Below are positions 1 to 64,000 of a stretch of DNA of 64,000 bases, piece after piece. This stretch comes from an uncultured Gammaproteobacteria bacterium (GTDB lineage: Bacteria; Patescibacteriota; Microgenomatia; UBA10105; UBA927): assembly GCA_964527425.1 (NCBI GenBank), contig CAZGOA010000002.1:73346-137345 (forward strand), in the 5' to 3' direction. The notes beneath the pieces were generated by a model. It searched no databases. It worked only from the letters and a program-made list of their open reading frames with translations, and was not told the origin of the DNA. Within the stretch, counting starts at the first letter, position 1, and the number at the start of each line of letters is the position of its first letter. Both the position numbers and the translations under genes were made by a program.

Positions 1-153
1 CTTCCCGGAAACCAGCTGCTGCAAAATATGTAGTTAACACCGGTCCTAACCTATCTTTTGCTAATTCGTCCATTATTGAATAAATTTCTTGATAATTAAG
101 TGTTTTACCAATTAATTTTTTCTTAATTGCTTCAATTGCTTCTAAATGATCAT
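1..153 (-). CDS. Partial CDS, N-terminal 51 aa only (continues beyond the window start). It resembles the N-terminal helical domain of the glycosyl-transferase family 3 fold, as in thymidine/AMP phosphorylase or TrpD.
   Basis: Minus-strand ATG at 153. The translation MNDHLEAIEAIKKKLIGKTLNYQEIYSIMDELAKDRLGPVLTTYFAAAGFRE resembles the N-terminal helical domain of pyrimidine-nucleoside phosphorylase and anthranilate phosphoribosyltransferase. Confidence 0.3.
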
Positions 154-849
154 TCATAGTCTTACCAATTTAGCTTTCACATGCAAACGTTGCCAGTAAG
201 TTCCTGGCGGGACACATGTAACTAAAGTAATATACGCATTATCAATTGGTTGATCTAGCATACTTATATCTTCAGGACCCTTCACTTCTAAATTTTCAAC
301 ACGATACCGATACGTTACCTGATCATAATTGAGAAAAATATCATTACCAACTTCAATCGTAGGTAGTGTAGAAAAAATCGTTTTATAATTCTTTGGATTA
401 AAAAATTGAGGCAGTACAGAATGTCCAAAAATTGCTGCATTCCCTATTTCACCAGGCAAAGCTGTTCCACCATAATGAATGAGTGCTTGATTGAGATCAT
501 TACCACCAATCACTACTTCCGCATTTATAATTCCCAATTGAGGAATAGATAATTTGTATATTCTTATTTTAGTATTTACTTTTTCCTGTGGCTTTAAAGG
601 AAGCCAAATATTAGGATCTGTACTAGTATTACTCGTTAATTGCGTATTGTTATCTTCTTTACTATTCCCAAATCCTATTGGAGAAACAACAGTCGTTAGT
701 AATGGAGCTGCAACTACATGAAATGAGACAATTGGCCAAGACACCCAGCCCAATATGCTCATACCTAAACTCATAATTATTAAAGAAATAAGAATAGACC
801 TCCTCATAGGTGGCCTAGGTCGTTTCTTTACATAACGATAAAGAGGCAT
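154..849 (-). CDS. Sortase family transpeptidase
   Basis: 231 aa with an N-terminal TM anchor and a TLVTC catalytic-cysteine motif near the C-terminus, plus a sortase-like beta-barrel core (LVTCVPPGTY...R). Confidence 0.7.
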   Translation of the reverse strand: MPLYRYVKKRPRPPMRRSILISLIIMSLGMSILGWVSWPIVSFHVVAAPLLTTVVSPIGFGNSKEDNNTQLTSNTSTDPNIWLPLKPQEKVNTKIRIYKLSIPQLGIINAEVVIGGNDLNQALIHYGGTALPGEIGNAAIFGHSVLPQFFNPKNYKTIFSTLPTIEVGNDIFLNYDQVTYRYRVENLEVKGPEDISMLDQPIDNAYITLVTCVPPGTYWQRLHVKAKLVRL

Positions 850-852
850 GTA

Positions 853-3117
853 TTATTGAGCTTCAATAGATACAGATAAATTCTGCTGTCTTGAAGGCAG
901 TTTATTAGGAAATAAAGAAAGTGAAGTTTTAATAGATACACCGCCAACACCATTAATATTCTTAATAATAGATTCAGCTTCTGAAATAGATTTTCCTGCT
1001 ATTTGAGAAGTTAAATCCTTTACCTCAAAAGAAGGAATTAACTTTGCTGAGCCTGTAATGGAAATAGAAATTTCACCATTTTTTTCTACTATTGGTTCAT
1101 TCGTGTTAACCTGAATTGAATCTTGGGATAATCTATATCCTTCGGGTATTTCTGCAGACAATGCTTGATTCATAACTGCTTTAATGTCGTCTTCTTTGTA
1201 GGCTGTTCCCTTAATTAAAATAGTTGCCTTCACAGTTAATTCTTTCGCTTCTTGACCAATTTCGTGCGAAAAAGAACGTTCACTTACTTCTGATGTAATG
1301 GTATCTGATATTAACTGTTCTCCTTCACTTACACCGAATCCATTCTTTGCCTGTTCAACTAATTCTGCAGTTAATTGTTTTACCGCGTTATCTTGATCAG
1401 CCCTGCTTACAACAGTAATATCTTTACTCGTTCCCCCCGTAAATGCTTGATCGTTTCTTGCTGTAGCGATACTTGTCGCAATACCGCTAATACTAAACTC
1501 TCGTCCTGAACTAATATTACCCTGTGTACCAATCTCTTTTGCTGTAACAGTACCATTTGCTTTTCCATACGTAATTGTTCCTGCAGCTAAACTCTCACTA
1601 GCAGACGCTATAGAGATATCGTCATCGAGGAGAAAATCAACTGAACCTGCTGAAACAACAGTACCTTTTTTTATTGTCCGAGGAACCTGAGATTTATTAA
1701 AAATAGTGATAGTACCCTTAGCAGGATCTCCAATAGTTTTTTTACCGGTAACTGTAACTACCTTCTCTCCATTTATTGATTCTTCTTTTTCTAGTCCACT
1801 TACTACATCGCCACTTGTTGTTCCATTTGGTTCAATAACAAACGTTTTTTCAGCTTCAACAGTACGTGGAATAACAGTAATTGCTATTGTTGCTTTAGGA
1901 AGAACAATTGAAAAAAGTATAAATCCAACTATAACTAATAGAAGTGGTACCACCACTAACGAAACCATTTTTATCTTCTTCGATTTATTACCATTCACAC
2001 CATTTCTTTTTGTTAAAACGCCTTGTACTACGTGTTTCATTGAATGTATAAGAGGTGAAAATAGTTGAGTTATTTTGTTTTTAGACGGTTTTTTAGCAGA
2101 TTCAACTATATCCTCTTCATCTACTGGACTAAACCCAATATCCTCAGGAGTTACTGGTTCTATATTGTCATATTCTTCCTCAGGTATTGATACTTGTTCT
2201 GTTTTCAATATTTCTTCAGGAGTTTCTTGTTTAGATGAAATCACTTCATTCTGATCTACTACATCATCAGTCGCAGAATCCAAAGGAAGATTCATATCTT
2301 CTTCAACTGGAGTAGATACCGCTGAATCTTCCATGCTTTCTTCTACTTGTGTCTCGTCATTATCCACATCCATGCTTTCAATTAATTCACTTGCACCTGC
2401 ATGTGACACTGCAGCAGCAGCGCCATCCCCTGGCAAAATTTCTGCTTTTGGAAAATGAAGAAAATTCGCTTTTTGCTGCCAATGATACTGTAAAATATCT
2501 CTTTTAGCATCTTCTAGTGTATGTCTATCCGTGCCATATACTAGTATTCTTGCTGGTAGTATTTCGACATCAGTAAACGTACTTAATGCATCTTCTAAAT
2601 GACCAATCAAATTACCTTCCTTGGCAAAAACTCTTTGACCAATAAAATTGCCAACCTTGTAAAGAGTTACTGTTATCCCCTTACTTGTTATCCCCATAAG
2701 TATCATGCTAGGTGGAACACCTTCTTGTTTTTTATACTGGTGAATGATCGCCTGATAAATAGAAACAAATCCTATCGGGGTCAATTCAAGTAATTTTGTT
2801 AGTTCTTTAATGTGAGGTTTAATTTCTTTCTTAACGTCTCCATCTTCAGTTAGGTATTCGGAAGGAAAACCTAATATTACTTTATTTATATTTTCAGACT
2901 TAGTTAAATCTTCAAGCGTTGATACACATTTATCAACAGCTTCTATCCGTTCCTCCCAAGAATCACTCATCAACTCTTGTGTTACTGCTCCTTCAATAAT
3001 GGCTTCTCCTTGCTTTCCTAAAGCCCAACAGGCTGCGTCAATAGCATCAGGATATATTAAAAGTGTAAGAAAAAGCTCTTGTTGTTTATTCCTTCCACTG
3101 AATGACGGCAGTTTCAT
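853..3117 (-). CDS. Large bitopic membrane protein. It has an N-terminal cytoplasmic domain (possibly actin/ASKHA-like), an acidic D/E-rich linker, a single TM helix and a ~400 aa extracytoplasmic domain. Function unknown.
   Basis: 754 aa ORF. There is a hydrophobic helix (VSLVVVPLLLVIVGFILFSIVLP) at about residue 370, preceded by a D/E-rich low-complexity segment. I could not recognise a catalytic motif. Confidence 0.45.
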   Translation of the reverse strand: MKLPSFSGRNKQQELFLTLLIYPDAIDAACWALGKQGEAIIEGAVTQELMSDSWEERIEAVDKCVSTLEDLTKSENINKVILGFPSEYLTEDGDVKKEIKPHIKELTKLLELTPIGFVSIYQAIIHQYKKQEGVPPSMILMGITSKGITVTLYKVGNFIGQRVFAKEGNLIGHLEDALSTFTDVEILPARILVYGTDRHTLEDAKRDILQYHWQQKANFLHFPKAEILPGDGAAAAVSHAGASELIESMDVDNDETQVEESMEDSAVSTPVEEDMNLPLDSATDDVVDQNEVISSKQETPEEILKTEQVSIPEEEYDNIEPVTPEDIGFSPVDEEDIVESAKKPSKNKITQLFSPLIHSMKHVVQGVLTKRNGVNGNKSKKIKMVSLVVVPLLLVIVGFILFSIVLPKATIAITVIPRTVEAEKTFVIEPNGTTSGDVVSGLEKEESINGEKVVTVTGKKTIGDPAKGTITIFNKSQVPRTIKKGTVVSAGSVDFLLDDDISIASASESLAAGTITYGKANGTVTAKEIGTQGNISSGREFSISGIATSIATARNDQAFTGGTSKDITVVSRADQDNAVKQLTAELVEQAKNGFGVSEGEQLISDTITSEVSERSFSHEIGQEAKELTVKATILIKGTAYKEDDIKAVMNQALSAEIPEGYRLSQDSIQVNTNEPIVEKNGEISISITGSAKLIPSFEVKDLTSQIAGKSISEAESIIKNINGVGGVSIKTSLSLFPNKLPSRQQNLSVSIEAQ

Positions 3118-3168
3118 ACTACATTCATACTAGCAACGATTGATTAGAAGGGCAAGAAAAGATGAAGT

Positions 3169-5040
3169 TTAAACAAATGCAGCTTTAAATCTTCTTATAC
3201 CACTTCCAACAGCTTCTTCTTTCAATATTTTAAATACTTTTCCATCATGTTGTAATTCCCCCGTATTCTGTACATGTGGTCCACCACAAAATTCAGCAGA
3301 AAAATAAGAATCAGGAGTAGCATTTTCTGGCTTAATAGATGGATTTAAACCAATAAAATATACATTAACGCGATCAGGATATTTCTGCCCAAACTCCATT
3401 TGAGCTCCGATTCGTTCTGCATCTTTTTTATTCATTACAACAAGTTTTACATCTACAGATTTCTTAATAACTTCATTTACTAACATTTCTATCTTAGTTT
3501 TTTCTTCTTCGGTTAATTTTCTCTGTAAGCTAACATCAATTCTCAACCGTTCTCCAGTAATATTGCTACCTCTTTGTTTTATTGTTGGATCAACAATTTT
3601 TTGCAATGCTGCTAACAATAAGTGATGTGCGGTATGTAGTCTCGTTGTCTGAATGCTATGATCTGCTAATCCACCCTTAAACATGCCAGCTGCTGCCGAT
3701 CTTGATAAATTCTGATGCTTTTTAAATTCTTCTTCAAACTGATCTTTATTTATCTTTTCTCCTTTTTTATTTGCTATTTCTACAATCATTTCCCAAGGAA
3801 ATCCATATGTTTCATACAATGAAAAAGCTTTCTTTCCATCTAATTTATCAATTTTATGAATTTCGTTCATTCCCTTATCTAAAGTTTTACCAAATCGAAT
3901 TCCTTCTTCTTCAATTAATGATTTTATGCTTGAAGCTTGCTTTGCAACATCTGGATATGCATCAGCATAAACCTCAGTGATTGGATCAACTAATTTACCC
4001 AAGTAAGTCCAGTTATTAACAATTCCTAACTGTCTTCCATACATAATAGATCTTCGCAATAATCTTCTTAAGACATATCCTTGTTGCTTATTAGATGGTA
4101 TTACTCCGTCAGACAGTAACATTACAGCACCTCGAATATGATCAACAATAATTCTAAATGCTTTTGTAGATTCACTATGTTCACCATATTTTATGTTTGT
4201 TATTGATTCCAGATAGTGTATTAAAGGAAGAAAAAAATCAGATTTAAACACATCAGAATCATTATTACTTGCAGCAACTATACGCTCTAAACCACCTCCA
4301 AAATCAACATTTTTTTGTGATAATTCAACTAATGATCCGCTTTCAGTTTTTTTGTATTGCATAAACACAGAATTACCGATTTCCATAAATCGTCCACAAT
4401 CACAATTTGGATGACATTTTTGATTTTTCCATTCAGATTGTTCGTGCAATGCTAACTTTTCGCCAAAATCAAAGAAAATTTCACTATCAGGTCCTCCTGG
4501 CTCACCTGGAGGCATTTTTTCAGGTTCTCCACTTCTGCTCCACCAATTTTTTTTTGCAGAATACGAAAATATCCGTTCATTTTCCAATGCGTTTATACCA
4601 ACACTGGAAAATATTTCTTTCCAAATTTCAATAGATGTATCATCTTTAGGAACATTCTCATTCCCTTCAAACACTGTTACATATAATAATTTGGGATCAA
4701 GGCCTATTTCTTTAGTCAAAAATTCAAAACACCAATGGAGTTGCTCTCTTTTAAAATAATCTCCCAACGACCAATTTCCCAACATTTCAAAAAAAGTAGT
4801 ATGTCTATTATCACCAACTTCTTCAATATCCTGTAAACGTACTGCTTTTTGACTATTAACCAAACGCTTTCCAGAAGGATGTGGTTGTCCTAAAAGATAT
4901 GGAACTAACGGTTGCATACCAGAGCTATTAAACAATGTTGTAGGATCATTTTCTGGAACGAGTGAAGCAGACGGTATTTCTGTATGTCCTTTAGATTTAA
5001 AAAAGGAAATATATTTACTACGGATAACCTGAGATTTCAT
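3169..5040 (-). CDS. alaS: Alanyl-tRNA synthetase, short form lacking the C-terminal C-Ala/DHHA1 domain
   Basis: The catalytic-core N-terminus is AlaS-like (…FFKSKGHTEIPSASLVPENDPTTLF…FFEMLGNWSLGDYFK). The editing domain carries HxxxH and CGGPHV motifs. The likely true start is the internal Met at ~5040 (MKSQVIRSKYISFFK); the track ORF extends upstream to 5163. Confidence 0.85.
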   Translation of the reverse strand: MKSQVIRSKYISFFKSKGHTEIPSASLVPENDPTTLFNSSGMQPLVPYLLGQPHPSGKRLVNSQKAVRLQDIEEVGDNRHTTFFEMLGNWSLGDYFKREQLHWCFEFLTKEIGLDPKLLYVTVFEGNENVPKDDTSIEIWKEIFSSVGINALENERIFSYSAKKNWWSRSGEPEKMPPGEPGGPDSEIFFDFGEKLALHEQSEWKNQKCHPNCDCGRFMEIGNSVFMQYKKTESGSLVELSQKNVDFGGGLERIVAASNNDSDVFKSDFFLPLIHYLESITNIKYGEHSESTKAFRIIVDHIRGAVMLLSDGVIPSNKQQGYVLRRLLRRSIMYGRQLGIVNNWTYLGKLVDPITEVYADAYPDVAKQASSIKSLIEEEGIRFGKTLDKGMNEIHKIDKLDGKKAFSLYETYGFPWEMIVEIANKKGEKINKDQFEEEFKKHQNLSRSAAAGMFKGGLADHSIQTTRLHTAHHLLLAALQKIVDPTIKQRGSNITGERLRIDVSLQRKLTEEEKTKIEMLVNEVIKKSVDVKLVVMNKKDAERIGAQMEFGQKYPDRVNVYFIGLNPSIKPENATPDSYFSAEFCGGPHVQNTGELQHDGKVFKILKEEAVGSGIRRFKAAFV

Positions 5041-5068
5041 GTGAAGGATTATAGCAGAAAAGAGTATC

Positions 5069-5464
5069 TCACTTTTTGGGAATATTCTTAAATAGCTTTT
5101 TTCTAATATTTGCAGTTGTTTGACGGCCACGTTCTTGCAAATCTTCAATATGTGACAGAGCACTATCTACACGTTTTACTGTTTCTGTAGACATTTCTTC
5201 TTTTTTTTCCTGGATTTGCTCTGCTACTTTTTCTTTTAATGCCTCACCTTTTTTTATAAGCTCTTTTCCTTGTTCTTCTAAATCGCTTAATTTATCCTGA
5301 AGTTCATCAACAAAATCAGAACCTCTTTGTTGAAGAATTTTTGTTGTTTTTTTGCCTTCTTTAGTCCCAATAAGGAAAATTGTAATGGCACCGATGATAC
5401 CACCCAAGAAAAACCCGAGAATAAATTTTATATCTGGACCTCTATGTTCACTCATCAGATTCAC
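5069..5464 (-). CDS. YtxH-like membrane-anchored protein (DUF948-type general stress family)
   Basis: 131 aa with an N-terminal hydrophobic helix (GFFLGGIIGAITIFLIG) and a charged coiled-coil remainder. This is the YtxH architecture. Confidence 0.45.
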   Translation of the reverse strand: MNLMSEHRGPDIKFILGFFLGGIIGAITIFLIGTKEGKKTTKILQQRGSDFVDELQDKLSDLEEQGKELIKKGEALKEKVAEQIQEKKEEMSTETVKRVDSALSHIEDLQERGRQTTANIRKKLFKNIPKK

Positions 5465-5708
5465 CTTTCTTTTTTAATGAAGTAACAAGTGATAAACCTG
5501 CTTTTATTCCACTCATAAGTCCAGTTACATTATTAAAACCTTCTCCAACTGCTCCAGTTACTCTCCCTGCATCATCAAGCATTTTATTCAAACGAATAAC
5601 CGTCCCTCGTATTTCCTTTAGAATAAACCAGAACTGAATTCCTAAGGCAATAAATAAACTTGTGAGGACAATTGAAATAGCAATTATGACAATTTGTGTT
5701 GGTTCCAT
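5448..5708 (-). CDS. Small DUF948-like membrane protein
   Basis: 86 aa with an N-terminal TM helix followed by an amphipathic region. It sits adjacent to and co-oriented with the YtxH-like gene. Confidence 0.4.
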   Translation of the reverse strand: MEPTQIVIIAISIVLTSLFIALGIQFWFILKEIRGTVIRLNKMLDDAGRVTGAVGEGFNNVTGLMSGIKAGLSLVTSLKKKGESDE

Positions 5709-5786
5709 AGGCAGTATTTTTTTATGACTTTATACTATTATGTCAAAATATCAATTTTTTACAACTATAACACTTTGATACATATA

Positions 5787-6437
5787 TTATTCAGATACTT
5801 CTGGCACAGTAATTTCTCGATTAACCTGAGTTGTTTTGCCATAGCGTGATGTTGCCGTAATTACTATAGTATTTTTACCCGGAAAAACTTGGACCTGATC
5901 AAAAAACTTACCATCGTCTCTTACCAAAACACCAATTCCATTTATAGAAACAGTTGCATCTGAATCAGTTTGACCTAATACTTCTATACGAGGAGCATTT
6001 AAGATAGTTTCATTTTCTTTCGGCTGTTCTATAACTAATGTTGGAGGTGCTTGTAAACGTTGGTATTGAACGACAAAATACCCCACAAATAATAACAGTA
6101 AAAAGGTAATGAAAAACACTATGAATCGACTTGGTGTTAATCTAATTCTAGAAGTCTGCAGTTCTTCTTCTGTTTTTTTAGGTAGTAATGCACTTTTAGA
6201 AATCTCGCGAGTCTGTCTCCGTAAAAACGCGAGAACATGCTTACTGTTTAAACCTAAAAACTCACTATAATTTTTTACAAATCCAATTGTATATGCCTGA
6301 GATTCTATTTGTTTAAATTCATCAGTTTCAAGTGCCTCTATATATCTTTTTTGTATTTTTGTTGCTTTTGCAACTTGATCTATAGTAAGACCTTTTTCAA
6401 TTCTGGTTTCTTTGAGTAATTGCCCAACTGTTTTCAT
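5787..6437 (-). CDS. rodZ: RodZ-like cytoskeletal protein (HTH_25 + TM + C-terminal domain)
   Basis: N-terminal XRE-type HTH (GLTIDQVAKATKIQKRYIEALE…FVKNYSEFLGL), then a TM helix (FIVFFITFLLLLFVGYFVV) and a C-terminal beta domain. Confidence 0.6.
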   Translation of the reverse strand: MKTVGQLLKETRIEKGLTIDQVAKATKIQKRYIEALETDEFKQIESQAYTIGFVKNYSEFLGLNSKHVLAFLRRQTREISKSALLPKKTEEELQTSRIRLTPSRFIVFFITFLLLLFVGYFVVQYQRLQAPPTLVIEQPKENETILNAPRIEVLGQTDSDATVSINGIGVLVRDDGKFFDQVQVFPGKNTIVITATSRYGKTTQVNREITVPEVSE

Positions 6438-8662
6438 GATTCTTCATTTTGAGAGAAATATTGTTCAACACTTTTCATTAATACATCTCTTGGTTTACTC
6501 CCTTCACCAGGTCCAATAATTCCAGCCTCCTCCAGTTGATCAAGAATTCTTGCAGCTCTGGCATACCCAACTGATAATCTTCGTTGCAGTAAAGAAGCAG
6601 AAGCCTTATCATGTTGCACCACTAACCGTAAAGCCTCTTCAAACAACTGATCTTTACCATCTACACTGTTTCCACCTCCCCCAGCACTCTTTTTCCCTAC
6701 TGTGCCCTGTTGAGTAAGAACTTCTTCAGTATACGCAACAGGAGGATTTTTCTCTTTTAGGAAGTTAACCAACACATTAATTTCTTTTTCTGAGACATAC
6801 GTGCCTTGTATACGACTGGGCTTAGAAGAATCAGCAGGAATATATAACATGTCCCCTCGACCCAATAATTTTTCTGCTCCAGGTTGATCTAACACTACTC
6901 GAGAATCAATCATTGATGAAACATTAAAAGCAATACGTGATGGAACATTGGCTTTTATTAATCCTGTAATTACATCCACACTTGGTCGTTGTGTAGCCAG
7001 CACTAAATGAATACCTGCTGCACGTGCTTTTTGAGCTAATCGACAGATAGCGTCTTCTACTTCACTTGGAGCATATGCCATCAAGTCTGCCAGCTCGTCA
7101 ATTAAAATTACAATATAAGGCATTGCTTGAAATCCAGATAACTCATTAAACCCTTCAATATTACGAACATTTACTTCAGCAAATTTTTTGTATCTACCTT
7201 CCATTTCATTAACAGCCCAACGCAAGCTCGATAATATTTTATCTGGTTCAACGATAACCGGTGTTAATAAGTGAGGAATCCCATTATATCCAATTAATTC
7301 TACTCGCTTGGGATCAATCATTATTAAACGGACCTCTTGAGGAGTCGTTTTAAACAACAAAGAAGCAATCCAAACATTGATTAACACTGATTTTCCAGAA
7401 CCAGTAGTTCCAGCCACTAATACATGAGGCATACGTGCAATATCCGCTATAAGTGGATTACCTGATACATCTAATCCTAAAGCTACTGACAATTTTGTTT
7501 TTGCTTTTTTCATAACATCAGATTGCAACATGCGTTTTAAAGTGACAAATTCAAGACCTCTATTCGGAATTTCTATACCAACTAGATCTCGTCCAGGAAT
7601 TGGAGCTTCAATACGAACAGATCCTGTAGGAGCAGCTAAAGCTAGGGCTAAATCACTTGAAAGAGACGTAATTTTTGACAACTTTGTCCCAAGGGCTATT
7701 TTTAACGTATACTGGGTAACAGCAGGACCTGCATTTACTTCAGTTACTTTAGCAGAAATGCCAAAACTATCTAACGTTTTTTCTATAATATCTGCGTTTT
7801 GTCTTACATTCCCTCTGTCTGCTTTATGACCAGGACCATCCGATAATATATGCAATGGTGGATATTCCCATGTCATTAATTCATGCGGGACAGTAGCCAT
7901 GGGCATATTTATTTTGATGTCCTGTTTTTCCTCCTTTGGAAGTGCTGTCTGAGAATTAAGAGGCTGCTTAACAGCAGAATTCACCAAAGAGGGAGTTTGC
8001 TTAAGAATAGGTTTCTCATCTACTCCTTTTATTTTTAATTGCTGATTACCCGAAACAGTAAATACTGAATCTTTCTTTTTGGTTACATTTGATAATGTAT
8101 TTCCTAAAGTATCAAATATTCTTTGGAACGTAGTAATAAAAAATCCAACAATTTTATCTAGGGAACTATTAAACGCTATAAGTAAACCTACAACCAAACC
8201 AGTTAACAATACTAACACCGCACCCTGCGTATTCACATAATTGGTAAGAAATAAAAATAATGCCTCCCCGGCTAATCCAGACTGTGTTAACCCAGCAAGC
8301 GAAATTAACAATATTCCTACCCCAATAGAAAACGGTGGTTGAGCTACTGCTGCTTTTAATTTAAAGAATAGAAGACTTAAAAAAACTAGATATGGTGGAA
8401 TAGCAAACATTACCCATCCAAAATTTCCAAACAGCTCCTCACGCAAACTCGTCATAAGACCCCCATCAGCAAAAAAAGAAAGGCTTATGATACCTGCAAT
8501 TAACCAAAACCAAATTGCTGCAACAGTAAATACAGTTTCTTTCTTTAATTTAAACTGATACGGACTTTTTCTTCGTCTATGTCCTGAACTATGTCTCCCG
8601 TGTTTCTTTTTCATAAAGTACTCTAATGAACCTAGTATAGGCGTAACTTCGCGCGCATTCAA
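6434..8662 (-). CDS. ftsK: DNA translocase FtsK/SpoIIIE
   Basis: N-terminal polytopic TM domain and a Walker A motif (VAGTTGSGKSV). A C-terminal gamma winged-helix domain is present (LFEEALRLVVQHDKASASLLQRRLSVGYARAARILDQLEEAGIIGP). Confidence 0.9.
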   Translation of the reverse strand: MNAREVTPILGSLEYFMKKKHGRHSSGHRRRKSPYQFKLKKETVFTVAAIWFWLIAGIISLSFFADGGLMTSLREELFGNFGWVMFAIPPYLVFLSLLFFKLKAAVAQPPFSIGVGILLISLAGLTQSGLAGEALFLFLTNYVNTQGAVLVLLTGLVVGLLIAFNSSLDKIVGFFITTFQRIFDTLGNTLSNVTKKKDSVFTVSGNQQLKIKGVDEKPILKQTPSLVNSAVKQPLNSQTALPKEEKQDIKINMPMATVPHELMTWEYPPLHILSDGPGHKADRGNVRQNADIIEKTLDSFGISAKVTEVNAGPAVTQYTLKIALGTKLSKITSLSSDLALALAAPTGSVRIEAPIPGRDLVGIEIPNRGLEFVTLKRMLQSDVMKKAKTKLSVALGLDVSGNPLIADIARMPHVLVAGTTGSGKSVLINVWIASLLFKTTPQEVRLIMIDPKRVELIGYNGIPHLLTPVIVEPDKILSSLRWAVNEMEGRYKKFAEVNVRNIEGFNELSGFQAMPYIVILIDELADLMAYAPSEVEDAICRLAQKARAAGIHLVLATQRPSVDVITGLIKANVPSRIAFNVSSMIDSRVVLDQPGAEKLLGRGDMLYIPADSSKPSRIQGTYVSEKEINVLVNFLKEKNPPVAYTEEVLTQQGTVGKKSAGGGGNSVDGKDQLFEEALRLVVQHDKASASLLQRRLSVGYARAARILDQLEEAGIIGPGEGSKPRDVLMKSVEQYFSQNEES

Positions 8663-8777
8663 CCAATATGCTATAATAGCCTAGAATCAAGAAGTAAGAT
8701 TAAAGAATCGAGGAATATTACTGTCCTTTTTTTCCCTGATTCTTGATTCCTTACTACTTTGGTTCTTTTTTTTTGTT

Positions 8778-10592
8778 ATGGATATTAGAAATATTGCTAT
8801 TATTGCACACGTTGACCACGGTAAAACAACACTGGTTGATGGTATGTTAAAACAAACACATACGTTCCGTGATAATCAAGCTGAAATGCAACAAACAACA
8901 ATTCTCGATCGAAATGATCTAGAACGAGAAAAAGGTATTACTATTTTAGCTAAAAATACCGCTGTTACGTATAACAACGTTAAGATTAACATTATTGACA
9001 CTCCAGGTCACGCGGATTTTTCTGGTGAAGTTGAACGGGTGATAAATATGGCTGATGGCGCTCTTTTGATTGTTGATGCTGCAGAAGGACCACTTCCACA
9101 AACACAGTTTGTATTAGAGCAAGCTCTTAAAAATCATTTAAAACTTATTGTTGTAATAAATAAAATTGATAGAAAAGATGCAAGACCAAGTGATGTATTA
9201 CATGAGGTAGAGGAACTATTCCTACGTTTAGCAAGCCACGACGACCATCTTCATTTTCCTGTTCTTTATGCAATAGGAAGAGAAGCAAAAGCCTGGAATT
9301 CACTCCCACATAATCCAGATGAATCAGCAGATCTCTCTCCTATTTTTGAAACAATTCTCACTCATATACCAGCTCCTCAAGGAGATAGGGAAAAACCGTT
9401 TAAAATGCTTATATCTACTTTAGACTTTGATCCTTATAAAGGAACGTATGCAATCGGAAAAGTCACTCAAGGAACGATAAAACCGAATCAAACAATTGTA
9501 AAAGTCCTAGAACAAGAAGTCCTAGGCACATTTAAAGTACAAGAGGTATATACAAGTATTGGACTCGAACGAGCACCAGTAAATGAAGGAGTAACCGGTG
9601 ATATTATTGCCTTAACCGGATTAGGAGATATCAACATAGGTCAAACTATCACAGATCCTTCAGACCCTGTTGGTTTTCCAGCAATCAAACTACAAGAACC
9701 TACTCTTAAAGTATTAATAGCTCCCAACACATCACCCTTTGCCGGAAGAGAGGGTAAGTATCATACAGAACGACAAATAGAAGACAGGCTAAAAAAAGAA
9801 CAGAAAACAAATATCGGACTTAGAATTGAAAAATATTCAGAAGGAGCAGGATTTTTAGTCTCAGGTAGAGGCGAACTTCATCTTGCAGTTCTCATAGAAA
9901 CACTTAGACGGGAAGGTTTTGAAATGCAGGTGGGTAAACCAGAGGTTATTCTTCATGAAGTTGCAGGAGAAACACACGAACCGTATGAAGAATTAACAAT
10001 AGATATAGATTCAACCTATGTCGGTATTATTACCGAAGAATTAGGAAAACGGAGAGCAGAATTGTTAGATACTCACACGAACGAACAACAAATGGCCCGT
10101 ATGCTGTATAAAATATCAAGTCGTAACTTACTTGGTTTTAGAAGTGACATATTAACAAAAACTCGTGGAACAGGAATTTTTGCTACTCGCTTTATAGGAT
10201 ATTTTCCTCTTTCTACACATATCCCAAAAATACGAAACGGTGTACTTATATCTTTTGAAACTGGTAAAGCAACAACCTACTCACTTCAAACAGTTCATGA
10301 GAGAGGAACCGCTTTTATAGGACCAGGAACCCCTGTTTATGAGGGCATGATTATTGGACTCAATGCAAGACAAGAAGATATTGAAATTAATGTCACCAGA
10401 GCAAAAAAATTAACGAATAACCGTTCTGCAGGAGAAGATACTATTATGCTAGCCCCTCCTACTACACTAAGTTTAGAACAATGCCTTGATTTTATAGAAG
10501 AAGATGAATTATTAGAAGTAACACCAGAAAATTTAAGACTACGCAAAAAATACTTAACAAAAGTAGACAGAACAAGAGCGAGCAGAAACTAA
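8778..10592 (+). CDS. typA: Translational GTPase TypA/BipA
   Basis: The N-terminus is IRNIAIIAHVDHGKTTLVD, with DTPGHADF and NKID G-motifs and a 604 aa length typical of BipA. Confidence 0.9.
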   Translation: MDIRNIAIIAHVDHGKTTLVDGMLKQTHTFRDNQAEMQQTTILDRNDLEREKGITILAKNTAVTYNNVKINIIDTPGHADFSGEVERVINMADGALLIVDAAEGPLPQTQFVLEQALKNHLKLIVVINKIDRKDARPSDVLHEVEELFLRLASHDDHLHFPVLYAIGREAKAWNSLPHNPDESADLSPIFETILTHIPAPQGDREKPFKMLISTLDFDPYKGTYAIGKVTQGTIKPNQTIVKVLEQEVLGTFKVQEVYTSIGLERAPVNEGVTGDIIALTGLGDINIGQTITDPSDPVGFPAIKLQEPTLKVLIAPNTSPFAGREGKYHTERQIEDRLKKEQKTNIGLRIEKYSEGAGFLVSGRGELHLAVLIETLRREGFEMQVGKPEVILHEVAGETHEPYEELTIDIDSTYVGIITEELGKRRAELLDTHTNEQQMARMLYKISSRNLLGFRSDILTKTRGTGIFATRFIGYFPLSTHIPKIRNGVLISFETGKATTYSLQTVHERGTAFIGPGTPVYEGMIIGLNARQEDIEINVTRAKKLTNNRSAGEDTIMLAPPTTLSLEQCLDFIEEDELLEVTPENLRLRKKYLTKVDRTRASRN

Positions 10593-10602
10593 ATCACTTC
10601 TT

Positions 10603-10621
10603 ATTGCAAATTACTTGCATT
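10603..10621 (+). promoter_or_regulatory. Candidate Zur/Fur operator palindrome (ATTGCAA-ATTAC-TTGCATT) overlapping a putative -35 (TTGCAT) of the zur-zip operon
   Basis: A 7-5-7 inverted repeat lies about 30 nt upstream of the Fur-family gene start. TTGCAT-N17-TAAAAT promoter-like spacing follows. Confidence 0.3.
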
Positions 10622-10650
10622 AATACTCTGTACTGTATAAAATCTTTTTT

Positions 10651-11043
10651 ATGGTATCTCGCAATACAAAAATTAAAGTGCTTGTAAACGATCTCTTTCA
10701 AAATTCTCAGACGCCTTTAACACTACGCGAAGCATTTTTACAAGTAAAAAAGCAGTATCCAACTGTTGCCTATTCAACTGTATTTCGCATAGTAAAAGAC
10801 CTTTCTCATGCAAAAAAATTAATCCAGATTGATTGGAAAGAAAGAGGCAGTAGATATGAGTGGGCGCAAAGATCACATCATCACCATCTTGTTTGCAATA
10901 CTTGTCACACGGTAGCAGATGTTAATGATGAAGAGTTACAATTAAATCTAGGTAACATTTCTAAAAAAACAGGTTTTGATATACAAGATCATTCCGTTGA
11001 ATTATTTGGAGTATGTAACAACTGTCAATATAAACACCTATGA
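10651..11043 (+). CDS. zur: Fur-family metalloregulator, probably Zur
   Basis: 130 aa with an HHHH…C…C and CxxC metal-site pattern (HHHLVCNTCH…CNNCQ). Its stop overlaps the start of the ZIP transporter (ATGA). Confidence 0.75.
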   Translation: MVSRNTKIKVLVNDLFQNSQTPLTLREAFLQVKKQYPTVAYSTVFRIVKDLSHAKKLIQIDWKERGSRYEWAQRSHHHHLVCNTCHTVADVNDEELQLNLGNISKKTGFDIQDHSVELFGVCNNCQYKHL

Positions 11044-11795
11044 GTACTCTTCTACTATACAGCTTAATAAGTGGTTTTTTTTCACTTATAGGAGGTTTTT
11101 TAGTTCTTATAAATACCAAACTGTCAAAAAAAATCATGACACCCCTGATAGCTTTTGGAGCTGGAGCGTTTTTAGCTGCTTCTTTTTTAGATATGCTACC
11201 TGAGGCAATCGAACAAGTTGAAGAAGCTCATCCTATATTTTACTCACTTCTTATCGGATTTATTGCATTTTTTATTCTTGAACGAATTCTGATGATTATT
11301 AATAAACATGCTGAGCATACGCATCATCATTCAGATCATACAGAATCATTACCTTGGTTAATTATTGTTGGTGATAGCTTACATAATTTTTTAGATGGCA
11401 TTGTTATAGCTATAGCCTACGTTGCCAATCCCGTACTCGGACTCCCAACTGCACTAGCCATAGCGGCACACGAAATTCCTCAAGAAATTGGTGATTTCTC
11501 AATCCTTCTTAGTCTTAAATGGAACAAAATAAAAATAATTTTGGTAAATATTATGCAATCTTTACTTACTATTCCCGGTGTAATAGTTGGATATTATATG
11601 AGTCAGGCAATTGAACAATACATTCCCTATTTATTAGCATTCACAGCAGGAATTTTTATTTATATTGCAGCATCCAATATTATTCCAGAACTCCATCACA
11701 GAGCAGGACATAAACAAATCCTTAGTGTTGTTATACCTCTTATATTAAGTATCATTTTTATTGCACAACTTACCACACTTGCCCACGGTCATTAA
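11040..11795 (+). CDS. zupT: ZIP-family zinc transporter (ZupT-like)
   Basis: Polytopic membrane protein with the ZIP signature HEIPQEIGDF and a His-rich loop (HAEHTHHHSDH). It is translationally coupled to zur. Confidence 0.75.
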   Translation: MSTLLLYSLISGFFSLIGGFLVLINTKLSKKIMTPLIAFGAGAFLAASFLDMLPEAIEQVEEAHPIFYSLLIGFIAFFILERILMIINKHAEHTHHHSDHTESLPWLIIVGDSLHNFLDGIVIAIAYVANPVLGLPTALAIAAHEIPQEIGDFSILLSLKWNKIKIILVNIMQSLLTIPGVIVGYYMSQAIEQYIPYLLAFTAGIFIYIAASNIIPELHHRAGHKQILSVVIPLILSIIFIAQLTTLAHGH

Positions 11796-11798
11796 ATT

Positions 11799-12656
11799 TC
11801 AACATAATTTCTGGAATATTTCTTCCATATGAGTACTTAAAATAAAATGCCCTTCATTTTGATATAGAGTTAATTTACTCCCCTTAATTTGTGAAGCATA
11901 ATACTTACCCATAGCAAGAGGAACATTTTTATCTTCTTCACCATAAAATAAAAGTACTTTAGAAGGAATATCTTTTACACTAAACCCCCAATCACTTGTA
12001 TATAATTTCAAATCATGTTTAACTCCTTGGTATCCATTCTGAAAAGCCTCCTGAAAATTTCTTGTGATAGATTGTCTCACTCTTAAATCAGAAAGCAATT
12101 GTTTATCTCTTTTTGCACCAAATAGAAATCTATGTAAACCTAATTGTGGACTGTACTTAGCGTATGCGAAATGTATCAATACTGACACTGTTCTAAACAT
12201 TGGAAATTTTGCGTAATTTGCCCAACCCAGCTTTGAGAATAAAGGCATGCCATCTAATAATCCTGGAATGTACGTGGGAGCAAGACCCGCTACTATGCCT
12301 ACCTTAGTCAGCCTTTTAGGAATTTTATATCCACATACAGCCGCGTAAGGTCCTCCACCAGAAATTCCCAGAATTGCGAAAGTATCTATACTAAGTTTAT
12401 CTGCCAGTTCTGCTACATCAGTAGGCCAATCAAGAAGCGTTCTCGCTTTCTGAAAATCAGACAATCCAAAACCAGGTCTATCAAGAGAAATAACTCTTAT
12501 ATGAAGTTCTTTAGCAATTTCATCAGTTATTCGTGCTTGTAAACGCGAAGATGGCCAACCATGAAAAAACATCAATGGTCTTCCTTGAGGATCTCCATAC
12601 TCTGCATATCCTAGCTTTCTTCCGTCTTTCAAAATGAGTATATATTCTTCATTCAT
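11799..12656 (-). CDS. Alpha/beta-hydrolase fold protein
   Basis: Nucleophile elbow GISGGG and an HGWPSS oxyanion-region motif; 285 aa. Confidence 0.6.
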   Translation of the reverse strand: MNEEYILILKDGRKLGYAEYGDPQGRPLMFFHGWPSSRLQARITDEIAKELHIRVISLDRPGFGLSDFQKARTLLDWPTDVAELADKLSIDTFAILGISGGGPYAAVCGYKIPKRLTKVGIVAGLAPTYIPGLLDGMPLFSKLGWANYAKFPMFRTVSVLIHFAYAKYSPQLGLHRFLFGAKRDKQLLSDLRVRQSITRNFQEAFQNGYQGVKHDLKLYTSDWGFSVKDIPSKVLLFYGEEDKNVPLAMGKYYASQIKGSKLTLYQNEGHFILSTHMEEIFQKLC

Positions 12657-12736
12657 AGATTGATATATGTTATGAACGACATTTAATCATTGGACACTTT
12701 AGAAACCTAGTAGTACATAGTTTGATGATATTTATA

Positions 12737-12994
12737 TTAATTCCTCTTTTTTCCAGTTTGAGAAGAACCTTCAGTAAGAGCTAATAATTTACTCAGTTTT
12801 TCTGCAAATTTTTTTGCCTGCTGTCTGCTCATACCTATTCTGGTAATAATGTGTAACTTGTTAGTGCTTCCTACTCTCTGACCAACATTAATGATTAAGC
12901 CATCTTCATTCGTAGTTACAATCATATTATCCGTATAAAAAATAGGTGTTTTTACAGGATCCAGATCAACTGTTATATCTTTCTTTTCATCCAT
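12737..12994 (-). CDS. Hypothetical small protein
   Basis: 85 aa ORF in an otherwise empty gap. No recognisable motif. Confidence 0.3.
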   Translation of the reverse strand: MDEKKDITVDLDPVKTPIFYTDNMIVTTNEDGLIINVGQRVGSTNKLHIITRIGMSRQQAKKFAEKLSKLLALTEGSSQTGKKRN

Positions 12995-13015
12995 AGAGCC
13001 TTCTTTCAGGAAGAA

Positions 13016-14188
13016 TTATAACTTAAAAGTCTTTAAAGAAGAAATTATCTGCTGGACTTCAGAATTATATGTGTCACTTTGCAAAGGAAATGAGATAAAC
13101 AGAATATAGTTTCCATCCGTATAGGTATATGTTTCAGCCATTGGTCCATAAGATGTTTGGTACGTCGTTTTTACAGCACTTCTGCCATTAAACGTAGCAT
13201 TTATAGACGACTTATTATCAGTATTAATTTCATCTTCAGATTTCCCTCCCATATCATTCAATACAATAACCAAACTGGGTGCAAAATCGTGTTCATGTTG
13301 CAAATCCACTCCACTAATTTCTGTTTGAACAGGAGTTGTTTTTGCAACTGAAGGGCCAAACGTTTTTCTTACTTTCCATGTTGTTGGATATGTAAATGTA
13401 AAAAATCCATCTGGATCTATATACGTTTGTTTTGGAATGGACGTTGGGATTGGAGTATTACTAGGATTTTGTGTAGGTGTGGGTATGTAATTGGTATAAG
13501 AAAGTGATTGTAACAAAGCATCAAACACATCTTTTTTGCTGATATCAGAAAGTATTATCACATCAGAGCCTTCTCCATAGGGAATATACGCTTTCCAGTA
13601 TGTACCTTTTCCTTGTCCTATACCTCCGATATTTTCAAACTGAACTGTAGCTTGTTTACCTCCAATCTGTAGTGTATGTACTTGAGAAACAGTAATTTCA
13701 GATGGGTTTTCCGGGCTAGCTACAGAAGTTCTATTAGGACTCATTAACCCAACAATTCTATTAATATAAATTTCTGAAATATTTCCATCAAAACCACAAT
13801 CAAGTTCTTTCTCTAAAGGTATTGGGAACCCACTGGAAAATTTATCATTGATTGACTCACCAGCAAAAATCTGATTACTTTCTTTACAACTAAAATAATC
13901 CCAATTGGTTGGTATAGAAAATTTCCAGTAATTGTAGGTAATAGTCTGCATCCCTTCTGTATTCACTGTTGTTTCATTCTCCGTATTTTCAATCATCATT
14001 TCATCTTTATGAATTCGATTTTTGCTATAAAGCACATAAAAACTAATACTTGAAAGAGCAATAAAGAAACAAATAAGAATCACAAATAAATATAATGTTT
14101 GAGGTTTATCAACTGCTTGAACTTGCTTTGATGACGGATCAATCTGTTCAGGTTGCTGAGGAAATACGGGTTTTAAAGGTTCATCCAT
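13016..14188 (-). CDS. Hypothetical membrane-anchored extracytoplasmic protein
   Basis: 390 aa with a single N-terminal TM (LYLFVILICFFIALSSISFYVLY) and a Pro/Thr-rich segment. No catalytic motif. Confidence 0.45.
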   Translation of the reverse strand: MDEPLKPVFPQQPEQIDPSSKQVQAVDKPQTLYLFVILICFFIALSSISFYVLYSKNRIHKDEMMIENTENETTVNTEGMQTITYNYWKFSIPTNWDYFSCKESNQIFAGESINDKFSSGFPIPLEKELDCGFDGNISEIYINRIVGLMSPNRTSVASPENPSEITVSQVHTLQIGGKQATVQFENIGGIGQGKGTYWKAYIPYGEGSDVIILSDISKKDVFDALLQSLSYTNYIPTPTQNPSNTPIPTSIPKQTYIDPDGFFTFTYPTTWKVRKTFGPSVAKTTPVQTEISGVDLQHEHDFAPSLVIVLNDMGGKSEDEINTDNKSSINATFNGRSAVKTTYQTSYGPMAETYTYTDGNYILFISFPLQSDTYNSEVQQIISSLKTFKL

Positions 14189-14197
14189 AGATCCAGT

Positions 14198-15955
14198 CTA
14201 GACCTCTACAATCACAGGAACAATGAGTGGGTATCTACCAGTTTCTTTTTCCATCATTTTTGCTAAATTCTCACTGACTACTTTACGTACATATTGCCAG
14301 TCCAAAATACGTCCTTTTTTCAACTTTAATGACTGCATTGTTACCTGTTTAATTTTTTGCATAAGTTCGCCTGATTCCTTCGCATACACAAATCCACGAG
14401 TAATAATATCTGGTTCTGCCGTTACCCTTCCTGTGGCCTCCTCAACAGGAACTACTACTACCACAATTCCCTCTGTTGCAATTTGCTTTCTGTCTCGCAA
14501 CACAACAGTCCCTACATCTCCAATACCTAATCCATCAATCATCACATTCTCAAGACTTACTGAAGAAATAACTTTGGGTCTTTCTCCCTCTTTAAATTCT
14601 ATAATCTGACCTTCTTCAGGAATCAATACATCCTTTTTCCGGTACCCTAAGTCCTCAGCAAGTCGTCTATACTGCATCATATGCTTGTAATTCCCACCTA
14701 TTGGCCATATATATTTGGGTCCAATCGTAGATAATAAAAGCATCAAATCTCCCTGACTCCCATGTCCTGAGACATGCAAATCTTCCATAATATCTGAATA
14801 TGCAACTCGAGCACCTTTTCTATAAATTTGTTCAATAAGCTGTTCAATATTATGTTCATTCCCTGGTATTGGATCAGCTGAAAAAATAACAGTATCTCCA
14901 TCGATAATTTTTACATACCGATGCGCATCGTTAGCAATTCTTGATAATGCGCTATCTGGTTGTCCTTGAGCACCTGCTGCAATTAAAAACTGTTTGTTTG
15001 CAGGAAGTCGTTTTAAATCCTCAGGTCTGATCATGTATTCACGAGGAATGTTCATGTAACCAATATTCACTGCTTCTTCAGTATTCTTATCAATACTTCT
15101 CCCAAAAAGTGCTATTTGTCTACCATGTTTAACAGCAATATCAATAGCAAGTTGAACTCTAGAGAGATTACTTGATTGCGTTGTAAAGAATATTTTTCCA
15201 TGAGATTGTGATAATTCTTTTTCTAGAGTTTCACCAATTACCTGTTCTGATACTGTAAAACCTCGACGTTCACTTCCTAAGCAATCAGTAAGCATACACA
15301 ATACATTCCGTTTCCCCAGCGCTGTAATTTTATCCAGTTCAGATATTTTTCCATCTAAGGGAGTAAAATCAAATTTAAAATCACTACCGTGATACAAAAT
15401 ACCTATAGGTGTTTCAATAATAATATTTGATGTATCTGGAATAGAATGTGTCATTCGTACAAATGATAAACGAAAAGGACCTATCTCAATCTGTTCATCA
15501 AACGAAACACTCTGAACTCGCGAGGAAATTTTAGCTTCCTTTAACTTAATATTTGCTAATGCGGCAGTTAACTTAGTACCCCACATGCTTGGAGCGCCTA
15601 ATTTTTCATATAAATATGGTATTCCTCCAATATGATCATCATGACCATGAGTAAATACTAACCCTCGTATGTACTGCAATTTATCCTGCAGGTAGGTTAC
15701 ATCCGGGATAACTAAATCAACTCCAAACATTTCTGGAGTAGGAAATCCTATACCACAATCCACAATTAAAATATCTTGTAATATGCCATCAATAAGATAT
15801 TCATATACGTACATATTTTTAGTTACATTTCCAGCTCCTCCAATAGGAAAGAGTCGTACACTATCTTTTCCAATAGAACTACTTTTACCTACATGAATAG
15901 TAGATGATGGTTTGTTTACCCCCGTTGAGGCTATGTGTTTGTGAGCTTTAAACAT
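14198..15955 (-). CDS. rnj: Ribonuclease J (metallo-beta-lactamase / beta-CASP RNase)
   Basis: HxHxDH motif (THGHDDHIGG), a beta-CASP region and an RNase J-like length of 585 aa. There is a ~30 aa N-terminal extension. Confidence 0.85.
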   Translation of the reverse strand: MFKAHKHIASTGVNKPSSTIHVGKSSSIGKDSVRLFPIGGAGNVTKNMYVYEYLIDGILQDILIVDCGIGFPTPEMFGVDLVIPDVTYLQDKLQYIRGLVFTHGHDDHIGGIPYLYEKLGAPSMWGTKLTAALANIKLKEAKISSRVQSVSFDEQIEIGPFRLSFVRMTHSIPDTSNIIIETPIGILYHGSDFKFDFTPLDGKISELDKITALGKRNVLCMLTDCLGSERRGFTVSEQVIGETLEKELSQSHGKIFFTTQSSNLSRVQLAIDIAVKHGRQIALFGRSIDKNTEEAVNIGYMNIPREYMIRPEDLKRLPANKQFLIAAGAQGQPDSALSRIANDAHRYVKIIDGDTVIFSADPIPGNEHNIEQLIEQIYRKGARVAYSDIMEDLHVSGHGSQGDLMLLLSTIGPKYIWPIGGNYKHMMQYRRLAEDLGYRKKDVLIPEEGQIIEFKEGERPKVISSVSLENVMIDGLGIGDVGTVVLRDRKQIATEGIVVVVVPVEEATGRVTAEPDIITRGFVYAKESGELMQKIKQVTMQSLKLKKGRILDWQYVRKVVSENLAKMMEKETGRYPLIVPVIVEV

Positions 15956-15957
15956 AC

Positions 15958-17061
15958 TTAATACACTTCGATAAAATCCTTAATATTTTCATTCGTAATG
16001 TGAAACGTGTTTCCTTTTCCTTCGACAATCAACCGAGCCACTTTTCTGCATAAACTATTCATGGTCCGCTCTAAACTACGAATTCCTGCGTCATACCCTA
16101 AAGGACGAACAAGTTTAGGCCAGATAGATTCATCAATTGTTAAATTTTCCTGACTTAGTCCCGATTCCTTCATCAAATTAGGTAAAACATATTGCTTAGC
16201 AATTGTGATTTTTTCCTCGTCAGTATATGAAGGCATTTGTATCGGTTCAAGTCTATCTAAGACTGCTGTTGCTATATGAGTTGTATTGTTTGCAGTTGCA
16301 ATAAATAATACTTCAGACAAATCAAATGGAAAATCTACATAATGATCTCTAAAAGCAGCATTTTGTTCTGGATCTAATAACTCTACTAATACACCCATAA
16401 TGTCTGCTCTTGTCTGTTCGGCTACTCTATCAATTTCATCAAGCAGTATTACTGGATTTTTTGTGCCTGCAAATCGTAACCCTTTCATGATGAGTCCCAT
16501 TTCTGCATCAGGAGTTACACGCGCTTGCCCCCGCAAATCCAATGCATCACTCAATCCTCCAAAAGGTATGCGAACAAATCGCCTTCCCATTGCTTCTGCA
16601 ATAGATTTAGCCAATGTTGTTTTTCCAGTACCAACTAACCCTACTAAACACAAAATAGGAGCTCGTCTGGCTAACATCGCATGACTTAATTTTGTATCAT
16701 CAACCACAGCCCCACCCTGTATTTCAGAATTACTTTTCCAACGGTCCAGATTTAATTTTAAAACAGAAAGATATTCTAAAATTCTATCTTTTACAGACTG
16801 GAGTCCATAATGATGCTTTTCAAAAATTTCTTTTGCGTGAGCTAAATCAAGTTGATCAGTTGTACGAATATTCCAGGGAAGATTAACAACTGAATCGATA
16901 TAGCGCAAAATCATCTCAATATGAACACGTGCAGTAATATCATGTTCAAGTCTCTCAATCTCTTCAATCTGACTTAATACTCTTCCCTCCATTTCTTGAG
17001 GAAGCTGAACTTTGGAAATTTGTTGTTTAAGACCTGCTAACTGATCGGTTAAATGAGACAT
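15958..17061 (-). CDS. Lon-family AAA+ ATPase module without a protease domain
   Basis: The pre-AAA Lon helical segment is present (LPWNIRTTDQLDLAHAKEIFEKHHYGLQSVKDRILEYLSV). Walker A is GLVGTGKTT and Walker B is ILLDEIDR. The ORF stops where the Lon protease domain would begin, and RNase J follows immediately. Confidence 0.65.
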   Translation of the reverse strand: MSHLTDQLAGLKQQISKVQLPQEMEGRVLSQIEEIERLEHDITARVHIEMILRYIDSVVNLPWNIRTTDQLDLAHAKEIFEKHHYGLQSVKDRILEYLSVLKLNLDRWKSNSEIQGGAVVDDTKLSHAMLARRAPILCLVGLVGTGKTTLAKSIAEAMGRRFVRIPFGGLSDALDLRGQARVTPDAEMGLIMKGLRFAGTKNPVILLDEIDRVAEQTRADIMGVLVELLDPEQNAAFRDHYVDFPFDLSEVLFIATANNTTHIATAVLDRLEPIQMPSYTDEEKITIAKQYVLPNLMKESGLSQENLTIDESIWPKLVRPLGYDAGIRSLERTMNSLCRKVARLIVEGKGNTFHITNENIKDFIEVY

Positions 17062-17179
17062 ACAAATCTGTAAGAACTATACGTTGATATATAATAAGTA
17101 TACCTCCTTACAGAAGAACAAAAAACTATACTTCTTTCTTACATTGAGTAGTTTATAATATTCAGGTTTCAGAAATAAT

Positions 17180-19369
17180 TTAAAACCTTTTTCTACCGCC
17201 ACCAAATCCACCTCGACGTGGTCTACGATCTCCACCTCCCATGTTCATCCTCTCTCGAGGTTCACGAGGTTTATTCGCATCTTCGCCAAAAAGCATAGAG
17301 AGATTAATACGTTTTTGGTCATCGATTTCTGCTACTCTGACTTTTACTTTTTGTCCTAGTTTTACAACTTCTTCAGGATTATTTACGTATTCAGTCGACA
17401 TTTGTGATACATGAACCATTCCTTCTTTACCAGGTAAAATTTCCACAAAAGCTCCAAAATTCATAATACGCTTTACTTCACCTTCAAATTCTTCTCCAAC
17501 TTTCACTTCACGTGTTAATCCTGTTACCCAATCGACTGCTTTTTGAACAGATTCTTCATCAGTTCCTGCAATGGTGACTGATCCGTCATCTTCAACATCT
17601 ACACTTGCTCCAGTTGAGGCAATAATGTTTCGAATCATACGTCCACCAGGACCAATAACTTCTCCAATTTTTTCAGTTGGGACTTTAACCACAACTACTT
17701 TGGGAGCGTATTGAGAAAGTTTAGTTCTTGATGCTGGAATTGCTGCCAACATAACCTCCAAAATTTTCATCTTGGCTTCTTTTGCTCGCTTAAGGGTATT
17801 TTCAACTATCTCATCACTTAATCCATCAATCTTTATATCAAGTTGGATAGCAGTAATACCATTTTTTGTTCCTGCAACTTTAAAATCCATATCTCCGGCA
17901 AAATCTTCAATTCCCATGATATCTGTTAATAATTCATATTTATCACCATCAGTCATAAGACCAATAGAAATTCCGGCAACAGGTTCTTTAATTGGAACAC
18001 CTGCGTCCATAAGTGCCAAAGTAGATCCACAGGTAGATGCCATCGATGTTGATCCATTACTAGACATGATTTCAGATACCAATCTCATGGTGTACGGAAA
18101 TTCTTCTAGTGATGGAATAACAGCCAGTAACGCTCGCTCTGCTAATGCCCCATGACCAATTTCCCGACGAGAAGATGTGCCTATTCTTCCGGTTTCTCCA
18201 ACAGAATAAGGAGGCATATTATAGTGATGAATATATCGTTTTGATTCTTCACCAGCCGGTCCTTCTATTAATTGTTCCAGAGCAGGTGTGCCAAGTGTTG
18301 CAACTGTAAGTGCTTGGGTTTGACCACGTTGAAATATTGCACTTCCATGAGTTCTGGGTAAAATACCAACTTCTGCATGGAGCGAACGGATTTCATTCAA
18401 ACCTCGTCCATCCACACGTTTTTTGTGTTCAATAATATCTTTACGTACTTTCTTTTTAAACAGTTTATCAAGGGTTGCTTCAATATCTTTGACACTATAT
18501 TCATTTGCATAAGCCTCAGCTATCGTTTTCGCCAATACTGTAACATCATCTCCTGCACTTTCTTTTTGTACATTCTTCATAAATACTGCTTCCATATCTT
18601 TATAATAATCAGCAGTAATCTTCGTTTTTAATTCTTCTAAAGCATGTTCATCAGGTACAGGAAGTTTTGTTTTTCCTACATCTGCTACCAACTCATTAAT
18701 AAGATCAATTATTTTTGCGTTCTCTTGTTTAGCACTTAATACAGCATTGTAAACAACATCTTCAGCTGTTTCACAAAAACCGCCTTCTAACATAACCACT
18801 TTTTCTTTATTGGAAGAAATAACAAAATCAAATTCACTGATTCCCTGTTCTGCCACAGTAGGATTTACTAAATACATATCTGGTTCATCATCTTTTCCTT
18901 GTATATACCCCATACGAACACCGCCGATTGGACCGTTCCAAGGAACTGGTGATATGGCAAGAGCGGCACTTGTTGCAACAAGTCCTAATATATCTGGATC
19001 ATTTTCACCATCCACAGATAAAACTGTAATAATTACTTGAACATCTCTTTTAAACGATTTTGGGAAGAGTGGACGAATTGATCTATCAATAACTCTTCCA
19101 GCTAAAACAGCGTCATCCGTAGGTCTACCTTCACGCTTAACCCAACGTGATCCTTTAATACGACCACCTGCATATAATCGTTCCACATATTCAACACTCA
19201 GCGGAAAATAATCCAGTGAAGATTCTTTACCGGAAACCGTAACGGTTGCTAACACCATGGTATCTCCATAACGTGCCATAACAGCAGCAGATGCTTGTTG
19301 GGCAACACGTCCAACTTCTAGGGTTAACGTTTTTCCACCAATTTCGGTGGATTTACTAACAATATTCAT
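17180..19369 (-). CDS. pnp: Polynucleotide phosphorylase
   Basis: Two RNase PH domains, then KH and S1 domains. The N-terminus MNIVSKSTEIGGKTLTLEVGRVAQQA aligns with the PNPase start. The track ORF (to 19426) is extended only by an alternative GTG start. The C-terminus has an RGG-rich tail. Confidence 0.9.
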   Translation of the reverse strand: MNIVSKSTEIGGKTLTLEVGRVAQQASAAVMARYGDTMVLATVTVSGKESSLDYFPLSVEYVERLYAGGRIKGSRWVKREGRPTDDAVLAGRVIDRSIRPLFPKSFKRDVQVIITVLSVDGENDPDILGLVATSAALAISPVPWNGPIGGVRMGYIQGKDDEPDMYLVNPTVAEQGISEFDFVISSNKEKVVMLEGGFCETAEDVVYNAVLSAKQENAKIIDLINELVADVGKTKLPVPDEHALEELKTKITADYYKDMEAVFMKNVQKESAGDDVTVLAKTIAEAYANEYSVKDIEATLDKLFKKKVRKDIIEHKKRVDGRGLNEIRSLHAEVGILPRTHGSAIFQRGQTQALTVATLGTPALEQLIEGPAGEESKRYIHHYNMPPYSVGETGRIGTSSRREIGHGALAERALLAVIPSLEEFPYTMRLVSEIMSSNGSTSMASTCGSTLALMDAGVPIKEPVAGISIGLMTDGDKYELLTDIMGIEDFAGDMDFKVAGTKNGITAIQLDIKIDGLSDEIVENTLKRAKEAKMKILEVMLAAIPASRTKLSQYAPKVVVVKVPTEKIGEVIGPGGRMIRNIIASTGASVDVEDDGSVTIAGTDEESVQKAVDWVTGLTREVKVGEEFEGEVKRIMNFGAFVEILPGKEGMVHVSQMSTEYVNNPEEVVKLGQKVKVRVAEIDDQKRINLSMLFGEDANKPREPRERMNMGGGDRRPRRGGFGGGRKRF

Positions 19370-19457
19370 GAAGATATATGAAGAATAGATACATTGAAGA
19401 CAGATGATGGAAGACACAATCTTCACACATCCAACTTCAATGTTACCTTATATCTTC
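19370..19457 (-). promoter_or_regulatory. pnp 5' leader with nested inverted repeats (candidate processing or autoregulatory stem-loop)
   Basis: GAAGATATA (19370-78) pairs with TATATCTTC (19449-57). ACATTGAAG (19391-99) pairs with CTTCAATGT (19435-43). The innermost hairpin is GAAGAcacaaTCTTC. The outer stem abuts the pnp start codon. Confidence 0.4.
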
Positions 19458-19489
19458 ATCCTCCTAATATATAAAAATACAATTCTGTA

Positions 19490-19882
19490 TTATTTGCCTA
19501 ATCCTAATTTTTTTGTTACTTCAGCGTATCGCTTTGAATCCTGTTTCTCAAGATAGTTTAATAATCGACGTCTTTTACTAACAATTCCAAGTAATCCACG
19601 TCTAGAATGATTATCAGAATGGTTGGTTTTTAAATGAAGTATAAGTTTTTCTATACGATTCGTTAAAAGAGCAACTTGAACTTCTGGACTACCAGTATCA
19701 CCATCTTTTACAGCATATTGTTCAATAATTGTCTTTTTCTCTGCGCTGGGTTCAGGTGTAATTTCTTCTTTTTCTGCTTTTTTAGTTACTTTTTTTGCTT
19801 TTTTAGGAGCTTCGGTTGATGCAACTGATTCTTCTTTTGCAACTTTTTTTGTTTTTTCTTCTGTTTGTTTTGCTTTTGCCAT
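19490..19882 (-). CDS. rpsO: Ribosomal protein uS15 with a ~45 aa Lys/Ala/Glu-rich N-terminal extension
   Basis: The C-terminal 85 aa match the S15 core (…[27 protein letters not shown]…). The N-terminal extension is KAKK/KKV-rich and low in complexity. Confidence 0.85.
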
Positions 19883-20147
19883 ACCTGCATTTCCTTTCTT
19901 CTTTTTAGAAGTTTAGTTATTTTACACTATTTTGGTCAGATATACAATCATAAAGGCTTTCTTAACCGAATTTCCTTTTCGATTATTGTATTCATTTACT
20001 ATTGAATATCTCCTATCACGTATTGTTACTATCGGTATATCAAAAAACGTTTTATCTGATTTTGTTGTAAATTCTATATTCTCATGAGTACGAGCTTTGA
20101 ATGCTTGAAGAAATCTTAAACTCATTCACTACCTAAAAACTTGTAGA

Positions 20148-21038
20148 TTATCCTAAATTAGAGCTTTTGAAGATCTTTGGCTTTAACCAATCTGGAGGAG
20201 TTTCTTGAGCTTGATTACTTGGTATAGTGACTGGATTAGCTTCAATTGATTCAGTAATGCCATGTTCCTCTACGGGAATTTCTTCACTAACTGGCATTGA
20301 TACAGTTCTTTGAAACTTTTTTCCTCCTAATCTGGAAACTTCTGCAGCAATCTCAAACGCTTTAGCACTTACATTTGCTGAAGTGAAATTATTTGTTGCC
20401 GAAAAAAGAGCATTTAATACATTTGTAGCCATATCTTGAGTTAACGTGACACCTAAACTCTTAATAACTTCAAAAATAAGCTCAACAGTCGAAGAAACAT
20501 GTGGATCAACGATATTTACTTGTCCATAATTACTATTGTTTGGATGTCTATCTATATTAATGACAGGCTTAGAAGCAAATAGATCTTTATTTGTTTCATA
20601 TACCTTCTTAAGACCACCTAAATGTATAGTATCTACTACAATAATTGCATCTACGTTAGCCCCAGCCTGAGAAAAATGAACTTTATCCTGTGTAAAAGAA
20701 TCAAAACCATCACGTGGTTCAATCACAAGATTAAATGTATTTCCTTCAATATTATAACTAACCTTTTCTATTGAACCCTCGGTGTAATCCAATGAAATCA
20801 CAAAATGCTTTTTGCCTACTTCATTTACAATCTTATTTGCACCAACAAAATGAGAATGTTCAACAGTAATAGGATCAGGAAGTGCAACAGTTACCTTTTT
20901 ACCTAAACTTTGAAGCGCTAAATAGATAGTAAGTAAACTCCCTATACTATCAGCAGTCGGGCGTTCGTGTGACACAATCAATAACGATTGTGCTTGTTCA
21001 ATAATTTTACGTGCAGATTCAAGATGTGTCTGATTCAT
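20148..21038 (-). CDS. nrnA: DHH/DHHA1 phosphoesterase (NrnA-like nanoRNase / pAp phosphatase)
   Basis: DHH-family N-terminal motifs (…LIVSHERPTADSIGS…). It occupies the conserved slot between infB and rpsO. Confidence 0.6.
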   Translation of the reverse strand: MNQTHLESARKIIEQAQSLLIVSHERPTADSIGSLLTIYLALQSLGKKVTVALPDPITVEHSHFVGANKIVNEVGKKHFVISLDYTEGSIEKVSYNIEGNTFNLVIEPRDGFDSFTQDKVHFSQAGANVDAIIVVDTIHLGGLKKVYETNKDLFASKPVINIDRHPNNSNYGQVNIVDPHVSSTVELIFEVIKSLGVTLTQDMATNVLNALFSATNNFTSANVSAKAFEIAAEVSRLGGKKFQRTVSMPVSEEIPVEEHGITESIEANPVTIPSNQAQETPPDWLKPKIFKSSNLG

Positions 21039-21050
21039 AAGCCTATAGCA

Positions 21051-22526
21051 TTATTTTATGTACGCAATTATAACATCTGTCTTTGAAAAAGCAATAGGCT
21101 TGTCAAATAAAATACCACATTCCTCTCCTTCTTCTACTTTATTTACCTCTAATCTCCCTTGACGAATAGTTTTGATTTTCCCTTTATCAATAATCTCTTC
21201 ACCTCGCAATACTTTTACTAAATCACCTTTAGCGAGTCGGCCATTTTCAACTTTTGTACCTGCAACCCGTTGATTATCAAAAGGAAATTCAGCCAAAATT
21301 GTACCTTTACCCATTTCCCTTTCACCAGATATGACTTCTTTCATTCCCGCCACAACATCATGGAGTTCATCAAGTAATTCATAAATAATCGTGTATGTTC
21401 TATATACTACTTTTTCCGTTTCAGCGAGTTTTGCAGCAGAACCCTTGCATTGGACATTGAATCCTACAATAAATGCATGATGAGATCGTGCAGAAAGTAT
21501 ATCTGCCTCAGTGATATCCCCGTACCCTTCACCAACTATCTGGATTTTGTCAGAAAAGGAAGCTTTTATTGCTTCCATAGATCCTGCTGTATCTGTTTTT
21601 AAGAGAATAACGAGCTTCTCTTGTTCGACCTCATGTAAAGGTTTTAAGAAATCTGGAATATCTTGTACTTGTTTTTCTGTGTTTGCTTGGAGAATGACCG
21701 TACGACTATGAGGTTGTTCTGTTAAGAGCATTCCAATGGTAGGTAATGAGTCAAACCCTAATATTTGGACTGGCTTTCCTGGATTAGCTTGTTTAACCTG
21801 TTGGCCAAATTCATCATTCATACCCCTTACTTTACCCATTAATCTATCTTCTTCGTATAATTTGGTTCCTACCTGTAATTGTCCACTTTTAACGATGACT
21901 GAAGCGACCATTCCTTTTCCTTTATCTACGCGTGTTTCTATTACATTTCCAGAAAAATACTGCTCATCTGCATGTTTTTCCTTCATATCCCATACAAGTA
22001 AAATTAAATCCAGTAACTCTTGAATTCCCTTACCAGTTTTTGCAGATACGCCAATCCAGGGAATATCTCCACCAAATCCCTCCACTTGAACACTGTGTTT
22101 TGCTAAATCCTGTTTGACTTTTTGAACATTTGCACCTTCAAGATCCGTTTTGTTTATGGCAACAATCATTGACGTATTTGATTGTTGTATCTGATGTATA
22201 GAGTCTATTGTCTGAGGCTTAACACTGTCATCGGCAGCAACGACTAAGATAGCAATATCTGCTGCATTTGCTCCCCGAGAACGCATTTGAGCAAAGGCTT
22301 CATGTCCGGGGGTATCAATAAATGTGATCAGCCGCTGTTCATTTCCTTTACTTTTTATTTCTGTTTGATAGGCACCAATATGTTGAGTAATTCCTCCATA
22401 TTCTTTTGCAGCAACTGTGGTTTTTCGAATGTAATCTAGAAGTGAGGTTTTACCGTGGTCAACATGACCTAAAACCGCTACAACTGGTGGTCTCGATGGG
22501 GTTGATGATTTTGTCTGTTTTGTCAT
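21051..22526 (-). CDS. infB: Translation initiation factor IF-2, short form (G domain plus C-terminal domains only)
   Basis: G1 motif VVAVLGHVDHGKTSLLD, plus DTPGHEAF and NKTD motifs. At 491 aa it lacks the N-terminal extensions. Confidence 0.85.
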   Translation of the reverse strand: MTKQTKSSTPSRPPVVAVLGHVDHGKTSLLDYIRKTTVAAKEYGGITQHIGAYQTEIKSKGNEQRLITFIDTPGHEAFAQMRSRGANAADIAILVVAADDSVKPQTIDSIHQIQQSNTSMIVAINKTDLEGANVQKVKQDLAKHSVQVEGFGGDIPWIGVSAKTGKGIQELLDLILLVWDMKEKHADEQYFSGNVIETRVDKGKGMVASVIVKSGQLQVGTKLYEEDRLMGKVRGMNDEFGQQVKQANPGKPVQILGFDSLPTIGMLLTEQPHSRTVILQANTEKQVQDIPDFLKPLHEVEQEKLVILLKTDTAGSMEAIKASFSDKIQIVGEGYGDITEADILSARSHHAFIVGFNVQCKGSAAKLAETEKVVYRTYTIIYELLDELHDVVAGMKEVISGEREMGKGTILAEFPFDNQRVAGTKVENGRLAKGDLVKVLRGEEIIDKGKIKTIRQGRLEVNKVEEGEECGILFDKPIAFSKTDVIIAYIK

Positions 22527-22618
22527 ATAAATTACATTGACTATTCAGGCCTTTTAAAAACACATAATGTTCAGACTTATTAAAAGGAATCACTACAGAA
22601 CATGAAAAAATCTTCATA

Positions 22619-23725
22619 TTATTCCTTTGAATCTTTATCGTCCACATCCGCTGTTTGGACTTCATCATGTTGTACTTCACTAGAGTCTGCTTTGAGTTCA
22701 TCAGTTAGAGAATTCTCTGGTGATGATGGAACATCTGTTACCTCTGTTGTTTGTTCAACAGTGGTTGTATCTTCAGCATTTTTCCCTCGTATATCAATTT
22801 TCCATCCTGTAAGTTTTGCAGCTAAACGTACATTTTGTCCTTCTCGACCTATAGCCAAAGACAATTGATCTTCAGGAACAAGTACCATCGCTGTTTTGTG
22901 TTCTTCATCAAGAGTAACCGAAATATCTTTAGCAGGTGCTAAAGCTGCAATAATAAACTGCTTTGCATCATCTGTCCATTGAATAATATCTACCTTTTCA
23001 TTGCCTCCTAGTTCATTGATAACCGCTTGTACACGTACTCCTTTTTGTCCAACACATGAGCCTACCGGATCAACCCCTGATTGACTAGAAAACACAGCAA
23101 CTTTTGTTCTACCCCCTGCTTCACGAGCAATAGCTCGTAATTCAACAGCATCCTGTGCAACTTCTGGAACTTCACGCTTAAATAATCCTTCTACCAACCC
23201 TTTATGTGCTCGTGAAACGATAATATCACTCCCTCTGGATGACTCACGAATACCATCAATATAAAAAGTTAATCGTTGATTAAGATGATATTTTTCAGCG
23301 GGATTCTGTTCTGAAGGAGGCATTACTGCTTGTGTTCTGCCAATATCCACAATGACACTTGACCCATCAAAGCGAAGTACCATTCCAGGAACGACACTTC
23401 CAACTTTCATTTGGAAATCAGACAAAACAGCTTGTTTTTCAGCTTCTCGGATTCGTTGTAATATAACTTGCTTTGCTGTTTGTGCTGCAATGCGTCCAAA
23501 TCCTGGGGGAGTAATATCATTACCATTTTTTAAGACTCTTGCTTCTCCTGTATCTCCATTGAGATCTACAGTCATTTGTTCAATTTCATCTGCACCATAA
23601 TCTTTACGATATGCAGCAAGAATAGCTGCTTTAATAGTCTCAATAACAACGTTTATATCAATACCACGCTCTGTGGCTACTTGATGTAAGGCTAATGCAA
23701 ATTCAGATCGTACAATTGCTGGCAT
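22619..23725 (-). CDS. nusA: Transcription termination/antitermination factor NusA
   Basis: NusA N-terminal domain followed by S1 and KH regions, ending in an acidic C-terminal tail. Confidence 0.85.
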   Translation of the reverse strand: MPAIVRSEFALALHQVATERGIDINVVIETIKAAILAAYRKDYGADEIEQMTVDLNGDTGEARVLKNGNDITPPGFGRIAAQTAKQVILQRIREAEKQAVLSDFQMKVGSVVPGMVLRFDGSSVIVDIGRTQAVMPPSEQNPAEKYHLNQRLTFYIDGIRESSRGSDIIVSRAHKGLVEGLFKREVPEVAQDAVELRAIAREAGGRTKVAVFSSQSGVDPVGSCVGQKGVRVQAVINELGGNEKVDIIQWTDDAKQFIIAALAPAKDISVTLDEEHKTAMVLVPEDQLSLAIGREGQNVRLAAKLTGWKIDIRGKNAEDTTTVEQTTEVTDVPSSPENSLTDELKADSSEVQHDEVQTADVDDKDSKE

Positions 23726-23796
23726 AAATGGTTATCAAAAAAATTGGTGGGTTTCCCCACCGTTAATATACGAGAGTATTATACGCAATTTATGCC

Positions 23797-24678
23797 TCAT
23801 CCGTCAATCGCAGCCAACTCTTCTAATAATTCTTTTTGCTTACGACTGAGTTTTTCGGGTATCTTAATTTTTATATGCACATATTGATCACCTCGTCCAT
23901 TTCCCCGCACATGAGGAATACCCTTACCTTTTAAGCGAATGAGCGTTTCTGGCTGTGTACCAGGTTGAATTCGTATTTTAACTGGACCATCAACTGTTGG
24001 AACATCAACCACAGTACCCAATGCTGCAAGTGTCATTGATAGTTCATATTCTACAATAATATTGTCATTTTCTCGTTTAAATTGTTGATCAGGTTTTACT
24101 TCAATAAGAATGTCGAATTCTTCAAATCGAATTCTTGAACCCGAATCCACTCCTGCTGGAATTTTAATGCTTTTTACACTTGTACCACCACCTGCTTCCC
24201 CTTTGGGTATATGTACTTCTTTAGTCACTCCTTTTATAACATCTTTAAAATCAATACTTACCTGATAAACATGACGACGAGCTCTTTGTTGAGTGCGAAA
24301 CCCTCCACCAAAAAATTGCTCAAAAATGTCAAAAGGATCAGAAAAATCAAACCCCTCAAAAGGACTTCCCCCACTACTTTGATAGGAATAAGTAAAAGGA
24401 CCTTGACGATAACTGCCGCCAAAAGGATTGCCTCCTCCAAAACCACCTGCACCTGGCTGAAAAGCACTATGACCAAATTGGTCATACATTTGCTTTTTTT
24501 CTGGATTAGAAAGCACCTCATATGCTTCATTTATTTCTTTAAATTTCTCATTTGCATCAGGGCTCTTATTTCTATCGGGATGCCACTCTAATGCCAACTT
24601 TCTATACGCACGTTTTAACTCATCAGCAGTCGCTGACTTAGAAACTCCTAAAACCTCATAAAAATCACGTTTTGTAGC
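23797..24678 (-). CDS. dnaJ: DnaJ-like J-domain co-chaperone, class B (no zinc-finger domain)
   Basis: J domain with HPD ([34 protein letters not shown]), a G/F-rich region and a C-terminal beta domain. There is no CxxCxGxG repeat. The likely start is the internal Met ([10 protein letters not shown]). Confidence 0.75.
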
Positions 24679-24745
24679 CATAGTTGGATACGACAAACCC
24701 CGCAAGTGTCTGCGGGGCGAAGGATTAATGCCTTCTTTATACTAG

Positions 24746-26635
24746 TTAACTTACAACTTCCCCTTCTTCAACTTTTTTATCGTCTGACTTTTTTTCTTCT
24801 GTTGAATCTTGTGATGCCTGATCTGTCTCTTTAGGGTTTGCACCTTGTTGCGGAAGTGTTGCACTTACACGTTGTACTTCCTGAGCAAGTTCATTCGTTT
24901 TTGCTTCAAGATCAGCTTTACTACCACTTTCTAAAATATCTTTTAATGCTTTCATTTTATCTTCTAGAGCCGTCTTGTCCTCTGGTTTTATCGCATCTTT
25001 TGCATCACTGATTGTTTTTTCCGCAGAATAAATCATACTGTCAGCCACATTTCGCGCTTCAATACGATCTTTCTTCTCTTGATCTGCAGTAGCATTAGCT
25101 TCGGCTTCCTGTTTCATTTTTTCAATTTCTTCTTTTGAAAGTCCAGTAGATCCGGTTATTTTTATATTTGCTACTTTTCCACTAGCCTTATCCTTTGCAG
25201 TTACATTCAAAATGCCTGAAGCATCTATATCAAATGTTACTTCTACTTGAGGGACACCTCGTGGTGCAGGAGGAATACCAGATAAAACAAACCTTCCTAA
25301 TGATTTATTATCCGCTGCCATAGGTCGTTCACCCTGTAAGACATGAATTTCAACAGAAGTTTGATTATCTGCAGCAGTAGAAAATACTTCACTTTTACTG
25401 GTTGGAACAGTCGTATTTCGTTGTATAAGAGGTGTCATCACCCCACCTAACGTTTCAACTCCAAGTGTTAAAGGTGTTACATCAAGTAATACAACATCCT
25501 TTACATCACCAGCCAATACTCCTGCCTGCACAGCTGCACCGACAGCTACAACTTCATCAGGATTAACAGATTTATTTGGTTCTTTACCAAAAAAGTTCTT
25601 TACCGCTTCTATTACTTTCGGCATTCGTGTCATACCACCGACAAGAACTACTTCATCAATTTGTGAAGCAGATAACTTTGCATCACTTAAGCACTTCTTT
25701 ACAGGTTCAATTGACTGTTTAATTAACTCATCTACAATACTTTCAAATTTTGCTCTGCTAATTTTCATTACTAAATGCAATGGACCCGCAGAGCCTTGCG
25801 TGATAAACGGCAAGTTAATTTCAGCCTCCATCGAAGTTGATAATTCAATTTTTGCTTTTTCTGCTGCATCTCTCAATCGTTGTAATGCTTGAGGATCTTT
25901 TCGTAAATCAATAGAGTGTTCTTTTTTAAACTCTTCGGCTAAATAATCTAAGAGTTTTTGATCAAAGTCATCTCCACCCAAATGAGTATCACCGTTCGTC
26001 GCTTTTACCTCATACACTCCTTCTCCTAACTCCAAAACCGTAATATCAAATGTCCCTCCACCTAAATCATATACGGCAATGGTATGAGCGTTTTTTTTGT
26101 CTAAACCATATGCTAATGCTGCAGCAGTGGGTTCATTTAAGATTCGAAGAACTTCCAGCCCTGCGATTTCTCCTGCTTGCTTGGTTGCTTGTCTTTGGCT
26201 GTCATCAAAATATGCAGGCACTGTAATAACTGCCTGTTTTACACTTTCTCCTAAATAGCTTTCTGCATCAGCCTTTAATTTAGCTAAAATTTTTGCAGAA
26301 ATTTCCTGAGGGGTGTATTGTTTACCCTCTACCTCTACAACTGCCATCTCATTTTTTCCAGCTACCACTTTGTAGGGCAAAAGTTTGGCATCACGTGCAA
26401 CAGAAGGGTCTGAAAACTTGCGGCCTACCAAGCGCTTTACCGAATAGAGAGTCGTTTTAGGGTTCATTACCATTTGTCTTTTAGCAACATCGCCTACAAT
26501 ATTTTTAATAGGATCTACCACAGAAGGCGTTACATTTCTTCCTTCGGCAGAATGGATAACCTTAGGAGCCCCACCCTCCATAACTGCAACACAAGAATTT
26601 GTTGTTCCTAAATCAATACCAATAATTTTTGCCAT
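24746..26635 (-). CDS. dnaK: Chaperone DnaK (Hsp70)
   Basis: [22 protein letters not shown] and the rest of the Hsp70 signature. The likely start is [10 protein letters not shown]. Confidence 0.95.
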
Positions 26636-26694
26636 AAAAACTCCTTTCAAGAGATTGTTACAGTAAATATAGAAACTATGTATACTGTTAACAG

Positions 26695-27192
26695 TTAGTT
26701 ATTACTTTTTTTACCGACTTTTACTTGTGCTACACGAAGTACTTTTTCATACATTGTGTAACCCGTTGTAACTACCTCAACAACCACACCATCTTCACCT
26801 TCAACTACTTCTATGCACTCCATAGCGAACGGATCAAACGGTTTACCAATAATATTCATACGCTTAACTCCATTACCCTCTAATGCACTTTCAAACTCTT
26901 TCATTGCTAACGTTAAGCCTTTATTTTCAATATGTTTTAATGCACGTTCTAAATTGTCTAATGCAGGAAGAAATCTTCTTAAGGTAACTTCCGCAGCAAA
27001 TTTTTTTATCTCCTCTTTCTCTGCAAATACTCGTTTTTCTAAATTTTGATAATCAGCAAGCGCACGTAAATATTTTTGCCTGTATTCCTCTGTTTGTTGC
27101 TTTAATACTGCAATTTCTTCGTTATTCTCATTATCAGTATTGTTTTCAGTTTGAGATTTATCAGGCTCATCATTTGTTTGAGTATGCTTCAT
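26695..27192 (-). CDS. grpE: Nucleotide exchange factor GrpE
   Basis: 165 aa with the GrpE coiled-coil and a C-terminal beta domain. It lies between hrcA and dnaK. Confidence 0.85.
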
Positions 27193-27202
27193 ACAGGTAT
27201 CC

Positions 27203-27931
27203 TTACTTCCACCGTGAACCTAATTCTCCAATTAATGATCCTACATATCGAACTACTGGTATTACATATGGATAATTAAGTCGCGATGGACCGACTACTC
27301 CTACAGCTCCTGAAAGCGAAGGGGTAGAAAATTTATAATATACAACACCACATTGATTCAAGAAACTCCGCGATCCAAAAGATTCCCCGAGTAATACATC
27401 AAAAGGATCAGGACGTGTAGAAAACAACTCCCACCAAAAATCTGATTGATCTAAGGTAGAAAGTAAATGATGTGTTAGTTCATAATCATAAAATTCAGGC
27501 ATGTCTAAAATATTGGCTGCTCCAGAGTAGTACAAATCTCCATTCTCGGTCGCCGTAAACGCTAACGTTTTTGTTTTCTGAGCCAACGTTTTCGTTGTTT
27601 CTCGTAAAAATTTATCCATTTCTTGCCGATAATCCCATACTTTTTCTTTTACTGAAACTTCATCTGCAACAGATAGATTCTTTGGCTTCATCATGTGCTC
27701 TACATAATATTGAAGTGCCTGAGGTGTTGGAGAGCGTCCAGCAGATGCATGTGGTTGAGCTAGCATTTTCATCTGTGTTAACCGAACCATTTCATTTCGT
27801 ATAGTAGCTGGCGAAACACCCAAATTATATTTTTTCTCCAACGTCTCTGATCCGACAGGTTCTGCTGTCGCAATGTATTCTTCTATAATTGCTTTTAAAA
27901 TACTGATTTGTCGTTCCGTTAGTTCTTCCAT
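27203..27931 (-). CDS. hrcA: Heat-inducible transcription repressor HrcA (short)
   Basis: N-terminal winged HTH (LTERQISILKAIIEEYIATAEPVGSETLEKKYNLGVSPATIRNEM). It is the first gene of the hrcA-grpE-dnaK-dnaJ operon, with a CIRCE element upstream. Confidence 0.75.
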   Translation of the reverse strand: MEELTERQISILKAIIEEYIATAEPVGSETLEKKYNLGVSPATIRNEMVRLTQMKMLAQPHASAGRSPTPQALQYYVEHMMKPKNLSVADEVSVKEKVWDYRQEMDKFLRETTKTLAQKTKTLAFTATENGDLYYSGAANILDMPEFYDYELTHHLLSTLDQSDFWWELFSTRPDPFDVLLGESFGSRSFLNQCGVVYYKFSTPSLSGAVGVVGPSRLNYPYVIPVVRYVGSLIGELGSRWK

Positions 27932-27952
27932 AAGATAAATGTTGAAATAGTA

Positions 27953-27979
27953 TTAGCAGTACTATATAAAGAGTGCTAA
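27953..27979. promoter_or_regulatory. CIRCE operator (HrcA binding site)
   Basis: The sequence TTAGCAGTA-N9-GAGTGCTAA fits the CIRCE consensus TTAGCACTC-N9-GAGTGCTAA with two mismatches in the left arm. It lies 20-50 nt upstream of hrcA. Confidence 0.7.
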
Positions 27980-27989
27980 TTTCTGTCAA
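27961..27989 (-). promoter_or_regulatory. Sigma-A type promoter of the hrcA operon (TTGACA-N17-TATAGT on the minus strand) overlapped by CIRCE
   Basis: The minus strand reads TTGACAgaaattagcactctttaTATAGT. The -10 element lies about 30 nt upstream of the hrcA ATG. Confidence 0.5.
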
Positions 27990-28042
27990 GAACCACATAC
28001 GCTACTTGCACAAAAAAAATATTCCTGTCCATAATAAAAAGA

Positions 28043-29098
28043 ATGTCCAGAAAATTTCTATTCATAATAATAACGTTATTTTTGCTAATAGCTATTCCTA
28101 TTACATTTTTTGTTATGCGTCAGCAACAAGAAATTAGGAAACAAGCTGCTCCATTAACACAGTTATCCATGAGTCCCGCTCAAATCTCCAAAAATGTGGG
28201 TGATGAATTCCAGGTTCAAATTATGATCGATACGGGAACAAACCCAGTTATTCTCACCGACATGTATATTACGTATGATCCTACCAAATTACAATTTCTA
28301 AGTGCTGTAAATTCTGCAAACTTTCCGAATGAACAAACAACAATCTCAAATCCTAATGGTGCTTTTCACTACCAATTAACCACATTAAGTTTACAAACCC
28401 CATTTACAGGTACCGGACCCGTAGCAACACTACGATTTCAAGCACTTGCACCAACAACCTCACCTATAGATATTGCATTTACTGAACAAACGGGTATTTT
28501 CGGAATTCAAGAACAAAAAGTTAATTTACTCATTGGTGCTAATCCAGCAAAAGTGACAATAGGTGGAGGTGGTTCAACAATCGCACCTACACCTTCAACA
28601 ATTCCAACAACACTTACACCAACACAGCCTTCAAGTCCTTCTGGCTTACTTAATTTAACGGTAACTTCACCTGTTAACAATTCTGTAACATCCGACTCCA
28701 CACCAACTATCGTTGGGAAAGCTAATTCTGGGAGTATTATCACTATAGTATCTTCACCCACAGGATTTAATGGAAGTATAACTGCTGATACTACAGGAAA
28801 CTGGTCATTTACCCCAACACAAGCCATAAAAAACGGTACATATACTCTCACGGTTACCGCTACAAATCCCGTTTCCGGTCAAACACAATCTACAACATCA
28901 ATTATAACAATAGGTTCATCCACAATAACGCCAACTACCACACCAACTATTATTACTTCAGATACTGACACAATTGAAGAAGACACTTCTACTTCAGAAA
29001 TACCGGTAACCGGAACAATAGAAACCACATTACTCATAGCTCTAATTGGTTTAATTATGCTTCTGGGAGGAGCTGCATTGCCATTTTTTATCCGCTGA
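28043..29098 (+). CDS. Cell-surface protein. It has a signal anchor, a cohesin-like beta domain, a Thr/Pro linker, a bacterial Ig-like domain, and a C-terminal EIPVTG motif followed by a hydrophobic helix and FFIR tail (sortase-type sorting signal).
   Basis: The N-terminus has a TM/signal helix. The Ig-like segment reads SPVNNSVTSDSTPTIVGKANSGSIITIV…TGNWSFTPTQAIKNGTYTLTVTATN. The C-terminus reads SEIPVTGTIETTLLIALIGLIMLLGGAALPFFIR. Confidence 0.5.
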   Translation: MSRKFLFIIITLFLLIAIPITFFVMRQQQEIRKQAAPLTQLSMSPAQISKNVGDEFQVQIMIDTGTNPVILTDMYITYDPTKLQFLSAVNSANFPNEQTTISNPNGAFHYQLTTLSLQTPFTGTGPVATLRFQALAPTTSPIDIAFTEQTGIFGIQEQKVNLLIGANPAKVTIGGGGSTIAPTPSTIPTTLTPTQPSSPSGLLNLTVTSPVNNSVTSDSTPTIVGKANSGSIITIVSSPTGFNGSITADTTGNWSFTPTQAIKNGTYTLTVTATNPVSGQTQSTTSIITIGSSTITPTTTPTIITSDTDTIEEDTSTSEIPVTGTIETTLLIALIGLIMLLGGAALPFFIR

Positions 29099-29100
29099 TT

Positions 29101-30501
29101 ATGAACAACATACTTGAAAAAAACACCTCTCCTAAAATCACTTCATTTATTTCAACTCTGAGTTTATTAATTCTATTACCTTTATTACTCCTTGGTGTAT
29201 ATGAGAGCGTACAGGTAATCACTCGAGCGTTTGGTACTCCGGCAAATATTATTGTTAATACAGATATTCAACTTTCTCAGGTTACAACAGATCATATGAG
29301 AGCATTTGCTCAAGGCGGAGAAGAAGCAACTGACATGCTTGAATCTATTATTCCATCAGTAAAGGCGTTAAAACCTACATATATCCGCATTGACCATATT
29401 TATGACTATCATAATGTTGTACAAAGGACTTCAGAAGGCCTTAGTTTTGATTTTTCCCGCTTAGATAAAGCAGTTGATAGTATTTTTCAAACTGGTGCGA
29501 CCCCTGTGCTCGCACTTTCATATATGCCTTCTGCTATCGCCAAAGATGGTGTAATTATTAACCCGCCAAACAATTGGGATGAATGGGCGTTAGTCGTACA
29601 AAGAACAATTGAACATTATAGTGGAAAAAATAATAAAAATTATAGAAATATCTACTATGAAGTCTGGAATGAACCAGATTTAGCGCAATTTGGAAGCTGG
29701 AAACTAACAGGAGAAAAAAATTACCTTACCCTGTATAGATATGCAGCTCAAGGAGCAAGAAATGCTGCTAATACCAATCCATTCTTCATAGGTGGTCCAT
29801 CAACTACCGGATTGTACAAAAACTGGATCATCGCATTAACAACACTCGGGAGTCGAGTTGATTTCTTTTCCTGGCATTCATATTTATTTGACCCAAATCA
29901 ATTTGCCAAAGATCAAATGAATATTTCAAGCTGGCTTTCTTCAACACCATATTATGCTCTTTTACCTCGTTTTGTTACCGAGTTTGGATTTACAGGCGCC
30001 AAGGATCCCCGATACAGTACAATGTATGCAGCAGCACATACTGCAGCTGTATTTCGCCAAACAGCTACAGGTGGACCACAAGCTTTATTTTCTTTTCAAT
30101 TAAAAGATGGTCCAAATCAGGAAGACGGATGGGGAATGATTACGCATGAATCAAAGGGCAACACTCTCAAACCCAGATACCACGTATATTCATTTCTAGA
30201 GTCTATGAATGGAACACGGTTGGAATTGTTAGGAGAAGGAAGTTGGGTAAGTGCACTTGCTACAATCAATAATGATATTATACGTGTCCTTTTAATTAAC
30301 TTTAATCACCAAAGTAGTAAATCAGAAACAGTACCAGTTACTTTCGCCAGAATTGCATCAGGCACCTATAAATATCGCGAACGATTTCTATTAGGTAGAG
30401 ACGCTACGTTTACTGAACAAATCGATAATAATACGCTTAAAAAAGAAATATTTATGCCGGCAAATAGTGTAGCGATTATAGAATTAACTAAAGAAAATTA
30501 A
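29101..30501 (+). CDS. Secreted glycoside hydrolase, clan GH-A (GH39/GH5-like)
   Basis: N-terminal signal anchor. The YYEVWNEPD motif (NEP catalytic acid/base) and (beta/alpha)8-type segments. 466 aa. Confidence 0.5.
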   Translation: MNNILEKNTSPKITSFISTLSLLILLPLLLLGVYESVQVITRAFGTPANIIVNTDIQLSQVTTDHMRAFAQGGEEATDMLESIIPSVKALKPTYIRIDHIYDYHNVVQRTSEGLSFDFSRLDKAVDSIFQTGATPVLALSYMPSAIAKDGVIINPPNNWDEWALVVQRTIEHYSGKNNKNYRNIYYEVWNEPDLAQFGSWKLTGEKNYLTLYRYAAQGARNAANTNPFFIGGPSTTGLYKNWIIALTTLGSRVDFFSWHSYLFDPNQFAKDQMNISSWLSSTPYYALLPRFVTEFGFTGAKDPRYSTMYAAAHTAAVFRQTATGGPQALFSFQLKDGPNQEDGWGMITHESKGNTLKPRYHVYSFLESMNGTRLELLGEGSWVSALATINNDIIRVLLINFNHQSSKSETVPVTFARIASGTYKYRERFLLGRDATFTEQIDNNTLKKEIFMPANSVAIIELTKEN

Positions 30502-30517
30502 CTGCTTTGTACTGTTG

Positions 30518-32209
30518 TTATAGTTGTTTTTGTTCTTGATCTGGTAATAACGGATACGTCCAGGGAATATACTTAGAACGAATTTTATCAATTCTTTTGA
30601 GCAGTCTCAAAAAAGCATCTACCTGTCCTACTCCAAAAACCCAGGCTATAAAAAGATATACCCCTAATCCTATCAATCCAACTGTCACAGTTAGAAAAAA
30701 CAGATTTATTGTTCTAGTCGTATCAAACACTAATTGATCCAACAGTCTTAATAAACCAAATAACAATAACCCCATAATTCCAGCAGCAGAAACTATCTTC
30801 AACGGCGTAAAGAAAATCTCTCTAAATGAAAACCATCCAATTTTCCTTTGCAATATCATGAGTAGTAAACCAGCCTGAAATATACTTGCGATAGAAGTTG
30901 ATAATCCTAATGACCAAACAGGAAAGTGAAAAATAGAAATAAACAAAATGCTAAAAAAAGCGTTGACAAGTATACTTGCAATACCAACATACACTGGTGT
31001 TTTTGTATCATAGAGCGCATAAAACCCTCTTGCTAATAAATGAATCAGACCCTGTGCAAATAAAGAGATACTAAAAAATGAAAGAGTTTTCCCGGTTAAT
31101 ACTGTTGATTCCCAATCAAATTGATCTGATCCAAAGACTAGTCGAGTAATTGGAATACGTAATACTATAAAAAAGACTGAAACAGGTACAATAAAAAATA
31201 AAATTTGATGAATACCTGAAATAATCTGATCTTTAAAAGATGTTGTTTCTTCTTTCGCTGTGGATCGTGATAACGAAGGTAAAGCTGCTTGAGCAATTGT
31301 TGCTCCAAATAATCCAATTGGTAAATTCTGTAAATGTTGTGCAAACTGAAACACCGTAACCATTTTACTGCCTAATAAACTTGCTAACATTAAATCTACA
31401 GTTGTATCAATTTGACCTACTCCTACCCCAATCGTACGAGGCAACATCAATCTTCCAACCTCTTTAACTCCCTCAGTTTTTGTATCCAAAGACCATGTGT
31501 GTCTGTAATGAAGCAAAAGCACAGGAATAATTTGAATGGCAAAAAATAAAACAGCACCAATTATTACACCATAAACAGGAGCAAATAGTCCTACAAATGT
31601 TGAGAGTGTAAAAATTCCAATAATAATTCCAACGTTATATAAAATAGGTGCCAATGCAGGTATAAAGAAAATTTGATACGACTGCAACATACCAGTTAAA
31701 AAATTACCTATCATCAATGGAAATACTTGAAAAACCAACATATAACGAGTGTAGAGAGTCATTTCTGTTATCTGTTCATTCGTAAATCCTGGAGCAAGAA
31801 ACTGAGAAATTTGATGAGCAAATATCCATAATGGCACCATAACAATGGCTAGCAAAAGCAAACCATAATTCATTACAACAGATGCCATTTTCCATGCATC
31901 TTCTTCACTTTTTTTAGTTAATAATTTAGTAAAAACAGGAATAAACGCAGTCGTTAATGCACCCATCACTAACAATTCAAATAACATATTTGGCAATCGA
32001 AACGCAGCAAAATAAATACCTAATTCTTCTGTTGAAAAATATCCTGCTAACATCCTATCTCTGATAAGTCCTAATATCCTCGACATACCTACGGCTACCA
32101 TTAAAATAAAAGCAGCTGATCCCACAGACGACTGTTTAGCAACAATGAAAGATTTAAATGCTCCCATGAAGATTATTATAGTCATCCATTCCTTGACCAT
32201 AAAGGGCAA
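30518..32209 (-). CDS. murJ: Lipid II flippase MurJ (MviN)
   Basis: Polytopic MOP-family protein with MurJ N-terminal motifs (…AAFILMVAVGMSRILGLIRDRMLAGYFS…). The track start is a TTG; the true start may be the ATG three codons downstream. Confidence 0.8.
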   Translation of the reverse strand: MPFMVKEWMTIIIFMGAFKSFIVAKQSSVGSAAFILMVAVGMSRILGLIRDRMLAGYFSTEELGIYFAAFRLPNMLFELLVMGALTTAFIPVFTKLLTKKSEEDAWKMASVVMNYGLLLLAIVMVPLWIFAHQISQFLAPGFTNEQITEMTLYTRYMLVFQVFPLMIGNFLTGMLQSYQIFFIPALAPILYNVGIIIGIFTLSTFVGLFAPVYGVIIGAVLFFAIQIIPVLLLHYRHTWSLDTKTEGVKEVGRLMLPRTIGVGVGQIDTTVDLMLASLLGSKMVTVFQFAQHLQNLPIGLFGATIAQAALPSLSRSTAKEETTSFKDQIISGIHQILFFIVPVSVFFIVLRIPITRLVFGSDQFDWESTVLTGKTLSFFSISLFAQGLIHLLARGFYALYDTKTPVYVGIASILVNAFFSILFISIFHFPVWSLGLSTSIASIFQAGLLLMILQRKIGWFSFREIFFTPLKIVSAAGIMGLLLFGLLRLLDQLVFDTTRTINLFFLTVTVGLIGLGVYLFIAWVFGVGQVDAFLRLLKRIDKIRSKYIPWTYPLLPDQEQKQL

Positions 32210-32261
32210 ATTTCGTATACTATACGAACGGTTGTCACATGTGTGACACTATTTTTTATTT

Positions 32262-32495
32262 ATGCCACTTATAAAACAAGCAATCAAAAAGATGCGTCGA
32301 GATAAAGTCGCGACACAACGCAACAGTGAAATTAAAGACACTGTCAAAAAAGCTGTAAAAGCCGTACGGAAAAACCCAACTAAAAAAAGTTTAGATAGCG
32401 TTTTTTCTATTTTAGACAAAGCAGCAAAGCGAAAATTTATTCATGTAAACAAAGCTTCTCGGTTAAAATCACGTCTTACAAAACTAGTTAAATAA
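32262..32495 (+). CDS. rpsT: Ribosomal protein bS20
   Basis: 77 aa basic helical protein, MPLIKQAIKKMRRDKVATQRNSEIK…. Confidence 0.85.
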   Translation: MPLIKQAIKKMRRDKVATQRNSEIKDTVKKAVKAVRKNPTKKSLDSVFSILDKAAKRKFIHVNKASRLKSRLTKLVK

Positions 32496-32579
32496 TCTTA
32501 CCTCAGTTCAATTGAGCTCTTTTTACTTGTATATATTTGAGGATTTTCTATTTTCCGTTCAGATGTATATACTAGTTAC

Positions 32580-33116
32580 ATGGCTGCCCAACCAGTTTCA
32601 GTTAATTTACTAGACCAACCAGAATTTGAAGGGTCTTCTGTGACGAGACTTTTCAACTGGGCTGTTACCTATGGTCGATATATTATGATTGGAACGGAAG
32701 TTATTGTGTTGTTGGCTTTTATTTCACGATTCAGTCTCGATAGAAAACTCACAGATCTAAGAGAAGAAATTGCCCAAAAACAAATAATCCTTGAAGCAAA
32801 TAAAAATTTTGAGGAAGAAATTAAACAACTGCAAACAAACATACTCACAGTAAATAGCCTTATTGAAACCCAGCGAATACCTCTTGATATTTTTAACCAG
32901 GTAATTTCCATTTTACCTCCCGACATAATCTTACTTTCGTATAAACAGGAGGATATAAATATTGAACTTAAATTATTAGCCGGTACGACAAATAGTTTTT
33001 CCATTTTCTTAAATAGTATTCAAAGAATACCGTCACTTTCAGGAATAGAAATAACAGAAATAAGAAAAGATGCACTAAGAGGTACAGAATTTAGAATTAT
33101 TGCAAAAATACAATAA
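32580..33116 (+). CDS. PilN-like type IV pilus assembly protein (bitopic)
   Basis: Short cytoplasmic N-terminus with a VNLLDQPEF segment (compare the PilN INLLP motif), a single TM, and a coiled-coil plus periplasmic domain. Confidence 0.35.
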   Translation: MAAQPVSVNLLDQPEFEGSSVTRLFNWAVTYGRYIMIGTEVIVLLAFISRFSLDRKLTDLREEIAQKQIILEANKNFEEEIKQLQTNILTVNSLIETQRIPLDIFNQVISILPPDIILLSYKQEDINIELKLLAGTTNSFSIFLNSIQRIPSLSGIEITEIRKDALRGTEFRIIAKIQ

Positions 33117-33780
33117 TATGGATCAACCAAATAAATCTCAATCAGTATTATCATTCAGGAGATACTCAAAACCGCTTGAACCCTTAATCACTAAACCTCA
33201 AAACAGAGTGTATACAGCCACAATTCTCTCTTTTTTGGTAGTGTCACTATTTTTATGGTATGCAATCAGACCTACTATTCAAACAATTCTTTCATTAAGA
33301 AGAGAAATAATTGACAATACAGAAGTCAGCAAACTCATGGAAGAAAAAATTAGCGCACTCGTTGAAGCTCAAGCAGTGTATCAAGAAATAAGCGCAGATC
33401 TTCCAATGCTGTATGAAGCGTTACCATCAAAACCAGAGCCAATGAGTGCTTTATTAACACTCCGTACTCTAGTATCAGAGTCGGGAGCATCTATTTCTGC
33501 AATTAACCTGCCACAAGTTGATTTGCTAAATTCCGAATCTACTTCTTCTGGTCAAAAACCTGATGATATACCTAATACTCTTCTTACTATTCATGTTGAC
33601 GGATCATATACAAATTTAAAAACATTCCTTAATCAAGTAATGAATCTTAGACGGATTATGTCTATACAGTCCCTTTTTATTACCACATCTGTAGAAAGCG
33701 AAAACTCGTCAATTGATCCTACTCTTCGTCTTATACTAAAGTTAAAACTACATCATAATCCCAAAGGAGCATCATCATGA
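33100..33780 (+). CDS. PilO-like type IV pilus assembly protein (bitopic)
   Basis: Cytoplasmic N-terminus, a TM (ATILSFLVVSLFLWYAI), a coiled coil and a C-terminal domain. It overlaps the upstream PilN-like gene. Confidence 0.35.
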   Translation: MQKYNNMDQPNKSQSVLSFRRYSKPLEPLITKPQNRVYTATILSFLVVSLFLWYAIRPTIQTILSLRREIIDNTEVSKLMEEKISALVEAQAVYQEISADLPMLYEALPSKPEPMSALLTLRTLVSESGASISAINLPQVDLLNSESTSSGQKPDDIPNTLLTIHVDGSYTNLKTFLNQVMNLRRIMSIQSLFITTSVESENSSIDPTLRLILKLKLHHNPKGASS

Positions 33781-33995
33781 ATGTAGAAGAAAGTGACCGA
33801 GATTTATTACTCGTTTCAATTTTTACATTTTTAACTGTTTTATCGTGGGTGTTCTTTGAGCTGGTAAAGACTATAAAAACAACTACAGTAAAGGCTCCAG
33901 TTCAGGAAATCATTAAACCGTTGAACCCGACTATAGATACTGCAATACTTGATACATTAAGAGAAAGAAAATCATATTTTCCAGTCAATGAATAA
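33777..33995 (+). CDS. Small membrane protein in the surface operon
   Basis: 72 aa with one TM (LLVSIFTFLTVLSWVFF). It is translationally coupled on both sides. Confidence 0.3.
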   Translation: MNVEESDRDLLLVSIFTFLTVLSWVFFELVKTIKTTTVKAPVQEIIKPLNPTIDTAILDTLRERKSYFPVNE

Positions 33996-35286
33996 ACCAA
34001 TAAGAATCCCTACTATTTTCGCACTCCTCTTCGTAGGAGTTCTTCTCTTAACAATGACATGGATTACTAAAATAATTTCACAGCCAACACAAGCAGACGT
34101 AGGTAAACTTCCTAAAGATATTCAAGTAACAAATGTGTCAGACACATCGTTCACAGTACTCTGGATTACAGAAAAACCAACACGTGGAGTAATCCAAGTA
34201 ACTCCTCCAGATGGTCAAGCATTAACGTTTTATGATGATCATGCAGTGCAATCCCAAAATCAAGAATTTACGACTCATAGCGTAACTGTACGGGGCATGC
34301 AAGCACTCACACAATACACCATCACGTTTCTAAATACTCCAGACAAAACACTTACTATAACGACAGGACCAACGCTTTCACTTAATTCAAATCAATTAGG
34401 TCCTCTCCATGGCTCAGTAAAAAATTCAGATGGAACACCTGCAGTAGGCTCTTTAGTCTATCTTGCTTTAGAAGGAAGCCAAATACTTTCAACGACAGTA
34501 AAGGATTCAGGAAGTTTTCTCATCCCTCTTAATTTATTACGAACAGAAGATACTACCGCATATCTACCTGTTAAAGAAGAACCACTACCTGTTACTCTCA
34601 CGATTATATCTCCAACAGGAGAAAAAACCATAGCAACAACAAATACAGATAACGACTCTCCAGTTCCCGATATAACTTTAGGCCAACCAAACGACTTTAC
34701 ACAATCATCTGTAAAACCAACTCCTGTACTTGCTGAAAAACAATCATCGTTTCAATCCGTACTCGGTACAATAAATACAACAGCAGTAGCTTCTTCTAGT
34801 GTAACTCTGGCAACACCGATTCAAGGAGGAATAGTACGGAGTGAATATCCGTTTATTACTGGCAAAGGTATTCCAGATGAAATAGTAACAATTATTATAG
34901 GAAGCAAAAGTCCTACTGTTGATACTGTACGAGTTAAAAAAGATGGAACCTGGCAATTTACACCAAAAAAAGGCATACCAGCAGGAAACCAAAGTGTTAC
35001 TATCTCTTCGTTTGATGAAAATAAAAATCCAATTTCTATAACGCACCTGTTTCAAATTATGAAAAGTGGTACTCAAGTACTCGGTGATGCAACTCCGTCC
35101 GCAAGTCCAACAATAATTCTTCCAACCCCAATAAGCACAATTAGCGCAACACCAATCCCCACCTTGCTAATAGAACCTACTCCTACAACCGAAATTCCCA
35201 CAACAGCAACGACAGTACCTACCTATATCTTATTAGCAGCAGGAATATCATTAAGTATTATCGGATTACTTGTTTTTATACTGTAA
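33988..35286 (+). CDS. Surface protein. It has an N-terminal signal anchor, an FN3-like domain, a bacterial Ig-like domain and a C-terminal TM anchor.
   Basis: FN3-like segment: VTNVSDTSFTVLWITEKPTRGVIQV…YTITF. Ig-like segment: IVTIIIGSKSPTVDTVRVKKDGTWQFTPKK. C-terminus: …TEIPTTATTVPTYILLAAGISLSIIGLLVFIL. Confidence 0.5.
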   Translation: MNKPIRIPTIFALLFVGVLLLTMTWITKIISQPTQADVGKLPKDIQVTNVSDTSFTVLWITEKPTRGVIQVTPPDGQALTFYDDHAVQSQNQEFTTHSVTVRGMQALTQYTITFLNTPDKTLTITTGPTLSLNSNQLGPLHGSVKNSDGTPAVGSLVYLALEGSQILSTTVKDSGSFLIPLNLLRTEDTTAYLPVKEEPLPVTLTIISPTGEKTIATTNTDNDSPVPDITLGQPNDFTQSSVKPTPVLAEKQSSFQSVLGTINTTAVASSSVTLATPIQGGIVRSEYPFITGKGIPDEIVTIIIGSKSPTVDTVRVKKDGTWQFTPKKGIPAGNQSVTISSFDENKNPISITHLFQIMKSGTQVLGDATPSASPTIILPTPISTISATPIPTLLIEPTPTTEIPTTATTVPTYILLAAGISLSIIGLLVFIL

Positions 35287-35377
35287 GCTATCGGTATACT
35301 TGACGATTGAATACAGCTCTAGTAGCGTAGATAGTAGCTAACACCAGATAGTCTATTATCTCTATTTTTATATTTAC

Positions 35378-36850
35378 ATGGATTTATACGATCAAGCACA
35401 AAAAAATAATGAACCACAATCATCAGATCTGCCTGATCTCTCCTCACTCATGTCACCACCACAAGATAGTCAACCAGTTCAAACCCAACCTCCTCCACCA
35501 CAAATTGAACCTATTTCTGCATTGGATGTTCCCGTAACCCCGCCAATTTCTGATCAACCGACAGTAGATACACCACCAGTACAATCCGCAACGCCTGACA
35601 TTTCGCCTTTACCAACATCTGTTCCACCTATTGCTAATCCAGAAACACCCATGCCCACTCCACAAGAAGTAAAACCCACAGATCTTGCTTCAGAAGCTGT
35701 AATATCGAATTCACCTGATGCCAATACTTTACCTACACCAGATTCCTCCAAGCCAGATACTGTGGCAAACACACCAGATACCCAAACATTTATGCACATG
35801 AGTGATATACCCCGTGACACAGTTCCCTCTTCTCCTGTAACCGAAACAGTCCCATCTCCAGCACCACTGGATAATTCACCACCTAATACTACCCCTCCAG
35901 TACCACCAAATGCAGCGACACCATCCAAAAAGTTCACAATGGGAAGAGGAATTCTCTTTGCAGTACTTGCTCTAGCGATACTTACCCTTCCTGTCATTGG
36001 ATTTTTTGTAACACGACCCAATTCTCAAACAGATACGCGTACCCAAGCTGCAATAAGCAATTGTGCGATCCCTGGCGATCCAGATTGTGATATAACATCA
36101 CCAACTAACACTCCTCCAAGTAGCACATCTAATTCTGCCACAACCCCCGCTACGCAAACACAAACGGTACAATCGCAAGCCGGCTGTAGTTCTTTAGGGA
36201 ATCCATGTGAAAACAACGGCTGCTGTACTGGACTAGTCTGTCAGGGAAATACCGGCAATCGTGTATGTCAACAGCCAGCAACAACTCCTGATCAATGGTG
36301 TGGGGGAACACCCGGTTCTTGTGGCAGACTAATAGCTTTCCATTGCAATAGTGATTTCCCAAGTGGAACACCCGAATCAGGTTGTTTTGATAATCCAATT
36401 TATATCCAAAATAATGATGCAGCAGGCTGGGCTCAGGCACGTGCACATGTTGCCGGCTGTGGTCAAATAGACGTCGTTTGTAAAAGTGGCCCTAAAGAAA
36501 ACCAATTATGTGGAGATTTCGAAATTTTCAAAGATAATTGTGGTCCTGGCTCACAACCGACACCTATTCCAATATCTCAATGTAGAAATTTAAAAATTTA
36601 TCGTGATGGTATAGTTGTAAAAACTAAAGATTACAATACTCTTCGACCACAACAACAAATTCAGTTCGCAGTTGTATCAAACCAAGAGGCAGCACGAGCT
36701 CGATTTTACATTAACGGTAAAGATCCAGTCATATCGACAGAAAAAAATGAAAATGGTGAATTTTTTATTAACTGGGAAATACCAGAAGTAGGTAGTCAGA
36801 GGACATTTACAGTACAAGCAGAAGTTCGAATAAATGGAGTTTGGCAATAA
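35378..36850 (+). CDS. Bitopic surface protein of an unrecognised family, paralogous to 37885-38391 at both the N- and C-terminal modules
   Basis: N-terminal DLPDLSSLMSPPQD motif and a Pro-rich cytoplasmic region. A TM at about residue 195. Cys-rich extracytoplasmic region (GCSSLGNPCENNGCCTGLVCQGN…). C-terminal beta domain ending …RINGVWQ. Confidence 0.5.
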   Translation: MDLYDQAQKNNEPQSSDLPDLSSLMSPPQDSQPVQTQPPPPQIEPISALDVPVTPPISDQPTVDTPPVQSATPDISPLPTSVPPIANPETPMPTPQEVKPTDLASEAVISNSPDANTLPTPDSSKPDTVANTPDTQTFMHMSDIPRDTVPSSPVTETVPSPAPLDNSPPNTTPPVPPNAATPSKKFTMGRGILFAVLALAILTLPVIGFFVTRPNSQTDTRTQAAISNCAIPGDPDCDITSPTNTPPSSTSNSATTPATQTQTVQSQAGCSSLGNPCENNGCCTGLVCQGNTGNRVCQQPATTPDQWCGGTPGSCGRLIAFHCNSDFPSGTPESGCFDNPIYIQNNDAAGWAQARAHVAGCGQIDVVCKSGPKENQLCGDFEIFKDNCGPGSQPTPIPISQCRNLKIYRDGIVVKTKDYNTLRPQQQIQFAVVSNQEAARARFYINGKDPVISTEKNENGEFFINWEIPEVGSQRTFTVQAEVRINGVWQ

Positions 36851-37880
36851 TATGAAAAACATTTCAAAATTCGCTGTGACTCTTGGCTTATTAATTACTT
36901 CTCTATTAATTGCAACGACGGCAGTATTAGTAATTCAATTAAGAAACCGTCAGGCAATAACAGATTTACCACCTGAGGCCGCAGTTGATGCGTGTAAAAT
37001 AGTATTTACGATTGATCCGGTGTGCAAAACTGACTTTACCCTCCTTCCTCCTGAGTCACCAGAAAATACACCAACACCTTCCGTTTTACCAACCGTAACA
37101 ATTTCACCACAATGCACAAGTGCGTGTGATCCTGCAGGAAGAAACCAGCAGTGTCCAACAAATCACAGCTGCGCACCAGCAAACCATCCTAATGCTAATA
37201 CCTGCATATTAACTGCATGTGTACAAAATCCTGATCTTTGTAACAGCACAAGCTGCTCACTATTACCAACACCGCCTTCAACTAATACACCCACCCCACA
37301 AGCTACTAACACTCCAACAGTACGTGCAACAAATACACCGATAAATACACCGACAAATACACAAATTCCTCCAACAAACACTATTGCATCCACTAGTACA
37401 CCAAATCCAACCGCAACACCAAATCCTTTATGCGGATCATCATGCGATCCTGATGGGTCAAGCAATCAATGTCCATCGAATCATACCTGTGCACCAGATA
37501 GTCATCCAAATGCCAATACCTGTATTCTCACTTCGTGTGTACAAAATCCAAGCCTATGCTCAAATAACAGCTGCACAGTCCTCCCAACACCAACAGCTGT
37601 ACGTACGTCAACACCGACTCAACCAATTGCATACTCACCGTCATCTACGCCCATACCAGGCTCATGTAATGCTAACTGTTCGACAGATAGTAATTGTGCA
37701 AACAACTTAGTATGCTCAGGTGGTACGTGCCGCAACCCAGAATGCACTGAGCAAGCTAATTGTTCATGCTCGATACAGCCAACGCCAGAAATTCCTGTAA
37801 CAGGCACAGGAACTACTCTAGTAGGTATTGGTATAATTGTTGGAGGAATACTACTCTTACTGTTAGGATTAGCATTTTAA
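36834..37880 (+). CDS. Cysteine-rich repeat surface protein with a C-terminal EIPVTG sorting signal
   Basis: N-terminal signal anchor. Two ~55 aa 8-Cys repeats (CxxxCDPxGxxxQCPxNHxCAPxxHPNANTCILTxCVQNPxLC) and a third degenerate Cys-rich module. The C-terminus reads PEIPVTGTGTTLVGIGIIVGGILLLLLGLAF. Confidence 0.5.
   Translation: MEFGNNMKNISKFAVTLGLLITSLLIATTAVLVIQLRNRQAITDLPPEAAVDACKIVFTIDPVCKTDFTLLPPESPENTPTPSVLPTVTISPQCTSACDPAGRNQQCPTNHSCAPANHPNANTCILTACVQNPDLCNSTSCSLLPTPPSTNTPTPQATNTPTVRATNTPINTPTNTQIPPTNTIASTSTPNPTATPNPLCGSSCDPDGSSNQCPSNHTCAPDSHPNANTCILTSCVQNPSLCSNNSCTVLPTPTAVRTSTPTQPIAYSPSSTPIPGSCNANCSTDSNCANNLVCSGGTCRNPECTEQANCSCSIQPTPEIPVTGTGTTLVGIGIIVGGILLLLLGLAF
37114..37598 (+). 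repeat. Intragenic duplicated ~165-nt module encoding the 8-Cys domain, two copies at about 37114-37278 and 37431-37598
   Basis: The two nucleotide segments are roughly 75% identical. Compare tgcacaagtgcgtgtgatcctgcaggaag… with tgcggatcatcatgcgatcctgatgggtc…, and …aatacctgcatattaactgcatgtgtacaaaatcc… with …aatacctgtattctcacttcgtgtgtacaaaatcc…. Confidence 0.7.
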
Positions 37881-37884
37881 CACT

Positions 37885-38391
37885 ATGAATACACAGCCAA
37901 ACAACCAAGATTTTCCAGACCTATCAATACTTATGAATACACAACCGGTTCATGATCCGACGCCACCACCAAGTCATGCACAAAAAAAGCGCTCACCAAT
38001 ACTAGGGTTGTCTATCCTGCTACTCATCTTATTTTTTGGTGCAACTAGTGCTATTCTCATCTGGCAAACTCAATCAAGAGAAACTATTGCACGAGTTGAA
38101 ACACAAGCCGAAGAACCCACTGATACAGTGCCAAAATCCTGTAAACGTCTGACCATTTATAAAGATGGAGTCGCTGTAACTGACTATAATACACTTAGAG
38201 CTGGTGACACTGTAACCTTAGCTACTCCCATTGGTTCTGCAGTTAAAGCGAGATTTACTATTAATAAAACAGAGGTAGAATCGACAAAAGTTACCTTTAA
38301 TAATGAGTTCATCGTTGACTATACATTCCCCTTGGATATGCGTGCCGTTCGTATCAAGGTAGAGCGAAAAATAGATGGCATCTGGCAATAA
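37885..38391 (+). CDS. Small bitopic surface protein, paralogue of 35378-36850
   Basis: N-terminal DFPDLSILMNTQP motif. TM (ILGLSILLLILFFGATSAILIW). C-terminal domain CKRLTIYKDGVAVTDYNTLRAGD…KIDGIWQ, alignable with the C-terminus of the 490 aa protein. Confidence 0.5.
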   Translation: MNTQPNNQDFPDLSILMNTQPVHDPTPPPSHAQKKRSPILGLSILLLILFFGATSAILIWQTQSRETIARVETQAEEPTDTVPKSCKRLTIYKDGVAVTDYNTLRAGDTVTLATPIGSAVKARFTINKTEVESTKVTFNNEFIVDYTFPLDMRAVRIKVERKIDGIWQ

Positions 38392-38474
38392 CCAAGATAG
38401 CAGCTGCCAGATGTGAGTACTTACAAATACTAATTCGATCACTTCTTAAGGTTATGAAATGATACAATAGCTCC

Positions 38475-39395
38475 ATGATTTCTTTTGTTTATAAACGAGC
38501 CCATGATACTGTTCCCCAAACCAGAGATGAATTTACTTATGGTGCATGGGTACATGTAGAATCTCCAACAAATGAAGACCTTATATATTTAAGTGATACC
38601 TTTAACTTAGAAAAAAGCTTGTTAACCGATGCATTAGATATCAACGAAGTTCCTCGTATTGAACAAGAAGAAGGTGCCATTTACCTGTTTACCCGCTTTG
38701 TGGTATCTCAAAAAGATAGAGTATTCACAACTCCTGTATTAATTATCTATAGAAAGAAAGTCATTATAACTATTGCTCCCAAAACTGTCCCTCAGGTTAA
38801 TGCCATCATGTCTCAAAAAGGAAACTGGAGTACCTATGACACAGAAGGGTTTGTGCTATTACTCCTCTCTACCTTAAACACTACAGTTGAGCGTTCATTA
38901 AATACCATCTCACGACTCATACAACAATCTAAAATAAAAGCAGAACGAATAGGTACAAAAGAACTATTATTTTTAGTAGATATGGAAAACAGTTTATATG
39001 ACATTAATGGACTTCTAGTACGTTTAGAAAATTTAGTGTCTACTCTCCTGTCTAAGTCATGGTTAAAACGTACAGAAGAACAAGAAGAAATATTAAAAGA
39101 TATTTACTTAGCAATTCAGCAAATGCTAGATATCGTTAAAGAAAATATCAGAACGGTCGTAAATACCCGCGATGCAGTATCAACAATAATGACTGCTAAT
39201 CTTAACCGCGTCATCAAACTCTTTACCTCACTGACGGTCTTGTTAACTGTCCCAATGCTTGTAGCTACATTTTATGGAATGAATGTCACGTTACCGTTGT
39301 CTCAATCTCCTACCGCATTTGTAACGATCATAATGGGTACAATAATCGTATCTTTAGGACTACTTATTTTATTTGTTAAAAATGATTGGTTGTAG
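38475..39395 (+). CDS. corA: CorA-family magnesium/cobalt transporter
   Basis: Cytoplasmic N-domain and two C-terminal TM helices with the YGMN signature (LVATFYGMNVTLP). Confidence 0.7.
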   Translation: MISFVYKRAHDTVPQTRDEFTYGAWVHVESPTNEDLIYLSDTFNLEKSLLTDALDINEVPRIEQEEGAIYLFTRFVVSQKDRVFTTPVLIIYRKKVIITIAPKTVPQVNAIMSQKGNWSTYDTEGFVLLLLSTLNTTVERSLNTISRLIQQSKIKAERIGTKELLFLVDMENSLYDINGLLVRLENLVSTLLSKSWLKRTEEQEEILKDIYLAIQQMLDIVKENIRTVVNTRDAVSTIMTANLNRVIKLFTSLTVLLTVPMLVATFYGMNVTLPLSQSPTAFVTIIMGTIIVSLGLLILFVKNDWL

Positions 39396-40431
39396 CAGAA
39401 AAAGAAGCTTCTATATATGCACGTAACGCTTCTGAAGAATTAATTGGTATCAAGACATATTTCCCCTCATAAAGTCTTTCTTCAGGATGAATAAGTTGTG
39501 ATTCAAGAGATACTTTCTGAAACGATAACACATTACGATTCTGCAGAAATAATCTAATAAACTGTAATATGTCATCCGTTTGCACGTCGGTTATTATGCG
39601 ATTAAGCAGAATGTAATAAAGTTTAGAAACTCGCTCAGCAGAATACCAATCTATCGGATTTTTTAATTTTGATAACACAGCTTCTATCAATTCTTCTTGT
39701 CTTCTTGCACGCGCAAAATCTGTACCCTCATCGCCACTTGCATGCCTGCTTCGAACATATTGTAAAGCTCTTTCTCCATCCATTATTTGATTGCCTGATT
39801 CAAAATTGATTGTTTGATACCGACATCTAAATAATGGATCTCCATTGCATGTATCATTCTCTTTTCCTGCGATTGGAAACTGATTATCAATAAATGGTGT
39901 AGTTACATTTACAGACACACCACCCAATACATTAATAGCCTCTTGAAATGCTTCAAAATCGATAAGAAGAGTGTAATGAACAGGTATACCTGTAATTTCT
40001 TTAATAATCTCTTTGGTAAATCCAATGCCCCCACCTGTGCGTCCTTGAACATTGCCATAATAATATGCAGTATTTATGCGATCTCTTAACGTATCAGACC
40101 AAAGATCCCTGGGAATCGGTAAGATGATTGATCGCTGTGCTCTATTGGTCGATAACGAAATTATTTGAATAGTATCAGTTAAATCAGATCCTTCATGTTG
40201 TTTGCCGCCAATACCTAATAACAATATATTTATTCTTCCATTATGCTGTTGTATCGAATCAGATTTAAGATGAAGGTAGAGATCCAGTATACTTAAACCT
40301 ACAGATTGTAATAGTAGTACTGAGGCAATACTAAATAATAATAGACCAACGACTACACTCATAATACCACTTAAGAAAAGCAGTTTACCTATGCGTCGTT
40401 GTTTAAAAGGCTTCTTGGGATTCATGATCAT
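39376..40431 (-). CDS. LytR-CpsA-Psr (LCP) family cell-wall glycopolymer ligase
   Basis: N-terminal TM and an LCP domain (…INILLLGIGGKQHEGSDLTDTIQIISLS…RDLW…). Confidence 0.75.
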   Translation of the reverse strand: MIMNPKKPFKQRRIGKLLFLSGIMSVVVGLLLFSIASVLLLQSVGLSILDLYLHLKSDSIQQHNGRINILLLGIGGKQHEGSDLTDTIQIISLSTNRAQRSIILPIPRDLWSDTLRDRINTAYYYGNVQGRTGGGIGFTKEIIKEITGIPVHYTLLIDFEAFQEAINVLGGVSVNVTTPFIDNQFPIAGKENDTCNGDPLFRCRYQTINFESGNQIMDGERALQYVRSRHASGDEGTDFARARRQEELIEAVLSKLKNPIDWYSAERVSKLYYILLNRIITDVQTDDILQFIRLFLQNRNVLSFQKVSLESQLIHPEERLYEGKYVLIPINSSEALRAYIEASFSATTNHF

Positions 40432-40485
40432 GAGTTTTTACTATTACGTGTGTCAAAGATTCAAATTGTGATAGGATAATAATTT

Positions 40486-42348
40486 ATGATACCGGATTTA
40501 CTATCTCAGTTAAACACATCACAAAAAAAAGCTGCTGAACATATCAAAGGACCTGGTCTAATTTTAGCTGGTGCAGGAAGCGGAAAAACAAAAGTATTAA
40601 CCTATCGAACTGCAAATCTAATTCTTCATCATCGGGTATCTCCATACAATATTCTTCTTATGACATTTACTAACAAAGCAGCAGGAGAAATGAAACATCG
40701 CATTCAAAATCTTCTAACTACCCATCAGCCAAATTTAACATTAGCAACGCCTTATGCAGGAACATTTCATTCTTTTTGTGTAAAGCTGTTGCGTATAGAT
40801 GGACATACAATAACTATTCCAGATAACTTTGTTATTTTTGATGATCAAGATCAAAGTGATGCAGTAAAACAAGTCATGAAAGAGTTAAATCTTTCGACAA
40901 AGAGCTTTAATCCAAATGCGGTAAAACATACTATCTCATCTGCCAAAAATGAACTTATTTCACCTCAGGAGTACGCGTCATTTGCACGAGGGTATTTTCA
41001 GGAAACGGTATCAACTGTCTACTTTGCATATGAAAAGCTATTAAGAGAAAATGCGGCACTGGATTTTGATGACATACTTGTATTTTCAGTTAAGTTGTTT
41101 AAAGAACGATCAGAAATATTACAAAAGTATCAAGAAAAATATCAATACATCATGATCGATGAATATCAGGATACCAATAAAGTTCAGTATGAACTCTCAT
41201 TGTTACTCTCTGGCAGTCACCAGAATATTGCAGTTGTAGGTGATGCCTCCCAAAGTATCTATAGGTGGAGAGGTGCTGATTTTAGAAATATTAATAACTT
41301 CAAAAAAGACTTCCCTGACGTCATCGAATATCATTTAGATCAGAACTATCGTTCGACACAAGTTATTTTAGATGCTGCCTATGGAGTAATTTCAAGGAAT
41401 ACAACACATCCTGTATTAGAACTCTGGACCGATAATAATGGAGGAGACAGCATAACAGTCTATGAGGCAAGAAATGAACATGACGAAGGAAATTTTCTTG
41501 TTCAAACTATTCTTCAATCTGGAAAGCCTTTTACTGATTTTGCGGTCCTATACAGAACAAATGCTCAGTCCCGCAGTATTGAAGAAGCTTTTCTCCATGC
41601 TGGGATCCCCTATATATTAATCGGTGGAACACGCTTTTATGAAAGAAAAGAAATAAAAGACGTATTAGCGTATATACGATATATAGCCAACCCAAAAGAT
41701 ATGATTTCATACAACAGAATCGAAAAGTTAGGAAAAGGGAGACTTAAAAAATTTCTTGATTTTGCACACACTATTCAACAAGATACTATTCTCGTTAACC
41801 ATACTACTCTAGAAATTCTTGATCTTACGTTAGAGGCATCAGATTATTTATCTTTATATGATGCAAATGTAGAAGAAGAAGCATACAGACTTGAAAACAT
41901 TAAAGAATTGCGATCTGTGGCAACCGAATTTCCTGATGTACTTAACTTTCTTGAAAATGTTGCCCTTGTAGAAAGAGAATATGAACCAGATACCGTTAAA
42001 AAAAGAGAAGAAAAGAGATCAGCAGTAACTTTAATGACAATCCATTCCGCCAAAGGACTGGAATTTTCTACTGTTTTTATGATTGGTATGGAAGAAGGAT
42101 TGTTCCCTCATAGTAGAAGTCTTATGGATAAAGAAGAATTAGAAGAAGAAAGGCGCCTTTGTTATGTAGGAATTACAAGAGCAAAATCATCTCTATATTT
42201 AACATATGCAAACCGACGTATGTTTTTTGGAACAAGAACACACAATATGGTGTCTAGATTTATTTCAGAAATTCCAGAAAAAGTTCTTACATTTCAAGTA
42301 TCACTAGGTTATGACAGAGGATTTCGAGAAGAAGACCTGCTAATCTAG
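40486..42348 (+). CDS. pcrA: UvrD/PcrA-family superfamily-1 DNA helicase (short, 620 aa)
   Basis: Helicase motifs Q, I (AGAGSGKTKVLTYR), II (IMIDEYQDTN), III (VGDASQSIYRWRGA), V and VI (LCYVGITRAK). Confidence 0.8.
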   Translation: MIPDLLSQLNTSQKKAAEHIKGPGLILAGAGSGKTKVLTYRTANLILHHRVSPYNILLMTFTNKAAGEMKHRIQNLLTTHQPNLTLATPYAGTFHSFCVKLLRIDGHTITIPDNFVIFDDQDQSDAVKQVMKELNLSTKSFNPNAVKHTISSAKNELISPQEYASFARGYFQETVSTVYFAYEKLLRENAALDFDDILVFSVKLFKERSEILQKYQEKYQYIMIDEYQDTNKVQYELSLLLSGSHQNIAVVGDASQSIYRWRGADFRNINNFKKDFPDVIEYHLDQNYRSTQVILDAAYGVISRNTTHPVLELWTDNNGGDSITVYEARNEHDEGNFLVQTILQSGKPFTDFAVLYRTNAQSRSIEEAFLHAGIPYILIGGTRFYERKEIKDVLAYIRYIANPKDMISYNRIEKLGKGRLKKFLDFAHTIQQDTILVNHTTLEILDLTLEASDYLSLYDANVEEEAYRLENIKELRSVATEFPDVLNFLENVALVEREYEPDTVKKREEKRSAVTLMTIHSAKGLEFSTVFMIGMEEGLFPHSRSLMDKEELEEERRLCYVGITRAKSSLYLTYANRRMFFGTRTHNMVSRFISEIPEKVLTFQVSLGYDRGFREEDLLI

Positions 42349-42349
42349 C

Positions 42350-42568
42350 CTACATAAAAAATGATATTATTTTTATGGCAGCCAAAATTAATGTACCTAA
42401 TACAATTAATAGGGATAATATAATCTCAATTTCCAGAAATAATCGAGCAATCCCTCTTACACTTCCAAAAGAAAACAACGGGGTTATAAATCGACTATCT
42501 ATCGGTAACCAACTAATAGGATATTCTATCGTTTTTTTATACGATCTCTTGCTTTTTTTTGTTTTCAT
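42350..42568 (-). CDS. Possible small C-terminally anchored membrane protein
   Basis: The internal-Met version is ~72 aa (MKTKKSKRSY…IILSLLIVLGTLILAAIKIISFFM). The longer track ORF overlaps the FemAB start, so this call is weak. Confidence 0.2.
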   Translation of the reverse strand: MKTKKSKRSYKKTIEYPISWLPIDSRFITPLFSFGSVRGIARLFLEIEIILSLLIVLGTLILAAIKIISFFM

Positions 42569-42624
42569 ATCTTCATTGTAACAAACAACACCTACATGGG
42601 ATAATACCTCTATTATAACTTGAT

Positions 42625-43599
42625 ATGCGTAAATCTTCACTTTCAAATAATTTGACAGAAAACTGGAATTCATTAGTAAATCACCCACTTCAATCATATG
42701 AATGGGGTCTATTTCGTGAGAAAACTGGTGTTAAAGTCGTTCGATTTGATGAAACACCACACCCTTATCAATTAACAATACATAAACTTCCCTATCTTCC
42801 TTATAGGATTGGATATCTACCAAAAGGACCACCAATTACTCAAACAATGATAAATACCTTATACAACTATGGGAAAGCACATAACATTATTTTCTTTCAA
42901 TTAGAACCTGATGTTGTAGAAAAATTATCAGACCATACCCCTCAATTTCCGTTTATAAAACCTTCGCATCATCCATTATTTACGAAACATACGTTTATGA
43001 TAGATTTATCAAAAACAGAAGATCAGTTACTTGCTTCTATGCACCCCAAGACTCGATATAACCTAAAAGTCGCTCAAAAACATAAAGTCGTTATAAAAAA
43101 TGATAATTCAAAAGAAGCCTTTACAGAATATCTACGGCTTGTTGAAGAAACAACAAAACGTCAAGGATTTTATGCCCATTCACTTTCCTATCACAAAAAA
43201 ATGTGGGAAACATTATCGCCATCTATCGCTCGGCTTTGGACTGCTTCCTATCAGGGAACTATTGTGGCCGCCTGGATAATATTTTTATGGAAAGAAACTA
43301 TGTATTATCCTTATGGCACCTCTTCTCGAGAATTTCGTAATATTATGGCACCAAATTTATTACTCTGGGAAATTATAAAATGGGGTAAAAAACATAAGTA
43401 CAACTATTTTGATTTATGGGGTGCACTGGGACCGAATCCTGACCAAAACGATCCGTTTTATGGATTTCATCGATTTAAAGCAGGATTTAGTCCAGAATTA
43501 GTTACCTTTATTGGCTCTTTTGATTTAGTTGTAAACCCTTTACTCTATAAACTTTATTGCATCGCAGACACCATCAGATGGAAATTATTAAAGAAATAA
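42625..43599 (+). CDS. FemAB-family aminoacyl-tRNA-dependent peptidoglycan peptide-bridge transferase (FemX-like)
   Basis: 324 aa with FemAB-fold motifs (…KTRYNLKVAQKHKV…, …YYPYGTSSREFRN…, …FYGFHRFKAGF…). Confidence 0.7.
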   Translation: MRKSSLSNNLTENWNSLVNHPLQSYEWGLFREKTGVKVVRFDETPHPYQLTIHKLPYLPYRIGYLPKGPPITQTMINTLYNYGKAHNIIFFQLEPDVVEKLSDHTPQFPFIKPSHHPLFTKHTFMIDLSKTEDQLLASMHPKTRYNLKVAQKHKVVIKNDNSKEAFTEYLRLVEETTKRQGFYAHSLSYHKKMWETLSPSIARLWTASYQGTIVAAWIIFLWKETMYYPYGTSSREFRNIMAPNLLLWEIIKWGKKHKYNYFDLWGALGPNPDQNDPFYGFHRFKAGFSPELVTFIGSFDLVVNPLLYKLYCIADTIRWKLLKK

Positions 43600-43602
43600 T
43601 AA

Positions 43603-43872
43603 GCGAAAAGGTTGGAAGCAAACCATTCCGGGATAGGTGAATATCCGATCGCGGAATGTGGAGAACCAATCACACTAAGTTTTAGCCAAATTAACAACAA
43701 ATATTTAATTAAATTCTTGAGTGTGAGCATTGAAAAAAGAATGAGTAGTTTTCGAGAGAACAATTTAGGGGGGATTCCCCACGAATTGTGGGAGGGGGGG
43801 CGGACAGTCCCCCGAATTGTGAACGAAGAAAACCATTCTTTTTTCACCAGCTCACGAGCTTTTGGTCCTTTT
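43603..43872 (+). other. Intergenic region that looks like a candidate structured RNA of unknown class. It is G-tract-rich and higher in GC than its surroundings, and ends in a small hairpin plus T-tract.
   Basis: A ~300 nt non-coding gap between the two FemAB genes contains a GGGGGG run at 43768-73 and a GGGGGGG run at 43794-800. A repeated CCCC(A)CGAATTGTG(G/A)A unit occurs twice. An AGCTCacgGAGCT hairpin (43849-60) is followed by TTTTGGTCCTTTT. Confidence 0.2.
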
Positions 43873-43888
43873 GGCGATTCAAAAAGAC

Positions 43889-44749
43889 ATGAATAAATGT
43901 ATGGAACTCCAACAATCTCCACTTTATGCAGCATATGTAAAAAAGCTAGGATGGACAATCGAACGGATTGATTCTACAAATATTTTTCTCAAGAAAATTC
44001 CTTTTATAGGAACATTTGCAAAAATACAAAGAATAGAACAACTGCCTGGAGTAGAATCAGTATTAACGTTATTCAGAAAATATCATATTAAGCGAACAGT
44101 CCTAGAAGCAGGACCAAATGTAAATGAACAAGAATTTAAACACTGGTGCAATGAAATTAGTAAGCATGTTACCGTTATTTCTTCCCCTTATATTCCAACA
44201 AAAACCTTACTTGTTGATTTAACTCTTTCTGAAGAAAAAATATTCCAACAATTTTCTGAAGCAAAACGACGAGCAGTAAGAAGAGCCAAAAAAAATAATG
44301 TTATTGTTACGGAGTCACAAAACATTCAAGAACTTATTACCATAAAAAACCGTTCTGCTGGTTTGTTTGGATTTATTACCACACATGGAGTTAAACAATT
44401 ATGGGAAGTATTTTCACCTGAAAAAGCAACTTGTGTATTAGCATACACACAAGATAAAAAACTCATAGGAGGAGTTTTACTTATTTTCTGGGAAGATATA
44501 GCCTATTACTGGATTGCTGGTTCAATCAAACAAGGCAAAAAACTTTTTGCACCAACCCTTCTTGCATACGAGGCCATGAAAATAGCAAAAAAAAGAAATG
44601 CCAAGCAATTTGATTTTGTTGGTGTTTGGGATGAACGCTTTCCCAAAGAAAATAAAGAATGGTTAGGTTTTACTAAATTTAAAGAAGGTTTCGGAGGAAA
44701 AACTCTTTATTATCCAACACATAAACACAGAAATATTAACGCAGCATAG
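43889..44749 (+). CDS. FemAB-family peptidyltransferase, second tandem paralogue
   Basis: FemAB motifs (…KRRAVRRAKKNNV…, …YYWIAGSIKQGKK…, …LGFTKFKEGFGG…). The track start is an alternative TTG codon; ATG at 43889 or 43901 is more likely. Confidence 0.65.
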   Translation: MNKCMELQQSPLYAAYVKKLGWTIERIDSTNIFLKKIPFIGTFAKIQRIEQLPGVESVLTLFRKYHIKRTVLEAGPNVNEQEFKHWCNEISKHVTVISSPYIPTKTLLVDLTLSEEKIFQQFSEAKRRAVRRAKKNNVIVTESQNIQELITIKNRSAGLFGFITTHGVKQLWEVFSPEKATCVLAYTQDKKLIGGVLLIFWEDIAYYWIAGSIKQGKKLFAPTLLAYEAMKIAKKRNAKQFDFVGVWDERFPKENKEWLGFTKFKEGFGGKTLYYPTHKHRNINAA

Positions 44750-44812
44750 AAAAAGAATAATTTTAACCAATACAATATCTCTACGTCTTCAAATAATTAA
44801 CACTGTTAGTAA

Positions 44813-45286
44813 TTACCTTAAGATTGGTATGTTTTTAGGAGTTACCTTATGTTCTAAATATAACTTAATACTCTCTCCATGATCAAAAGCTAAAGACGTA
44901 AAATCGTACTGTAAATCAATAGGTTCCCACTTAATTTCAGGAGTTTCCCAATCTGGTTTACCTGATTGTTTAATAGGTTTCACAATATAATCGATAGAAA
45001 TATTTTGTCTATCTTCATGAGGTCTATCAGGTTTACTATTTATTCTAAATAAACAAACTACTTCACCTTCCCACCCTGTTTCTTCAAATAATTCACGAAC
45101 TACTGCTTGCTCTAACGTTTCATTCCGTTCAACATAACCAGCAGGTAATCCAAACTTACCACCTTCTAGAAAAGACTCATGTCGTTTACCTAATAAAAAT
45201 AAACCATTTTTTTCTACAATTGCATGCACCACTACATGGCGCAAATTATTTGTTGTATTCCCATTCTCAAATGTACACGTCATCAT
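44813..45286 (-). CDS. Nudix hydrolase
   Basis: Nudix box GX5EX7REUXEEXGU is present as GKFGLPAGYVERNETLEQAVVRELFEETGW. Confidence 0.75.
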   Translation of the reverse strand: MMTCTFENGNTTNNLRHVVVHAIVEKNGLFLLGKRHESFLEGGKFGLPAGYVERNETLEQAVVRELFEETGWEGEVVCLFRINSKPDRPHEDRQNISIDYIVKPIKQSGKPDWETPEIKWEPIDLQYDFTSLAFDHGESIKLYLEHKVTPKNIPILR

Positions 45287-45295
45287 AACAATATT

Positions 45296-48244
45296 TTATT
45301 GCCACGCTTCACAAATTAATCTAAACTCGCAAAAATCACATTGTCTCCCTGGTTTAGCAGGAAAATCACTATTTTTCATTTCTTCAGCCGTTTGAATTAT
45401 TTTGTCTTTCGCAGTTTGTAGTTGATCGGCCGTTCTTGTCCCAGAAATTTTTTCTTGGTTTTCCAAAAAATAAAATGAAACAATAACATCTTCAGGTCTA
45501 TAATTATAAATACCCTCGCTTGTAGCTGCCATTGCATAGACAGAAAGTTGCAAATCATTTTTTACATTTTTTTTAACCCTCGTTGACTGACCAGTTTTAT
45601 AATCAATAATTTCGATTTTCTTATCTGGTAAAACGTCTACCCTATCTACTTTCCCTCCGATAGTTAACATTGGTGTTATTTTTAACTTAAATGATTCTTC
45701 AAGTTTTTTAGGAATTTTCCCGGGAACATACCCAGAACGATAAAATTCACTCAAGAGCTTTTCTCCATGTGCCTTCATCTTTGATTCATACGTTTTATTC
45801 CCATATCCAACAGATTTCCATTTTTCTGCATATTTTGTTAATAATTCTTCTTGACTGGGATGTTTGCCATCTTGAACTATTTTATAAAACGCTTCCAATG
45901 TTCTATGAATGGTATCTCCAAATGTCAATGCTGCTGATGGAGGAACAGGTATTTTTATAATATATCGATACTTATACTGTAGAGGACAAGTTAAAAACGT
46001 TTCTATTTGTGAATACGACAAATACGTAAGTTTGTTGAGTTGACTTTCTTTCATACGTTTATGAACTACTGTTTCTTTGGGTGCCCATTCCAGTAAAGAT
46101 AATTGTTTTGTATCTCCAACTGGTTGTGCTTTTGCTACTTCAATAGCTTCCAGTCCTATTGATTCTGCTATAAATGGTGATAATTTCTTTTCCCTCTTTC
46201 CATCACCATAATATTTAGCCGCAGTAAAATATAACTGATCACGAGCTCTTGTCATGGCAACATAAAATAGTCTACGTTCTTCCTGTAAGTGATAATCACC
46301 TGTAGGTAATATTTCAGTAACTAATTCTCTAGGAATAGGAATTTGTTCTTTTCTTTCTGTCGAAGGAAATCGTGCGTCAACTAAATTTACTAAAAATACA
46401 TAAGGAAACTCTAATCCCTTAGATGAATGAACAGTTAATATATTCACAGCATTATGCTGATTCCAGTCATTATTACTTGCGAGCGGTGATTCACCAAGCT
46501 CTAAAGATAAATTAAGCCAATCAACTACAGCAAATACACTTGATTCTTCATGTTCTGCTTCATAGGTTTTTAATCTATCAAAAAATTTAGCGATATTGAG
46601 TGCTTTTTGTTCGTCGCGTTCGTTTTTATACTGTGTTAACTGAGTTAACATCCCTGTTTCTTCAAGAAAATAATATAAAATTTGACCAGCCGTCTCTTTA
46701 CGAATTAAACCTAAGTGTTTTTCTATCATTTGTGTTAAACGCACAATCTTCTCTTTACTTGTTGTATTGAGTAGACGAACGACTTCCTTTTCCTGTTGTT
46801 TACTTGTGGAAGGATTCACAATTAACTGACATACGTCAAATAAAGTCATACCCTGTCTTTTCGCAAAAGCAACAATGATCGCTATGTCTTTAGGATCTAT
46901 ATCTAACCAATTCATAGTAAGTATCCGATAAAATGCAACGGTTTCATCAACTTGAGATAAAACAGTAAGATATGAAATGAGATCTTTTACCTCTGGTTGC
47001 CGCAGTAGTTGTCCGGGTCCTAAAAATTGATATGGTATACTATGCCGTTCTAATGCGCGAGTAAAAGGTAATGCATGATTGTTGGCGCGAACCAAAATAG
47101 CAATATCTTTCCACAATAGAGAAGTGTTTGAGGTAGTTATTTGAATTATTTCTTTTGCAATTGCCTCAGCTTCATTTTCAACTCTATCTGCATAAATAAG
47201 TTTTACATTCTCCCCATTCACTCTTCTCATGCTTTCTAATCGTTTATCTATGTTTTCTGTTATCTCTAAACGATCAGGATTATTATATTGAATCAAATCG
47301 TAAGATCTATCTAAAATCTCTTTCGTTGAACGATAATTTTTTGTAAGTACTACGGTTTTTGTTTCTGGAAAGTGTGTCCGAAATTGAATCATGTTTGAAA
47401 TTGCAGCACCTCTCCATCTATAAATTGCCTGATCATCATCTCCAACAACAGTAATATTTTTACGTTTTCCTGCCAGTGTAATTGCTAGTATATTTTGAGC
47501 ATAATTTGTGTCCTGAAATTCATCAATCAATATATATGTAAATTGTTCTTGATATCTCTTTAAAACATTAGGGCGCTCTCTAAACAGCTTCAGTGAATAT
47601 GATATAAGATCCGCATAATCAAACATTCCTTCTTTTAATTTCATTTGCTCATACAAAACAAACGCATTTGCTAATTCTTTATATTTTTCCAGTTCTTCTT
47701 TTTCTCCTTGAATATCTAACTGTTCATTCTTTATTTTTTTTTCAATCCAATGCACATATTGTTCAGGTGTAACATCCTCATCTTTAAGCCTAGAAAAATG
47801 ATTAATCATACCATCAATAAACTTATTTGGATTTCCTAAAGGACGAAAGTAATTTAGATTAAATTTAAATAAATGAGTACGGAAAAAAAGAATTGTTTCA
47901 GCTTCATTCATTAACCGATACCCAGGGTTTATACCAATATGAACTCCTTCTTGTTTTAATAGTCGGTCACAAAAAGCATGAAACGTAGAAATCCACATTT
48001 GTGTTATTCCATAGGGCATGGCTTGATCTACTCGTTCTTCCATTTCTCTACTCGCTTTTTCTGTAAAGGTAAGAGCAAGAATTTCTGAAGGAGTAGCAAG
48101 CTTAGCACTTATTAAATGTTTTATACGTTCGGTAACAACAGTAGTCTTACCAGTTCCAGCACCAGCAACAATCAATAACGGACCTTCTCCAAACGTAATT
48201 GCAGCGATTTGTTCTTCATTAAATTTATTGTTTAGTGATTTCAT
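45296..48244 (-). CDS. UvrD/Rep-type SF1 helicase fused to a C-terminal RecB/Cas4-like PD-(D/E)xK nuclease domain with a Cys-cluster (AddA/AdnB-like helicase-nuclease)
   Basis: N-terminal helicase motifs (AGAGTGKTTVV; ILIDEFQDTN; VGDDDQAIYRWRGA). C-terminal nuclease motifs (…GKVDRVDVL…EIIDYKTG…LQLSVYAMA…) with a terminal CDFCEFRLIC cysteine motif. Three-Cys motif seen: C-x2-C-x5-C. Confidence 0.75.
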   Translation of the reverse strand: MKSLNNKFNEEQIAAITFGEGPLLIVAGAGTGKTTVVTERIKHLISAKLATPSEILALTFTEKASREMEERVDQAMPYGITQMWISTFHAFCDRLLKQEGVHIGINPGYRLMNEAETILFFRTHLFKFNLNYFRPLGNPNKFIDGMINHFSRLKDEDVTPEQYVHWIEKKIKNEQLDIQGEKEELEKYKELANAFVLYEQMKLKEGMFDYADLISYSLKLFRERPNVLKRYQEQFTYILIDEFQDTNYAQNILAITLAGKRKNITVVGDDDQAIYRWRGAAISNMIQFRTHFPETKTVVLTKNYRSTKEILDRSYDLIQYNNPDRLEITENIDKRLESMRRVNGENVKLIYADRVENEAEAIAKEIIQITTSNTSLLWKDIAILVRANNHALPFTRALERHSIPYQFLGPGQLLRQPEVKDLISYLTVLSQVDETVAFYRILTMNWLDIDPKDIAIIVAFAKRQGMTLFDVCQLIVNPSTSKQQEKEVVRLLNTTSKEKIVRLTQMIEKHLGLIRKETAGQILYYFLEETGMLTQLTQYKNERDEQKALNIAKFFDRLKTYEAEHEESSVFAVVDWLNLSLELGESPLASNNDWNQHNAVNILTVHSSKGLEFPYVFLVNLVDARFPSTERKEQIPIPRELVTEILPTGDYHLQEERRLFYVAMTRARDQLYFTAAKYYGDGKREKKLSPFIAESIGLEAIEVAKAQPVGDTKQLSLLEWAPKETVVHKRMKESQLNKLTYLSYSQIETFLTCPLQYKYRYIIKIPVPPSAALTFGDTIHRTLEAFYKIVQDGKHPSQEELLTKYAEKWKSVGYGNKTYESKMKAHGEKLLSEFYRSGYVPGKIPKKLEESFKLKITPMLTIGGKVDRVDVLPDKKIEIIDYKTGQSTRVKKNVKNDLQLSVYAMAATSEGIYNYRPEDVIVSFYFLENQEKISGTRTADQLQTAKDKIIQTAEEMKNSDFPAKPGRQCDFCEFRLICEAWQ

Positions 48245-48276
48245 GACGTAGACCGATTATAATCTTCTTATACCAT

Positions 48277-48822
48277 ATGAACCAACCATTATCTTTACAT
48301 GATATAAACCAAGATATTCGAGACAAAGTAAACTCTCAAGAATATCAAAAACAACACATTGAAGGTGTAGAAATCTTTCATTTACACAAACATCTTACTG
48401 AGGATGGATCATTTACTGAAATATTAAGAATTAACGATTCAGGTGCATTAGCACTAGTACCTGATATGAAGATAGCCCAGATTAATAGATCTATTATGCT
48501 TCCTTCTTCTGTTAAAGCATGGCATTTACATTTCAATCAAGATGAAGTCTGGAATGTTAGTGGTGATTCACACTTACTACTTGGATTGTGGGACGTAAGA
48601 GAACATTCAACAACAAAAAATGTTTCTGTAAAAATTCCTTTAGATTCAACCACACTCGTATATATTCCCAGAGGTGTAGCTCACGGTGCTGCAAATATTA
48701 GTGGCAATAACGCAGAAATTCTGTATTTTGTTTCTAATCAATATAATCCAGAACAACTTGATGAAAAAAGACTTCCGTGGGACAGCTTAGGGAAAGACTT
48801 CTGGGAAGCAAAAAAAGAATAG
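48277..48822 (+). CDS. RmlC-like cupin (dTDP-4-dehydrorhamnose 3,5-epimerase family)
   Basis: Matches RmlC motifs in order: AWHLHFNQ; IPRGVAHG; YFVSNQYNPE; RLPWD. 181 aa. Confidence 0.55.
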   Translation: MNQPLSLHDINQDIRDKVNSQEYQKQHIEGVEIFHLHKHLTEDGSFTEILRINDSGALALVPDMKIAQINRSIMLPSSVKAWHLHFNQDEVWNVSGDSHLLLGLWDVREHSTTKNVSVKIPLDSTTLVYIPRGVAHGAANISGNNAEILYFVSNQYNPEQLDEKRLPWDSLGKDFWEAKKE

Positions 48823-48823
48823 G

Positions 48824-49825
48824 TTATTTTTCTCCATCAGTTAATTGATTTGTTTTACTCAATTTTTGACCAATCTGTTCTATAGTCTGTGAAACAGTAG
48901 ATGTATTATTATACGCGTTCGTAACATGTTTCGTTAATGTAAAATATTGTTCCGTAAGTTTTACATAATCACCGGAAATAGCTCGTAACAACTTAATAAC
49001 ATCCTGAGTTTTCTTTTCAATTTCTTTTCCTTGAAAACTAACAAGTAATACTTGAAGGTGTGCATATAATGTATTTGGTGACACTGGATATATCCTGTGT
49101 TTTCTTGCTGTTGTCATTAAACTTGGATCAGTAACGATTTCGTAATACACCGCTTCTGAGGGAATATACATGAGAGCAAAATCGAGTGTTCCTTCATCAG
49201 GTAAAATGTATTTATTAGCAATATCTGTTACATGTTTTTTTACGTCACTTGCAAATTCTTTCTTTGCCCGCATCCTCTCAGCTTCTAATTCTGCGGAATG
49301 CATTGCAATATAATTTGACATTGGAAATTTAGCATCAATAGGGAGTATACCAGCATCTGTTTTTATAGCAGCATCAACTTTTACTCCAGTCTTAAAGGCA
49401 TATTGTAAGTGAAACGATTGTTTAGGAAATAATTGTGCAATCATATCAGCCAATACTTCTTCACCTAAACCACCACGTAGCTTAGGGGATTGTAGAAAAG
49501 CCTGAAGATCTTTAATACCACGACCCACTTCAGATAATTCACCCATATTTTTTTTGAGTTCGCCAATAACATGAGCGGCTGAATCTAATCGTTCATTTAA
49601 TTGTTTAGAGTTAGTTACTAATACACGATTTGTCTCAGCTGTAGAACCACGAAGAGTACTTTGTAGAGCTTCATTAGTTCGATCGAGAGAAGTCTGCATT
49701 GTTTTAAGCCATTCAACTAATGCAGCTTGATCATTTCCTTGTGATTGTTTTCTACTAACTAAATAACCAATTATTGCAAAACCAATAAGGATACCAGAAA
49801 GAAGAATAAGGGTATCTGCTTGCAT
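48824..49825 (-). CDS. rmuC: RmuC-family DNA recombination protein
   Basis: N-terminal TM, a coiled coil and a C-terminal RmuC nuclease-like domain. 333 aa. Confidence 0.5.
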   Translation of the reverse strand: MQADTLILLSGILIGFAIIGYLVSRKQSQGNDQAALVEWLKTMQTSLDRTNEALQSTLRGSTAETNRVLVTNSKQLNERLDSAAHVIGELKKNMGELSEVGRGIKDLQAFLQSPKLRGGLGEEVLADMIAQLFPKQSFHLQYAFKTGVKVDAAIKTDAGILPIDAKFPMSNYIAMHSAELEAERMRAKKEFASDVKKHVTDIANKYILPDEGTLDFALMYIPSEAVYYEIVTDPSLMTTARKHRIYPVSPNTLYAHLQVLLVSFQGKEIEKKTQDVIKLLRAISGDYVKLTEQYFTLTKHVTNAYNNTSTVSQTIEQIGQKLSKTNQLTDGEK

Positions 49826-49881
49826 ATAGGTACTATACCACGAAGATCAAGTTAAACTGCAAAATAGTACTCCACAAATTC

Positions 49882-50259
49882 TTGATATATACTGATACTA
49901 TCGTTATTCTTATGAATCCTATAATACCAAGACATCAGTTTTACAAATTCACCTTCAATCTAAACTCATTTTTAGCTGGATTTATTGGATTATCGATTTC
50001 AGCTTGGTATTTCAATACCATTTCACCAAAACAGGGGAGTGTAATCATTCTGTTAGGAATTACTTTAATCGCATTTACCGTATGGACAATATTATTTTCG
50101 TTTCTAAATAATGTGCGACGTTCATCGCTCCTTACTCTCGGTGTTGCTCTTTTTTTAAGTCTCAGAGTTCTCAAGTTGTATGACATTTTATATTACTTAA
50201 TCATGTTTGCTTTTTTAATTACCTTGAATTTTGCATTAAGAAAACAACGGACGTTTTAA
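49882..50259 (+). CDS. Small polytopic membrane protein
   Basis: 125 aa with three predicted TM helices. No motif. Confidence 0.3.
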   Translation: MIYTDTIVILMNPIIPRHQFYKFTFNLNSFLAGFIGLSISAWYFNTISPKQGSVIILLGITLIAFTVWTILFSFLNNVRRSSLLTLGVALFLSLRVLKLYDILYYLIMFAFLITLNFALRKQRTF

Positions 50260-50301
50260 TCACTCCTTATCACAATTCTCTTTTTACTGTAAAATCGCTC
50301 T

Positions 50302-51735
50302 ATGTTAAATAAATTCTATATTACGACAGCTATTCCATATGTGAACGCAAAACCTCATATTGGTCATGCACTAGAGTTTGTTCAGGCCGATACCATAGCT
50401 CGATATCAAAAATTATTAGGAAAAGAGGTAACCCTTCTCTCAGGAGGGGATGAAAACGCTCTAAAGAATGTACAGGCTGCTGAAACAGTTGGTAAAGATG
50501 TCCAGACTTTTATAGACGAAAATAGTCAAAGTTTTAAGGAACTCGCAGTTAAACTATCAGTACAATTTGACATTTTCCAAAAAGGTTCTGATAAAAAACA
50601 TCACTACCCTTCAAGTCAAAAATTATGGCAATTATGCGATAAAGCTGGTGATATATACAAAAAATCATACGAAGGTTTGTATTGTTTAGGCTGTGAAGCT
50701 TTTTATACAGAAGATGAATTAAACGAGAATGGGGAATGCTTCGAACACCCTGGTAAAAAACTACAAATGATTAAAGAAGAAAATTATTTTTTTAAACTCA
50801 AAAAATATGAATCAGAAATTGTACGACGTCTTGAATCAAAGGAAATCAACATTATTCCAGAGTTCAGAAAAAACGAAGTATTATCGTTTCTTAAACAAGG
50901 ACTTCAAGACATAAGTATTTCAAGGTCTAATGAACGAGCAAAAAATTGGGGTGTCCCAGTACCAGATGATCCAAATCAAAGAATTTATGTTTGGTTTGAC
51001 GCGCTGAATATATACCAAAGTGGCATTGGGTTTGGATGGGATGAATCTTCCTATAATAAATGGTGGCCAGCAGATGTTCATGTAATTGGGAAAGGAATAT
51101 CCAGATTTCATGCAGTATATTGGATAGCTTTTTTATTATCAGCTCAGCTTGAATTACCTCGTTCAATTTTTATTCATGGATATTTTACCGTAAATGGACA
51201 AAAAATGAGCAAAACCCTCGGAAATGTCATCGATCCCCTCCTTCTCATTAATTACTATGGGATAGATCCTCTGCGCTATTATTTTCTTCGTGAAATCCCC
51301 GCATATAATGACGGTGATTTCACAGAGGACAGACTGAAAGAAATTTATAATGCAGATCTGGCAAATGGATTAGGTAATCTTGTATCTAGAATTGCAAAAT
51401 TAGCATCTACTATTTCTGTACCCTACTCTTCTATTGAATTTGAAGCTATCCAACCATCTGAATATAAAAAAGCCATGCAAGAATTTCGTTTTCATGATGC
51501 GTTAATAATCATCTGGAAACAGATTAAAGAACTAGATATCTATGTTAACAACAAGGAACCGTGGAAACTTAAAGGAAAAGATTTTGAAACAGTCATTATC
51601 CATTGTGTAACTCAAATTCGAATTATTGCAGTACTTTTACAACCATTTCTGCCAAATACAGCAGAGGCCATACTAAAACAATATAATTCTGAAAATATAC
51701 AGCCTAATACTCCCCTCTTTCCGAGGTTAACGTAA
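50302..51735 (+). CDS. metG: Methionyl-tRNA synthetase (short form without the C-terminal tRNA-binding domain)
   Basis: HIGH-region motif (PYVNAKPHIGH) and KMSKS (KMSKTLGN). 477 aa. Confidence 0.9.
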   Translation: MLNKFYITTAIPYVNAKPHIGHALEFVQADTIARYQKLLGKEVTLLSGGDENALKNVQAAETVGKDVQTFIDENSQSFKELAVKLSVQFDIFQKGSDKKHHYPSSQKLWQLCDKAGDIYKKSYEGLYCLGCEAFYTEDELNENGECFEHPGKKLQMIKEENYFFKLKKYESEIVRRLESKEINIIPEFRKNEVLSFLKQGLQDISISRSNERAKNWGVPVPDDPNQRIYVWFDALNIYQSGIGFGWDESSYNKWWPADVHVIGKGISRFHAVYWIAFLLSAQLELPRSIFIHGYFTVNGQKMSKTLGNVIDPLLLINYYGIDPLRYYFLREIPAYNDGDFTEDRLKEIYNADLANGLGNLVSRIAKLASTISVPYSSIEFEAIQPSEYKKAMQEFRFHDALIIIWKQIKELDIYVNNKEPWKLKGKDFETVIIHCVTQIRIIAVLLQPFLPNTAEAILKQYNSENIQPNTPLFPRLT

Positions 51736-51736
51736 T

Positions 51737-52507
51737 ATGTTTATTGATACTCATTGTCATTTAACATTTCCTGAATTTGACATAGATAGAAATGAACTCA
51801 TAGGAAATGCAAAAAAAGCAAAAGTTAAATATTTTATAGTTCCAGGTATAGATCTCCTTTCATCAAAACAATCTATCGAACTAGCAATGAAACATCCTTC
51901 CTGTATTCGATCATCGATAGGATTTCATCCGTATGAAGCTCAAGACAATCCAGATAGCACAAAACTTCAGCCACTCATAAATGAATTTGTCGTAGCAATT
52001 GGTGAATGCGGATTAGATTACCACATGTATAAAGGGGAAGAAGCAATAAGCAAAAAAACAAATCAAATACGAATATTCAGAGATCAAATTGAAATAGCTA
52101 TAGCTCATTCTTTACCGCTTATTATGCATTGTAGAGATGCATTTGATGATTTTTTTGATACATTGGATAACTATGCAGGACAAATAACTGGTGTAATTCA
52201 TTGTTTTTCTGGGGGCTTACAAGATATACGAGCTGCTCTATCAAGAAATTTATATATGGGAATAGATGGTAACCTTACCTATTCTAAATATCTACAAGAA
52301 ATAGTACCTTCTATACCATTACCATCACTCCTACTTGAAACTGATAGTCCCTATTTAACTCCCCTACCAAATAGAGGTAAACGCAATGAACCAAAATATC
52401 TAACCTACACTGCAAAAAAAGCTGCTACTTTATTCAATGTTTCTGTAAACGAAATCGCACTTCAAACGACAGCGAATGCAAAAAATCTCTTTCATCTTCC
52501 CATATAA
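51737..52507 (+). CDS. tatD: TatD-family metal-dependent DNase
   Basis: The N-terminus is MFIDTHCHL, with conserved His/Glu/Asp positions. It sits in the conserved position immediately after metG. Confidence 0.85.
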   Translation: MFIDTHCHLTFPEFDIDRNELIGNAKKAKVKYFIVPGIDLLSSKQSIELAMKHPSCIRSSIGFHPYEAQDNPDSTKLQPLINEFVVAIGECGLDYHMYKGEEAISKKTNQIRIFRDQIEIAIAHSLPLIMHCRDAFDDFFDTLDNYAGQITGVIHCFSGGLQDIRAALSRNLYMGIDGNLTYSKYLQEIVPSIPLPSLLLETDSPYLTPLPNRGKRNEPKYLTYTAKKAATLFNVSVNEIALQTTANAKNLFHLPI

Positions 52508-52631
52508 ATAGGTATTCCCTCTACTTTCAACCACAAAATACAGGTATGATAATACTATCTCTGTTATACTTACAACCTGATGCAGCTACAAAGTAATTGA
52601 TGATTGTTAATCATTGTAAAATAGTAACCTT

Positions 52632-54113
52632 ATGCGAAGAATTGTTACAAGATATCCAGAAAAAACAAGACGATTAATAGAAATTCTTATTCCTTTAACT
52701 TCATGGATTATTATTACAATGCCATTTTGGCTTTCTTTTTGGAATCCTGTTGCTATGGGATACATATTAATCACTTTCAACGTTTATTGGTTTTATAAAT
52801 CATTAACACTCGCGATTAGTGCCATTAAGTCCTTTATAACTTTACAGGCTCATATTAAAGTTGATTGGTTAGCTCAAATCAAACATCACCCCGATTTTAA
52901 TAAAATACATCACATAATTATTATTCCCGAATATAAAGAACCAATTCACATACTAAAAAGAACAATAGAAAATTTATTAACTACAGATTTTCCTAAAGAA
53001 AAAATCACTTTAGTATTGGCAACAGAAAGCAAAGATACTGAAGCAACAGAAACTGGAAATGTTCTTTCTCATGTATTCAAAGATAAGGTCGGTCATTTTC
53101 TTATTACTACCCACACACTATTACCCGGTGAAGTAGCAGGAAAATCATCTAATATGGCAGCCGCAGCAGAAATCATAGAAAAAAAACTGGAAGAATGGAA
53201 TATTCCGATCGAATGGACTACAGTCACATCTTGTGACGCCGATGCACTAATTCATCCAAAATATTTATCTTGTGTTACACAGAAATTTCTCACAAATAAA
53301 GACAAATTCGAAACATTTTATCAAGGTGCCATAATGTTTTATTCAAACATTTGGCGGATACCTCTCCCTAATCGTTTTCTAAATATTCTCAATAGTATCT
53401 GGAATTTAGCATCACTATCACAACCTTCAAGACTCATTAATTTTTCAACCTATACTCTCCCTTTTAAAACAGCTAAAGATGCTGGATATTGGGGTAAAGA
53501 TGTTATACCAGAAGATTACCATATGTTTTTTAGAGTATATTTTAATAAGGGTGAGAAAGTTAAAACTCAGCCTATTTTTTTACCAATACTTGTTGATGCT
53601 GCCGAAAGCAAGGGATTTTTTAGAACTATGGTAAATCAGTACGAACAATCTAAACGTTGGGCATGGGGAGTTTCCGATATACCTTTTGTAGTGAAAGGTA
53701 TGATTATACATTCAAACATTGCTTTGATAGATAGAGTTATTCGCTTGTTAAAATTACTTGAACATCATATTTTCTGGCCAGCTAACTGGTTTTTACTAAC
53801 TATAGGAGGAATCGTGCCGGGATTGGTAAATCCAAACTTTGCAAGAACAAGTTTCGGATTTCAACTTGCCCAGTTATCTTCAGGAATATTAACACTTTCT
53901 ACAATTGTACTTTTGGTTGTCTTTTATATAGATTGGAAATTAAAACCACCAAAACCTGAACATATACGGAATTGGACGCTACCGTTTTTATATTTACAGT
54001 GGTTTACTCTTCCTATTATTTCATTTTTCCTTGCAGCTCTCCCTGGGTTGGATGCACATACTCGTTTGCTTTTAGGTAAACGACTAGAGTATCGAGTAAC
54101 AGAAAAGGTATAA
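52632..54113 (+). CDS. Membrane-integrated family-2 glycosyltransferase (cellulose-synthase-like topology)
   Basis: N- and C-terminal TM bundles flank a GT-A domain (IIIPEYKEP…LVLATESKD…GKSSNMAAAAE…TSCDADALIHP). Confidence 0.6.
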   Translation: MRRIVTRYPEKTRRLIEILIPLTSWIIITMPFWLSFWNPVAMGYILITFNVYWFYKSLTLAISAIKSFITLQAHIKVDWLAQIKHHPDFNKIHHIIIIPEYKEPIHILKRTIENLLTTDFPKEKITLVLATESKDTEATETGNVLSHVFKDKVGHFLITTHTLLPGEVAGKSSNMAAAAEIIEKKLEEWNIPIEWTTVTSCDADALIHPKYLSCVTQKFLTNKDKFETFYQGAIMFYSNIWRIPLPNRFLNILNSIWNLASLSQPSRLINFSTYTLPFKTAKDAGYWGKDVIPEDYHMFFRVYFNKGEKVKTQPIFLPILVDAAESKGFFRTMVNQYEQSKRWAWGVSDIPFVVKGMIIHSNIALIDRVIRLLKLLEHHIFWPANWFLLTIGGIVPGLVNPNFARTSFGFQLAQLSSGILTLSTIVLLVVFYIDWKLKPPKPEHIRNWTLPFLYLQWFTLPIISFFLAALPGLDAHTRLLLGKRLEYRVTEKV

Positions 54114-54142
54114 TACAATTGAATCAGTATTAATTTTCAACT

Positions 54143-55516
54143 ATGTTAGATTTTATTATTAATCACTCTCCAATTTATTACTTAGTACAAAGCTTATGGA
54201 GAGATGAAGCATTTTCAGTGTTAATTGCAGAGCGTCCGATTGCTTCATTCCTTGGCTCCTTAAATTTTGAGCCACCAATTTATTATGTTCTCCTTCATAT
54301 TTGGGTAAGAATATTCGGAACCAGTGAAATTTCAGTACGTTCACTTTCGTTTGTGGGATTTGTTTTAGCTACAATTGTTGTAATTTTTTGGGCTGAACAG
54401 TTATTTAAAAAACATTGGTTGTCATGGATGACACCGGTGCTTTTTTTCTTTAATCCCATGTTACTGTATTACGCCTTTGAGGTAAGAGCCTATGGGTGGT
54501 TTATGTTTTTTTCAACACTTTCTCTGTTTGCCTATACATCAAAAAAATATAAGTTATTGTTTATTGCAAATGTTTTAGCCTTTTACACCCACTCCTATGC
54601 TATTTTTATTCCTTTTGTGCAATTAGCCCATTATCTTATGATAAATGTAAAAACAAAACACTTTTTTACATTTAAACAACTCTATACTAGTCCAATTATT
54701 AGAATGCTGATTGGATATTCGCTAGTCATCGCTCCATGGACCTTTGTTATTGCTCAAGAAGCTTTAAAAGGTAGACCAACATGGTATTATCCAGTAGATC
54801 TTCAGTTAGTATTTGCAGTATTAGGAAATATGTTTGTAGGGTACGATGGCACACCGGGAGGAATGTGGAAATATACCTCAATTCTATCAGTATTGTTACT
54901 TATACTTTTTTTAATAGGAATCAGGCAAAAACAATATCGATTTAATACTTCTTATTTACTACTTGCTGTTCTATTACCACTTTGTATAGTCATTGGCGTA
55001 TCATTCCACAAACCCTTATTTGTAAATAGATATTTAATTTATGTCACAATCGCACAAGTTATACTTATTGCATATAGTATTTATCAAATGAACTCCAAAA
55101 TAATACAAAAGGGAATTCTGGTGGGTTTAATTATGTTATACCTTTTTGTAAATACTCAGTTCCCATTAAAAAAAGCCAAGTTAGATATCCGATCAACTTT
55201 ACAAATAGCAAATTCTTTACGAGGACCCAAAGACCTTTTATATGTTTCTAGTCCTCTCATTTTTTTCGAGGCAATCTACTATACAAAAGATCGTCAACAT
55301 GTATATCTATACAATCCAGAGAATAATACCTTCCCCTGGTATATAGGTGAAAGTGCGTTTGATGTAAAACAGATGACCAATGTGTATCCTGAATACCCCT
55401 CTAGAGCAGTTATTGTTGGAGAAGATAACTCTATAACAATTGCATATCGTACTACTCAAAACCCAATACCGATCACTGAAACTATACAGTCATCTCCTTC
55501 GGATTCAACACAATAA
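54143..55516 (+). CDS. GT-C fold glycosyltransferase (ArnT/PMT, GT39/GT83-like). It is polyprenyl-phosphate-sugar dependent.
   Basis: About 11 TM helices. The first extracytoplasmic loop carries an RDEAF (DE) motif, as in ArnT/PMT. Confidence 0.5.
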   Translation: MLDFIINHSPIYYLVQSLWRDEAFSVLIAERPIASFLGSLNFEPPIYYVLLHIWVRIFGTSEISVRSLSFVGFVLATIVVIFWAEQLFKKHWLSWMTPVLFFFNPMLLYYAFEVRAYGWFMFFSTLSLFAYTSKKYKLLFIANVLAFYTHSYAIFIPFVQLAHYLMINVKTKHFFTFKQLYTSPIIRMLIGYSLVIAPWTFVIAQEALKGRPTWYYPVDLQLVFAVLGNMFVGYDGTPGGMWKYTSILSVLLLILFLIGIRQKQYRFNTSYLLLAVLLPLCIVIGVSFHKPLFVNRYLIYVTIAQVILIAYSIYQMNSKIIQKGILVGLIMLYLFVNTQFPLKKAKLDIRSTLQIANSLRGPKDLLYVSSPLIFFEAIYYTKDRQHVYLYNPENNTFPWYIGESAFDVKQMTNVYPEYPSRAVIVGEDNSITIAYRTTQNPIPITETIQSSPSDSTQ

Positions 55517-55518
55517 CC

Positions 55519-55905
55519 ATGATTGCAAAAATCAAAAAAACGATTTCAGCAATAAGAAAACGAATAGAAATACTAACAACCTCACCAATTATGAGAGTAG
55601 TAGTGATACTTCCTCCTGTTTTAATTCTGATCATGACTATATTGATTGTTATGTATCTATCTCAATTGCCTCCCAAATTACCCTTCTTTTATTCACGACC
55701 ATGGGGAGAAGAACAATTAGTAAAACCGATATATCTCTTTATGCTTCCAATAAGTGCTCTTTTTTGGTATGTAAGTTCAATCTTGCTTATACATGTACAA
55801 ACATACCAATATAGAGTATTTGCTCAAATACTATTAATAGCACAAGCGATTTTATCAATCGCTATGATCTATGTTTTAATACGTATTATGCTGTTAGTAA
55901 CCTGA
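55519..55905 (+). CDS. Small polytopic membrane protein within the glycosylation cluster
   Basis: 128 aa with four hydrophobic helices. It is tightly packed between the GT-C and WecA-like genes. Confidence 0.35.
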   Translation: MIAKIKKTISAIRKRIEILTTSPIMRVVVILPPVLILIMTILIVMYLSQLPPKLPFFYSRPWGEEQLVKPIYLFMLPISALFWYVSSILLIHVQTYQYRVFAQILLIAQAILSIAMIYVLIRIMLLVT

Positions 55906-55906
55906 T

Positions 55907-56980
55907 ATGTATATACTTTATGCATTTCTTCTTTCATCATTAATTACTCTGCTATTTACTCCTCTTGCTATTATTGTTGCAAAAAAATATAAGCTGCTTG
56001 ATAATCCCAAAACTCGTTATCATCCTGCAAGGACCCACATTGGTACTATCCCAAGAGCGGGTGGACTCTCTATCTGTTTCGGTTTACTTCTAACAATGAT
56101 GATATTCCTTCCATGGAACACGATTACGATGAGTCTTATTATCGGGTGTATTATATTAACTATTGTTGGATTATTTGACGACAAAAAAGATGTTTCTCCA
56201 AAAATACGATTACTAACAAATGCATTTGTTGTATTCTTAATACTAGCCTCAGGTGTATCAATTCCATATATCACTAATCCCTTTAATGAAGGTGTTATTT
56301 ATTTAAATACCTGGACCATAACCATAGGAATGTTTACTTTTTCTCCGATCGCTTTTATAGCTGCGTTTATATGGCTTTACTGGACTATGAATGTTGTTGG
56401 CTGGTCAGCTGGGGTTGATGGACAACTACCTGGAGTGGTTGTAATAGCGGCAACGGTATTAGGAATACTTTCGTTACGATATAGTGCAATCGATGCGAGC
56501 CAAATTCATGTAACAATATTATCTGCTATAGTGGCTGGAAGTTTTTTAGGCTTTCTTCCATGGAATTTTTATCCACAAAAAATAATGCCAGGATATAGTG
56601 GAAAAACGCTTGCCGGATTTTTACTTGGAATCTTAGGAATATTATCTTACGCAAAATTAGGAACTGCTCTCTTAGTACTCGGTATTCCTATGATTGATGC
56701 TTTATTTACACTGAGTAGACGGTTGTTATTAGGTAAGTCTCCTATTTGGGCAGATAGGGGCCACCTTCATCATCATTTACTAAACCTCGGATGGAGTAAA
56801 AGAACTATCGCCTTGTTCTACTATAGCATCTCGGCTATACTTGGCCTTGTAGCACTTACCGTTTCATCAAAAGAAAAAATCGTTTTTTTTCTGATTTTAG
56901 CTTTTGTCTTAGGTGCTTTTCTTATATGGGTAAATTGGGCATGGCAATCCTTAAAGCAGCCAGACCAAGACAATGGCTGA
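55907..56980 (+). CDS. Polyprenyl-phosphate N-acetylhexosamine-1-phosphate transferase (WecA/TagO/MraY family, GT4)
   Basis: Polytopic protein with a DDxxD-like motif (GLFDDKKD) and the family NVVGWSAGVDGQLPG motif. Confidence 0.7.
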   Translation: MYILYAFLLSSLITLLFTPLAIIVAKKYKLLDNPKTRYHPARTHIGTIPRAGGLSICFGLLLTMMIFLPWNTITMSLIIGCIILTIVGLFDDKKDVSPKIRLLTNAFVVFLILASGVSIPYITNPFNEGVIYLNTWTITIGMFTFSPIAFIAAFIWLYWTMNVVGWSAGVDGQLPGVVVIAATVLGILSLRYSAIDASQIHVTILSAIVAGSFLGFLPWNFYPQKIMPGYSGKTLAGFLLGILGILSYAKLGTALLVLGIPMIDALFTLSRRLLLGKSPIWADRGHLHHHLLNLGWSKRTIALFYYSISAILGLVALTVSSKEKIVFFLILAFVLGAFLIWVNWAWQSLKQPDQDNG

Positions 56981-57864
56981 AAAACTTTGCACTATTCTCC
57001 ACTATTTTTTTTACTGGACATTTATTTGAATTTACTCCAATTATTCAGACACTTTCTGCTTTTGCAGCATTTTGTTTTTTAGCTTCATCGAATTATATTT
57101 TTAATGATATTCTCGATATACATCGAGATAGAAAACATCCTTTCAAAAAATTTAGACCTATTGCAAGCGGTGCTCTTCCAATATCAATGGCATGGGTTAC
57201 TTCTATTATTTTTCTCTTAATTGGACTAGGCATCAGTGCATCCTTAGGTCAAATGTTTTTTATAATGGCTGCACTTTTTTCTATTCTAGAATATTCATAT
57301 TCATTATACTTAAAACATATTAGTGTTATCGATATTTTAACTATTACACTCGCATATTTTCTTCGAGTATACGCGGGAGAAGCTGCTACCGGTTATCATA
57401 TTTCTATATGGCTTGCACTTGCTGTTTTATGTTTAGCACTGTTTCTAGCAATTGGAAAACGACGTGCAGAACTAACACTGATACAAGGATTTGAAGGGAT
57501 TATTCCTCGTGATACTAGAGAGACGTTATCCAATTACTCAGAAAAATTACTGGATACATATACTGCTATGTTTGCGAACTCTACCTTTTTATCGTATGCC
57601 ATGTTTACATTTGTTACGCAAACCTCTCATAGGGGATTTCTATTCACAACTAGCTCAGATTTTGGGATTGAAGTACCTGATAGAAAATGGATGATGTTAA
57701 CGATTCCTTTTGTACTATATGGAATAATGCGCTATATGCAATTAATTTATGAAGGGAAGGGTGAATCTCCAGAAAAACTTGTAACTTCAGATACACCGTT
57801 ACTAATTACTATAGTTTTGTGGGCTTGTAGCACATTCACGATCTTATACATTATTGGTGGTTAA
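56926..57864 (+). CDS. UbiA-family prenyltransferase resembling decaprenyl-phosphate phosphoribosyltransferase (DPPR synthase)
   Basis: ARPRQWLKN, followed by NDILDIHRDRKHPFKKFRPIASG (NDxxDxxxDRxHPxKxxRPIASG). Its start overlaps the end of the WecA-like gene. Confidence 0.6.
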   Translation: MGKLGMAILKAARPRQWLKNFALFSTIFFTGHLFEFTPIIQTLSAFAAFCFLASSNYIFNDILDIHRDRKHPFKKFRPIASGALPISMAWVTSIIFLLIGLGISASLGQMFFIMAALFSILEYSYSLYLKHISVIDILTITLAYFLRVYAGEAATGYHISIWLALAVLCLALFLAIGKRRAELTLIQGFEGIIPRDTRETLSNYSEKLLDTYTAMFANSTFLSYAMFTFVTQTSHRGFLFTTSSDFGIEVPDRKWMMLTIPFVLYGIMRYMQLIYEGKGESPEKLVTSDTPLLITIVLWACSTFTILYIIGG

Positions 57865-57877
57865 TGTTTCTTAAGCG

Positions 57878-58879
57878 CTATTCGATTTCTTCTGCATACT
57901 GAGAACTAATCCATCCTTGTTGTTGTTCAAATGTAATCTGATACCATGTCCCTTGTGTAGATACTACATCATACTCTTGACCAGGAGTTGCTCTCCCGAT
58001 TTCTGCAGAAGCAGTCGTTGGTTCTTTTCTTACTCTCAAAAACCCTACAGGAGTATCCGTAATCCGTACTCTCGATGGAGTTTCTGATGTTGATGGTATT
58101 GTTGGTTTAATGGTTGGCTTAATGGTAGGTTTTATAGCTGGTGTTGATTGAGCTACCTGTTGTGAAGGTGTTGGTTGTATAGAGGACGATGGTGTTGATT
58201 CTTGAATTTCAAATAACGTTGGTGAAGCAATTTGACTTGGAGATAATGCAAGAGAAGCAGAAATAATAGCTTTATATCCAGATGTTAATTTTACTTTGAC
58301 AGTTCTTGGTTCAAATCCAGGCGAGTTAATAACAACAGCATGATCTCCTTCAGATATATCAATTAAAGAGAGAGGTGTAACGCCTCTAGCCTGATCATCT
58401 ATTATGACATTTGCTCCATCTGGAACTGATATTATTGAAAGTTCTGCTTTATTACTGGTAGTCTTCTCTAACCAAAGTTGTTCTCCAGCAGACGTTAACT
58501 CTGATTCAGATAAATCTCGATTAATATATGTTAATGTGTTTCCTCCTATTTTCACCCTTCCCTGCCAGGATGTTAAAGGCACTGTTGAAGTTTCTGGTAC
58601 CAATCGAATTGAATATTCGCCAACATCTACTTTCTGTTCAAGTGGAGTTTTACCAATATCTCTATTTTCTAACAACACTCTTGCAGCTGTATTACTGGAA
58701 ACTTTCAATACACCTTGTCTATTGCTTCTTCCTAAAACAATATACCGTATACTTAGTACTAAAATTACAATTAAAACGATAAAAATAACAAAAAAAACTA
58801 TTTTACGCCTCATGATACTGTTAATGGTAACATCGATATCTACTTCATTCAATGTATATCCACTATAATAAGGATACAA
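57878..58879 (-). CDS. Membrane-anchored PEGA-domain protein with a C-terminal bacterial SH3 domain
   Basis: N-terminal TM. PEGA-like segments (PDGANVIIDDQARGVTPL). A KPTIKPTIKPTI linker. C-terminal SH3b-like segment (…YDVVSTQGTWYQITFEQQQGWISSQY). Confidence 0.45.
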   Translation of the reverse strand: MYPYYSGYTLNEVDIDVTINSIMRRKIVFFVIFIVLIVILVLSIRYIVLGRSNRQGVLKVSSNTAARVLLENRDIGKTPLEQKVDVGEYSIRLVPETSTVPLTSWQGRVKIGGNTLTYINRDLSESELTSAGEQLWLEKTTSNKAELSIISVPDGANVIIDDQARGVTPLSLIDISEGDHAVVINSPGFEPRTVKVKLTSGYKAIISASLALSPSQIASPTLFEIQESTPSSSIQPTPSQQVAQSTPAIKPTIKPTIKPTIPSTSETPSRVRITDTPVGFLRVRKEPTTASAEIGRATPGQEYDVVSTQGTWYQITFEQQQGWISSQYAEEIE

Positions 58880-58896
58880 TATAAACTATTCATATT

Positions 58897-59667
58897 ATGG
58901 AATTGTGGCAAGCAATACTACTGGGGTTAATTGAAGGAATTACAGAATTCCTCCCAATTTCTTCAACCGGACATATAATTTTAACAAGTCACATTTTAGG
59001 ACTAAAACACACACTATTCTTATCATCATTTGAAATTATTATTCAATTAGGTGCAATATTGGCAGTACTTCTTTATTATAGTAAGAGACTATTACTCAAC
59101 GTAAAAACAGCAATATTCCTCATCATATCGTTTACACCTACAGCTTTGGTAGGGATTATACTTTATAGACCCATTAAGCAGATACTATTAGGTAACGTAC
59201 CAATCACTATTACGTCTCTAATAGTAGGTGGAGTGTTATTTTGGATGCTAGAGATTTATATTAAAAACAAAAATAATACGTATCAGATTAAAGATATGAA
59301 ACCTATTCAAGCATTCATTATTGGTATTGGCCAGTCAGTTTCAATTATTCCGGGAGTTTCTCGTTCAGCAGCTTCAATGTTTACGGGTATGCTTACCGGT
59401 CTTACAAGAAAAGAAGCAGTTGAATATTCTTTTCTACTTGCAATTCCAACCATACTTGCCGCAAGTGGTTATGACCTCATTAAAATGTCGTATCAGTTTT
59501 CTAGAAATGAATACATGTTGTTATTTGCAGGGTTATTTACAGCATTCATATCATCACTAATTACCCTTCAATGGTTTTTACGCTTTATTAGCACTCACTC
59601 ATTCATTCCCTTTGCTATCTATAGAATAGTATTAGGATTGATCTTTATATTAGTGTGGTTACTCTAA
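58897..59667 (+). CDS. uppP: Undecaprenyl-diphosphate phosphatase
   Basis: The N-terminus is MELWQAILLGLIEGITEFLPISSTGH, with a second conserved motif PGVSRSAASMFTG. Confidence 0.85.
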   Translation: MELWQAILLGLIEGITEFLPISSTGHIILTSHILGLKHTLFLSSFEIIIQLGAILAVLLYYSKRLLLNVKTAIFLIISFTPTALVGIILYRPIKQILLGNVPITITSLIVGGVLFWMLEIYIKNKNNTYQIKDMKPIQAFIIGIGQSVSIIPGVSRSAASMFTGMLTGLTRKEAVEYSFLLAIPTILAASGYDLIKMSYQFSRNEYMLLFAGLFTAFISSLITLQWFLRFISTHSFIPFAIYRIVLGLIFILVWLL

Positions 59668-60555
59668 TTAAGATCCAACTGCATAGAGAATATCTCCTTT
59701 TTTAACCCAACCTCCTTTATGTCGCCATAAAAACGTCCCATTCCCCGTAGAAGAAATCCTACTATTACGAGTAGAAAGTAAAGACGAAAAAACCCCCAGG
59801 ATATCATTTTTCTGTATATAGCTATCTTTCTGATACAATTGCCATATTCCATATTCTGGAGCAGTATAATAATGAATTTTTGTTAATAACTTTTCACTAG
59901 TGATTGTTTGTTGACCCCAATTATTTATTAATGCATTAACCCAGCGAATATGCTCATTAACATCAATATCTTCTGCAGTACCTAGCTGACCACATTCTAA
60001 AACAAGATAGACGATTCTGTCTTGCGCTATAGTTTTTACTTTTTCCCAAGGTGCAAAAACTTTTGTTACTGACTGGATAGAATGCAATAAATGAATCGCC
60101 TTCTGTTGTAGTACTTTATCACCATAAGGAAATGCCCAAATGAATGGTGACAATTCTTCAGCATTACTGCCACCATGTAAATCCAACCACAGATCTATCT
60201 GATTGTTAATACTATTAAATATATGAAATATTATTTTCTCTGAGTGAGTTCCTTCTTTCTTTCCTGGATAAATATGTTTGAGAAATTTATTATCTAGAGG
60301 ATTGTAACTCAATCCAACAGCATGACCATGGATGTTTACTCTCGGGAATATAATCCTCCTACCTTTCCAGGTGTCATCATCAAGGAACTGTTTACTTAAC
60401 CGCCAAGCCGCTTCTTGTCCAGCATATTCATCTCCATCCATCCCAGCTGTAATAAGAATTACTGGTCCATCGCCTCGCTGAATATCTACATACGGAAGTT
60501 CAACAGTGTTATCGATATGTAAGACACGTACTTCCGTAATAGGCACATTAATCAT
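59668..60555 (-). CDS. Succinylglutamate desuccinylase/aspartoacylase (AstE/AspA, M14-like) family protein
   Basis: ILITAGMDGDEYAG (metal-site motif, with Asp in place of the first His) and LDLHGG. 295 aa. Confidence 0.4.
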   Translation of the reverse strand: MINVPITEVRVLHIDNTVELPYVDIQRGDGPVILITAGMDGDEYAGQEAAWRLSKQFLDDDTWKGRRIIFPRVNIHGHAVGLSYNPLDNKFLKHIYPGKKEGTHSEKIIFHIFNSINNQIDLWLDLHGGSNAEELSPFIWAFPYGDKVLQQKAIHLLHSIQSVTKVFAPWEKVKTIAQDRIVYLVLECGQLGTAEDIDVNEHIRWVNALINNWGQQTITSEKLLTKIHYYTAPEYGIWQLYQKDSYIQKNDILGVFSSLLSTRNSRISSTGNGTFLWRHKGGWVKKGDILYAVGS

Positions 60556-60634
60556 ATGGTTTTATACAGGTAAAGATTACTTATAAGAATCTAACTACAG
60601 TATATCTCTACGATGTATAATAGAGAATCTACTC

Positions 60635-62119
60635 ATGAATAACGATAAAGATAACATCATAGAACAAACAAAACTGGACCTGCTGGATGACTTAGAATTG
60701 GTAGAATATCTTCTCAAAGATCGTCAGCAAATTCTCGAAACGAAAAAAAATATACTTAGTAGTACTATTCATACTAAAGAACTTCTTACTCTGATACTAA
60801 CCCACCTTAATACAATTAATAATGAATCAAAAAAACTAAGTATCTCTATTACTAATGCACAATCCCAGGCTGAATTATACGCAGCTTGTGATCAAGTAGG
60901 TATTCTCTATAATCAAATACGACAGCAGATGAGTTCTATTGCTACATTAGCATTAGCAACTGATTGGCAATCACCTTCATTTTCAGCTTCTCTTACCCAA
61001 CAAGCAGGTTCACAAGAAGGCATGATTTATCAGTCAATTAACGATTATAAGAGAGACCAGCATCATGATGCAAAAAATTACGAAAAAAAATTCAGGAAAC
61101 AATATATCCGCTACCCTTTTATAAATCCGGTAAGAATTTTTGCTGTTAATTCTGGTATGGCTGCATTAACTACAATTATTAGTTTTCTGATAGGTCAAGA
61201 TATTACAAAAAATAGATCAATCGTTGTTGGAGCTCATTCATATTTTGAAAATAAAATACTGTTAAAGCGTTTTTTTCTCTCTCAATATAAAGAAGTCAGT
61301 GAATATGATCTTGAACGTATTAAAGAAATCGCTCTAAAAGAGAAGCCAGCAGTATGGTTTTTTGATTCTCTATGTAACGATCAAACGGTACTTATTCCAC
61401 CACTTAATCAAATAATCCCACTCCTTCATAGTATTAAAAATTATCATCCTTACATTGTGGTCGACAATACAGGTTTATCTATAACATATCAACCATTTTC
61501 AAACATCTCTTTTACTCCTAAGCAACTTATTGTATGGGAATCACTACTTAAGCACCATCAATTCGGCTTAGATCGAGTAAATGGAGGAATTATTTATGCC
61601 TCATGTACAAATGCATCTGAATTATACACGTATCGTGACCATGGAGGCACAAATATTTCCGATTTACAAGTGTTATCTCTACCCACACCAAATAAAAAAA
61701 TACTCTTAAAAAGACTGCAGCGACATCAAAGAAACCATATGCTGTTAGTAAATTCATTACATACTCTACTTAATAATCTTCCAAATTTATCAGTAGATTC
61801 TGTAATATCCCCTCATTTACAAGATCTCACGCAAACTTCTTATAAAGGAACGGTTTGTACCCTACAATTCACCCCACCTTATAGATCTGTAAAGGGATAC
61901 AACCGGTTCCTTAATACTATTTTATCAACTGCTAAACAGCACAATGTTAATATCGTTGCTGGTACAAGTTTTGGATTACCTACAACCCGGATTTATATTC
62001 CTGCTTCAAGAAAAGGACAAGGTATACCTTTTTTTCGTATCGCTGTAGGAACAGAACCCTATCTGATCGCTAATACAGTAAGCCACGTATTTAAAGAAGT
62101 AATTTCGAATTATACATAA
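60635..62119 (+). CDS. Divergent Cys/Met-metabolism-type PLP-dependent enzyme with a ~150 aa N-terminal coiled-coil extension
   Basis: Motifs align with the cystathionine gamma-synthase/lyase family in order: NSGMAAL (NTGMSAI); VVDNTGLSI (VVDNTFLSP); LLKHHQFGLDRVNGG (CTKYLNGHSDVVAG, Lys conserved); AGTSFGL (AESLGGVESL). Confidence 0.4.
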   Translation: MNNDKDNIIEQTKLDLLDDLELVEYLLKDRQQILETKKNILSSTIHTKELLTLILTHLNTINNESKKLSISITNAQSQAELYAACDQVGILYNQIRQQMSSIATLALATDWQSPSFSASLTQQAGSQEGMIYQSINDYKRDQHHDAKNYEKKFRKQYIRYPFINPVRIFAVNSGMAALTTIISFLIGQDITKNRSIVVGAHSYFENKILLKRFFLSQYKEVSEYDLERIKEIALKEKPAVWFFDSLCNDQTVLIPPLNQIIPLLHSIKNYHPYIVVDNTGLSITYQPFSNISFTPKQLIVWESLLKHHQFGLDRVNGGIIYASCTNASELYTYRDHGGTNISDLQVLSLPTPNKKILLKRLQRHQRNHMLLVNSLHTLLNNLPNLSVDSVISPHLQDLTQTSYKGTVCTLQFTPPYRSVKGYNRFLNTILSTAKQHNVNIVAGTSFGLPTTRIYIPASRKGQGIPFFRIAVGTEPYLIANTVSHVFKEVISNYT

Positions 62120-62172
62120 TTCTTCTCTTTTCTTGACTTCAATTCTTACTATCAAGTATTCTCCCTAGGCAC

Positions 62173-63504
62173 ATGGTATTATATTTACATTTATTCTTAT
62201 TATTCCTCCTTCAAAGCATACTTATTATTACACGTCCAATTTACTTCTATCCCGAAATGTATTTACTTCCCTGGATAACATCATTTGGGAATATCCCGTA
62301 TGTTAATTTCCTAGATCATCATGGATTTTTACTCAATATAATATTGGCACCTTTCTCAAGAGACCAGAGTTTTACGGCATTGCAAATAATTTTTCTTTTT
62401 TTTCAAACAGTAAATCTCGTTTGTATACTCTATATTCTAAAAGCATTCCTGCCCCGGATTATTAGTATTCTTTTTGGACTATTTTACATAACATTAAATT
62501 TCTTCTTCGTTGAAAATATCTTATGGTATGAAACAATTATTACCTCATGTTTTTTGCTCATCTATATTGCTATCCGTATAAATCATTCTTTCAAACGAAA
62601 TATTCTTATTGGTCTCATTACCGCTACAGCAAGTTTTATAAAACCAAATGCATTACTTATTATCTTGCCTTTACTCGTTTTAAAAAAATCAATGTATATA
62701 CTAATAACAATTTTCCTGTTATGGATATTTGTGATACTGTTCTATATCTCTATCGGAGGATTTGATTCATTCTATTTAGGACTCTTTACCTACAATAAAT
62801 ATTTATTCGAAGAATATTCTGGGTTACCACTTTCCCATGTAAAATTTTATCTCGTTCTTCTCATAACTCTTATACTCGGGGTTTGTTTAACAAACTGGAA
62901 TAACAAAACAAAATATGTATTCTATTCACTCTCATTTTTATTTATATCACTTATTTTTTTAGGAATGGGTTACGGAAAAGAACATATGGTACCTTTAAGC
63001 ACGTTTTATGTTATTACTTTGGCTCATCTTTGGTCCATGAGCACTTCATATAAAAAACACTTATTACTTTGTATTATTCTACTTACCTTTCTTCTGTCAG
63101 CATTTCAAGTCAAAAGAACATACAGTAGTCTTACGAATAGACCTAGTGTTCAACATGCTCCCTACACCCAACAAGTTTCACATCTTCTTAAACCATATGT
63201 ACATGATATGCCATCTTTGTTTGTAATCAGTCATCAAGTTGAACATTATTACCAATATTATTACTTTGATATTCTTCCACAAACGCAGTATCCAATCGCA
63301 TTTCCTCTTATCGAAAATATTCTGCCGGATTATGAAAAAACTGTTGTGCATGAACTACAATCGAAACATATAGTCTATATTTTAATCGAGCATTCTAAGT
63401 ACAATACGTATCTTACTCGATGGCCTCATCTAATGAGATATATCCAACTATATTATTCTCCGGTGCTCATACAACCCACATTTACGTTATACAAACTGAA
63501 TTAA
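62173..63504 (+). CDS. Polytopic membrane protein, possibly a GT-C-type glycosyltransferase
   Basis: 443 aa with at least 10 hydrophobic helices. No soluble domain. Confidence 0.35.
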   Translation: MVLYLHLFLLFLLQSILIITRPIYFYPEMYLLPWITSFGNIPYVNFLDHHGFLLNIILAPFSRDQSFTALQIIFLFFQTVNLVCILYILKAFLPRIISILFGLFYITLNFFFVENILWYETIITSCFLLIYIAIRINHSFKRNILIGLITATASFIKPNALLIILPLLVLKKSMYILITIFLLWIFVILFYISIGGFDSFYLGLFTYNKYLFEEYSGLPLSHVKFYLVLLITLILGVCLTNWNNKTKYVFYSLSFLFISLIFLGMGYGKEHMVPLSTFYVITLAHLWSMSTSYKKHLLLCIILLTFLLSAFQVKRTYSSLTNRPSVQHAPYTQQVSHLLKPYVHDMPSLFVISHQVEHYYQYYYFDILPQTQYPIAFPLIENILPDYEKTVVHELQSKHIVYILIEHSKYNTYLTRWPHLMRYIQLYYSPVLIQPTFTLYKLN

Positions 63505-63776
63505 TTAATTATTCGAGGCATATCTCCTAACACATACAACACTTTTCTTGCCATTTTTATCCTATGGGCTGATTTTAATACTGATTGCTGCATCGTGCTT
63601 TTTGTAGTTATAGCGTCCCACTGCGCACTCATTGAGCTAGTAAATTCTTGTTCAGCTTCTTTTAAACTATTAAATATAGCTTTTGAGTTTACTTTTTTAT
63701 ATTTACTTCTGTAACTATTGTTCTTCATATTAATTACGCAGAAACGCCTCACTATTGTGAGGTGTGTCTGCATCAT
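63501..63776 (-). CDS. Hypothetical protein
   Basis: 91 aa basic ORF with no motif. Confidence 0.25.
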   Translation of the reverse strand: MMQTHLTIVRRFCVINMKNNSYRSKYKKVNSKAIFNSLKEAEQEFTSSMSAQWDAITTKSTMQQSVLKSAHRIKMARKVLYVLGDMPRIIN

Positions 63777-63788
63777 TCTAAAAGTAAA

Positions 63789-63986
63789 TTAAACACTAAG
63801 AGAATCGTAAACATCTTTTGAAACAAAGCGAGTTAACGATCGACCATCTTGTGTTTTTCCTTTAACAGCGTACCGTACTTGACCTCTACTGTTATATTCT
63901 TGTTTTTCAGTTACTTCAGTCTCTACATTTTGTCTTGTTTTTACATCATAAAATTTCATTTTCATGCTCAACTCACCTCCCTTCAA
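63789..63986 (-). CDS. Small basic hypothetical protein
   Basis: 65 aa, Lys/Arg-rich with predicted beta strands (KFYDVKTRQNVE…RYAVKGKTQDGRSLTRFVSK). Confidence 0.3.
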   Translation of the reverse strand: MKGGELSMKMKFYDVKTRQNVETEVTEKQEYNSRGQVRYAVKGKTQDGRSLTRFVSKDVYDSLSV

Positions 63987-64000
63987 TACATTCTTGCTTA

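Follow-up and report, generated by a model that had tools for sequence, protein, structure and literature searches.

A Lon-type AAA+ ATPase family without the Lon protease domain in Patescibacteria, probably a set of functional stand-alone proteins

Among the described systems closest to the gene analysed here, the LonC or Lon-like proteases keep the protease and carry an AAA-like module that is inactive or degenerate, and the HCLR-clade unfoldases HslU and ClpX, each with a single AAA+ module, are encoded apart from their peptidases. A chaperone activity that is independent of proteolysis has been reported for mitochondrial Lon (Pim1). In the canonical enzyme, Y398/I399 of Lon are the residues that grip the substrate (PMC7239648). 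All Lons are stated to contain both the ATPase and the protease domains and are divided into subfamilies A, B, C and BA (PMC9569914). In Haloferax volcanii the AAA-ATPase Cdc48a associates with the RecJ3/4-aRNase J complex (PMC10470531).

The gene described here, X, is found in a window (the whole stretch of DNA that was analysed, 64 kb) and encodes a protein of 367 aa that starts with ATG and ends in ...FHITNENIKDFIEVY*. Its position and the elements of its product to which the text refers are the following.

15958..17061, minus strand: gene X, a stand-alone Lon-derived AAA+ ATPase made of a helical NTD-3H, the AAA+ alpha/beta subdomain and the Lon lid
16720..17061, minus strand: helical region, aa 1-114, equivalent to Lon residues ~246-350 (end of the long helix, three-helix bundle or NTD-3H, N-linker helices)
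16663..16719, minus strand: family-specific insertion before Walker A, aa 115-133, where canonical Lons are gapped in the alignment
16615..16641, minus strand: Walker A, GLVGTGKTT (K147), 100% in the 120 close homologues listed; GPPGVGKTS in canonical Lon
16495..16533, minus strand: remodelled pore loop 1, RGQARVTPDAEMG, with T183 at the place of Lon Tyr398 and an acidic P-D-A-E instead of V/I-G-A-M
16429..16452, minus strand: Walker B, VILLDEID (D208, E209), invariant in the alignments
16393..16428, minus strand: region of pore loop 2, RVAEQTRADIMG, family motif R-[GA]-D-I-M-G where Lon has R-G-D-P-S-S
16303..16353, minus strand: pre-sensor-1 beta-hairpin, FRDHYVDFPFDLSEVLF, a hallmark of the HCLR clade that is conserved with Lon
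16246..16299, minus strand: sensor-1 N258 (ATAN) with the Arg finger R270 (LDRLE); neither varies within the family or in canonical Lon
16066..16089, minus strand: sensor-2 region, AGIRSLER (R328), preceded by the family motif RPLGYD where Lon has xYTRE
15961..15987, minus strand: C-terminus, NIKDFIEVY-COOH, which stops at the linker between the AAA and protease domains

The original prediction, made from the letters of the sequence, was that of a Lon-family ATPase gene that ends at the boundary between the AAA and protease domains, and it is confirmed. Pfam matches in X are limited to AAA (aa 137-274) and Lon_lid (aa 298-349), and neither Lon_C nor LON_substr_bdg (PF02190) has a match; the NCBIfam lon equivalog TIGR00763 is covered only over model positions 253-569 of 795 (324.3 bits against a cut-off of 608), and the score for NF008053 (256.5 bits, cut-off 891) also lies below the equivalog threshold. 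The closest solved structures found with phmmer in the PDB are LonA proteases (B. subtilis 3m6a, E=2e-77), and the alignment of X to them ends at the final AAA+ helix. By TM, the best Foldseek match of the AF2 monomer model (pLDDT 86.4, pTM 0.81) is 6n2i, a construct made to crystallise the AAA+ part of E. coli Lon (TMq 0.83, TMt 0.90, rmsd 2.4 A); the model is co-extensive with it, and the top 50 matches are LonA or LONP1 throughout. Pfam, phmmer and Foldseek thus all identify in X a Lon-type AAA+ module with the NTD-3H bundle and the Lon lid. The helical region that precedes the AAA+ module in Lon had also been predicted to be kept, and it is: aa 1-114 form helices in the model at residues 2-18, 22-38, 42-59, 73-83 and 88-114, and Y54 and P62/W63 are common to Lon in the alignment.

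The comparison with LonA (the Lons of E. coli, Y. pestis, B. subtilis and M. taiwanensis, and human LONP1) gives 35–44% identity over the NTD-3H and AAA+ module and a single fold (TM up to 0.83–0.90), and the two have in common Walker A/B, sensor-1, the Arg finger, sensor-2, the pre-sensor-1 hairpin and the Lon lid; the network Y54 / Y241 / D243 of X corresponds to Y294 / Y456 / E458 of Lon. Unlike LonA, X has neither the LAN domain nor the S16 Ser-Lys protease domain, the Tyr398/Ile399 and Arg395 of pore loop 1 are replaced and followed by the acidic PDAE, pore loop 2 is changed, and members of the X family have a disordered insert of 19–25 aa before Walker A (in X, aa 115-133 have a pLDDT < 50 and are predicted to be disordered). 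X has therefore lost both the N-terminal substrate-recognition domain and the proteolytic domain of Lon, and it has no place in subfamilies A, B, C or BA, because all Lons are stated to hold both the ATPase and the protease domains (PMC9569914). Compared with LonC, in which it is the ATPase that was given up, X is a mirror image, apparently with an active ATPase and with no protease.

The original prediction of a complete Walker A/B ATPase holds as far as the catalytic residues are concerned. K147, D208/E209, N258, R270 and R328 are 100% conserved in the family alignments, the segment FxDHYxDxPFDLSxVLF of the hairpin, the hallmark of the HCLR clade, is common to X and Lon, and the model places short paired strands at aa 238-246, before the sensor-1 strand (252-257). 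By these residue criteria X appears to be a catalytically competent AAA+ ATPase, and the conserved Arg finger, interface motifs and catalytic residues suggest that it may assemble as a Lon-like hexamer and hydrolyse ATP. What does not stand is the idea of a plain copy of the Lon ATPase, since pore loop 1 is without the canonical Tyr.

In this loop, the consensus RGHRRTY[VI]GAMPG of canonical Lon is opposed to RGQSRxxPDAE[PI]G in the X family, and X itself reads RGQARVTPD. The Tyr is present in 100% of 61 canonical Lons and in 0 of the 120 close homologues of X listed; the residue that replaces it at the tip of the loop is T in X, R in 95% of the close homologues and variable elsewhere, so that the close clade has V (100%), R (95%) and then P-D-A-E. 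D185 and E187 are near-invariant in the family alignments. The Tyr-Val/Ile pincer of Lon has thus been swapped for a variable tip and a conserved acidic P-D-A-E-P/I-G motif. In some distant members an aromatic residue (F or Y) remains at the tip or beside it, so that part of the family may still be capable of threading. A correlation between the tip residue and gene context was considered and discarded, as the tips of the pnp-X-rnj members (VR, VH, VT, AF, LF, VY) and of the groES-linked ones (TS, IS, GE, SE) give no clean rule. The original prediction was silent on the rebuilt pore loop, as well as on the minus strand and the absence of the LAN domain.

The same architecture (359–380 aa) is found in more than 120 clusters at 73–98% identity to X (120 of them listed) and, in a 50%-identity library, about 20 more distant clusters (40–68% identity) have AAA and Lon_lid only and are likewise protease-less. 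Every family member aligned has its stop codon at the identical AAA/protease boundary, and more than 140 clusters, some with as little as 40% identity, share the same end-points. The comparison of X with a close orthologue (locus L005) gives a dN/dS of 0.024, with 103 synonymous and 13 non-synonymous differences, which indicates purifying selection. A neighbour-joining tree separates the X family from canonical Lon by a bipartition with a bootstrap of 100/100, and the hosts belong to the CPR/Patescibacteria, with Microgenomates lineages (Gottesman-, Levy- and Shapirobacteria among them) and Dojkabacteria. The X family is therefore a monophyletic, protease-less family of the CPR/Patescibacteria. 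A scan of genome contigs yielded, among the matches listed, mostly canonical Lon genes and about 11 usable family loci. A scan of metagenome DNA for the signature RG-x5-PDAEPG-x-I gave 33 loci. Neither X nor the other query proteins had a relative in any of them, and the 12 match regions that were looked at proved to be chance matches rich in G+C. A search of the literature for protease-less Lon in CPR found no paper, and the family appears to be uncharacterised.

The missing parts of Lon were sought directly. The S16 and LAN domains of Lon, four of each, were compared by tblastn with the window and 21 family loci (±10 kb around the orthologues, about 360 kb) and gave nothing at E<1e-3, and no ClpP, HslV or S16 is among the Pfam domains annotated in the window; the absence of a protease half from the window, another part of the original prediction, is in this way confirmed. 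X shows no membership of an anti-phage defence family in PADLOC (weak generic P-loop matches, the best to TRIP13 with 30.7 bits, in a housekeeping context), and Rfam detects no RNA family within the window.

Having discussed the protein, we turn to the genes that flank it, which are arranged as follows.

17180..19426, minus strand: PNPase gene, directly upstream of X and co-oriented with it
17062..17179, minus strand: pnp-X spacer of 118 nt, with the -10-like boxes TATAGT and TATTAT and no Shine-Dalgarno close to the ATG
14198..15955, minus strand: RNase J gene (Pfam RNase_J_b_CASP, RNase_J_C, RMMBL, Lactamase_B)

The next gene had been named as RNase J at 3 nt, and the identity of the gene is correct, but the spacer between the stop of X and the start codon of rnj measures 2 nt (15956-15957). 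This spacing implies that X and rnj are probably co-transcribed or translationally coupled. On the other side, the spacer of 118 nt is the probable promoter of X: a TANNNT box at -16..-4 of the X ATG is present in 17 of the 23 family loci and a Shine-Dalgarno in none of the 23. A missed N-terminal exon or upstream start was considered and rejected, since the ORF begins at the first start codon past a stop and the end of PNPase lies 118 nt upstream. The PNPase of the window has an Arg/Gly-rich C-terminal tail (...GGGDRRPRRGGFGGGRKRF) that ends in ...GRKRF, and an Arg/Gly/Ser-rich tail is present in all 10 loci with the pnp-X association.

The window shares the order rpsO-pnp-X-rnj(-ftsK) with L001, L002, L005, L011, L013, L015, L019 and L127, and part of it with L026 (pnp-X, where the contig ends) and L128 (X-rnj-ftsK). 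Across these pnp/rnj-linked loci the identity to the window falls to ~50% for X and to 43–45% for RNase J, and the X-rnj spacers are of 2 nt (window and L005), 1 nt (L002) or 18 nt (L127), with an overlap in L019. This is the commonest context of the family. In the second recurrent one X is beside groES-groEL, either divergently adjoining them (L014, L017, L092) or in the arrangement X...groES-groEL (L007, L093, with clpB next in L093), and in L009, L091 and L129 X lies in contexts with neither pnp/rnj nor groES. In the window, the co-oriented gene run that contains X has hrcA-grpE-dnaK-dnaJ at its head, and a DHH/NrnA-like nuclease gene is found in the same run as PNPase, X and RNase J. The groES-groEL/clpB contexts and the hrcA-grpE-dnaK-dnaJ run have a proteostasis flavour, counted in favour of a remodeller; counted against a remodeller or chaperone are the commonest context, which points to RNA decay, and the absence of a CIRCE operator before X and in the groES–X spacers. 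The only CIRCE sites found are one ahead of hrcA in the window (27953-27979) and one ahead of groES in L007, and control of X by HrcA/CIRCE was rejected for that reason.

These observations are best accommodated, with somewhat better than even confidence, if X is a functional stand-alone ATPase derived from LonA that forms a Lon-like hexamer, works as a non-proteolytic remodeller or chaperone and is expressed with rnj from its own promoter. X descends from LonA and retains the pore-capping three-helix bundle, the Lon lid and the subdomain that binds nucleotide; its ring would hydrolyse ATP as a Lon-like hexamer and would act on proteins as a remodeller or chaperone and not as a degradative translocase, because it has no attached peptidase and its pore loop is non-canonical. 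It would be transcribed together with rnj from its own promoter and may be tied to the RNA-decay enzymes. The chaperone activity of Lon/Pim1 is the natural activity to remain in a Lon ATPase ring without protease, although in that case it belongs to a full-length enzyme with the N domain and canonical pore loops, which in X are missing or altered. A truncation that was kept is what the original prediction had favoured, and the spread of the architecture over more than 120 plus about 20 clusters, the low dN/dS and the shared stop boundary support it. The alternative it had left standing, the stump of a decayed or recently truncated lon, has in its favour only that X is Lon-like without two of the Lon domains, and is refuted by the dN/dS of 0.024, the end-points shared by more than 140 clusters, the invariant catalytic residues, the intact coding frame and the lack of space for remnants, tblastn having found no trace of the missing domains in the loci searched. 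More credible, if still improbable, is a split Lon, with X as the unfoldase ring of a peptidase whose gene lies elsewhere in the genome (a stand-alone S16, ClpP or HslV). Like HslU and ClpX, X is a stand-alone AAA+ polypeptide of the same clade with one AAA+ module of ~360–440 aa; its ATPase site is intact, it terminates exactly at the domain boundary, and the aromatic of the linker, retained as a C-terminal Y or W by the members in the pnp-X-rnj context, could be part of a docking tail in some of the family. That C-terminal motif, however, is not conserved beyond the pnp-X-rnj members, X resembles ClpX marginally in sequence (E about 1e-3) and has neither an IGF loop nor an HslU I-domain, and the threading Tyr of the pore loop is not conserved. 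Moreover, the halves of split genes normally remain adjacent, and no S16 was found in the window or the 21 family loci (~360 kb), nor any peptidase partner gene within the 64 kb.

The neighbourhood raises a further set of proposals. It is possible, though we consider it unlikely, that X serves the RNA-decay machinery as an accessory ATPase, with a part in the remodelling, assembly or regulation of RNase J, PNPase or both. A possible route would be for its acidic pore loops to take hold of the disordered, Arg-rich tail at the C-terminus of PNPase. The gene order kept in nine loci (the window included) and partly in L026 and L128 despite divergence, the very short X-rnj spacers in several lineages, the DHH/NrnA-like gene in the same run, and the combination of the tail in 10/10 loci with an acidic X (pI 5.65) and a conserved PDAE loop all argue for it. 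There is also the precedent of a complex of DHH nucleases, RNase J and an AAA-ATPase (PMC10470531): the run with DHH, PNPase, X and RNase J resembles it, but Cdc48a is of another AAA+ clade, a classical double ring, archaeal and dependent on a ubiquitin-like protein, and the link of X is one of gene order. Other lineages place X beside groES/groEL or elsewhere, and a housekeeping gene order conserved in small CPR genomes need not imply physical interaction. The more elaborate form of the proposal, in which X is the ATPase subunit of a CPR-specific assembly like the RNA degradosome, its PDAE loops engaging the tail of PNPase (perhaps of RNase J) and ATP controlling assembly, turnover or activity, is doubtful; if true, a protease scaffold would have been repurposed for RNA metabolism. 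Very improbable is a nucleic-acid motor, a ring that translocates RNA or DNA and feeds the neighbouring RNases, like RuvB of the HCLR clade. The RNA-decay neighbourhood, the loss of the protein-gripping Tyr and the tip residue of the loop, which is Arg in 95% of the close homologues listed, are consistent with it, but the conserved pore-loop residues (D185, E187) and the protein as a whole are acidic, the X of the window has Thr and not Arg at the tip, and Pfam detects no nucleic-acid-binding domain in X or its family. The DNA-binding lysines of E. coli Lon, which we take to be those of 'SKVKKD' around residue 308, are not conserved, the aligned residues of X being TTDQLD, and so do not support such a route to nucleic-acid binding.

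In this family the Lon motor has been kept alone under purifying selection, with its gripping loop rewritten and all the residues for ATP hydrolysis preserved, which indicates that the AAA+ ring of Lon can live independently. The family amounts to a natural experiment on a Lon ring without protease, N domain or pore tyrosine, in minimal CPR genomes where the genes retained are likely to matter, and its frequent placement between pnp and rnj suggests an unexplored link of AAA+ remodelling with RNA decay. Many genes of the family carry the wrong label 'ATP-dependent Lon protease' (JGI names), which would credit the host organisms with a Lon proteolysis that is not theirs.

Gene X (15958..17061) lies on the minus strand, a point on which the original prediction was silent, and encodes 367 residues (MSHLTDQLAG... 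to ...FHITNENIKDFIEVY*). Pfam places an AAA domain at residues 137-274 and the Lon AAA+ lid at 298-349, and finds in X neither the Lon_C protease domain nor the LON substrate-binding N domain. Of the 795 positions of TIGR00763, the NCBIfam equivalog for Lon, only 253-569 align with X (324 bits, cut-off 608). The nearest solved structures are LonA proteases, headed by that of B. subtilis (3m6a, E=2e-77) and followed by E. coli/Yersinia and Meiothermus-type Lon and then human LONP1, and the alignment with LonA stops at the final helix of the AAA+ lid. The Lon-family ATPase without protease domain, with RNase J next to it, that had been predicted is therefore borne out by Pfam, NCBIfam and the end of the PDB alignment; that the N-terminal third of Lon is also missing had been overlooked, and the RNase J ATG follows the stop codon (15958-15960) after 2 nt, not 3 nt.

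The protease half had been reported as missing from the window, and the searches agree. Queried by tblastn with the S16 and N domains from four canonical Lons, the 64-kb window and 21 family loci (up to +/-10 kb) gave no match at E<1e-3, and Pfam detected no ClpP, HslV or S16 peptidase in 43 of the 50 window ORFs of at least 150 aa, nor in rpsO, which was identified from synteny. These negatives exclude, for the window and the 21 loci, a split gene with an adjacent protease partner.

With 58 aligned family sequences as input, AlphaFold2 modelled X confidently (mean pLDDT 86.4, pTM 0.81) except at residues 115-133. The top 50 Foldseek matches in the PDB are all LonA/LONP1 chains. Entry 6n2i, the AAA+ module of E. 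coli Lon on its own, is the best global match (rmsd 2.4 A, TMq 0.83, TMt 0.90), so that modelled X is essentially co-extensive with the module excised by crystallographers. The features of the protein, with motifs compared between family members and 61 full-length canonical Lons, are as follows:

First ~60 residues: NTD-3H, the three-helix bundle that caps the pore in Lon
Residues 115-133: family-specific insert ahead of Walker A, the low-confidence stretch of the model
Walker A: GLVGTGKTT in the family, Lys invariant; GPPGVGKTS in canonical Lon
Walker B Asp-Glu, sensor-1 Asn, Arg finger, sensor-2 Arg and pre-sensor-1 hairpin: conserved in both
Pore loop 1: R-G-Q-S-R-V-R-P-D-A-E-I/P-G in the family; R-G-H-R-R-T-Y-[VI]-G-A-M-P-G in canonical Lon, Tyr 100%
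Pore loop 2: R[GA]DIMG in the family; RGDPSS in canonical Lon
Sensor-2 helix start: RPLGYD in the family; xYTRE in canonical Lon

In Yersinia Lon the translocating polypeptide is gripped by a pincer of Tyr398 and Ile399, braced by Arg395/Arg396 against Glu458 (PMC7239648). Of these residues X retains just the second Arg, with Asp standing in for Glu458. The position of the pore-loop-1 Tyr is Arg in 95% of close homologues, Thr in the X of the window (RGQARVTPDAEMG), and F, Y, H, N, I, S or E in distant members. With the ATPase residues conserved and the pincer replaced, the ATPase site of X is intact and its pore loop remodelled and partly acidic; the motor is predicted to be intact and the canonical substrate grip to be lost.

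A search of 5.8 billion proteins gave, among the matches listed, at least 120 clusters of close homologues (359-380 aa, query coverage 100%, identity 73-98%), with source names including Microgenomates, Gottesmanbacteria and Patescibacteria. Among the matches listed from the library clustered at 50% identity, P0121 is the sole cluster for close relatives, and some 20 more distant protease-less clusters (40-57% identity, 346-703 aa) rank above canonical full-length Lons (~40-44%). The truncation recurs across close and distant clusters, and the distant members scanned all carry AAA and Lon_lid only. Members with a named lineage belong to Levybacteria (L015), Shapirobacteria (L026), Gottesmanbacteria and Dojkabacteria/WS6 (P0142). 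Purifying selection is evident against the closest orthologue, in locus L005 (98% amino acid identity; 103 synonymous and 13 non-synonymous differences; dS 0.63, dN 0.015, dN/dS 0.024), and a neighbour-joining tree of the AAA+ region separates 29 sampled members from 45 canonical Lons with bootstrap 100/100. Taken together, these observations indicate a truncation that is ancient, of single origin and kept by selection, and uphold the proposal of deliberate truncation rather than decay.

Some members carry N-terminal low-complexity extensions of ~100-370 aa in the place of the Lon N domain, Gln/Pro-rich in P0139/P0271 (L128 2471..4582) and Pro/Ser/Thr-rich in P0127 (L127 9121..10581), P0143 and P0148 (L091). 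No Pfam domain was detected in them; they may serve as disordered modules for recruitment or for condensates.

The co-oriented run of the window that contains X includes:

27953..27979: CIRCE-like inverted repeat TTAGCAGTA-N9-GAGTGCTAA, 2 mismatches, ~20 nt upstream of hrcA
27203..27931, minus: hrcA, heading the hrcA-grpE-dnaK-dnaJ operon
20148..21038, minus: DHH-family (NrnA/RecJ-like) gene
19490..19882, minus: rpsO, preceding PNPase
17180..19426, minus: PNPase gene (pnp), 118 nt upstream of X
14198..15955, minus: RNase J gene (rnj), with beta-CASP, RNase J C-terminal, RMMBL and metallo-beta-lactamase domains

Three RNA/oligonucleotide nucleases (DHH-family protein, PNPase, RNase J) thus lie within ~7 kb. 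X recurs in two arrangements. Type A, (hrcA-grpE-dnaK-dnaJ-)nusA-infB-DHH-rpsO-pnp-X-rnj-ftsK, is found in the window, L001, L002, L005, L011, L013, L015, L019 and L127, in part in L026 (pnp-X, contig end) and L128 (X-rnj-ftsK), and more loosely in L012, L016 and L018. It is kept down to ~50% identity in X and 43-45% in RNase J (37-40% in the looser L016 and L018), frequently with tiny X-rnj spacers (2, 1, -4, 18 nt). In type B/C, X accompanies groES-groEL, divergent and adjacent in L014, L017 and L092, or 4-5 kb upstream in L007 (Dojkabacteria) and L093, where clpB is next. Four loci (L009, L020, L091, L129) belong to neither type.

A CIRCE operator also precedes groES in L007; none precedes X in the window or related loci. 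A -10-like TANNNT lies 4-16 nt upstream of the X start codon in 17 of 23 loci (window 17062..17110 and 22 related), against 15% of random 13-nt windows expected by chance, and no Shine-Dalgarno sequence occurs within 45 nt upstream in any of the 23. These features suggest transcription of X from a promoter of its own, the mRNA being leaderless or nearly so and running on into rnj.

Judged by its sequence, X is functional and belongs to a conserved, monophyletic family of Lon-derived AAA+ proteins that lack protease and N domain. On balance, we infer that X monomers would assemble into a Lon-like hexamer and that ATP use by this ring would remodel proteins, none being degraded. The main rival, or refinement, to be entertained tentatively is that in Microgenomates X acts on or with the flanking RNA-decay enzymes. 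It would fit the acidity of X (pI 5.65), with a near-invariant Asp/Glu pair in the pore loop, and the PNPase C-terminus (window 17180..17300, minus), where an apparently disordered Arg/Gly/Ser-rich tail follows the S1 domain in all ten type A loci examined (window, L001, L002, L005, L011, L012, L013, L015, L019, L026). The last 45 residues hold 8-16 Arg+Lys, and in six loci of the ten, the window (GRKRF) among them, the terminus is [KR]RF; L013 ends in RRRTHY. Such tails are uncommon in bacterial PNPase and recall those of scaffolds or condensates. A precedent also exists in Haloferax, for which PMC10470531 describes the association of an AAA-ATPase with a complex of RNase J and DHH nucleases. 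The putative link to RNA decay is intriguing. Cooperation with a trans-acting partner peptidase is unlikely, a role as nucleic-acid motor more improbable still, and a pseudogene hardly credible.

X descends from the LonA motor and would work like it, and it differs from a Lon protease on four defining tests (protease domain, N domain, curated score, pore-loop Tyr). LonC-type proteins combine an active protease with a dead ATPase, and X is their mirror image. According to PMC9569914, the published Lon subfamilies all have protease and ATPase domains, and X falls outside them. The JGI annotation of homologues, 'ATP-dependent Lon protease', is a wrong name that should not be applied to X; PGAP's 'AAA family ATPase' is safe and uninformative. 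No dedicated NCBIfam or Pfam model exists for the family, and no paper describing a protease-less Lon-derived family of this kind was found in the literature. In X, a protease scaffold has been pared down to its motor, which makes it a clean and testable example.

Several smaller observations concern the loci themselves. In L007 and L093 (type C), X is directly followed by a conserved, convergent 193-aa hypothetical gene (L007 2104..2685; L093 11498..12079), a PilM/FtsA-like gene and a ~640-690-aa gene, the last with a weak Baseplate_J match in L093 and no Pfam match in L007. L005 and L006, 98% identical relatives of the window, carry between pnp and X a 192-aa ORF (9347..9925 and 2206..2784, respectively) without Pfam family; it is absent from the window and looks like a recent small-gene insertion or deletion. 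Window ORFs without a confident Pfam family (168-493 aa) lie at 13016..14188 (-), 33988..38391 (+), 52632..55516 (+) and 62173..63504 (+); 33988..35286 has sub-threshold fn3/Ig-like matches only, and the ORF directly after rnj has a hydrophobic N-terminal segment and Pro/Thr-rich linkers. They are typical CPR dark-matter surface proteins. Finally, several MAGs carrying a CPR-type X in typical Microgenomates synteny (L011, L012, L013, L017, L018) are titled 'uncultured Gammaproteobacteria/Pseudomonadales bacterium', probably a mislabelled taxonomy.

What the first reader, a model, noticed from the sequence alone, without database searches (positions are those of the whole stretch)
28043..29098. 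C-terminal EIPVTG plus hydrophobic helix sorting signals on two surface proteins, matched by a sortase at the contig start
The protein at 28043-29098 ends …SEIPVTGTIETTLLIALIGLIMLLGGAALPFFIR. The protein at 36834-37880 ends …PEIPVTGTGTTLVGIGIIVGGILLLLLGLAF. Each has a motif, a hydrophobic stretch and a short tail, which is the tripartite layout of sortase substrates. IPxTG is a documented LPXTG variant, for example IPNTG in Bacillus cereus BcpB. A TLVTC sortase is encoded at 154-849. The protein at 33988 ends with a related EIPTT…TM sequence. This suggests covalent cell-wall anchoring in an organism that also has FemAB and LCP genes.
Basis: partly seen in the sequence, partly recalled or inferred. 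Interest (0 to 1): 0.55.

Follow-up and report, generated by a model that had tools for sequence, protein, structure and literature searches.

The report
Sortase sorting signals in a CPR bacterium
Three unrelated surface proteins of an uncultivated ultra-small (CPR, Microgenomates) bacterium end in an LPXTG-like tag (IPVTG or IPTTA plus a membrane helix) that most likely marks them for its single membrane sortase, a known mechanism with lineage-specific quirks rather than a new one.

Summary
Proteins 28043-29098 and 36834-37880 share only T-x-EIPVTGT, 32 and 29 residues from the C-terminus, followed by a hydrophobic helix. Protein 33988-35286 has EIPTTA at 30 residues. The bodies are unrelated, and the shared codons differ at synonymous sites.

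Orthologues from other Microgenomates keep x-P-x-[ST]-[GA] plus a helix while the flanks diverge. Some carry canonical LPVTG or LPTTG and pass the curated LPXTG-anchor models; the window tails fall just below or do not hit.

In 11 genomes the fourth motif residue is T in both the cohesin and 33988 families, or non-T in both. That fits one shared recognition enzyme.

Gene 154-849 (minus strand) is a bona fide sortase: Pfam 77 bits, H143/C212/R221 invariant, N-terminal anchor. It reaches no class A-F cut-off and is about equidistant from classes C, D, A and E by fold. LCP, two FemAB genes, MurJ and a PBP are present.

Corrections: the window start is not a contig start, and two of the three tails lack any basic residue.

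Best reading: Sec export, retention, sortase cleavage after T, attachment to peptidoglycan (about 0.7). It is a lineage variant of a known system and of moderate interest.

The parts
154..849 (-). Sortase, 231 aa. It has a cytoplasmic N-terminus (MPLYRYVKK...), an N-terminal TM helix (about residues 16-52) and a catalytic domain (residues 97-229) with H143, C212 (TLVTC) and R221.
853..3117 (-). A 754-aa bitopic membrane protein ('p754'). It has a cytoplasmic N-domain, an acidic linker, a TM segment and an extracellular region with a Baseplate_J-like segment. It is the conserved upstream neighbour of the sortase and a possible partner; its function is not established.
   Evidence: It lies within 300 bp upstream of the sortase in 78 of 82 Microgenomates loci. 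This includes distant loci where the alaS, glycosyltransferase-3 and YceG synteny is lost. Baseplate_J matches 21 of 35 orthologues. The PDB profile hit is 8v3w_E at E = 2.4e-4.
28043..29098 (+). Predicted sortase substrate 1. It has an N-terminal signal/anchor, a cohesin-like domain, a Big_13 Ig-like domain and a T/S/P-rich stalk. The sorting signal is at 28997-29095: EIPVTG, a polar spacer, a 22-residue hydrophobic helix and a terminal R.
   Evidence: Orthologue tails read IPVTG, VPVTG, LPVTG, VPVSG, LPTSG, LAPTG, LPTTG and LPPTG. The window tail scores 14.2 bits against TIGR01167 (cut-off 15.9) and 16.5 against PF00746 (cut-off 20).
33988..35286 (+). Predicted sortase substrate 3. It has an N-terminal signal/anchor and fn3-like, CarboxypepD_reg-like and Big_13 domains. 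The sorting signal is at 35191-35283: EIPTTA, then TTVPT, then a hydrophobic helix, with no basic tail. The gene lies directly after PilN-like, PilO-like and a 72-aa TM gene.
   Evidence: In 86 orthologues the consensus is [IVPLM]-P-x-[ST]-[GA]-x-x-[LF]-P-T plus a helix. P is invariant in 82 of 82. The fourth residue is S in 55 and T in 27. The fifth residue is G in 64 and A in 18. The motif is 30 aa from the C-terminus in 57.
36834..37880 (+). Predicted sortase substrate 2. It has an N-terminal signal/anchor and Cys-rich repeats separated by T/P-rich linkers. The sorting signal is at 37788-37877: EIPVTG, then TGTT, then a hydrophobic helix that ends the protein (...LLGLAF).
   Evidence: Orthologues end EVPVTG (L211), KVPVTG (L218), QVPVSG (L212) and KIPVAG (L219), each followed by ...LLGL[AV]F. 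There is no Pfam or NCBIfam hit, the tail included.
39376..40431 (-). LCP (LytR-CpsA-Psr) family protein. This is cell-envelope context.
   Evidence: PF03816 scores 97.5 bits. It is syntenic in related genomes.
42625..44749 (+). Two adjacent FemAB-family genes (42625-43599 and 43862-44749). They are candidates for building the peptidoglycan cross-bridge that would serve as the sortase nucleophile.
   Evidence: PF02388 scores 110.4 and 49.5 bits. The pair is conserved in all related loci examined.
30518..32209 (-). MurJ lipid II flippase. This is peptidoglycan context.
   Evidence: PF03023 scores 268.6 bits.

Best explanation
The three proteins are substrates of the membrane-anchored sortase encoded at 154-849. 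Their tails are a Microgenomates version of the LPXTG cell-wall sorting signal: [ILVMP]-P-x-[TS]-[GA], a short polar spacer, a helix of about 20 hydrophobic residues, and zero to two basic residues.

Proposed mechanism:
1. Each precursor is exported by Sec through its N-terminal hydrophobic signal.
2. The C-terminal helix holds it in the membrane with the motif at the outer face.
3. The sortase (Cys212 thiolate, His143, Arg221) cleaves after the Thr of IPVT|G or IPTT|A and forms a thioacyl intermediate.
4. An amine resolves the intermediate. The most likely amine is the FemAB-built cross-bridge of lipid II, so the protein ends up covalently bound to peptidoglycan. There it displays cohesin-like, Ig-like, fn3-like or Cys-rich domains on a T/S/P-rich stalk.

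Shown from sequence: the motif, helix and N-terminal signal; an intact sortase; peptidoglycan, FemAB and LCP genes; conservation of the motif; and its within-genome covariation.

Inferred: cleavage, the cleavage site, the nucleophile and the final attachment.
For: 1. The same T-x-EIPVTGT appears in two unrelated proteins at the same distance from the C-terminus, with synonymous codon differences. The chance of a shared 7-mer is 0.0065.

2. All three protein families conserve the motif across Microgenomates while the flanking linkers diverge.
   - The cohesin/Big_13 family shows IPVTG, VPVTG, LPVTG, VPVSG, LPTSG, LAPTG, LPTTG and LPPTG.
   - In the 33988 family the P is invariant in 82 of 82, position 4 is S or T in 82 of 82, and position 5 is G or A in 82 of 82.
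   - The Cys-rich family shows [IV]PV[TSA]G.

3. Orthologous tails with LPVTG or LPTTG pass the curated cut-offs of TIGR01167 (16.6 and 18.2 against 15.9) and PF00746 (20.1 and 20.8 against 20). The window's 28043 tail falls just below.

4. Position 4 is concordant within genomes between the cohesin and 33988 families. It is T/T in six genomes, S/S in four and A/S in one, with no T/S mixtures. A naive Fisher test gives p of about 0.002, computed by hand and not corrected for phylogeny. This fits one shared recognition enzyme.

6. Sortase is near ubiquitous in Microgenomates (PMC6744442).

7. MurJ, LCP, two FemAB genes, a PBP and BacA are present.

8. P.[ST][GA] lies just upstream of 11 of 87 C-terminal helices but only 8 of 648 internal helices. 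This sample is biased, because it includes loci chosen for orthologues.
Against: - There is no biochemical evidence.
- Two of the three window tails have no basic residue after the helix, a feature normally counted as part of the signal. Among 33988 orthologues, 35 of 86 also lack K/R in the last six residues.
- The window tails do not reach the curated thresholds of the LPXTG-anchor models, and the 36834 tail gives no hit at all.
- Many orthologues have Ser instead of the near-universal Thr at the scissile position.
- The sortase is 27-36 kb from the substrates, and its neighbourhoods in 80 genomes hold almost no candidate substrates. The linkage is therefore by co-occurrence only.
- A genome-wide count was not possible. 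Only about 84 kb of this genome was reachable.
Confidence: 0.72

Rival explanations
1. The tails are plain C-terminal membrane anchors. The proteins stay in the membrane as bitopic proteins, and the conserved P-x-[TS]-[GA] is a juxtamembrane structural or interaction motif that no sortase cleaves.
For: Two of the three tails lack the cationic stop-transfer tail, and the 36834 tail hits no LPXTG model. Ser often replaces Thr. The 33988 family has a second invariant Pro ('LPT') at the start of the helix, which looks like a family-specific structural feature.
Against: Three unrelated families converge on the same pentapeptide pattern at the same spacing. Orthologues with canonical LPxTG pass the curated anchor models. 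The T/S state covaries between families within genomes, which a purely structural motif in unrelated proteins would not predict. A sortase with no other evident substrates is conserved throughout the clade.
Confidence: 0.12
2. The sortase is a pilus-type (class C-like) polymerase. The IPxTG proteins are pilins joined head to tail into a covalent fibre rather than simply anchored to the wall.
Against: - The class C model scores 48.5 bits against a cut-off of 160.
- The sortase has no C-terminal TM, because it ends at the last strand.
- It is not next to its substrates. Its neighbours are p754, a glycosyltransferase-family-3 gene, alaS and YceG.
- The three substrates have unrelated architectures and are conserved single genes.
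- No YPKN-type pilin motif was seen by inspection.
- Position 1 of the motif varies freely among I, V, L, M, P and Q in orthologues.
Confidence: 0.1
3. Another C-terminal sorting enzyme, such as an exosortase, archaeosortase, rhombosortase or rhomboid-type protease, recognises the tails rather than the sortase.
For: The architecture of motif, helix and short tail is shared by all those systems. Only about 84 kb of the genome was inspected, so such an enzyme cannot be excluded.
Against: The motif is not PEP, PGF, GlyGly or a similar tag. The only models that hit the tails are LPXTG-type sorting domains. No such enzyme is seen in the window or in its 20 kb of extensions.
Confidence: 0.04
4. The match is chance, or the remnant of a recent duplication of a tail-encoding DNA segment.
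For: The motif is short. T-rich and P-rich linkers are common in these proteins.
Against: A shared 7-mer arises by chance at p = 0.0065. Four of the seven shared codons differ synonymously. Orthologues in many genomes keep the motif.
Confidence: 0.01

Closest known systems
Housekeeping sortase with an LPXTG cell-wall sorting signal (the Staphylococcus aureus SrtA paradigm; TIGR01167, PF00746)
   Same: - N-terminal signal peptide.
- Pentapeptide with an invariant Pro and a small residue (G or A) after a hydroxyl residue, about 30 aa from the C-terminus.
- Hydrophobic helix after the motif.
- Type II membrane sortase with a His-Cys-Arg triad and TLxTC.
- The sortase gene is not clustered with its substrates.
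- Cross-bridge (FemAB) and lipid II genes are present.
   Different: - Position 1 is I, V, M, P or Q as often as L.
- The scissile residue is Ser in many lineages.
- The cationic tail is minimal or absent.
- The window tails fall below the curated HMM cut-offs.
- The sortase reaches no class A model, and no other class cut-off either.
Class C (pilus) sortases and IPxTG pilins, for example B. cereus SrtD with BcpB IPNTG, and S. pneumoniae SrtC with RrgB IPQTG
   Different: There is no C-terminal TM on the enzyme, no pilin-sortase operon and no pilin motif seen. The class C HMM scores far below its cut-off. Ile is not conserved in orthologous signals.
Class D sortases with LPxTA-type signals (LPNTA; NF058670/NF058671 LPxTATN)
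   Same: The 33988 protein has IPTTATT, that is Ala after Thr. The best sequence match in the PDB is C. perfringens class D sortase 4d70 (E = 1e-9). NF058671 gives 44 bits.
   Different: The cut-offs are 140-165 bits. Orthologues of 33988 mostly have G at this position (64 of 82), so Ala is a drift variant and not a separate specificity. The LPxTATN domain model scores only 7.5 bits on the tail.
Actinobacterial housekeeping sortase with its genetically linked membrane partner SafA (PMC9282373)
   Same: A membrane protein gene is persistently adjacent to the single housekeeping-type sortase gene across a whole clade.
   Different: SafA is a small TM protein. p754 is a 754-aa bitopic protein with large cytoplasmic and extracellular domains and shows no detectable homology to SafA. 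No interaction has been shown.

Membership tests
LPXTG-type cell-wall sorting signal (TIGR01167 / PF00746) | LPXTG-like pentapeptide about 30-40 residues from the C-terminus | tested here: met
   IPVTG lies at 32 and 29 residues and IPTTA at 30 residues from the C-terminus. Orthologues include canonical LPVTG, LPTTG and LPPTG.
LPXTG-type cell-wall sorting signal (TIGR01167 / PF00746) | Hydrophobic membrane-spanning segment directly after the motif | tested here: met
   The maximum 15-residue Kyte-Doolittle mean is 2.6-2.9 in all three tails.
LPXTG-type cell-wall sorting signal (TIGR01167 / PF00746) | Positively charged C-terminal tail | tested here: not met
   28043 ends in a single R. 36834 (...GLAF) and 33988 (...VFIL) have no basic residue. 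Among 33988 orthologues, 51 of 86 have K/R in the last six residues.
LPXTG-type cell-wall sorting signal (TIGR01167 / PF00746) | N-terminal secretion signal | tested here: met
   All three proteins start with a short basic stretch followed by a hydrophobic segment of about 20 residues. This was judged by inspection only; no dedicated signal-peptide predictor was available.
LPXTG-type cell-wall sorting signal (TIGR01167 / PF00746) | Score above the curated cut-off of the family models | tested here: not met
   The 28043 tail scores 14.2 against 15.9 (TIGR01167) and 16.5 against 20 (PF00746). The 33988 tail scores 12.4 against 20. The 36834 tail gives no hit. Orthologue tails P0126 and P0132 pass both models.
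LPXTG-type cell-wall sorting signal (TIGR01167 / PF00746) | Cleavage after Thr and amide linkage to the peptidoglycan cross-bridge | not testable with these tools
   This needs peptide assays or mass spectrometry.
Sortase (PF04203 / TIGR01076; cysteine transpeptidase) | Domain model above the curated cut-off | tested here: met
   PF04203 scores 77.1 against 26.6. TIGR01076 scores 49.4 against 39.35.
Sortase (PF04203 / TIGR01076; cysteine transpeptidase) | His-Cys-Arg catalytic triad with a TLxTC signature | tested here: met
   H143, C212 (TLVTC) and R221 are invariant in 33 homologues.
Sortase (PF04203 / TIGR01076; cysteine transpeptidase) | Eight-stranded beta-barrel sortase fold | tested here: met
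Class C (pilus-assembly) sortase | Class model NF033745 above its cut-off | tested here: not met
   48.5 bits against 160.
Class C (pilus-assembly) sortase | Additional C-terminal membrane anchor | tested here: not met
   The protein ends at residue 231, immediately after the last beta strand (E221-229). There is no C-terminal hydrophobic segment.
Class C (pilus-assembly) sortase | Gene clustered with pilin substrate genes | tested here: not met
   The neighbours are p754, a glycosyltransferase-family-3 gene, alaS and YceG in about 80 genomes. Almost no sorting-signal proteins lie within +/-10 kb.
Class C (pilus-assembly) sortase | Lid (DP[WFY]) occluding the active site | tested here: inconclusive
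   The window enzyme has D78-P79-N-I-W82. In homologues only W82 and P84 are invariant and D-P is not. The region has pLDDT of about 50 in the model, and no contact information is available.
Class A, D, E, F sortases (NCBIfam class models) | Class model above its cut-off | tested here: not met
   Class E scores 49.8 against 160, class D 39.1 against 165, class F 18.2 against 166, and SrtD-LPxTATN 44.3 against 140. Class A gives no hit.
Exosortase / archaeosortase / rhombosortase sorting systems | PEP-CTERM, PGF-CTERM, GlyGly-CTERM or a similar motif, with the cognate multi-pass enzyme | tested here: not met
   No such motif is in the tails. Only LPXTG-type models hit them. No such enzyme is among the called genes of the window and its 20 kb of flanks. 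The rest of the genome was not seen.

The most novel reading that the evidence does not exclude
Microgenomates may use a distinct, still unclassified sortase clade. This reading has three parts.

1. The sortase works as an obligate pair with a large bitopic membrane protein (p754, adjacent in 78 of 82 genomes). The pairing would go through the sortase's near-invariant cytoplasmic M-x-LYRYVK tail or its W82/P84 segment.
2. Its specificity at the scissile position has drifted between Thr and Ser, and all substrates in a genome have followed. It also needs no cationic tail.
3. One conserved substrate (the 33988 family) is encoded inside a pilN-pilO-small-TM operon. It would be a wall-anchored part of the type IV pilus trans-envelope apparatus in these outer-membrane-less episymbionts.
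Probability: 0.2. Interest if true: 0.6.

Novelty: new variant of a known kind. Interest (0 to 1): 0.4.

Why it matters
CPR/Patescibacteria make up a large share of bacterial diversity, and they live by attaching to other cells. Their surface proteins are almost all annotated as 'hypothetical'.

Sortase was already known to be near ubiquitous in Microgenomates (PMC6744442). I found no paper in the searchable library that describes what it sorts.

This analysis offers a usable substrate rule: [ILVMP]-P-x-[TS]-[GA], a helix, and a tail of at most two basic residues, about 30 aa from the C-terminus. Standard LPXTG models narrowly miss it.

It also names three conserved, syntenic surface proteins as the core sorted set:
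- a cohesin/Ig protein paired with a GH39-like enzyme;
- an fn3/Ig protein in a pilN-pilO operon;
- a Cys-rich protein.

That would allow systematic prediction of the wall-anchored surfaceome of these organisms. It also points to candidates for host attachment. The mechanism itself is textbook, so the advance is in annotation and lineage biology, not in principle.

Tried and rejected
Almost all were chance matches in wrong frames or in unrelated proteins, for example a serA-like 'EIPVTGTLLLLNN'. Only one sequence (L120 = L174, GC 0.36) was a C-terminal signal. The heptapeptide is not specific outside the clade, so the test was uninformative.

2. **Profile search of 1.84 billion representatives with the tail-less cohesin/Big_13 body.** The top 150 hits were giant multi-repeat Big_13 proteins. 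The result was useless for collecting tails.

3. **Looking for substrates next to the sortase in 80 related genomes.** The neighbourhoods are housekeeping genes. Only L079 (MPVAG) and two L086 ORFs (LPEAG, IPNLG) looked signal-like. The substrates are dispersed.

4. **Structure of p754.** The single-sequence AF2 model gave pLDDT 39.5 and is unusable.

5. **An apparent p754-sortase fusion in L057.** It is an artefact of a run of N in the record.

7. **Cluster look-up for organism or protein names.** None was recorded.

8. **Sortase residues that track the T-type versus S-type signals.** I considered this and dropped it. The few matched genomes are phylogenetically structured, so any column would separate them.
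Full report
**What is there**

The window has 35% G+C. It comes from an uncultivated member of the Candidate Phyla Radiation (Patescibacteria), in the Microgenomates group near Gottesmanbacteria. The sortase's homologues carry those names, and 468 relatives were found in species-representative genomes of that group.

- 28043-29098 ends SEIPVTGT-IETT-LLIALIGLIMLLGGAALPFFIR.
- 36834-37880 ends PEIPVTGT-GTT-LVGIGIIVGGILLLLLGLAF.
- 33988-35286 ends TEIPTTATTVPT-YILLAAGISLSIIGLLVFIL.

The sortase gene lies at 154-849 on the minus strand. The window is a slice of a 126-164 kb contig, so the sortase is not at a contig start.

**Is it more than chance or duplication?**

- The two IPVTG proteins are otherwise unrelated. 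BLASTP aligns only T-x-EIPVTGT, 8 of 9 residues.
- One is a cohesin-like plus Big_13 Ig-like protein. The other is a Cys-rich repeat protein with no family hit.
- At the DNA level, four of the seven shared codons differ synonymously.
- In 2000 shuffles, a shared 7-mer between any two C-terminal 40-residue tails of window proteins arose 0.65% of the time.
- Among the called window genes, [LIVM]P.[TS]G occurs only at these two sites.

**Comparative evidence that the tails are sorting signals**

*Cohesin/Big_13 family.* Orthologues end in IPVTG, VPVTG, LPVTG, VPVSG, LPTSG, TPVSG, LAPTG, LPTTG or LPPTG, each followed by a helix.

*33988 family.* This family is large. In 86 sequences the consensus is [GAT][QE][PE]-[IVPLM]-P-x-[ST]-[GA]-x-x-[LF]-P-T plus a helix.
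- The Pro is invariant in 82 of 82.
- The fourth residue is S in 55 and T in 27.
- The fifth residue is G in 64 and A in 18.
- The motif lies exactly 30 residues from the end in 57.

The window's IPTTA is therefore the same signal with Gly replaced by Ala. It is not a degenerate remnant.

*Cys-rich family.* Orthologues end EVPVTG, KVPVTG, QVPVSG or KIPVAG, each followed by ...LLGL[AV]F.

*Scoring against the curated models.* I scored the tails alone.
- Orthologues with Leu at position 1 pass TIGR01167 (16.6 and 18.2 against 15.9) and PF00746 (20.1 and 20.8 against 20).
- The window's 28043 tail is just below (14.2 and 16.5).
- The 33988 tail is weak (12.4).
- The 36834 tail does not hit at all.

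The family is thus continuous with canonical LPXTG signals. Routine annotation would nevertheless miss the window proteins.

**A within-genome covariation**

The whole block is syntenic across Gottesmanbacteria-like genomes. Its order is: hrcA-grpE-dnaK-dnaJ; cohesin protein and GH39; MurJ; rpsT; pilN-like; pilO-like; a small TM gene; the 33988 family; further surface proteins; LCP; uvrD; two FemAB genes.

This synteny let me read two or three substrate tails from each of 11 genomes. The fourth motif residue in the cohesin and 33988 families was:
- T and T in six genomes (window, L211, L213, L214, L218 and the more distant L219);
- S and S in four genomes (L210, L212, L216, L217);
- A and S in one genome (L215);
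- never T with S.

The Cys-rich family follows the same state in four of five genomes (T, T, T and S) and has A in L219.

A naive Fisher test on T versus non-T gives p of about 0.002. I computed it by hand, and it is not corrected for phylogeny: the T state has at least two origins, but the events are few. Unrelated proteins changing the same motif position together is what one shared recognition enzyme predicts.

**The enzyme**

- The 231-aa protein scores 77 bits on PF04203 and passes TIGR01076.
- H143, C212 (TLVTC) and R221 are invariant in 33 homologues.
- The AF2 model (pLDDT 77) has a long N-terminal helix (residues 16-52) and a beta-barrel that ends at the C-terminus.
- No class model comes near its cut-off: class E 49.8 of 160, class C 48.5 of 160, class D 39.1 of 165, class F 18.2 of 166.
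- The best PDB sequence match is C. perfringens class D sortase 4d70.
- Foldseek ranks class C enzymes first.

I therefore call it an unclassified sortase with a housekeeping-type layout: an N-terminal anchor only, and a gene not clustered with its substrates.

**Envelope context**

LCP, two FemAB-family genes and MurJ are in the window. A class A PBP, BacA and a glycosyltransferase-4 gene lie just beyond it. A peptidoglycan wall with an added cross-bridge is therefore plausible.

**Mechanism**

The best-supported mechanism is the classical one.
1. Sec exports the precursor.
2. The C-terminal helix retains it in the membrane.
3. The sortase cleaves after Thr, forming a thioacyl intermediate.
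4. The intermediate is transferred to the lipid II cross-bridge amine and built into the wall.

Only the sequence features are shown. Cleavage, the cleavage site, the nucleophile and the attachment are inferred. I give this about 0.72.

The rivals, and my weight for each:
- uncleaved membrane anchors (0.12), favoured by the missing cationic tail;
- pilus polymerisation (0.10), favoured by the class C-like fold and by Ile at position 1, but contradicted by the layout, the context and the class scores;
- another sorting enzyme (0.04);
- chance or duplication (0.01).

**What differs from the textbook**

- Position 1 is loosely hydrophobic (I, V, L, M, P or Q).
- The scissile residue is Ser in many lineages.
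- Position 5 may be Ala.
- The basic tail is zero to two residues.
- The sortase belongs to no curated class.

**Literature**

Sortase is reported as near ubiquitous in Microgenomates (PMC6744442). It is noted in a complete Microgenomates genome (PMC7143001). IPNTG of BcpB and the IPXTG proteins of S. agalactiae are documented (PMC8225981). I found no paper in the library that describes sortase substrates or their motif in CPR bacteria.

**Beyond the finding**

The most persistent neighbour of the sortase is a 754-aa bitopic membrane protein (853-3117).
- It is adjacent in 78 of 82 loci, often with gaps of only 2-10 bp.
- It stays adjacent in distant Shapirobacteria-like and Roizmanbacteria-like loci where the rest of the synteny is gone.
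- Its extracellular part has a weak Baseplate_J-like segment.
- Its structure could not be modelled.
- An apparent fusion with the sortase in L057 is an artefact of N-masking.
- SafA of Actinobacteria is a precedent for a genetically linked membrane partner of a housekeeping sortase (PMC9282373). No homology to SafA is implied.

**Verdict**

It is a lineage-specific variant of a well-known system. Its value lies in annotating CPR surface proteins, and it is mechanistically unsurprising. Interest: 0.4.

Noticed in passing
window 853-3117 (-), with 154-849 (-): A 754-aa bitopic membrane protein lies immediately upstream of the sortase in 78 of 82 Microgenomates loci. It has a cytoplasmic domain, an acidic linker, a TM segment and a Baseplate_J-like extracellular region. 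It stays adjacent where the other synteny has decayed. The sortase itself has a near-invariant cytoplasmic M-x-LYRYVK start and an invariant W82/P84 after its TM. This may be a functional pair.
   Followed up: partly
window 32580-35286 (+): The genes run PilN-like (32580-33116), PilO-like (33100-33780), a conserved 72-aa single-TM ORF (33777-33995), then the 33988 sorting-signal protein. This block is conserved after rpsT in all related genomes examined. There is no PilM gene here. A predicted sortase substrate inside a pilN-pilO operon is unusual.
   Followed up: partly
window 35378-36850 (+) and 37885-38391 (+): Two proteins flank the Cys-rich substrate. They share a C-terminal domain of about 100 aa ending ...NG[VI]WQ (BLASTP E = 9e-15) and an N-terminal 'D[LF]PDLS.LM' motif followed by a Pro-rich region and a TM. 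Neither has a family hit or a sorting signal. Orthologues occupy the same position in related genomes.
   Followed up: partly
window 28043-30501 (+): The cohesin/Big_13 substrate is followed, 3 bp later, by a membrane-anchored GH39-like glycoside hydrolase (29101-30501). The pair is conserved in every related locus examined (L210-L219). It may be a surface glycan-processing module.
   Followed up: no
window 28043-28180; alignment A3: The N-terminus of the cohesin/Big_13 family is strongly conserved beyond a generic signal peptide: ...LLLIAIPIT.FVV.QQQEIRKKAAPAT.L, with Q29, A35, P37 and T39 invariant. The other two substrates also have a Q-x-A just after the N-terminal helix (RQA|IT and TQA|DV). 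This may be the signal-peptidase site, or a lineage-specific export motif.
   Followed up: no
loci L008, L012-L014, L016, L019, L020 and others: Many genome records titled 'uncultured Gammaproteobacteria bacterium' (TPA_asm, binchicken or SRP co-assemblies) carry Microgenomates-type sortase loci with the same synteny as Gottesmanbacteria. Those record titles look like placeholder or wrong taxonomy.
   Followed up: no
L057 9900-9990: A run of N in this genome record makes p754 and the sortase read as one 829-aa ORF. It is an artefact and not a gene fusion.
   Followed up: yes
L219 13118-13925 (+): In one related genome, two small Cys-rich secreted proteins follow the Cys-rich sorting-signal protein. 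Their C-termini read ...C.NQG....C.GG.......CC..G..C.P.G...C. They have no counterpart in the window.
   Followed up: no

Follow-up and report, generated by a model that had tools for sequence, protein, structure and literature searches.

PilN and PilO genes of a Gottesmanbacteria genome, two candidate wall-side partners and a neighbouring variable island of surface-protein genes

Downstream of rpsT, in a 64-kb window (the whole stretch of DNA that was analysed, 64,000 nucleotides), lie seven plus-strand genes, g1 to g7, that I read as two adjacent units: a pilus alignment module consisting of pilN (g1), pilO (g2) and two new wall-side partners (g3 and g4), hereafter unit A, and a variable adhesin-like island (g5 to g7), hereafter unit B (Table 1). 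I give this reading a probability of about one half. Type IV pili (T4P) are thought to be central to host attachment and DNA uptake in CPR/Patescibacteria, and the T4P machine has PilN and PilO as its "alignment" proteins, each of which crosses the membrane once. How that machine crosses, or is anchored in, a single-membrane walled CPR envelope is a puzzle, since CPR lack PilP and PilQ. A pilN-pilO operon that also encodes a tiny constrained membrane protein and a predicted wall-anchored stalk is a candidate for this missing connection in one large lineage of CPR, while the flanking Cys-rich proteins would form a separate, fast-evolving surface repertoire.

Table 1. Coordinates of the two units and their features in the window.
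Feature	Position	Strand	Description	Basis
Unit A	32568-35286		proposed operon of pilN, pilO, g3 and g4, with a promoter of its own immediately before pilN	
-10-like hexamer	32568-32573	+	TATACT, 6 nt before the g1 ATG; candidate promoter, leaderless pilN transcript	sequence, relatives
g1	32580-33116	+	PilN, 178 aa; xVNLL N-terminal motif, one TM at about aa 35-53, presumed periplasmic coil, core	Pfam, orthologues, PDB profile
g2	33118-33780	+	PilO, 220 aa from ATG 33118; alternative start TTG 33100	Pfam PilO, PDB profile
g3	33777-33995	+	72-aa single-pass membrane protein of no known family	orthologue identity, TM conservation
g4	33988-35286	+	432-aa predicted secreted stalk: N-terminal signal/TM, FN3, beta-sandwich, Ig-like domain, C-terminal sorting signal	AF2, profiles, Foldseek
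g4 linear motif	35059-35106	+	near-invariant KSGTQVLGDATPSA, residues 358-373	column conservation, pLDDT
g4 sorting-type signal	35194-35283	+	C-terminal IPTTA and hydrophobic segment	motif scan of orthologues
Unit B	35378-38391		proposed separate, rapidly changing surface-protein island	
g5	35378-36850	+	490 aa, predicted to cross the membrane once with the N-terminus inside: cytoplasmic part rich in Pro, TM at about 192-210, 17-Cys ectodomain, C-terminal beta-sandwich	
g6	36834-37880	+	348 aa, Cys-rich and predicted to be secreted: two copies of an 8-Cys repeat and one different 8-Cys module, with IPVTG and a TM at the end	
g7	37885-38391	+	168-aa short g5 paralogue: N-terminal PDLSxLM motif, TM 38-65, C-terminal beta-sandwich 86-168	

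PilN, PilO and the search for other pilus genes

The description of g1 and g2 as PilN/PilO-like, put forward in the earlier note, is borne out by Pfam, by the orthologues and by profile searches of the PDB. The window copy of g1 scores 22.2 bits against Pfam PilN (PF05137; core match aa 104-176), just below the cut-off of 22.8, and 29 of 30 g1 orthologues match the same family, the best with an E value of 1.8e-12; the best PDB match of the g1 family profile is Myxococcus xanthus PilN (3jc8, E 1.3e-3). The window g2 scores 33.1 bits against Pfam PilO (PF04350, cut-off 22), and its family profile matches PilO of 3jc8 (E 3.8e-9) and Pseudomonas aeruginosa PilO (2rjz/5uvr, about 5e-5). Sequence analysis gives both proteins a short N-terminus followed by a single hydrophobic segment (aa 35-53 in g1, aa 32-54 in g2). 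For g2, the ATG at 33118 is the preferred start, since public gene callers use it and it fits the N-termini of the orthologues; it leaves a gap of 1 nt after g1, as against an overlap of 17 nt if translation starts at TTG 33100. Judged by their sequences, g1 and g2 are genuine PilN and PilO, beyond mere look-alikes.

The closest known arrangement is the type IVa PilM-PilN-PilO-PilP(-PilQ) subcomplex of P. aeruginosa and M. xanthus, to whose PilN and PilO the products of g1 and g2 are homologous, with matching gene order and predicted topology; xNLL is kept in PilN, and after pilO the positions of pilP and pilQ are occupied by g3 and g4. The differences are that pilM is not adjacent here, that the TM-anchored g3 and the FN3/Ig protein g4 are not homologous to PilP and the PilQ secretin, and that a cell with one membrane and without a secretin is expected (PMC6744442).

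The absence of an adjacent pilM, pilB, pilC or pilin gene, also pointed out in the earlier note, holds across the 64-kb window. PilM, PilB, PilC, PilT and PilD had no Pfam match among the 51 window ORFs scanned (those of at least 110 aa and not inside a longer ORF), the prepilin-type motif G[FM..][TS]LxE does not occur in any frame of the window, and neither PilM, PilB, PilC nor pilins were seen within 10 kb past its right end. An FtsA-like Pfam match was likewise found neither in the window nor in those 10 kb. The PilM-binding motif of PilN is of the INLLP type. Among 30 PilN sequences the N-terminus carries [IV]NL[LI], with L10 invariant, N9 conserved in at least 90% and the Pro replaced by D or G. 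Since this resembles the conserved N-terminal PilM-binding motif of PilN (PMC5805733), pilM, pilB, pilC and the pilins would be expected elsewhere in the genome. T4P genes are generally carried by CPR genomes and have been reported in Microgenomates (PMC6744442, PMC7143001); for the complete Microgenomates genome Ch65, the description of the T4P locus names PilM and leaves PilN and PilO unnamed (PMC7143001), as would fit a split of T4P genes between loci. Absence of pilM, pilB and pilC from the window does not imply that PilNO work without a pilus. In Nanosynbacter lyticus TM7x of the Saccharibacteria, also a member of the CPR, the T4P machinery includes PilM, PilN and PilO (PMC11623550), but there pilM-N-O share loci with pilB and pilC, whereas here pilN-O are detached and stand in an operon with g3 and g4.

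The lack of pilM, pilB, pilC and pilin genes across 64 kb does favour the idea of the earlier note, in which g3-g7 make up an apparatus for adhesion or attachment that is not a pilus and that has recruited an orphan PilN/PilO pair as its membrane scaffold, and so does the unusual conservation of the PilN and PilO TM segments. Helicobacter pylori provides a precedent: in this organism without type IV pili, PilM/N/O belong to the flagellar motor cage, and the PilN/PilO homologues are likewise encoded apart from other pilus genes (PMC10823254). In H. pylori, however, pilM is kept in the operon and the partners are flagellar, while CPR have no flagella and generally have pili. Retention of [IV]NL[LI], which resembles the PilM-binding motif (PMC5805733), the wide distribution in CPR of T4P genes including PilM, reported in Microgenomates too (PMC6744442, PMC7143001), and the unstable linkage of g5-g7 to pilNO described below all speak against co-option, which I regard as improbable.

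Conservation of the locus in related genomes

The locus was compared with about 110 related loci, 30 from genomes and 80 from metagenomes, whose labels, where given, are mostly Gottesmanbacteria; the complete Gottesmanbacteria chromosomes OY970230.1 and OY969569.1 were among the sequences recovered. The window itself comes from an ultra-small Gottesmanbacteria (CPR) genome. All seven plus-strand ORFs listed in the earlier note are present with the positions and spacing it gave: rpsT (Ribosomal_S20p) ends at 32495 and the junctions measure +1 (g1/g2), -4 (g2/g3), -8 (g3/g4), +91 (g4/g5), -17 (g5/g6) and +4 nt (g6/g7). The order rpsT-g1-g2-g3-g4 is identical in 30 of 30 genome loci and in each of the 80 metagenome loci of sufficient length, with median gaps within unit A of 2.5, 2 and 2 nt. 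Insertions and rearrangements flank g1-g4 on both sides and never fall inside.

Unit B follows another pattern. It comprises from 0 to 6 genes among the loci; g5 and g6 are inverted as one unit in one genome (L025), a g5-like and a g6-like gene form a pair in an unrelated neighbourhood in another (L037), and g7 is detected by BLAST in a few loci only (L007, L009, L011, L085, L114, L116). Because of this variable copy number, inversion and relocation of g5-g7, the seven genes are better read as two modules, and a single seven-gene apparatus is rejected. The earlier note had proposed a specialised seven-gene adhesion apparatus on a PilNO scaffold, which is not supported, g5-g7 not being stably linked; it had also suggested looking for a conserved cassette in related genomes, and such a cassette exists, but it consists of pilN-pilO-g3-g4 and not of pilNO plus the paralogue pair.

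Transcription signals were sought at both units. Among the 19 related genomes that could be tested, 12 have a TATACT, TATGAT or TATTAT hexamer 6-8 nt before the in-frame pilN ATG, at 6 nt in 11 of these 12, which is consistent with unit A being an operon with its own promoter. A conserved promoter element could not be found in front of g5, nor could a terminator-like site behind g4 or g7. As none was found between g4 and g5, transcription may run through into unit B. The 91-nt gap between g4 and g5 fits unit B being separate.

Constant gene order has to be weighed against the order of the neighbourhood as a whole. Synteny extends over the entire block of about 20 kb (DnaK ... UvrD) in every locus recovered, so that the adjacency of g3 and g4 to pilNO is weak evidence and could be inherited gene order. 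Relatives with broken synteny were not found: searches of genomes and metagenomes with PilO, PilN, g3 and the g4 profile returned one clade with one gene order. Synteny across all of the about 110 loci is the first point in favour of a plainer explanation, in which only g1 and g2 are pilus-related and g3-g7, as ordinary proteins of the envelope or cell surface, lie next to them through inherited order and operon packing in a streamlined genome, with no functional tie. Tight packing is seen between unrelated genes as well (2 nt between the upstream Big_13 and GH39 genes), the folds of g4 and g7 are generic beta-sandwiches, and the upstream Big_13 protein has the same sorting signal as g4 without a pil neighbour. 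This explanation accounts less well for rearrangements that occur on both sides of g1-g4 and never within, for the promoter-like element conserved just upstream of pilN and, as detailed below, for g3 being the best conserved protein of the block, with TM conservation that mirrors PilN and PilO, and for an invariant disordered motif in g4 that suggests a fixed partner. I consider it possible, although doubtful. If the linkage is inherited gene order only, the finding shrinks to the annotation of PilN and PilO together with hypothetical surface proteins.

g3 and g4 as candidate partners of PilN and PilO

The position of g3 between pilO and g4 is constant in all loci compared, and no other protein of the cassette is as well conserved: g3 is 88, 83 and 64% identical to its orthologues in L009, L007 and L008, against 63, 58 and 47% for PilN of the same loci. 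It has no Pfam or PDB match, either as a single sequence or as a profile. Conservation resides in the membrane: column conservation is 0.81 in the TM of g3 and 0.47 in its tail, 0.96 in the TM and juxtamembrane part of PilN and 0.85 in the TM of PilO, in contrast to 0.43-0.57 in the soluble parts. Since the TMs of PilN, PilO and g3 are far more conserved than the soluble parts, g3 may form a third subunit in the membrane that packs onto the helices of PilN and PilO. It was also considered as a pilin or pseudopilin, which is ruled out by the lack of a G-1/E+5 class III signal, none being present elsewhere in the window.

The second candidate partner, g4, had been described as an FN3 plus Ig-like protein, correctly, as a profile match and the AF2 model establish. 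The window protein scores 23.1 bits against Pfam FN3, under the cut-off of 25, and its Big match is also weak; however, many of its orthologues carry a precomputed PF00041 match, and the family profile matches FN3 structures in the PDB (E 5e-5). More than 120 orthologues are found at E<1e-159, with few source names given (Gottesmanbacteria, Microgenomates or Patescibacteria). In the AF2 model (pLDDT 77), helices at residues 9-30 and 409-431 enclose strands at 43-125, 140-219 and 290-357, and the FN3 domain (residues about 42-125) has seven strands at pLDDT>90. Foldseek retrieves tandem Ig/FN3 adhesin stalks with this model (E about 1e-7), and the resemblance is to the tandem beta-sandwich stalks of SiiE and an ice-binding adhesin and to fibronectin. 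Neither g3 nor g4 has homology to PilP or PilQ, g4 matching only FN3/Ig-type proteins.

Two short segments of g4 bear on its possible function. The first is KSGTQVLGDATPSA, whose conservation is 0.90 compared with 0.45 in the flanking linkers. It lies in a region that is predicted to be disordered (pLDDT<50 at residues 360-407), and VLG[x]AT is present in all 30 g4 orthologues and absent from every other ORF of these 30 loci. By comparison, conservation of the signal/TM is only 0.55, below the TMs of PilN, PilO and g3. The second is the C-terminal signal. The motif [IVP]Px[ST][GA] followed by a TM ends 27 of 30 g4 orthologues, and in the motif scan this sorting signal is common only to g4, g6 and the upstream Big_13 protein. 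Like LPXTG-type sortase-anchored Ig/FN3 stalk proteins, g4 and g6 combine an N-terminal hydrophobic signal with a C-terminal xPx[ST]G and hydrophobic segment. They differ from these in that the motif is [IVP]Px[ST]G, in that the basic tail is often missing and in that anchoring is putative; in the window, g4 has IPTTA instead of xPxTG, both g4 and g6 lack the basic tail, and neither matches the LPXTG-anchor HMM of NCBIfam. A sortase gene is present inside the window (154-849), and sortase is near-ubiquitous among Microgenomates (PMC6744442). The putative C-terminal xPx[ST]G and TM signal of g4 is probably processed by sortase.

A precedent is PilP, which uses an unstructured region to bind PilNO and a beta-domain to bind PilQ (PMC5805733). 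I tentatively propose that g3 and g4 are unrecognised, lineage-specific T4P components of Gottesmanbacteria, a proposal that I would sooner see as an attractive possibility than as a probable one. The product of g3 would join PilN and PilO in the membrane; g4 would be exported, and sortase would fix its three-domain Ig-like stalk in the wall, where the linear motif could serve as a docking peptide for the ectodomains of PilN, PilO and g3. In a single-membrane cell, g3 and g4 might thus do the job of PilP-PilQ and replace them functionally, tying the membrane platform to an outer envelope layer, peptidoglycan or S-layer.

The Cys-rich proteins of unit B

The claim that g5 and g7 are paralogues is correct: over about 90 aa at the C-terminus their identity is 36% (E 9e-15), and the N-terminal motif D[LF]PDLSxLM is common to both (E 1e-4). 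Both would be membrane-anchored and have a Cys-rich ectodomain as well as a beta-sandwich at the C-terminus. Within the species, g5 is the most divergent gene (96.9% in L003). The 26 Cys of g6, which would be a sortase-type Cys-rich protein, are laid out as 2 + 8 + 8 + 8, and the 8-Cys repeat attributed to it stands for two blocks, while the third (residues 278-312) is a different module; relative to L007, g6 is conserved only in this C-terminal module and in the N-terminal region. That the locus encodes proteins of no recognisable family holds for g3, g5/g7 and g6, which have no consistent Pfam or NCBIfam match. In the structure searches, by which the earlier note would have had its reading judged, g1 and g2 match PilN and PilO as it expected, but g4 and the g5/g7 domain have the ordinary fold of a beta-sandwich. 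A match of the g5/g7 C-terminal domain to DUF7263 was dismissed as chance, only 1 of 46 family members giving it (E 0.0055).

Could the products of these genes be cargo of PilNO? If a single-membrane type II secretion-like machine pushed the folded, disulfide-rich g4, g5 ectodomain and g6 through peptidoglycan, the position of cargo genes behind pilNO would make sense; the Cys-rich g5 and g6 are likely folded, and secretion of a matrix protein in C. perfringens depends on a type IV pilin, in support of a T2SS-like role of T4P genes in Gram-positive organisms (PMC11580942). The putative cargo genes are, however, variable and can sit elsewhere, and the signal-peptide-like N-termini and sortase-type signals of g4 and g6 suffice for surface display. 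Such secretion seems most improbable. On the two-unit reading, g5-g7 are probably adhesins or proteins associated with the wall, with no obligate partnership with PilNO. The only tandem DNA array found is a trivial one, a 12-nt unit repeated 2.8 times inside g6.

Identity and setting of the PilN-PilO pair

All seven plus-strand ORFs described earlier lie at the stated positions, with one correction: public gene calls and orthologue N-termini favour an ATG start for g2, which gives a protein of 220 aa, and not the TTG at 33100. The junctions are +1 (g1/g2), -4 (g2/g3), -8 (g3/g4), +91 (g4/g5), -17 (g5/g6) and +4 nt (g6/g7).

The PilN/PilO likeness noted for g1 and g2 was borne out. g2 scores 33.1 bits with Pfam PilO, whose cut-off is 22, and a profile built from 35 homologues matches the solved PilO structures of M. 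xanthus (3jc8, E 3.8e-9) and P. aeruginosa (2rjz/5uvr, ~5e-5). g1 falls 0.6 bits short of the Pfam PilN cut-off; Pfam PilN is matched by 29 of the 30 g1 orthologues (best E 1.8e-12), and the best PDB match of their family profile is PilN 3jc8. In each protein a short N-terminus precedes a single hydrophobic segment, and the N-terminus of g1 carries a conserved [IV]NL[LI]; the PilM-binding motif of PilN is INLLP-like. On this evidence, g1 is PilN proper and g2 PilO proper. PilM binds PilN at a highly conserved N-terminal motif (PMC5805733).

The earlier note had seen no adjacent pilM, pilin or pilB/pilC, and this stands: PilM, PilB, PilC, PilT and PilD have no match among the 51 window ORFs scanned (>=110 aa, none nested within a longer ORF), all frames of the window are free of prepilin-type motifs, and none of these genes was found in the 10 kb past its right end either. 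Absence from the window is not absence from the organism. PilN and PilO are already known in CPR, where the PilB/T, PilC, PilM, PilN and PilO families are widespread and enriched (PMC6744442). In Saccharibacteria pilM-N-O is grouped with pilB and pilC (PMC11623550), unlike the detached pair here; in a complete Microgenomates genome the one T4P locus names PilA, minor pilins, PilD, PilB, PilT, PilC and PilM and leaves PilN/PilO unnamed (PMC7143001), which fits separate encoding of pilNO in that group. Less probably, the pair might be an orphan that was co-opted, with the H. pylori flagellar cage as precedent (PMC10823254), or might have a T2SS-like export role, with a precedent in C. perfringens (PMC11580942).

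Positions of features in the window and in the g4 model
Feature	Window (nt)	g4 residues	Remark
Sortase gene and adjacent ORF	154-3117		sortase 154-849, - strand; a 754-aa ORF lies 3 nt away, its sole Pfam match weak (Baseplate_J-like, 23.1 bits)
ORFs (390, 457, 128, 443 aa)	13016-14188, 54143-55905, 62173-63504		no Pfam hit with the threshold relaxed to E 0.1
Big_13/cohesin-like surface protein and following gene	28043-30501		Big_13 protein with C-terminal IPVTG + TM; GH39-like glycoside hydrolase 2 nt on
rpsT end	32495		
-10-like hexamer TATACT	32568-32573		before pilN ATG
g2 ATG	33118		preferred start
N-terminal helix		9-30	
FN3 domain		43-125	
Second beta-sandwich		140-219	strands; then disordered linker
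Ig-like domain		290-357	then disordered linker
C-terminal helix		409-431	
Envelope-biogenesis genes	39376-44749, 52632-59667		MurJ, LytR-CpsA-Psr, two FemAB-family, GT2, GT4 (MraY-like), UbiA-family, BacA, PEGA+SH3 protein

Two modules with differing evolutionary behaviour

Related loci from 30 genomes, and 80 from metagenomes recovered with a g3 alignment, were compared. The order rpsT-g1-g2-g3-g4 is identical in all loci of sufficient length, with median g1-g4 gaps of 2.5, 2 and 2 nt. By contrast, the region after g4 differs between genomes. A single g5-g6 pair is the most frequent state; no unit B gene (g5-g6-g7) follows g4 in L008/L023, L018, L019 and L029, as many as four g5-like and two g6-like genes follow it in L010, and the pair is inverted as a unit in L025. 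A g5-like and a g6-like gene also lie together in an entirely different neighbourhood in L037. BLAST finds g7 in few loci only (L007, L009, L011, L085, L114, L116), and g5 is the most divergent gene within the species. The region is therefore better read as two modules. Of the conserved pilNO-plus-paralogue-pair cassette envisaged earlier, the g1-g4 order is constant while g5, g6 and g7 vary, invert and relocate; overall, the earlier observation is confirmed and its interpretation supported in part only.

In 12 of 19 testable genomes a -10-like hexamer (TATACT, TATGAT or TATTAT) lies 6-8 nt before the in-frame pilN ATG, exactly 6 nt in 11 cases, which suggests a candidate promoter of a leaderless pilN transcript. 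Related genomes have no comparable conserved element before g5, and since no terminator-like site follows g4, read-through is possible.

All loci found belong to one clade, mostly labelled Gottesmanbacteria where the source was labelled. Species-representative genomes are labelled Candidatus Gottesmanbacteria, plus one Woesebacteria, placing the lineage in Microgenomates within Patescibacteria. Identical PilO occurs on contigs from at least 24 public assemblies; the six such loci shown have unchanged gene order and 97-100% identity in every gene. A block of ~20 kb is syntenic in every locus of the clade, so that adjacency alone cannot tell function from inherited order, and g3-g7 might be coincidental neighbours of pilNO.

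The window (33-42% GC) has many housekeeping genes, and its neighbours include HrcA-GrpE-DnaK-DnaJ, NusA, IF-2, PNPase, MurJ, FemAB, LytR-CpsA-Psr and UvrD. GC is 40-42% at 34001-38000, whereas most of the remaining sequence has ~33-37%, with values up to 39% at 22-26 kb; the rise coincides with Pro/Thr/Cys-rich coding of g4-g6 and does not require foreign origin. GC skew is negative in all 2-kb bins (-0.01 to -0.29) independently of gene orientation, with no switch over 64 kb; a paper on another Microgenomates genome reports a strand-composition disparity in its title (PMC7143001).

g3, g4 and a possible link to the wall

Searches of Pfam, NCBIfam and PDB with g3 (72 aa) alone or with a profile of 29 sequences gave no relative, yet g3 is the best-conserved protein of the block (identity 88, 83 and 64%, against 63, 58 and 47% for PilN). 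Per-column conservation of TM plus juxtamembrane versus soluble parts is 0.96 versus 0.52-0.57 in PilN, 0.85 versus 0.43 in PilO and 0.81 versus 0.47 in g3 (signal/TM of g4, 0.55). This common pattern suggests that the three helices pack together.

The g4 model (pLDDT 77) contains the FN3 and Ig-like domains noted earlier, and Foldseek returned tandem Ig/FN3 stalks such as SiiE, ice-binding adhesin and fibronectin; as modelled, its folds are ordinary. A near-invariant KSGTQVLGDATPSA (conservation 0.90) lies within a predicted disordered region and occurs in g4 alone among all ORFs of 30 loci. The g4 C-terminus has [IVP]Px[ST]G and a hydrophobic segment, common only to g4, g6 and the upstream Big_13 protein, and is a putative sorting signal; in the window itself g4 has IPTTA at this site, a basic tail is frequently absent, and no LPXTG-anchor model gave a match. 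The window has a sortase gene, and sortase is near-ubiquitous among Microgenomates (PMC6744442). The Big_13-GH39 pair is kept in nearly all related loci.

How g4 and g7 are built from domains is established; a hypothesis that goes further is that PilN, PilO and g3 form one membrane complex, that g4 is attached to the wall by sortase and docks via its invariant motif, and that g3 and g4 would thus connect the pilus platform with an outer envelope layer. This role would resemble that of PilP, whose unstructured region binds PilNO and whose beta-domain contacts PilQ (PMC5805733). The nearby envelope-biogenesis genes would fit a wall-related role of g3 and g4, yet belong to the general synteny. 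In the literature searched, no description was found of a detached pilN-pilO-g3-g4 operon, of the g3 family or of the g4 motif.

The g5/g7 family and g6

g5 and g7, earlier called paralogous bitopic proteins, indeed form one family (101 representative clusters). Many members start with a helix motif, MxD[IL]LDAAQK, which PDLSxLM may or may not accompany. The cytoplasmic part continues as a Pro-rich linker; beyond the single TM come a Cys-rich ectodomain that differs greatly in length (at most 49 Cys among sequences examined) and a ~85-aa C-terminal domain. g6, described as an 8-Cys-repeat protein, does have two repeat copies; its further, better-conserved 8-Cys module is distinct, and it ends in IPVTG + TM. 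Unit B is probably a variable adhesin-like island.

Residues ~259-288 of g5 (window 36150-36240) read CSSLGNPCENNGCCTGLVCQGNTGNRVC, with spacing C-x6-C-x5-CC-x4-C-x8-C of a kind typical of inhibitor-cystine-knot (knottin) peptides; a distant g5-like protein, encoded in L037 (6071-7363), conserves it (CANASESCEQKACCAGLVCQGVIGSRVC). The segment right after the membrane helix is alike in g5-family proteins (window 35950-36010) and the Big_13 N-terminus (28055-28150), also in L037 and L038: ..FFVxQQQQxADxRxxA.. / ..FFVMRQQQEIRKQAA.. (BLAST, 33-44% identity over ~32 aa, E ~0.02-0.03). It may be a signal-anchor or cleavage motif common to the surface proteins of this lineage.
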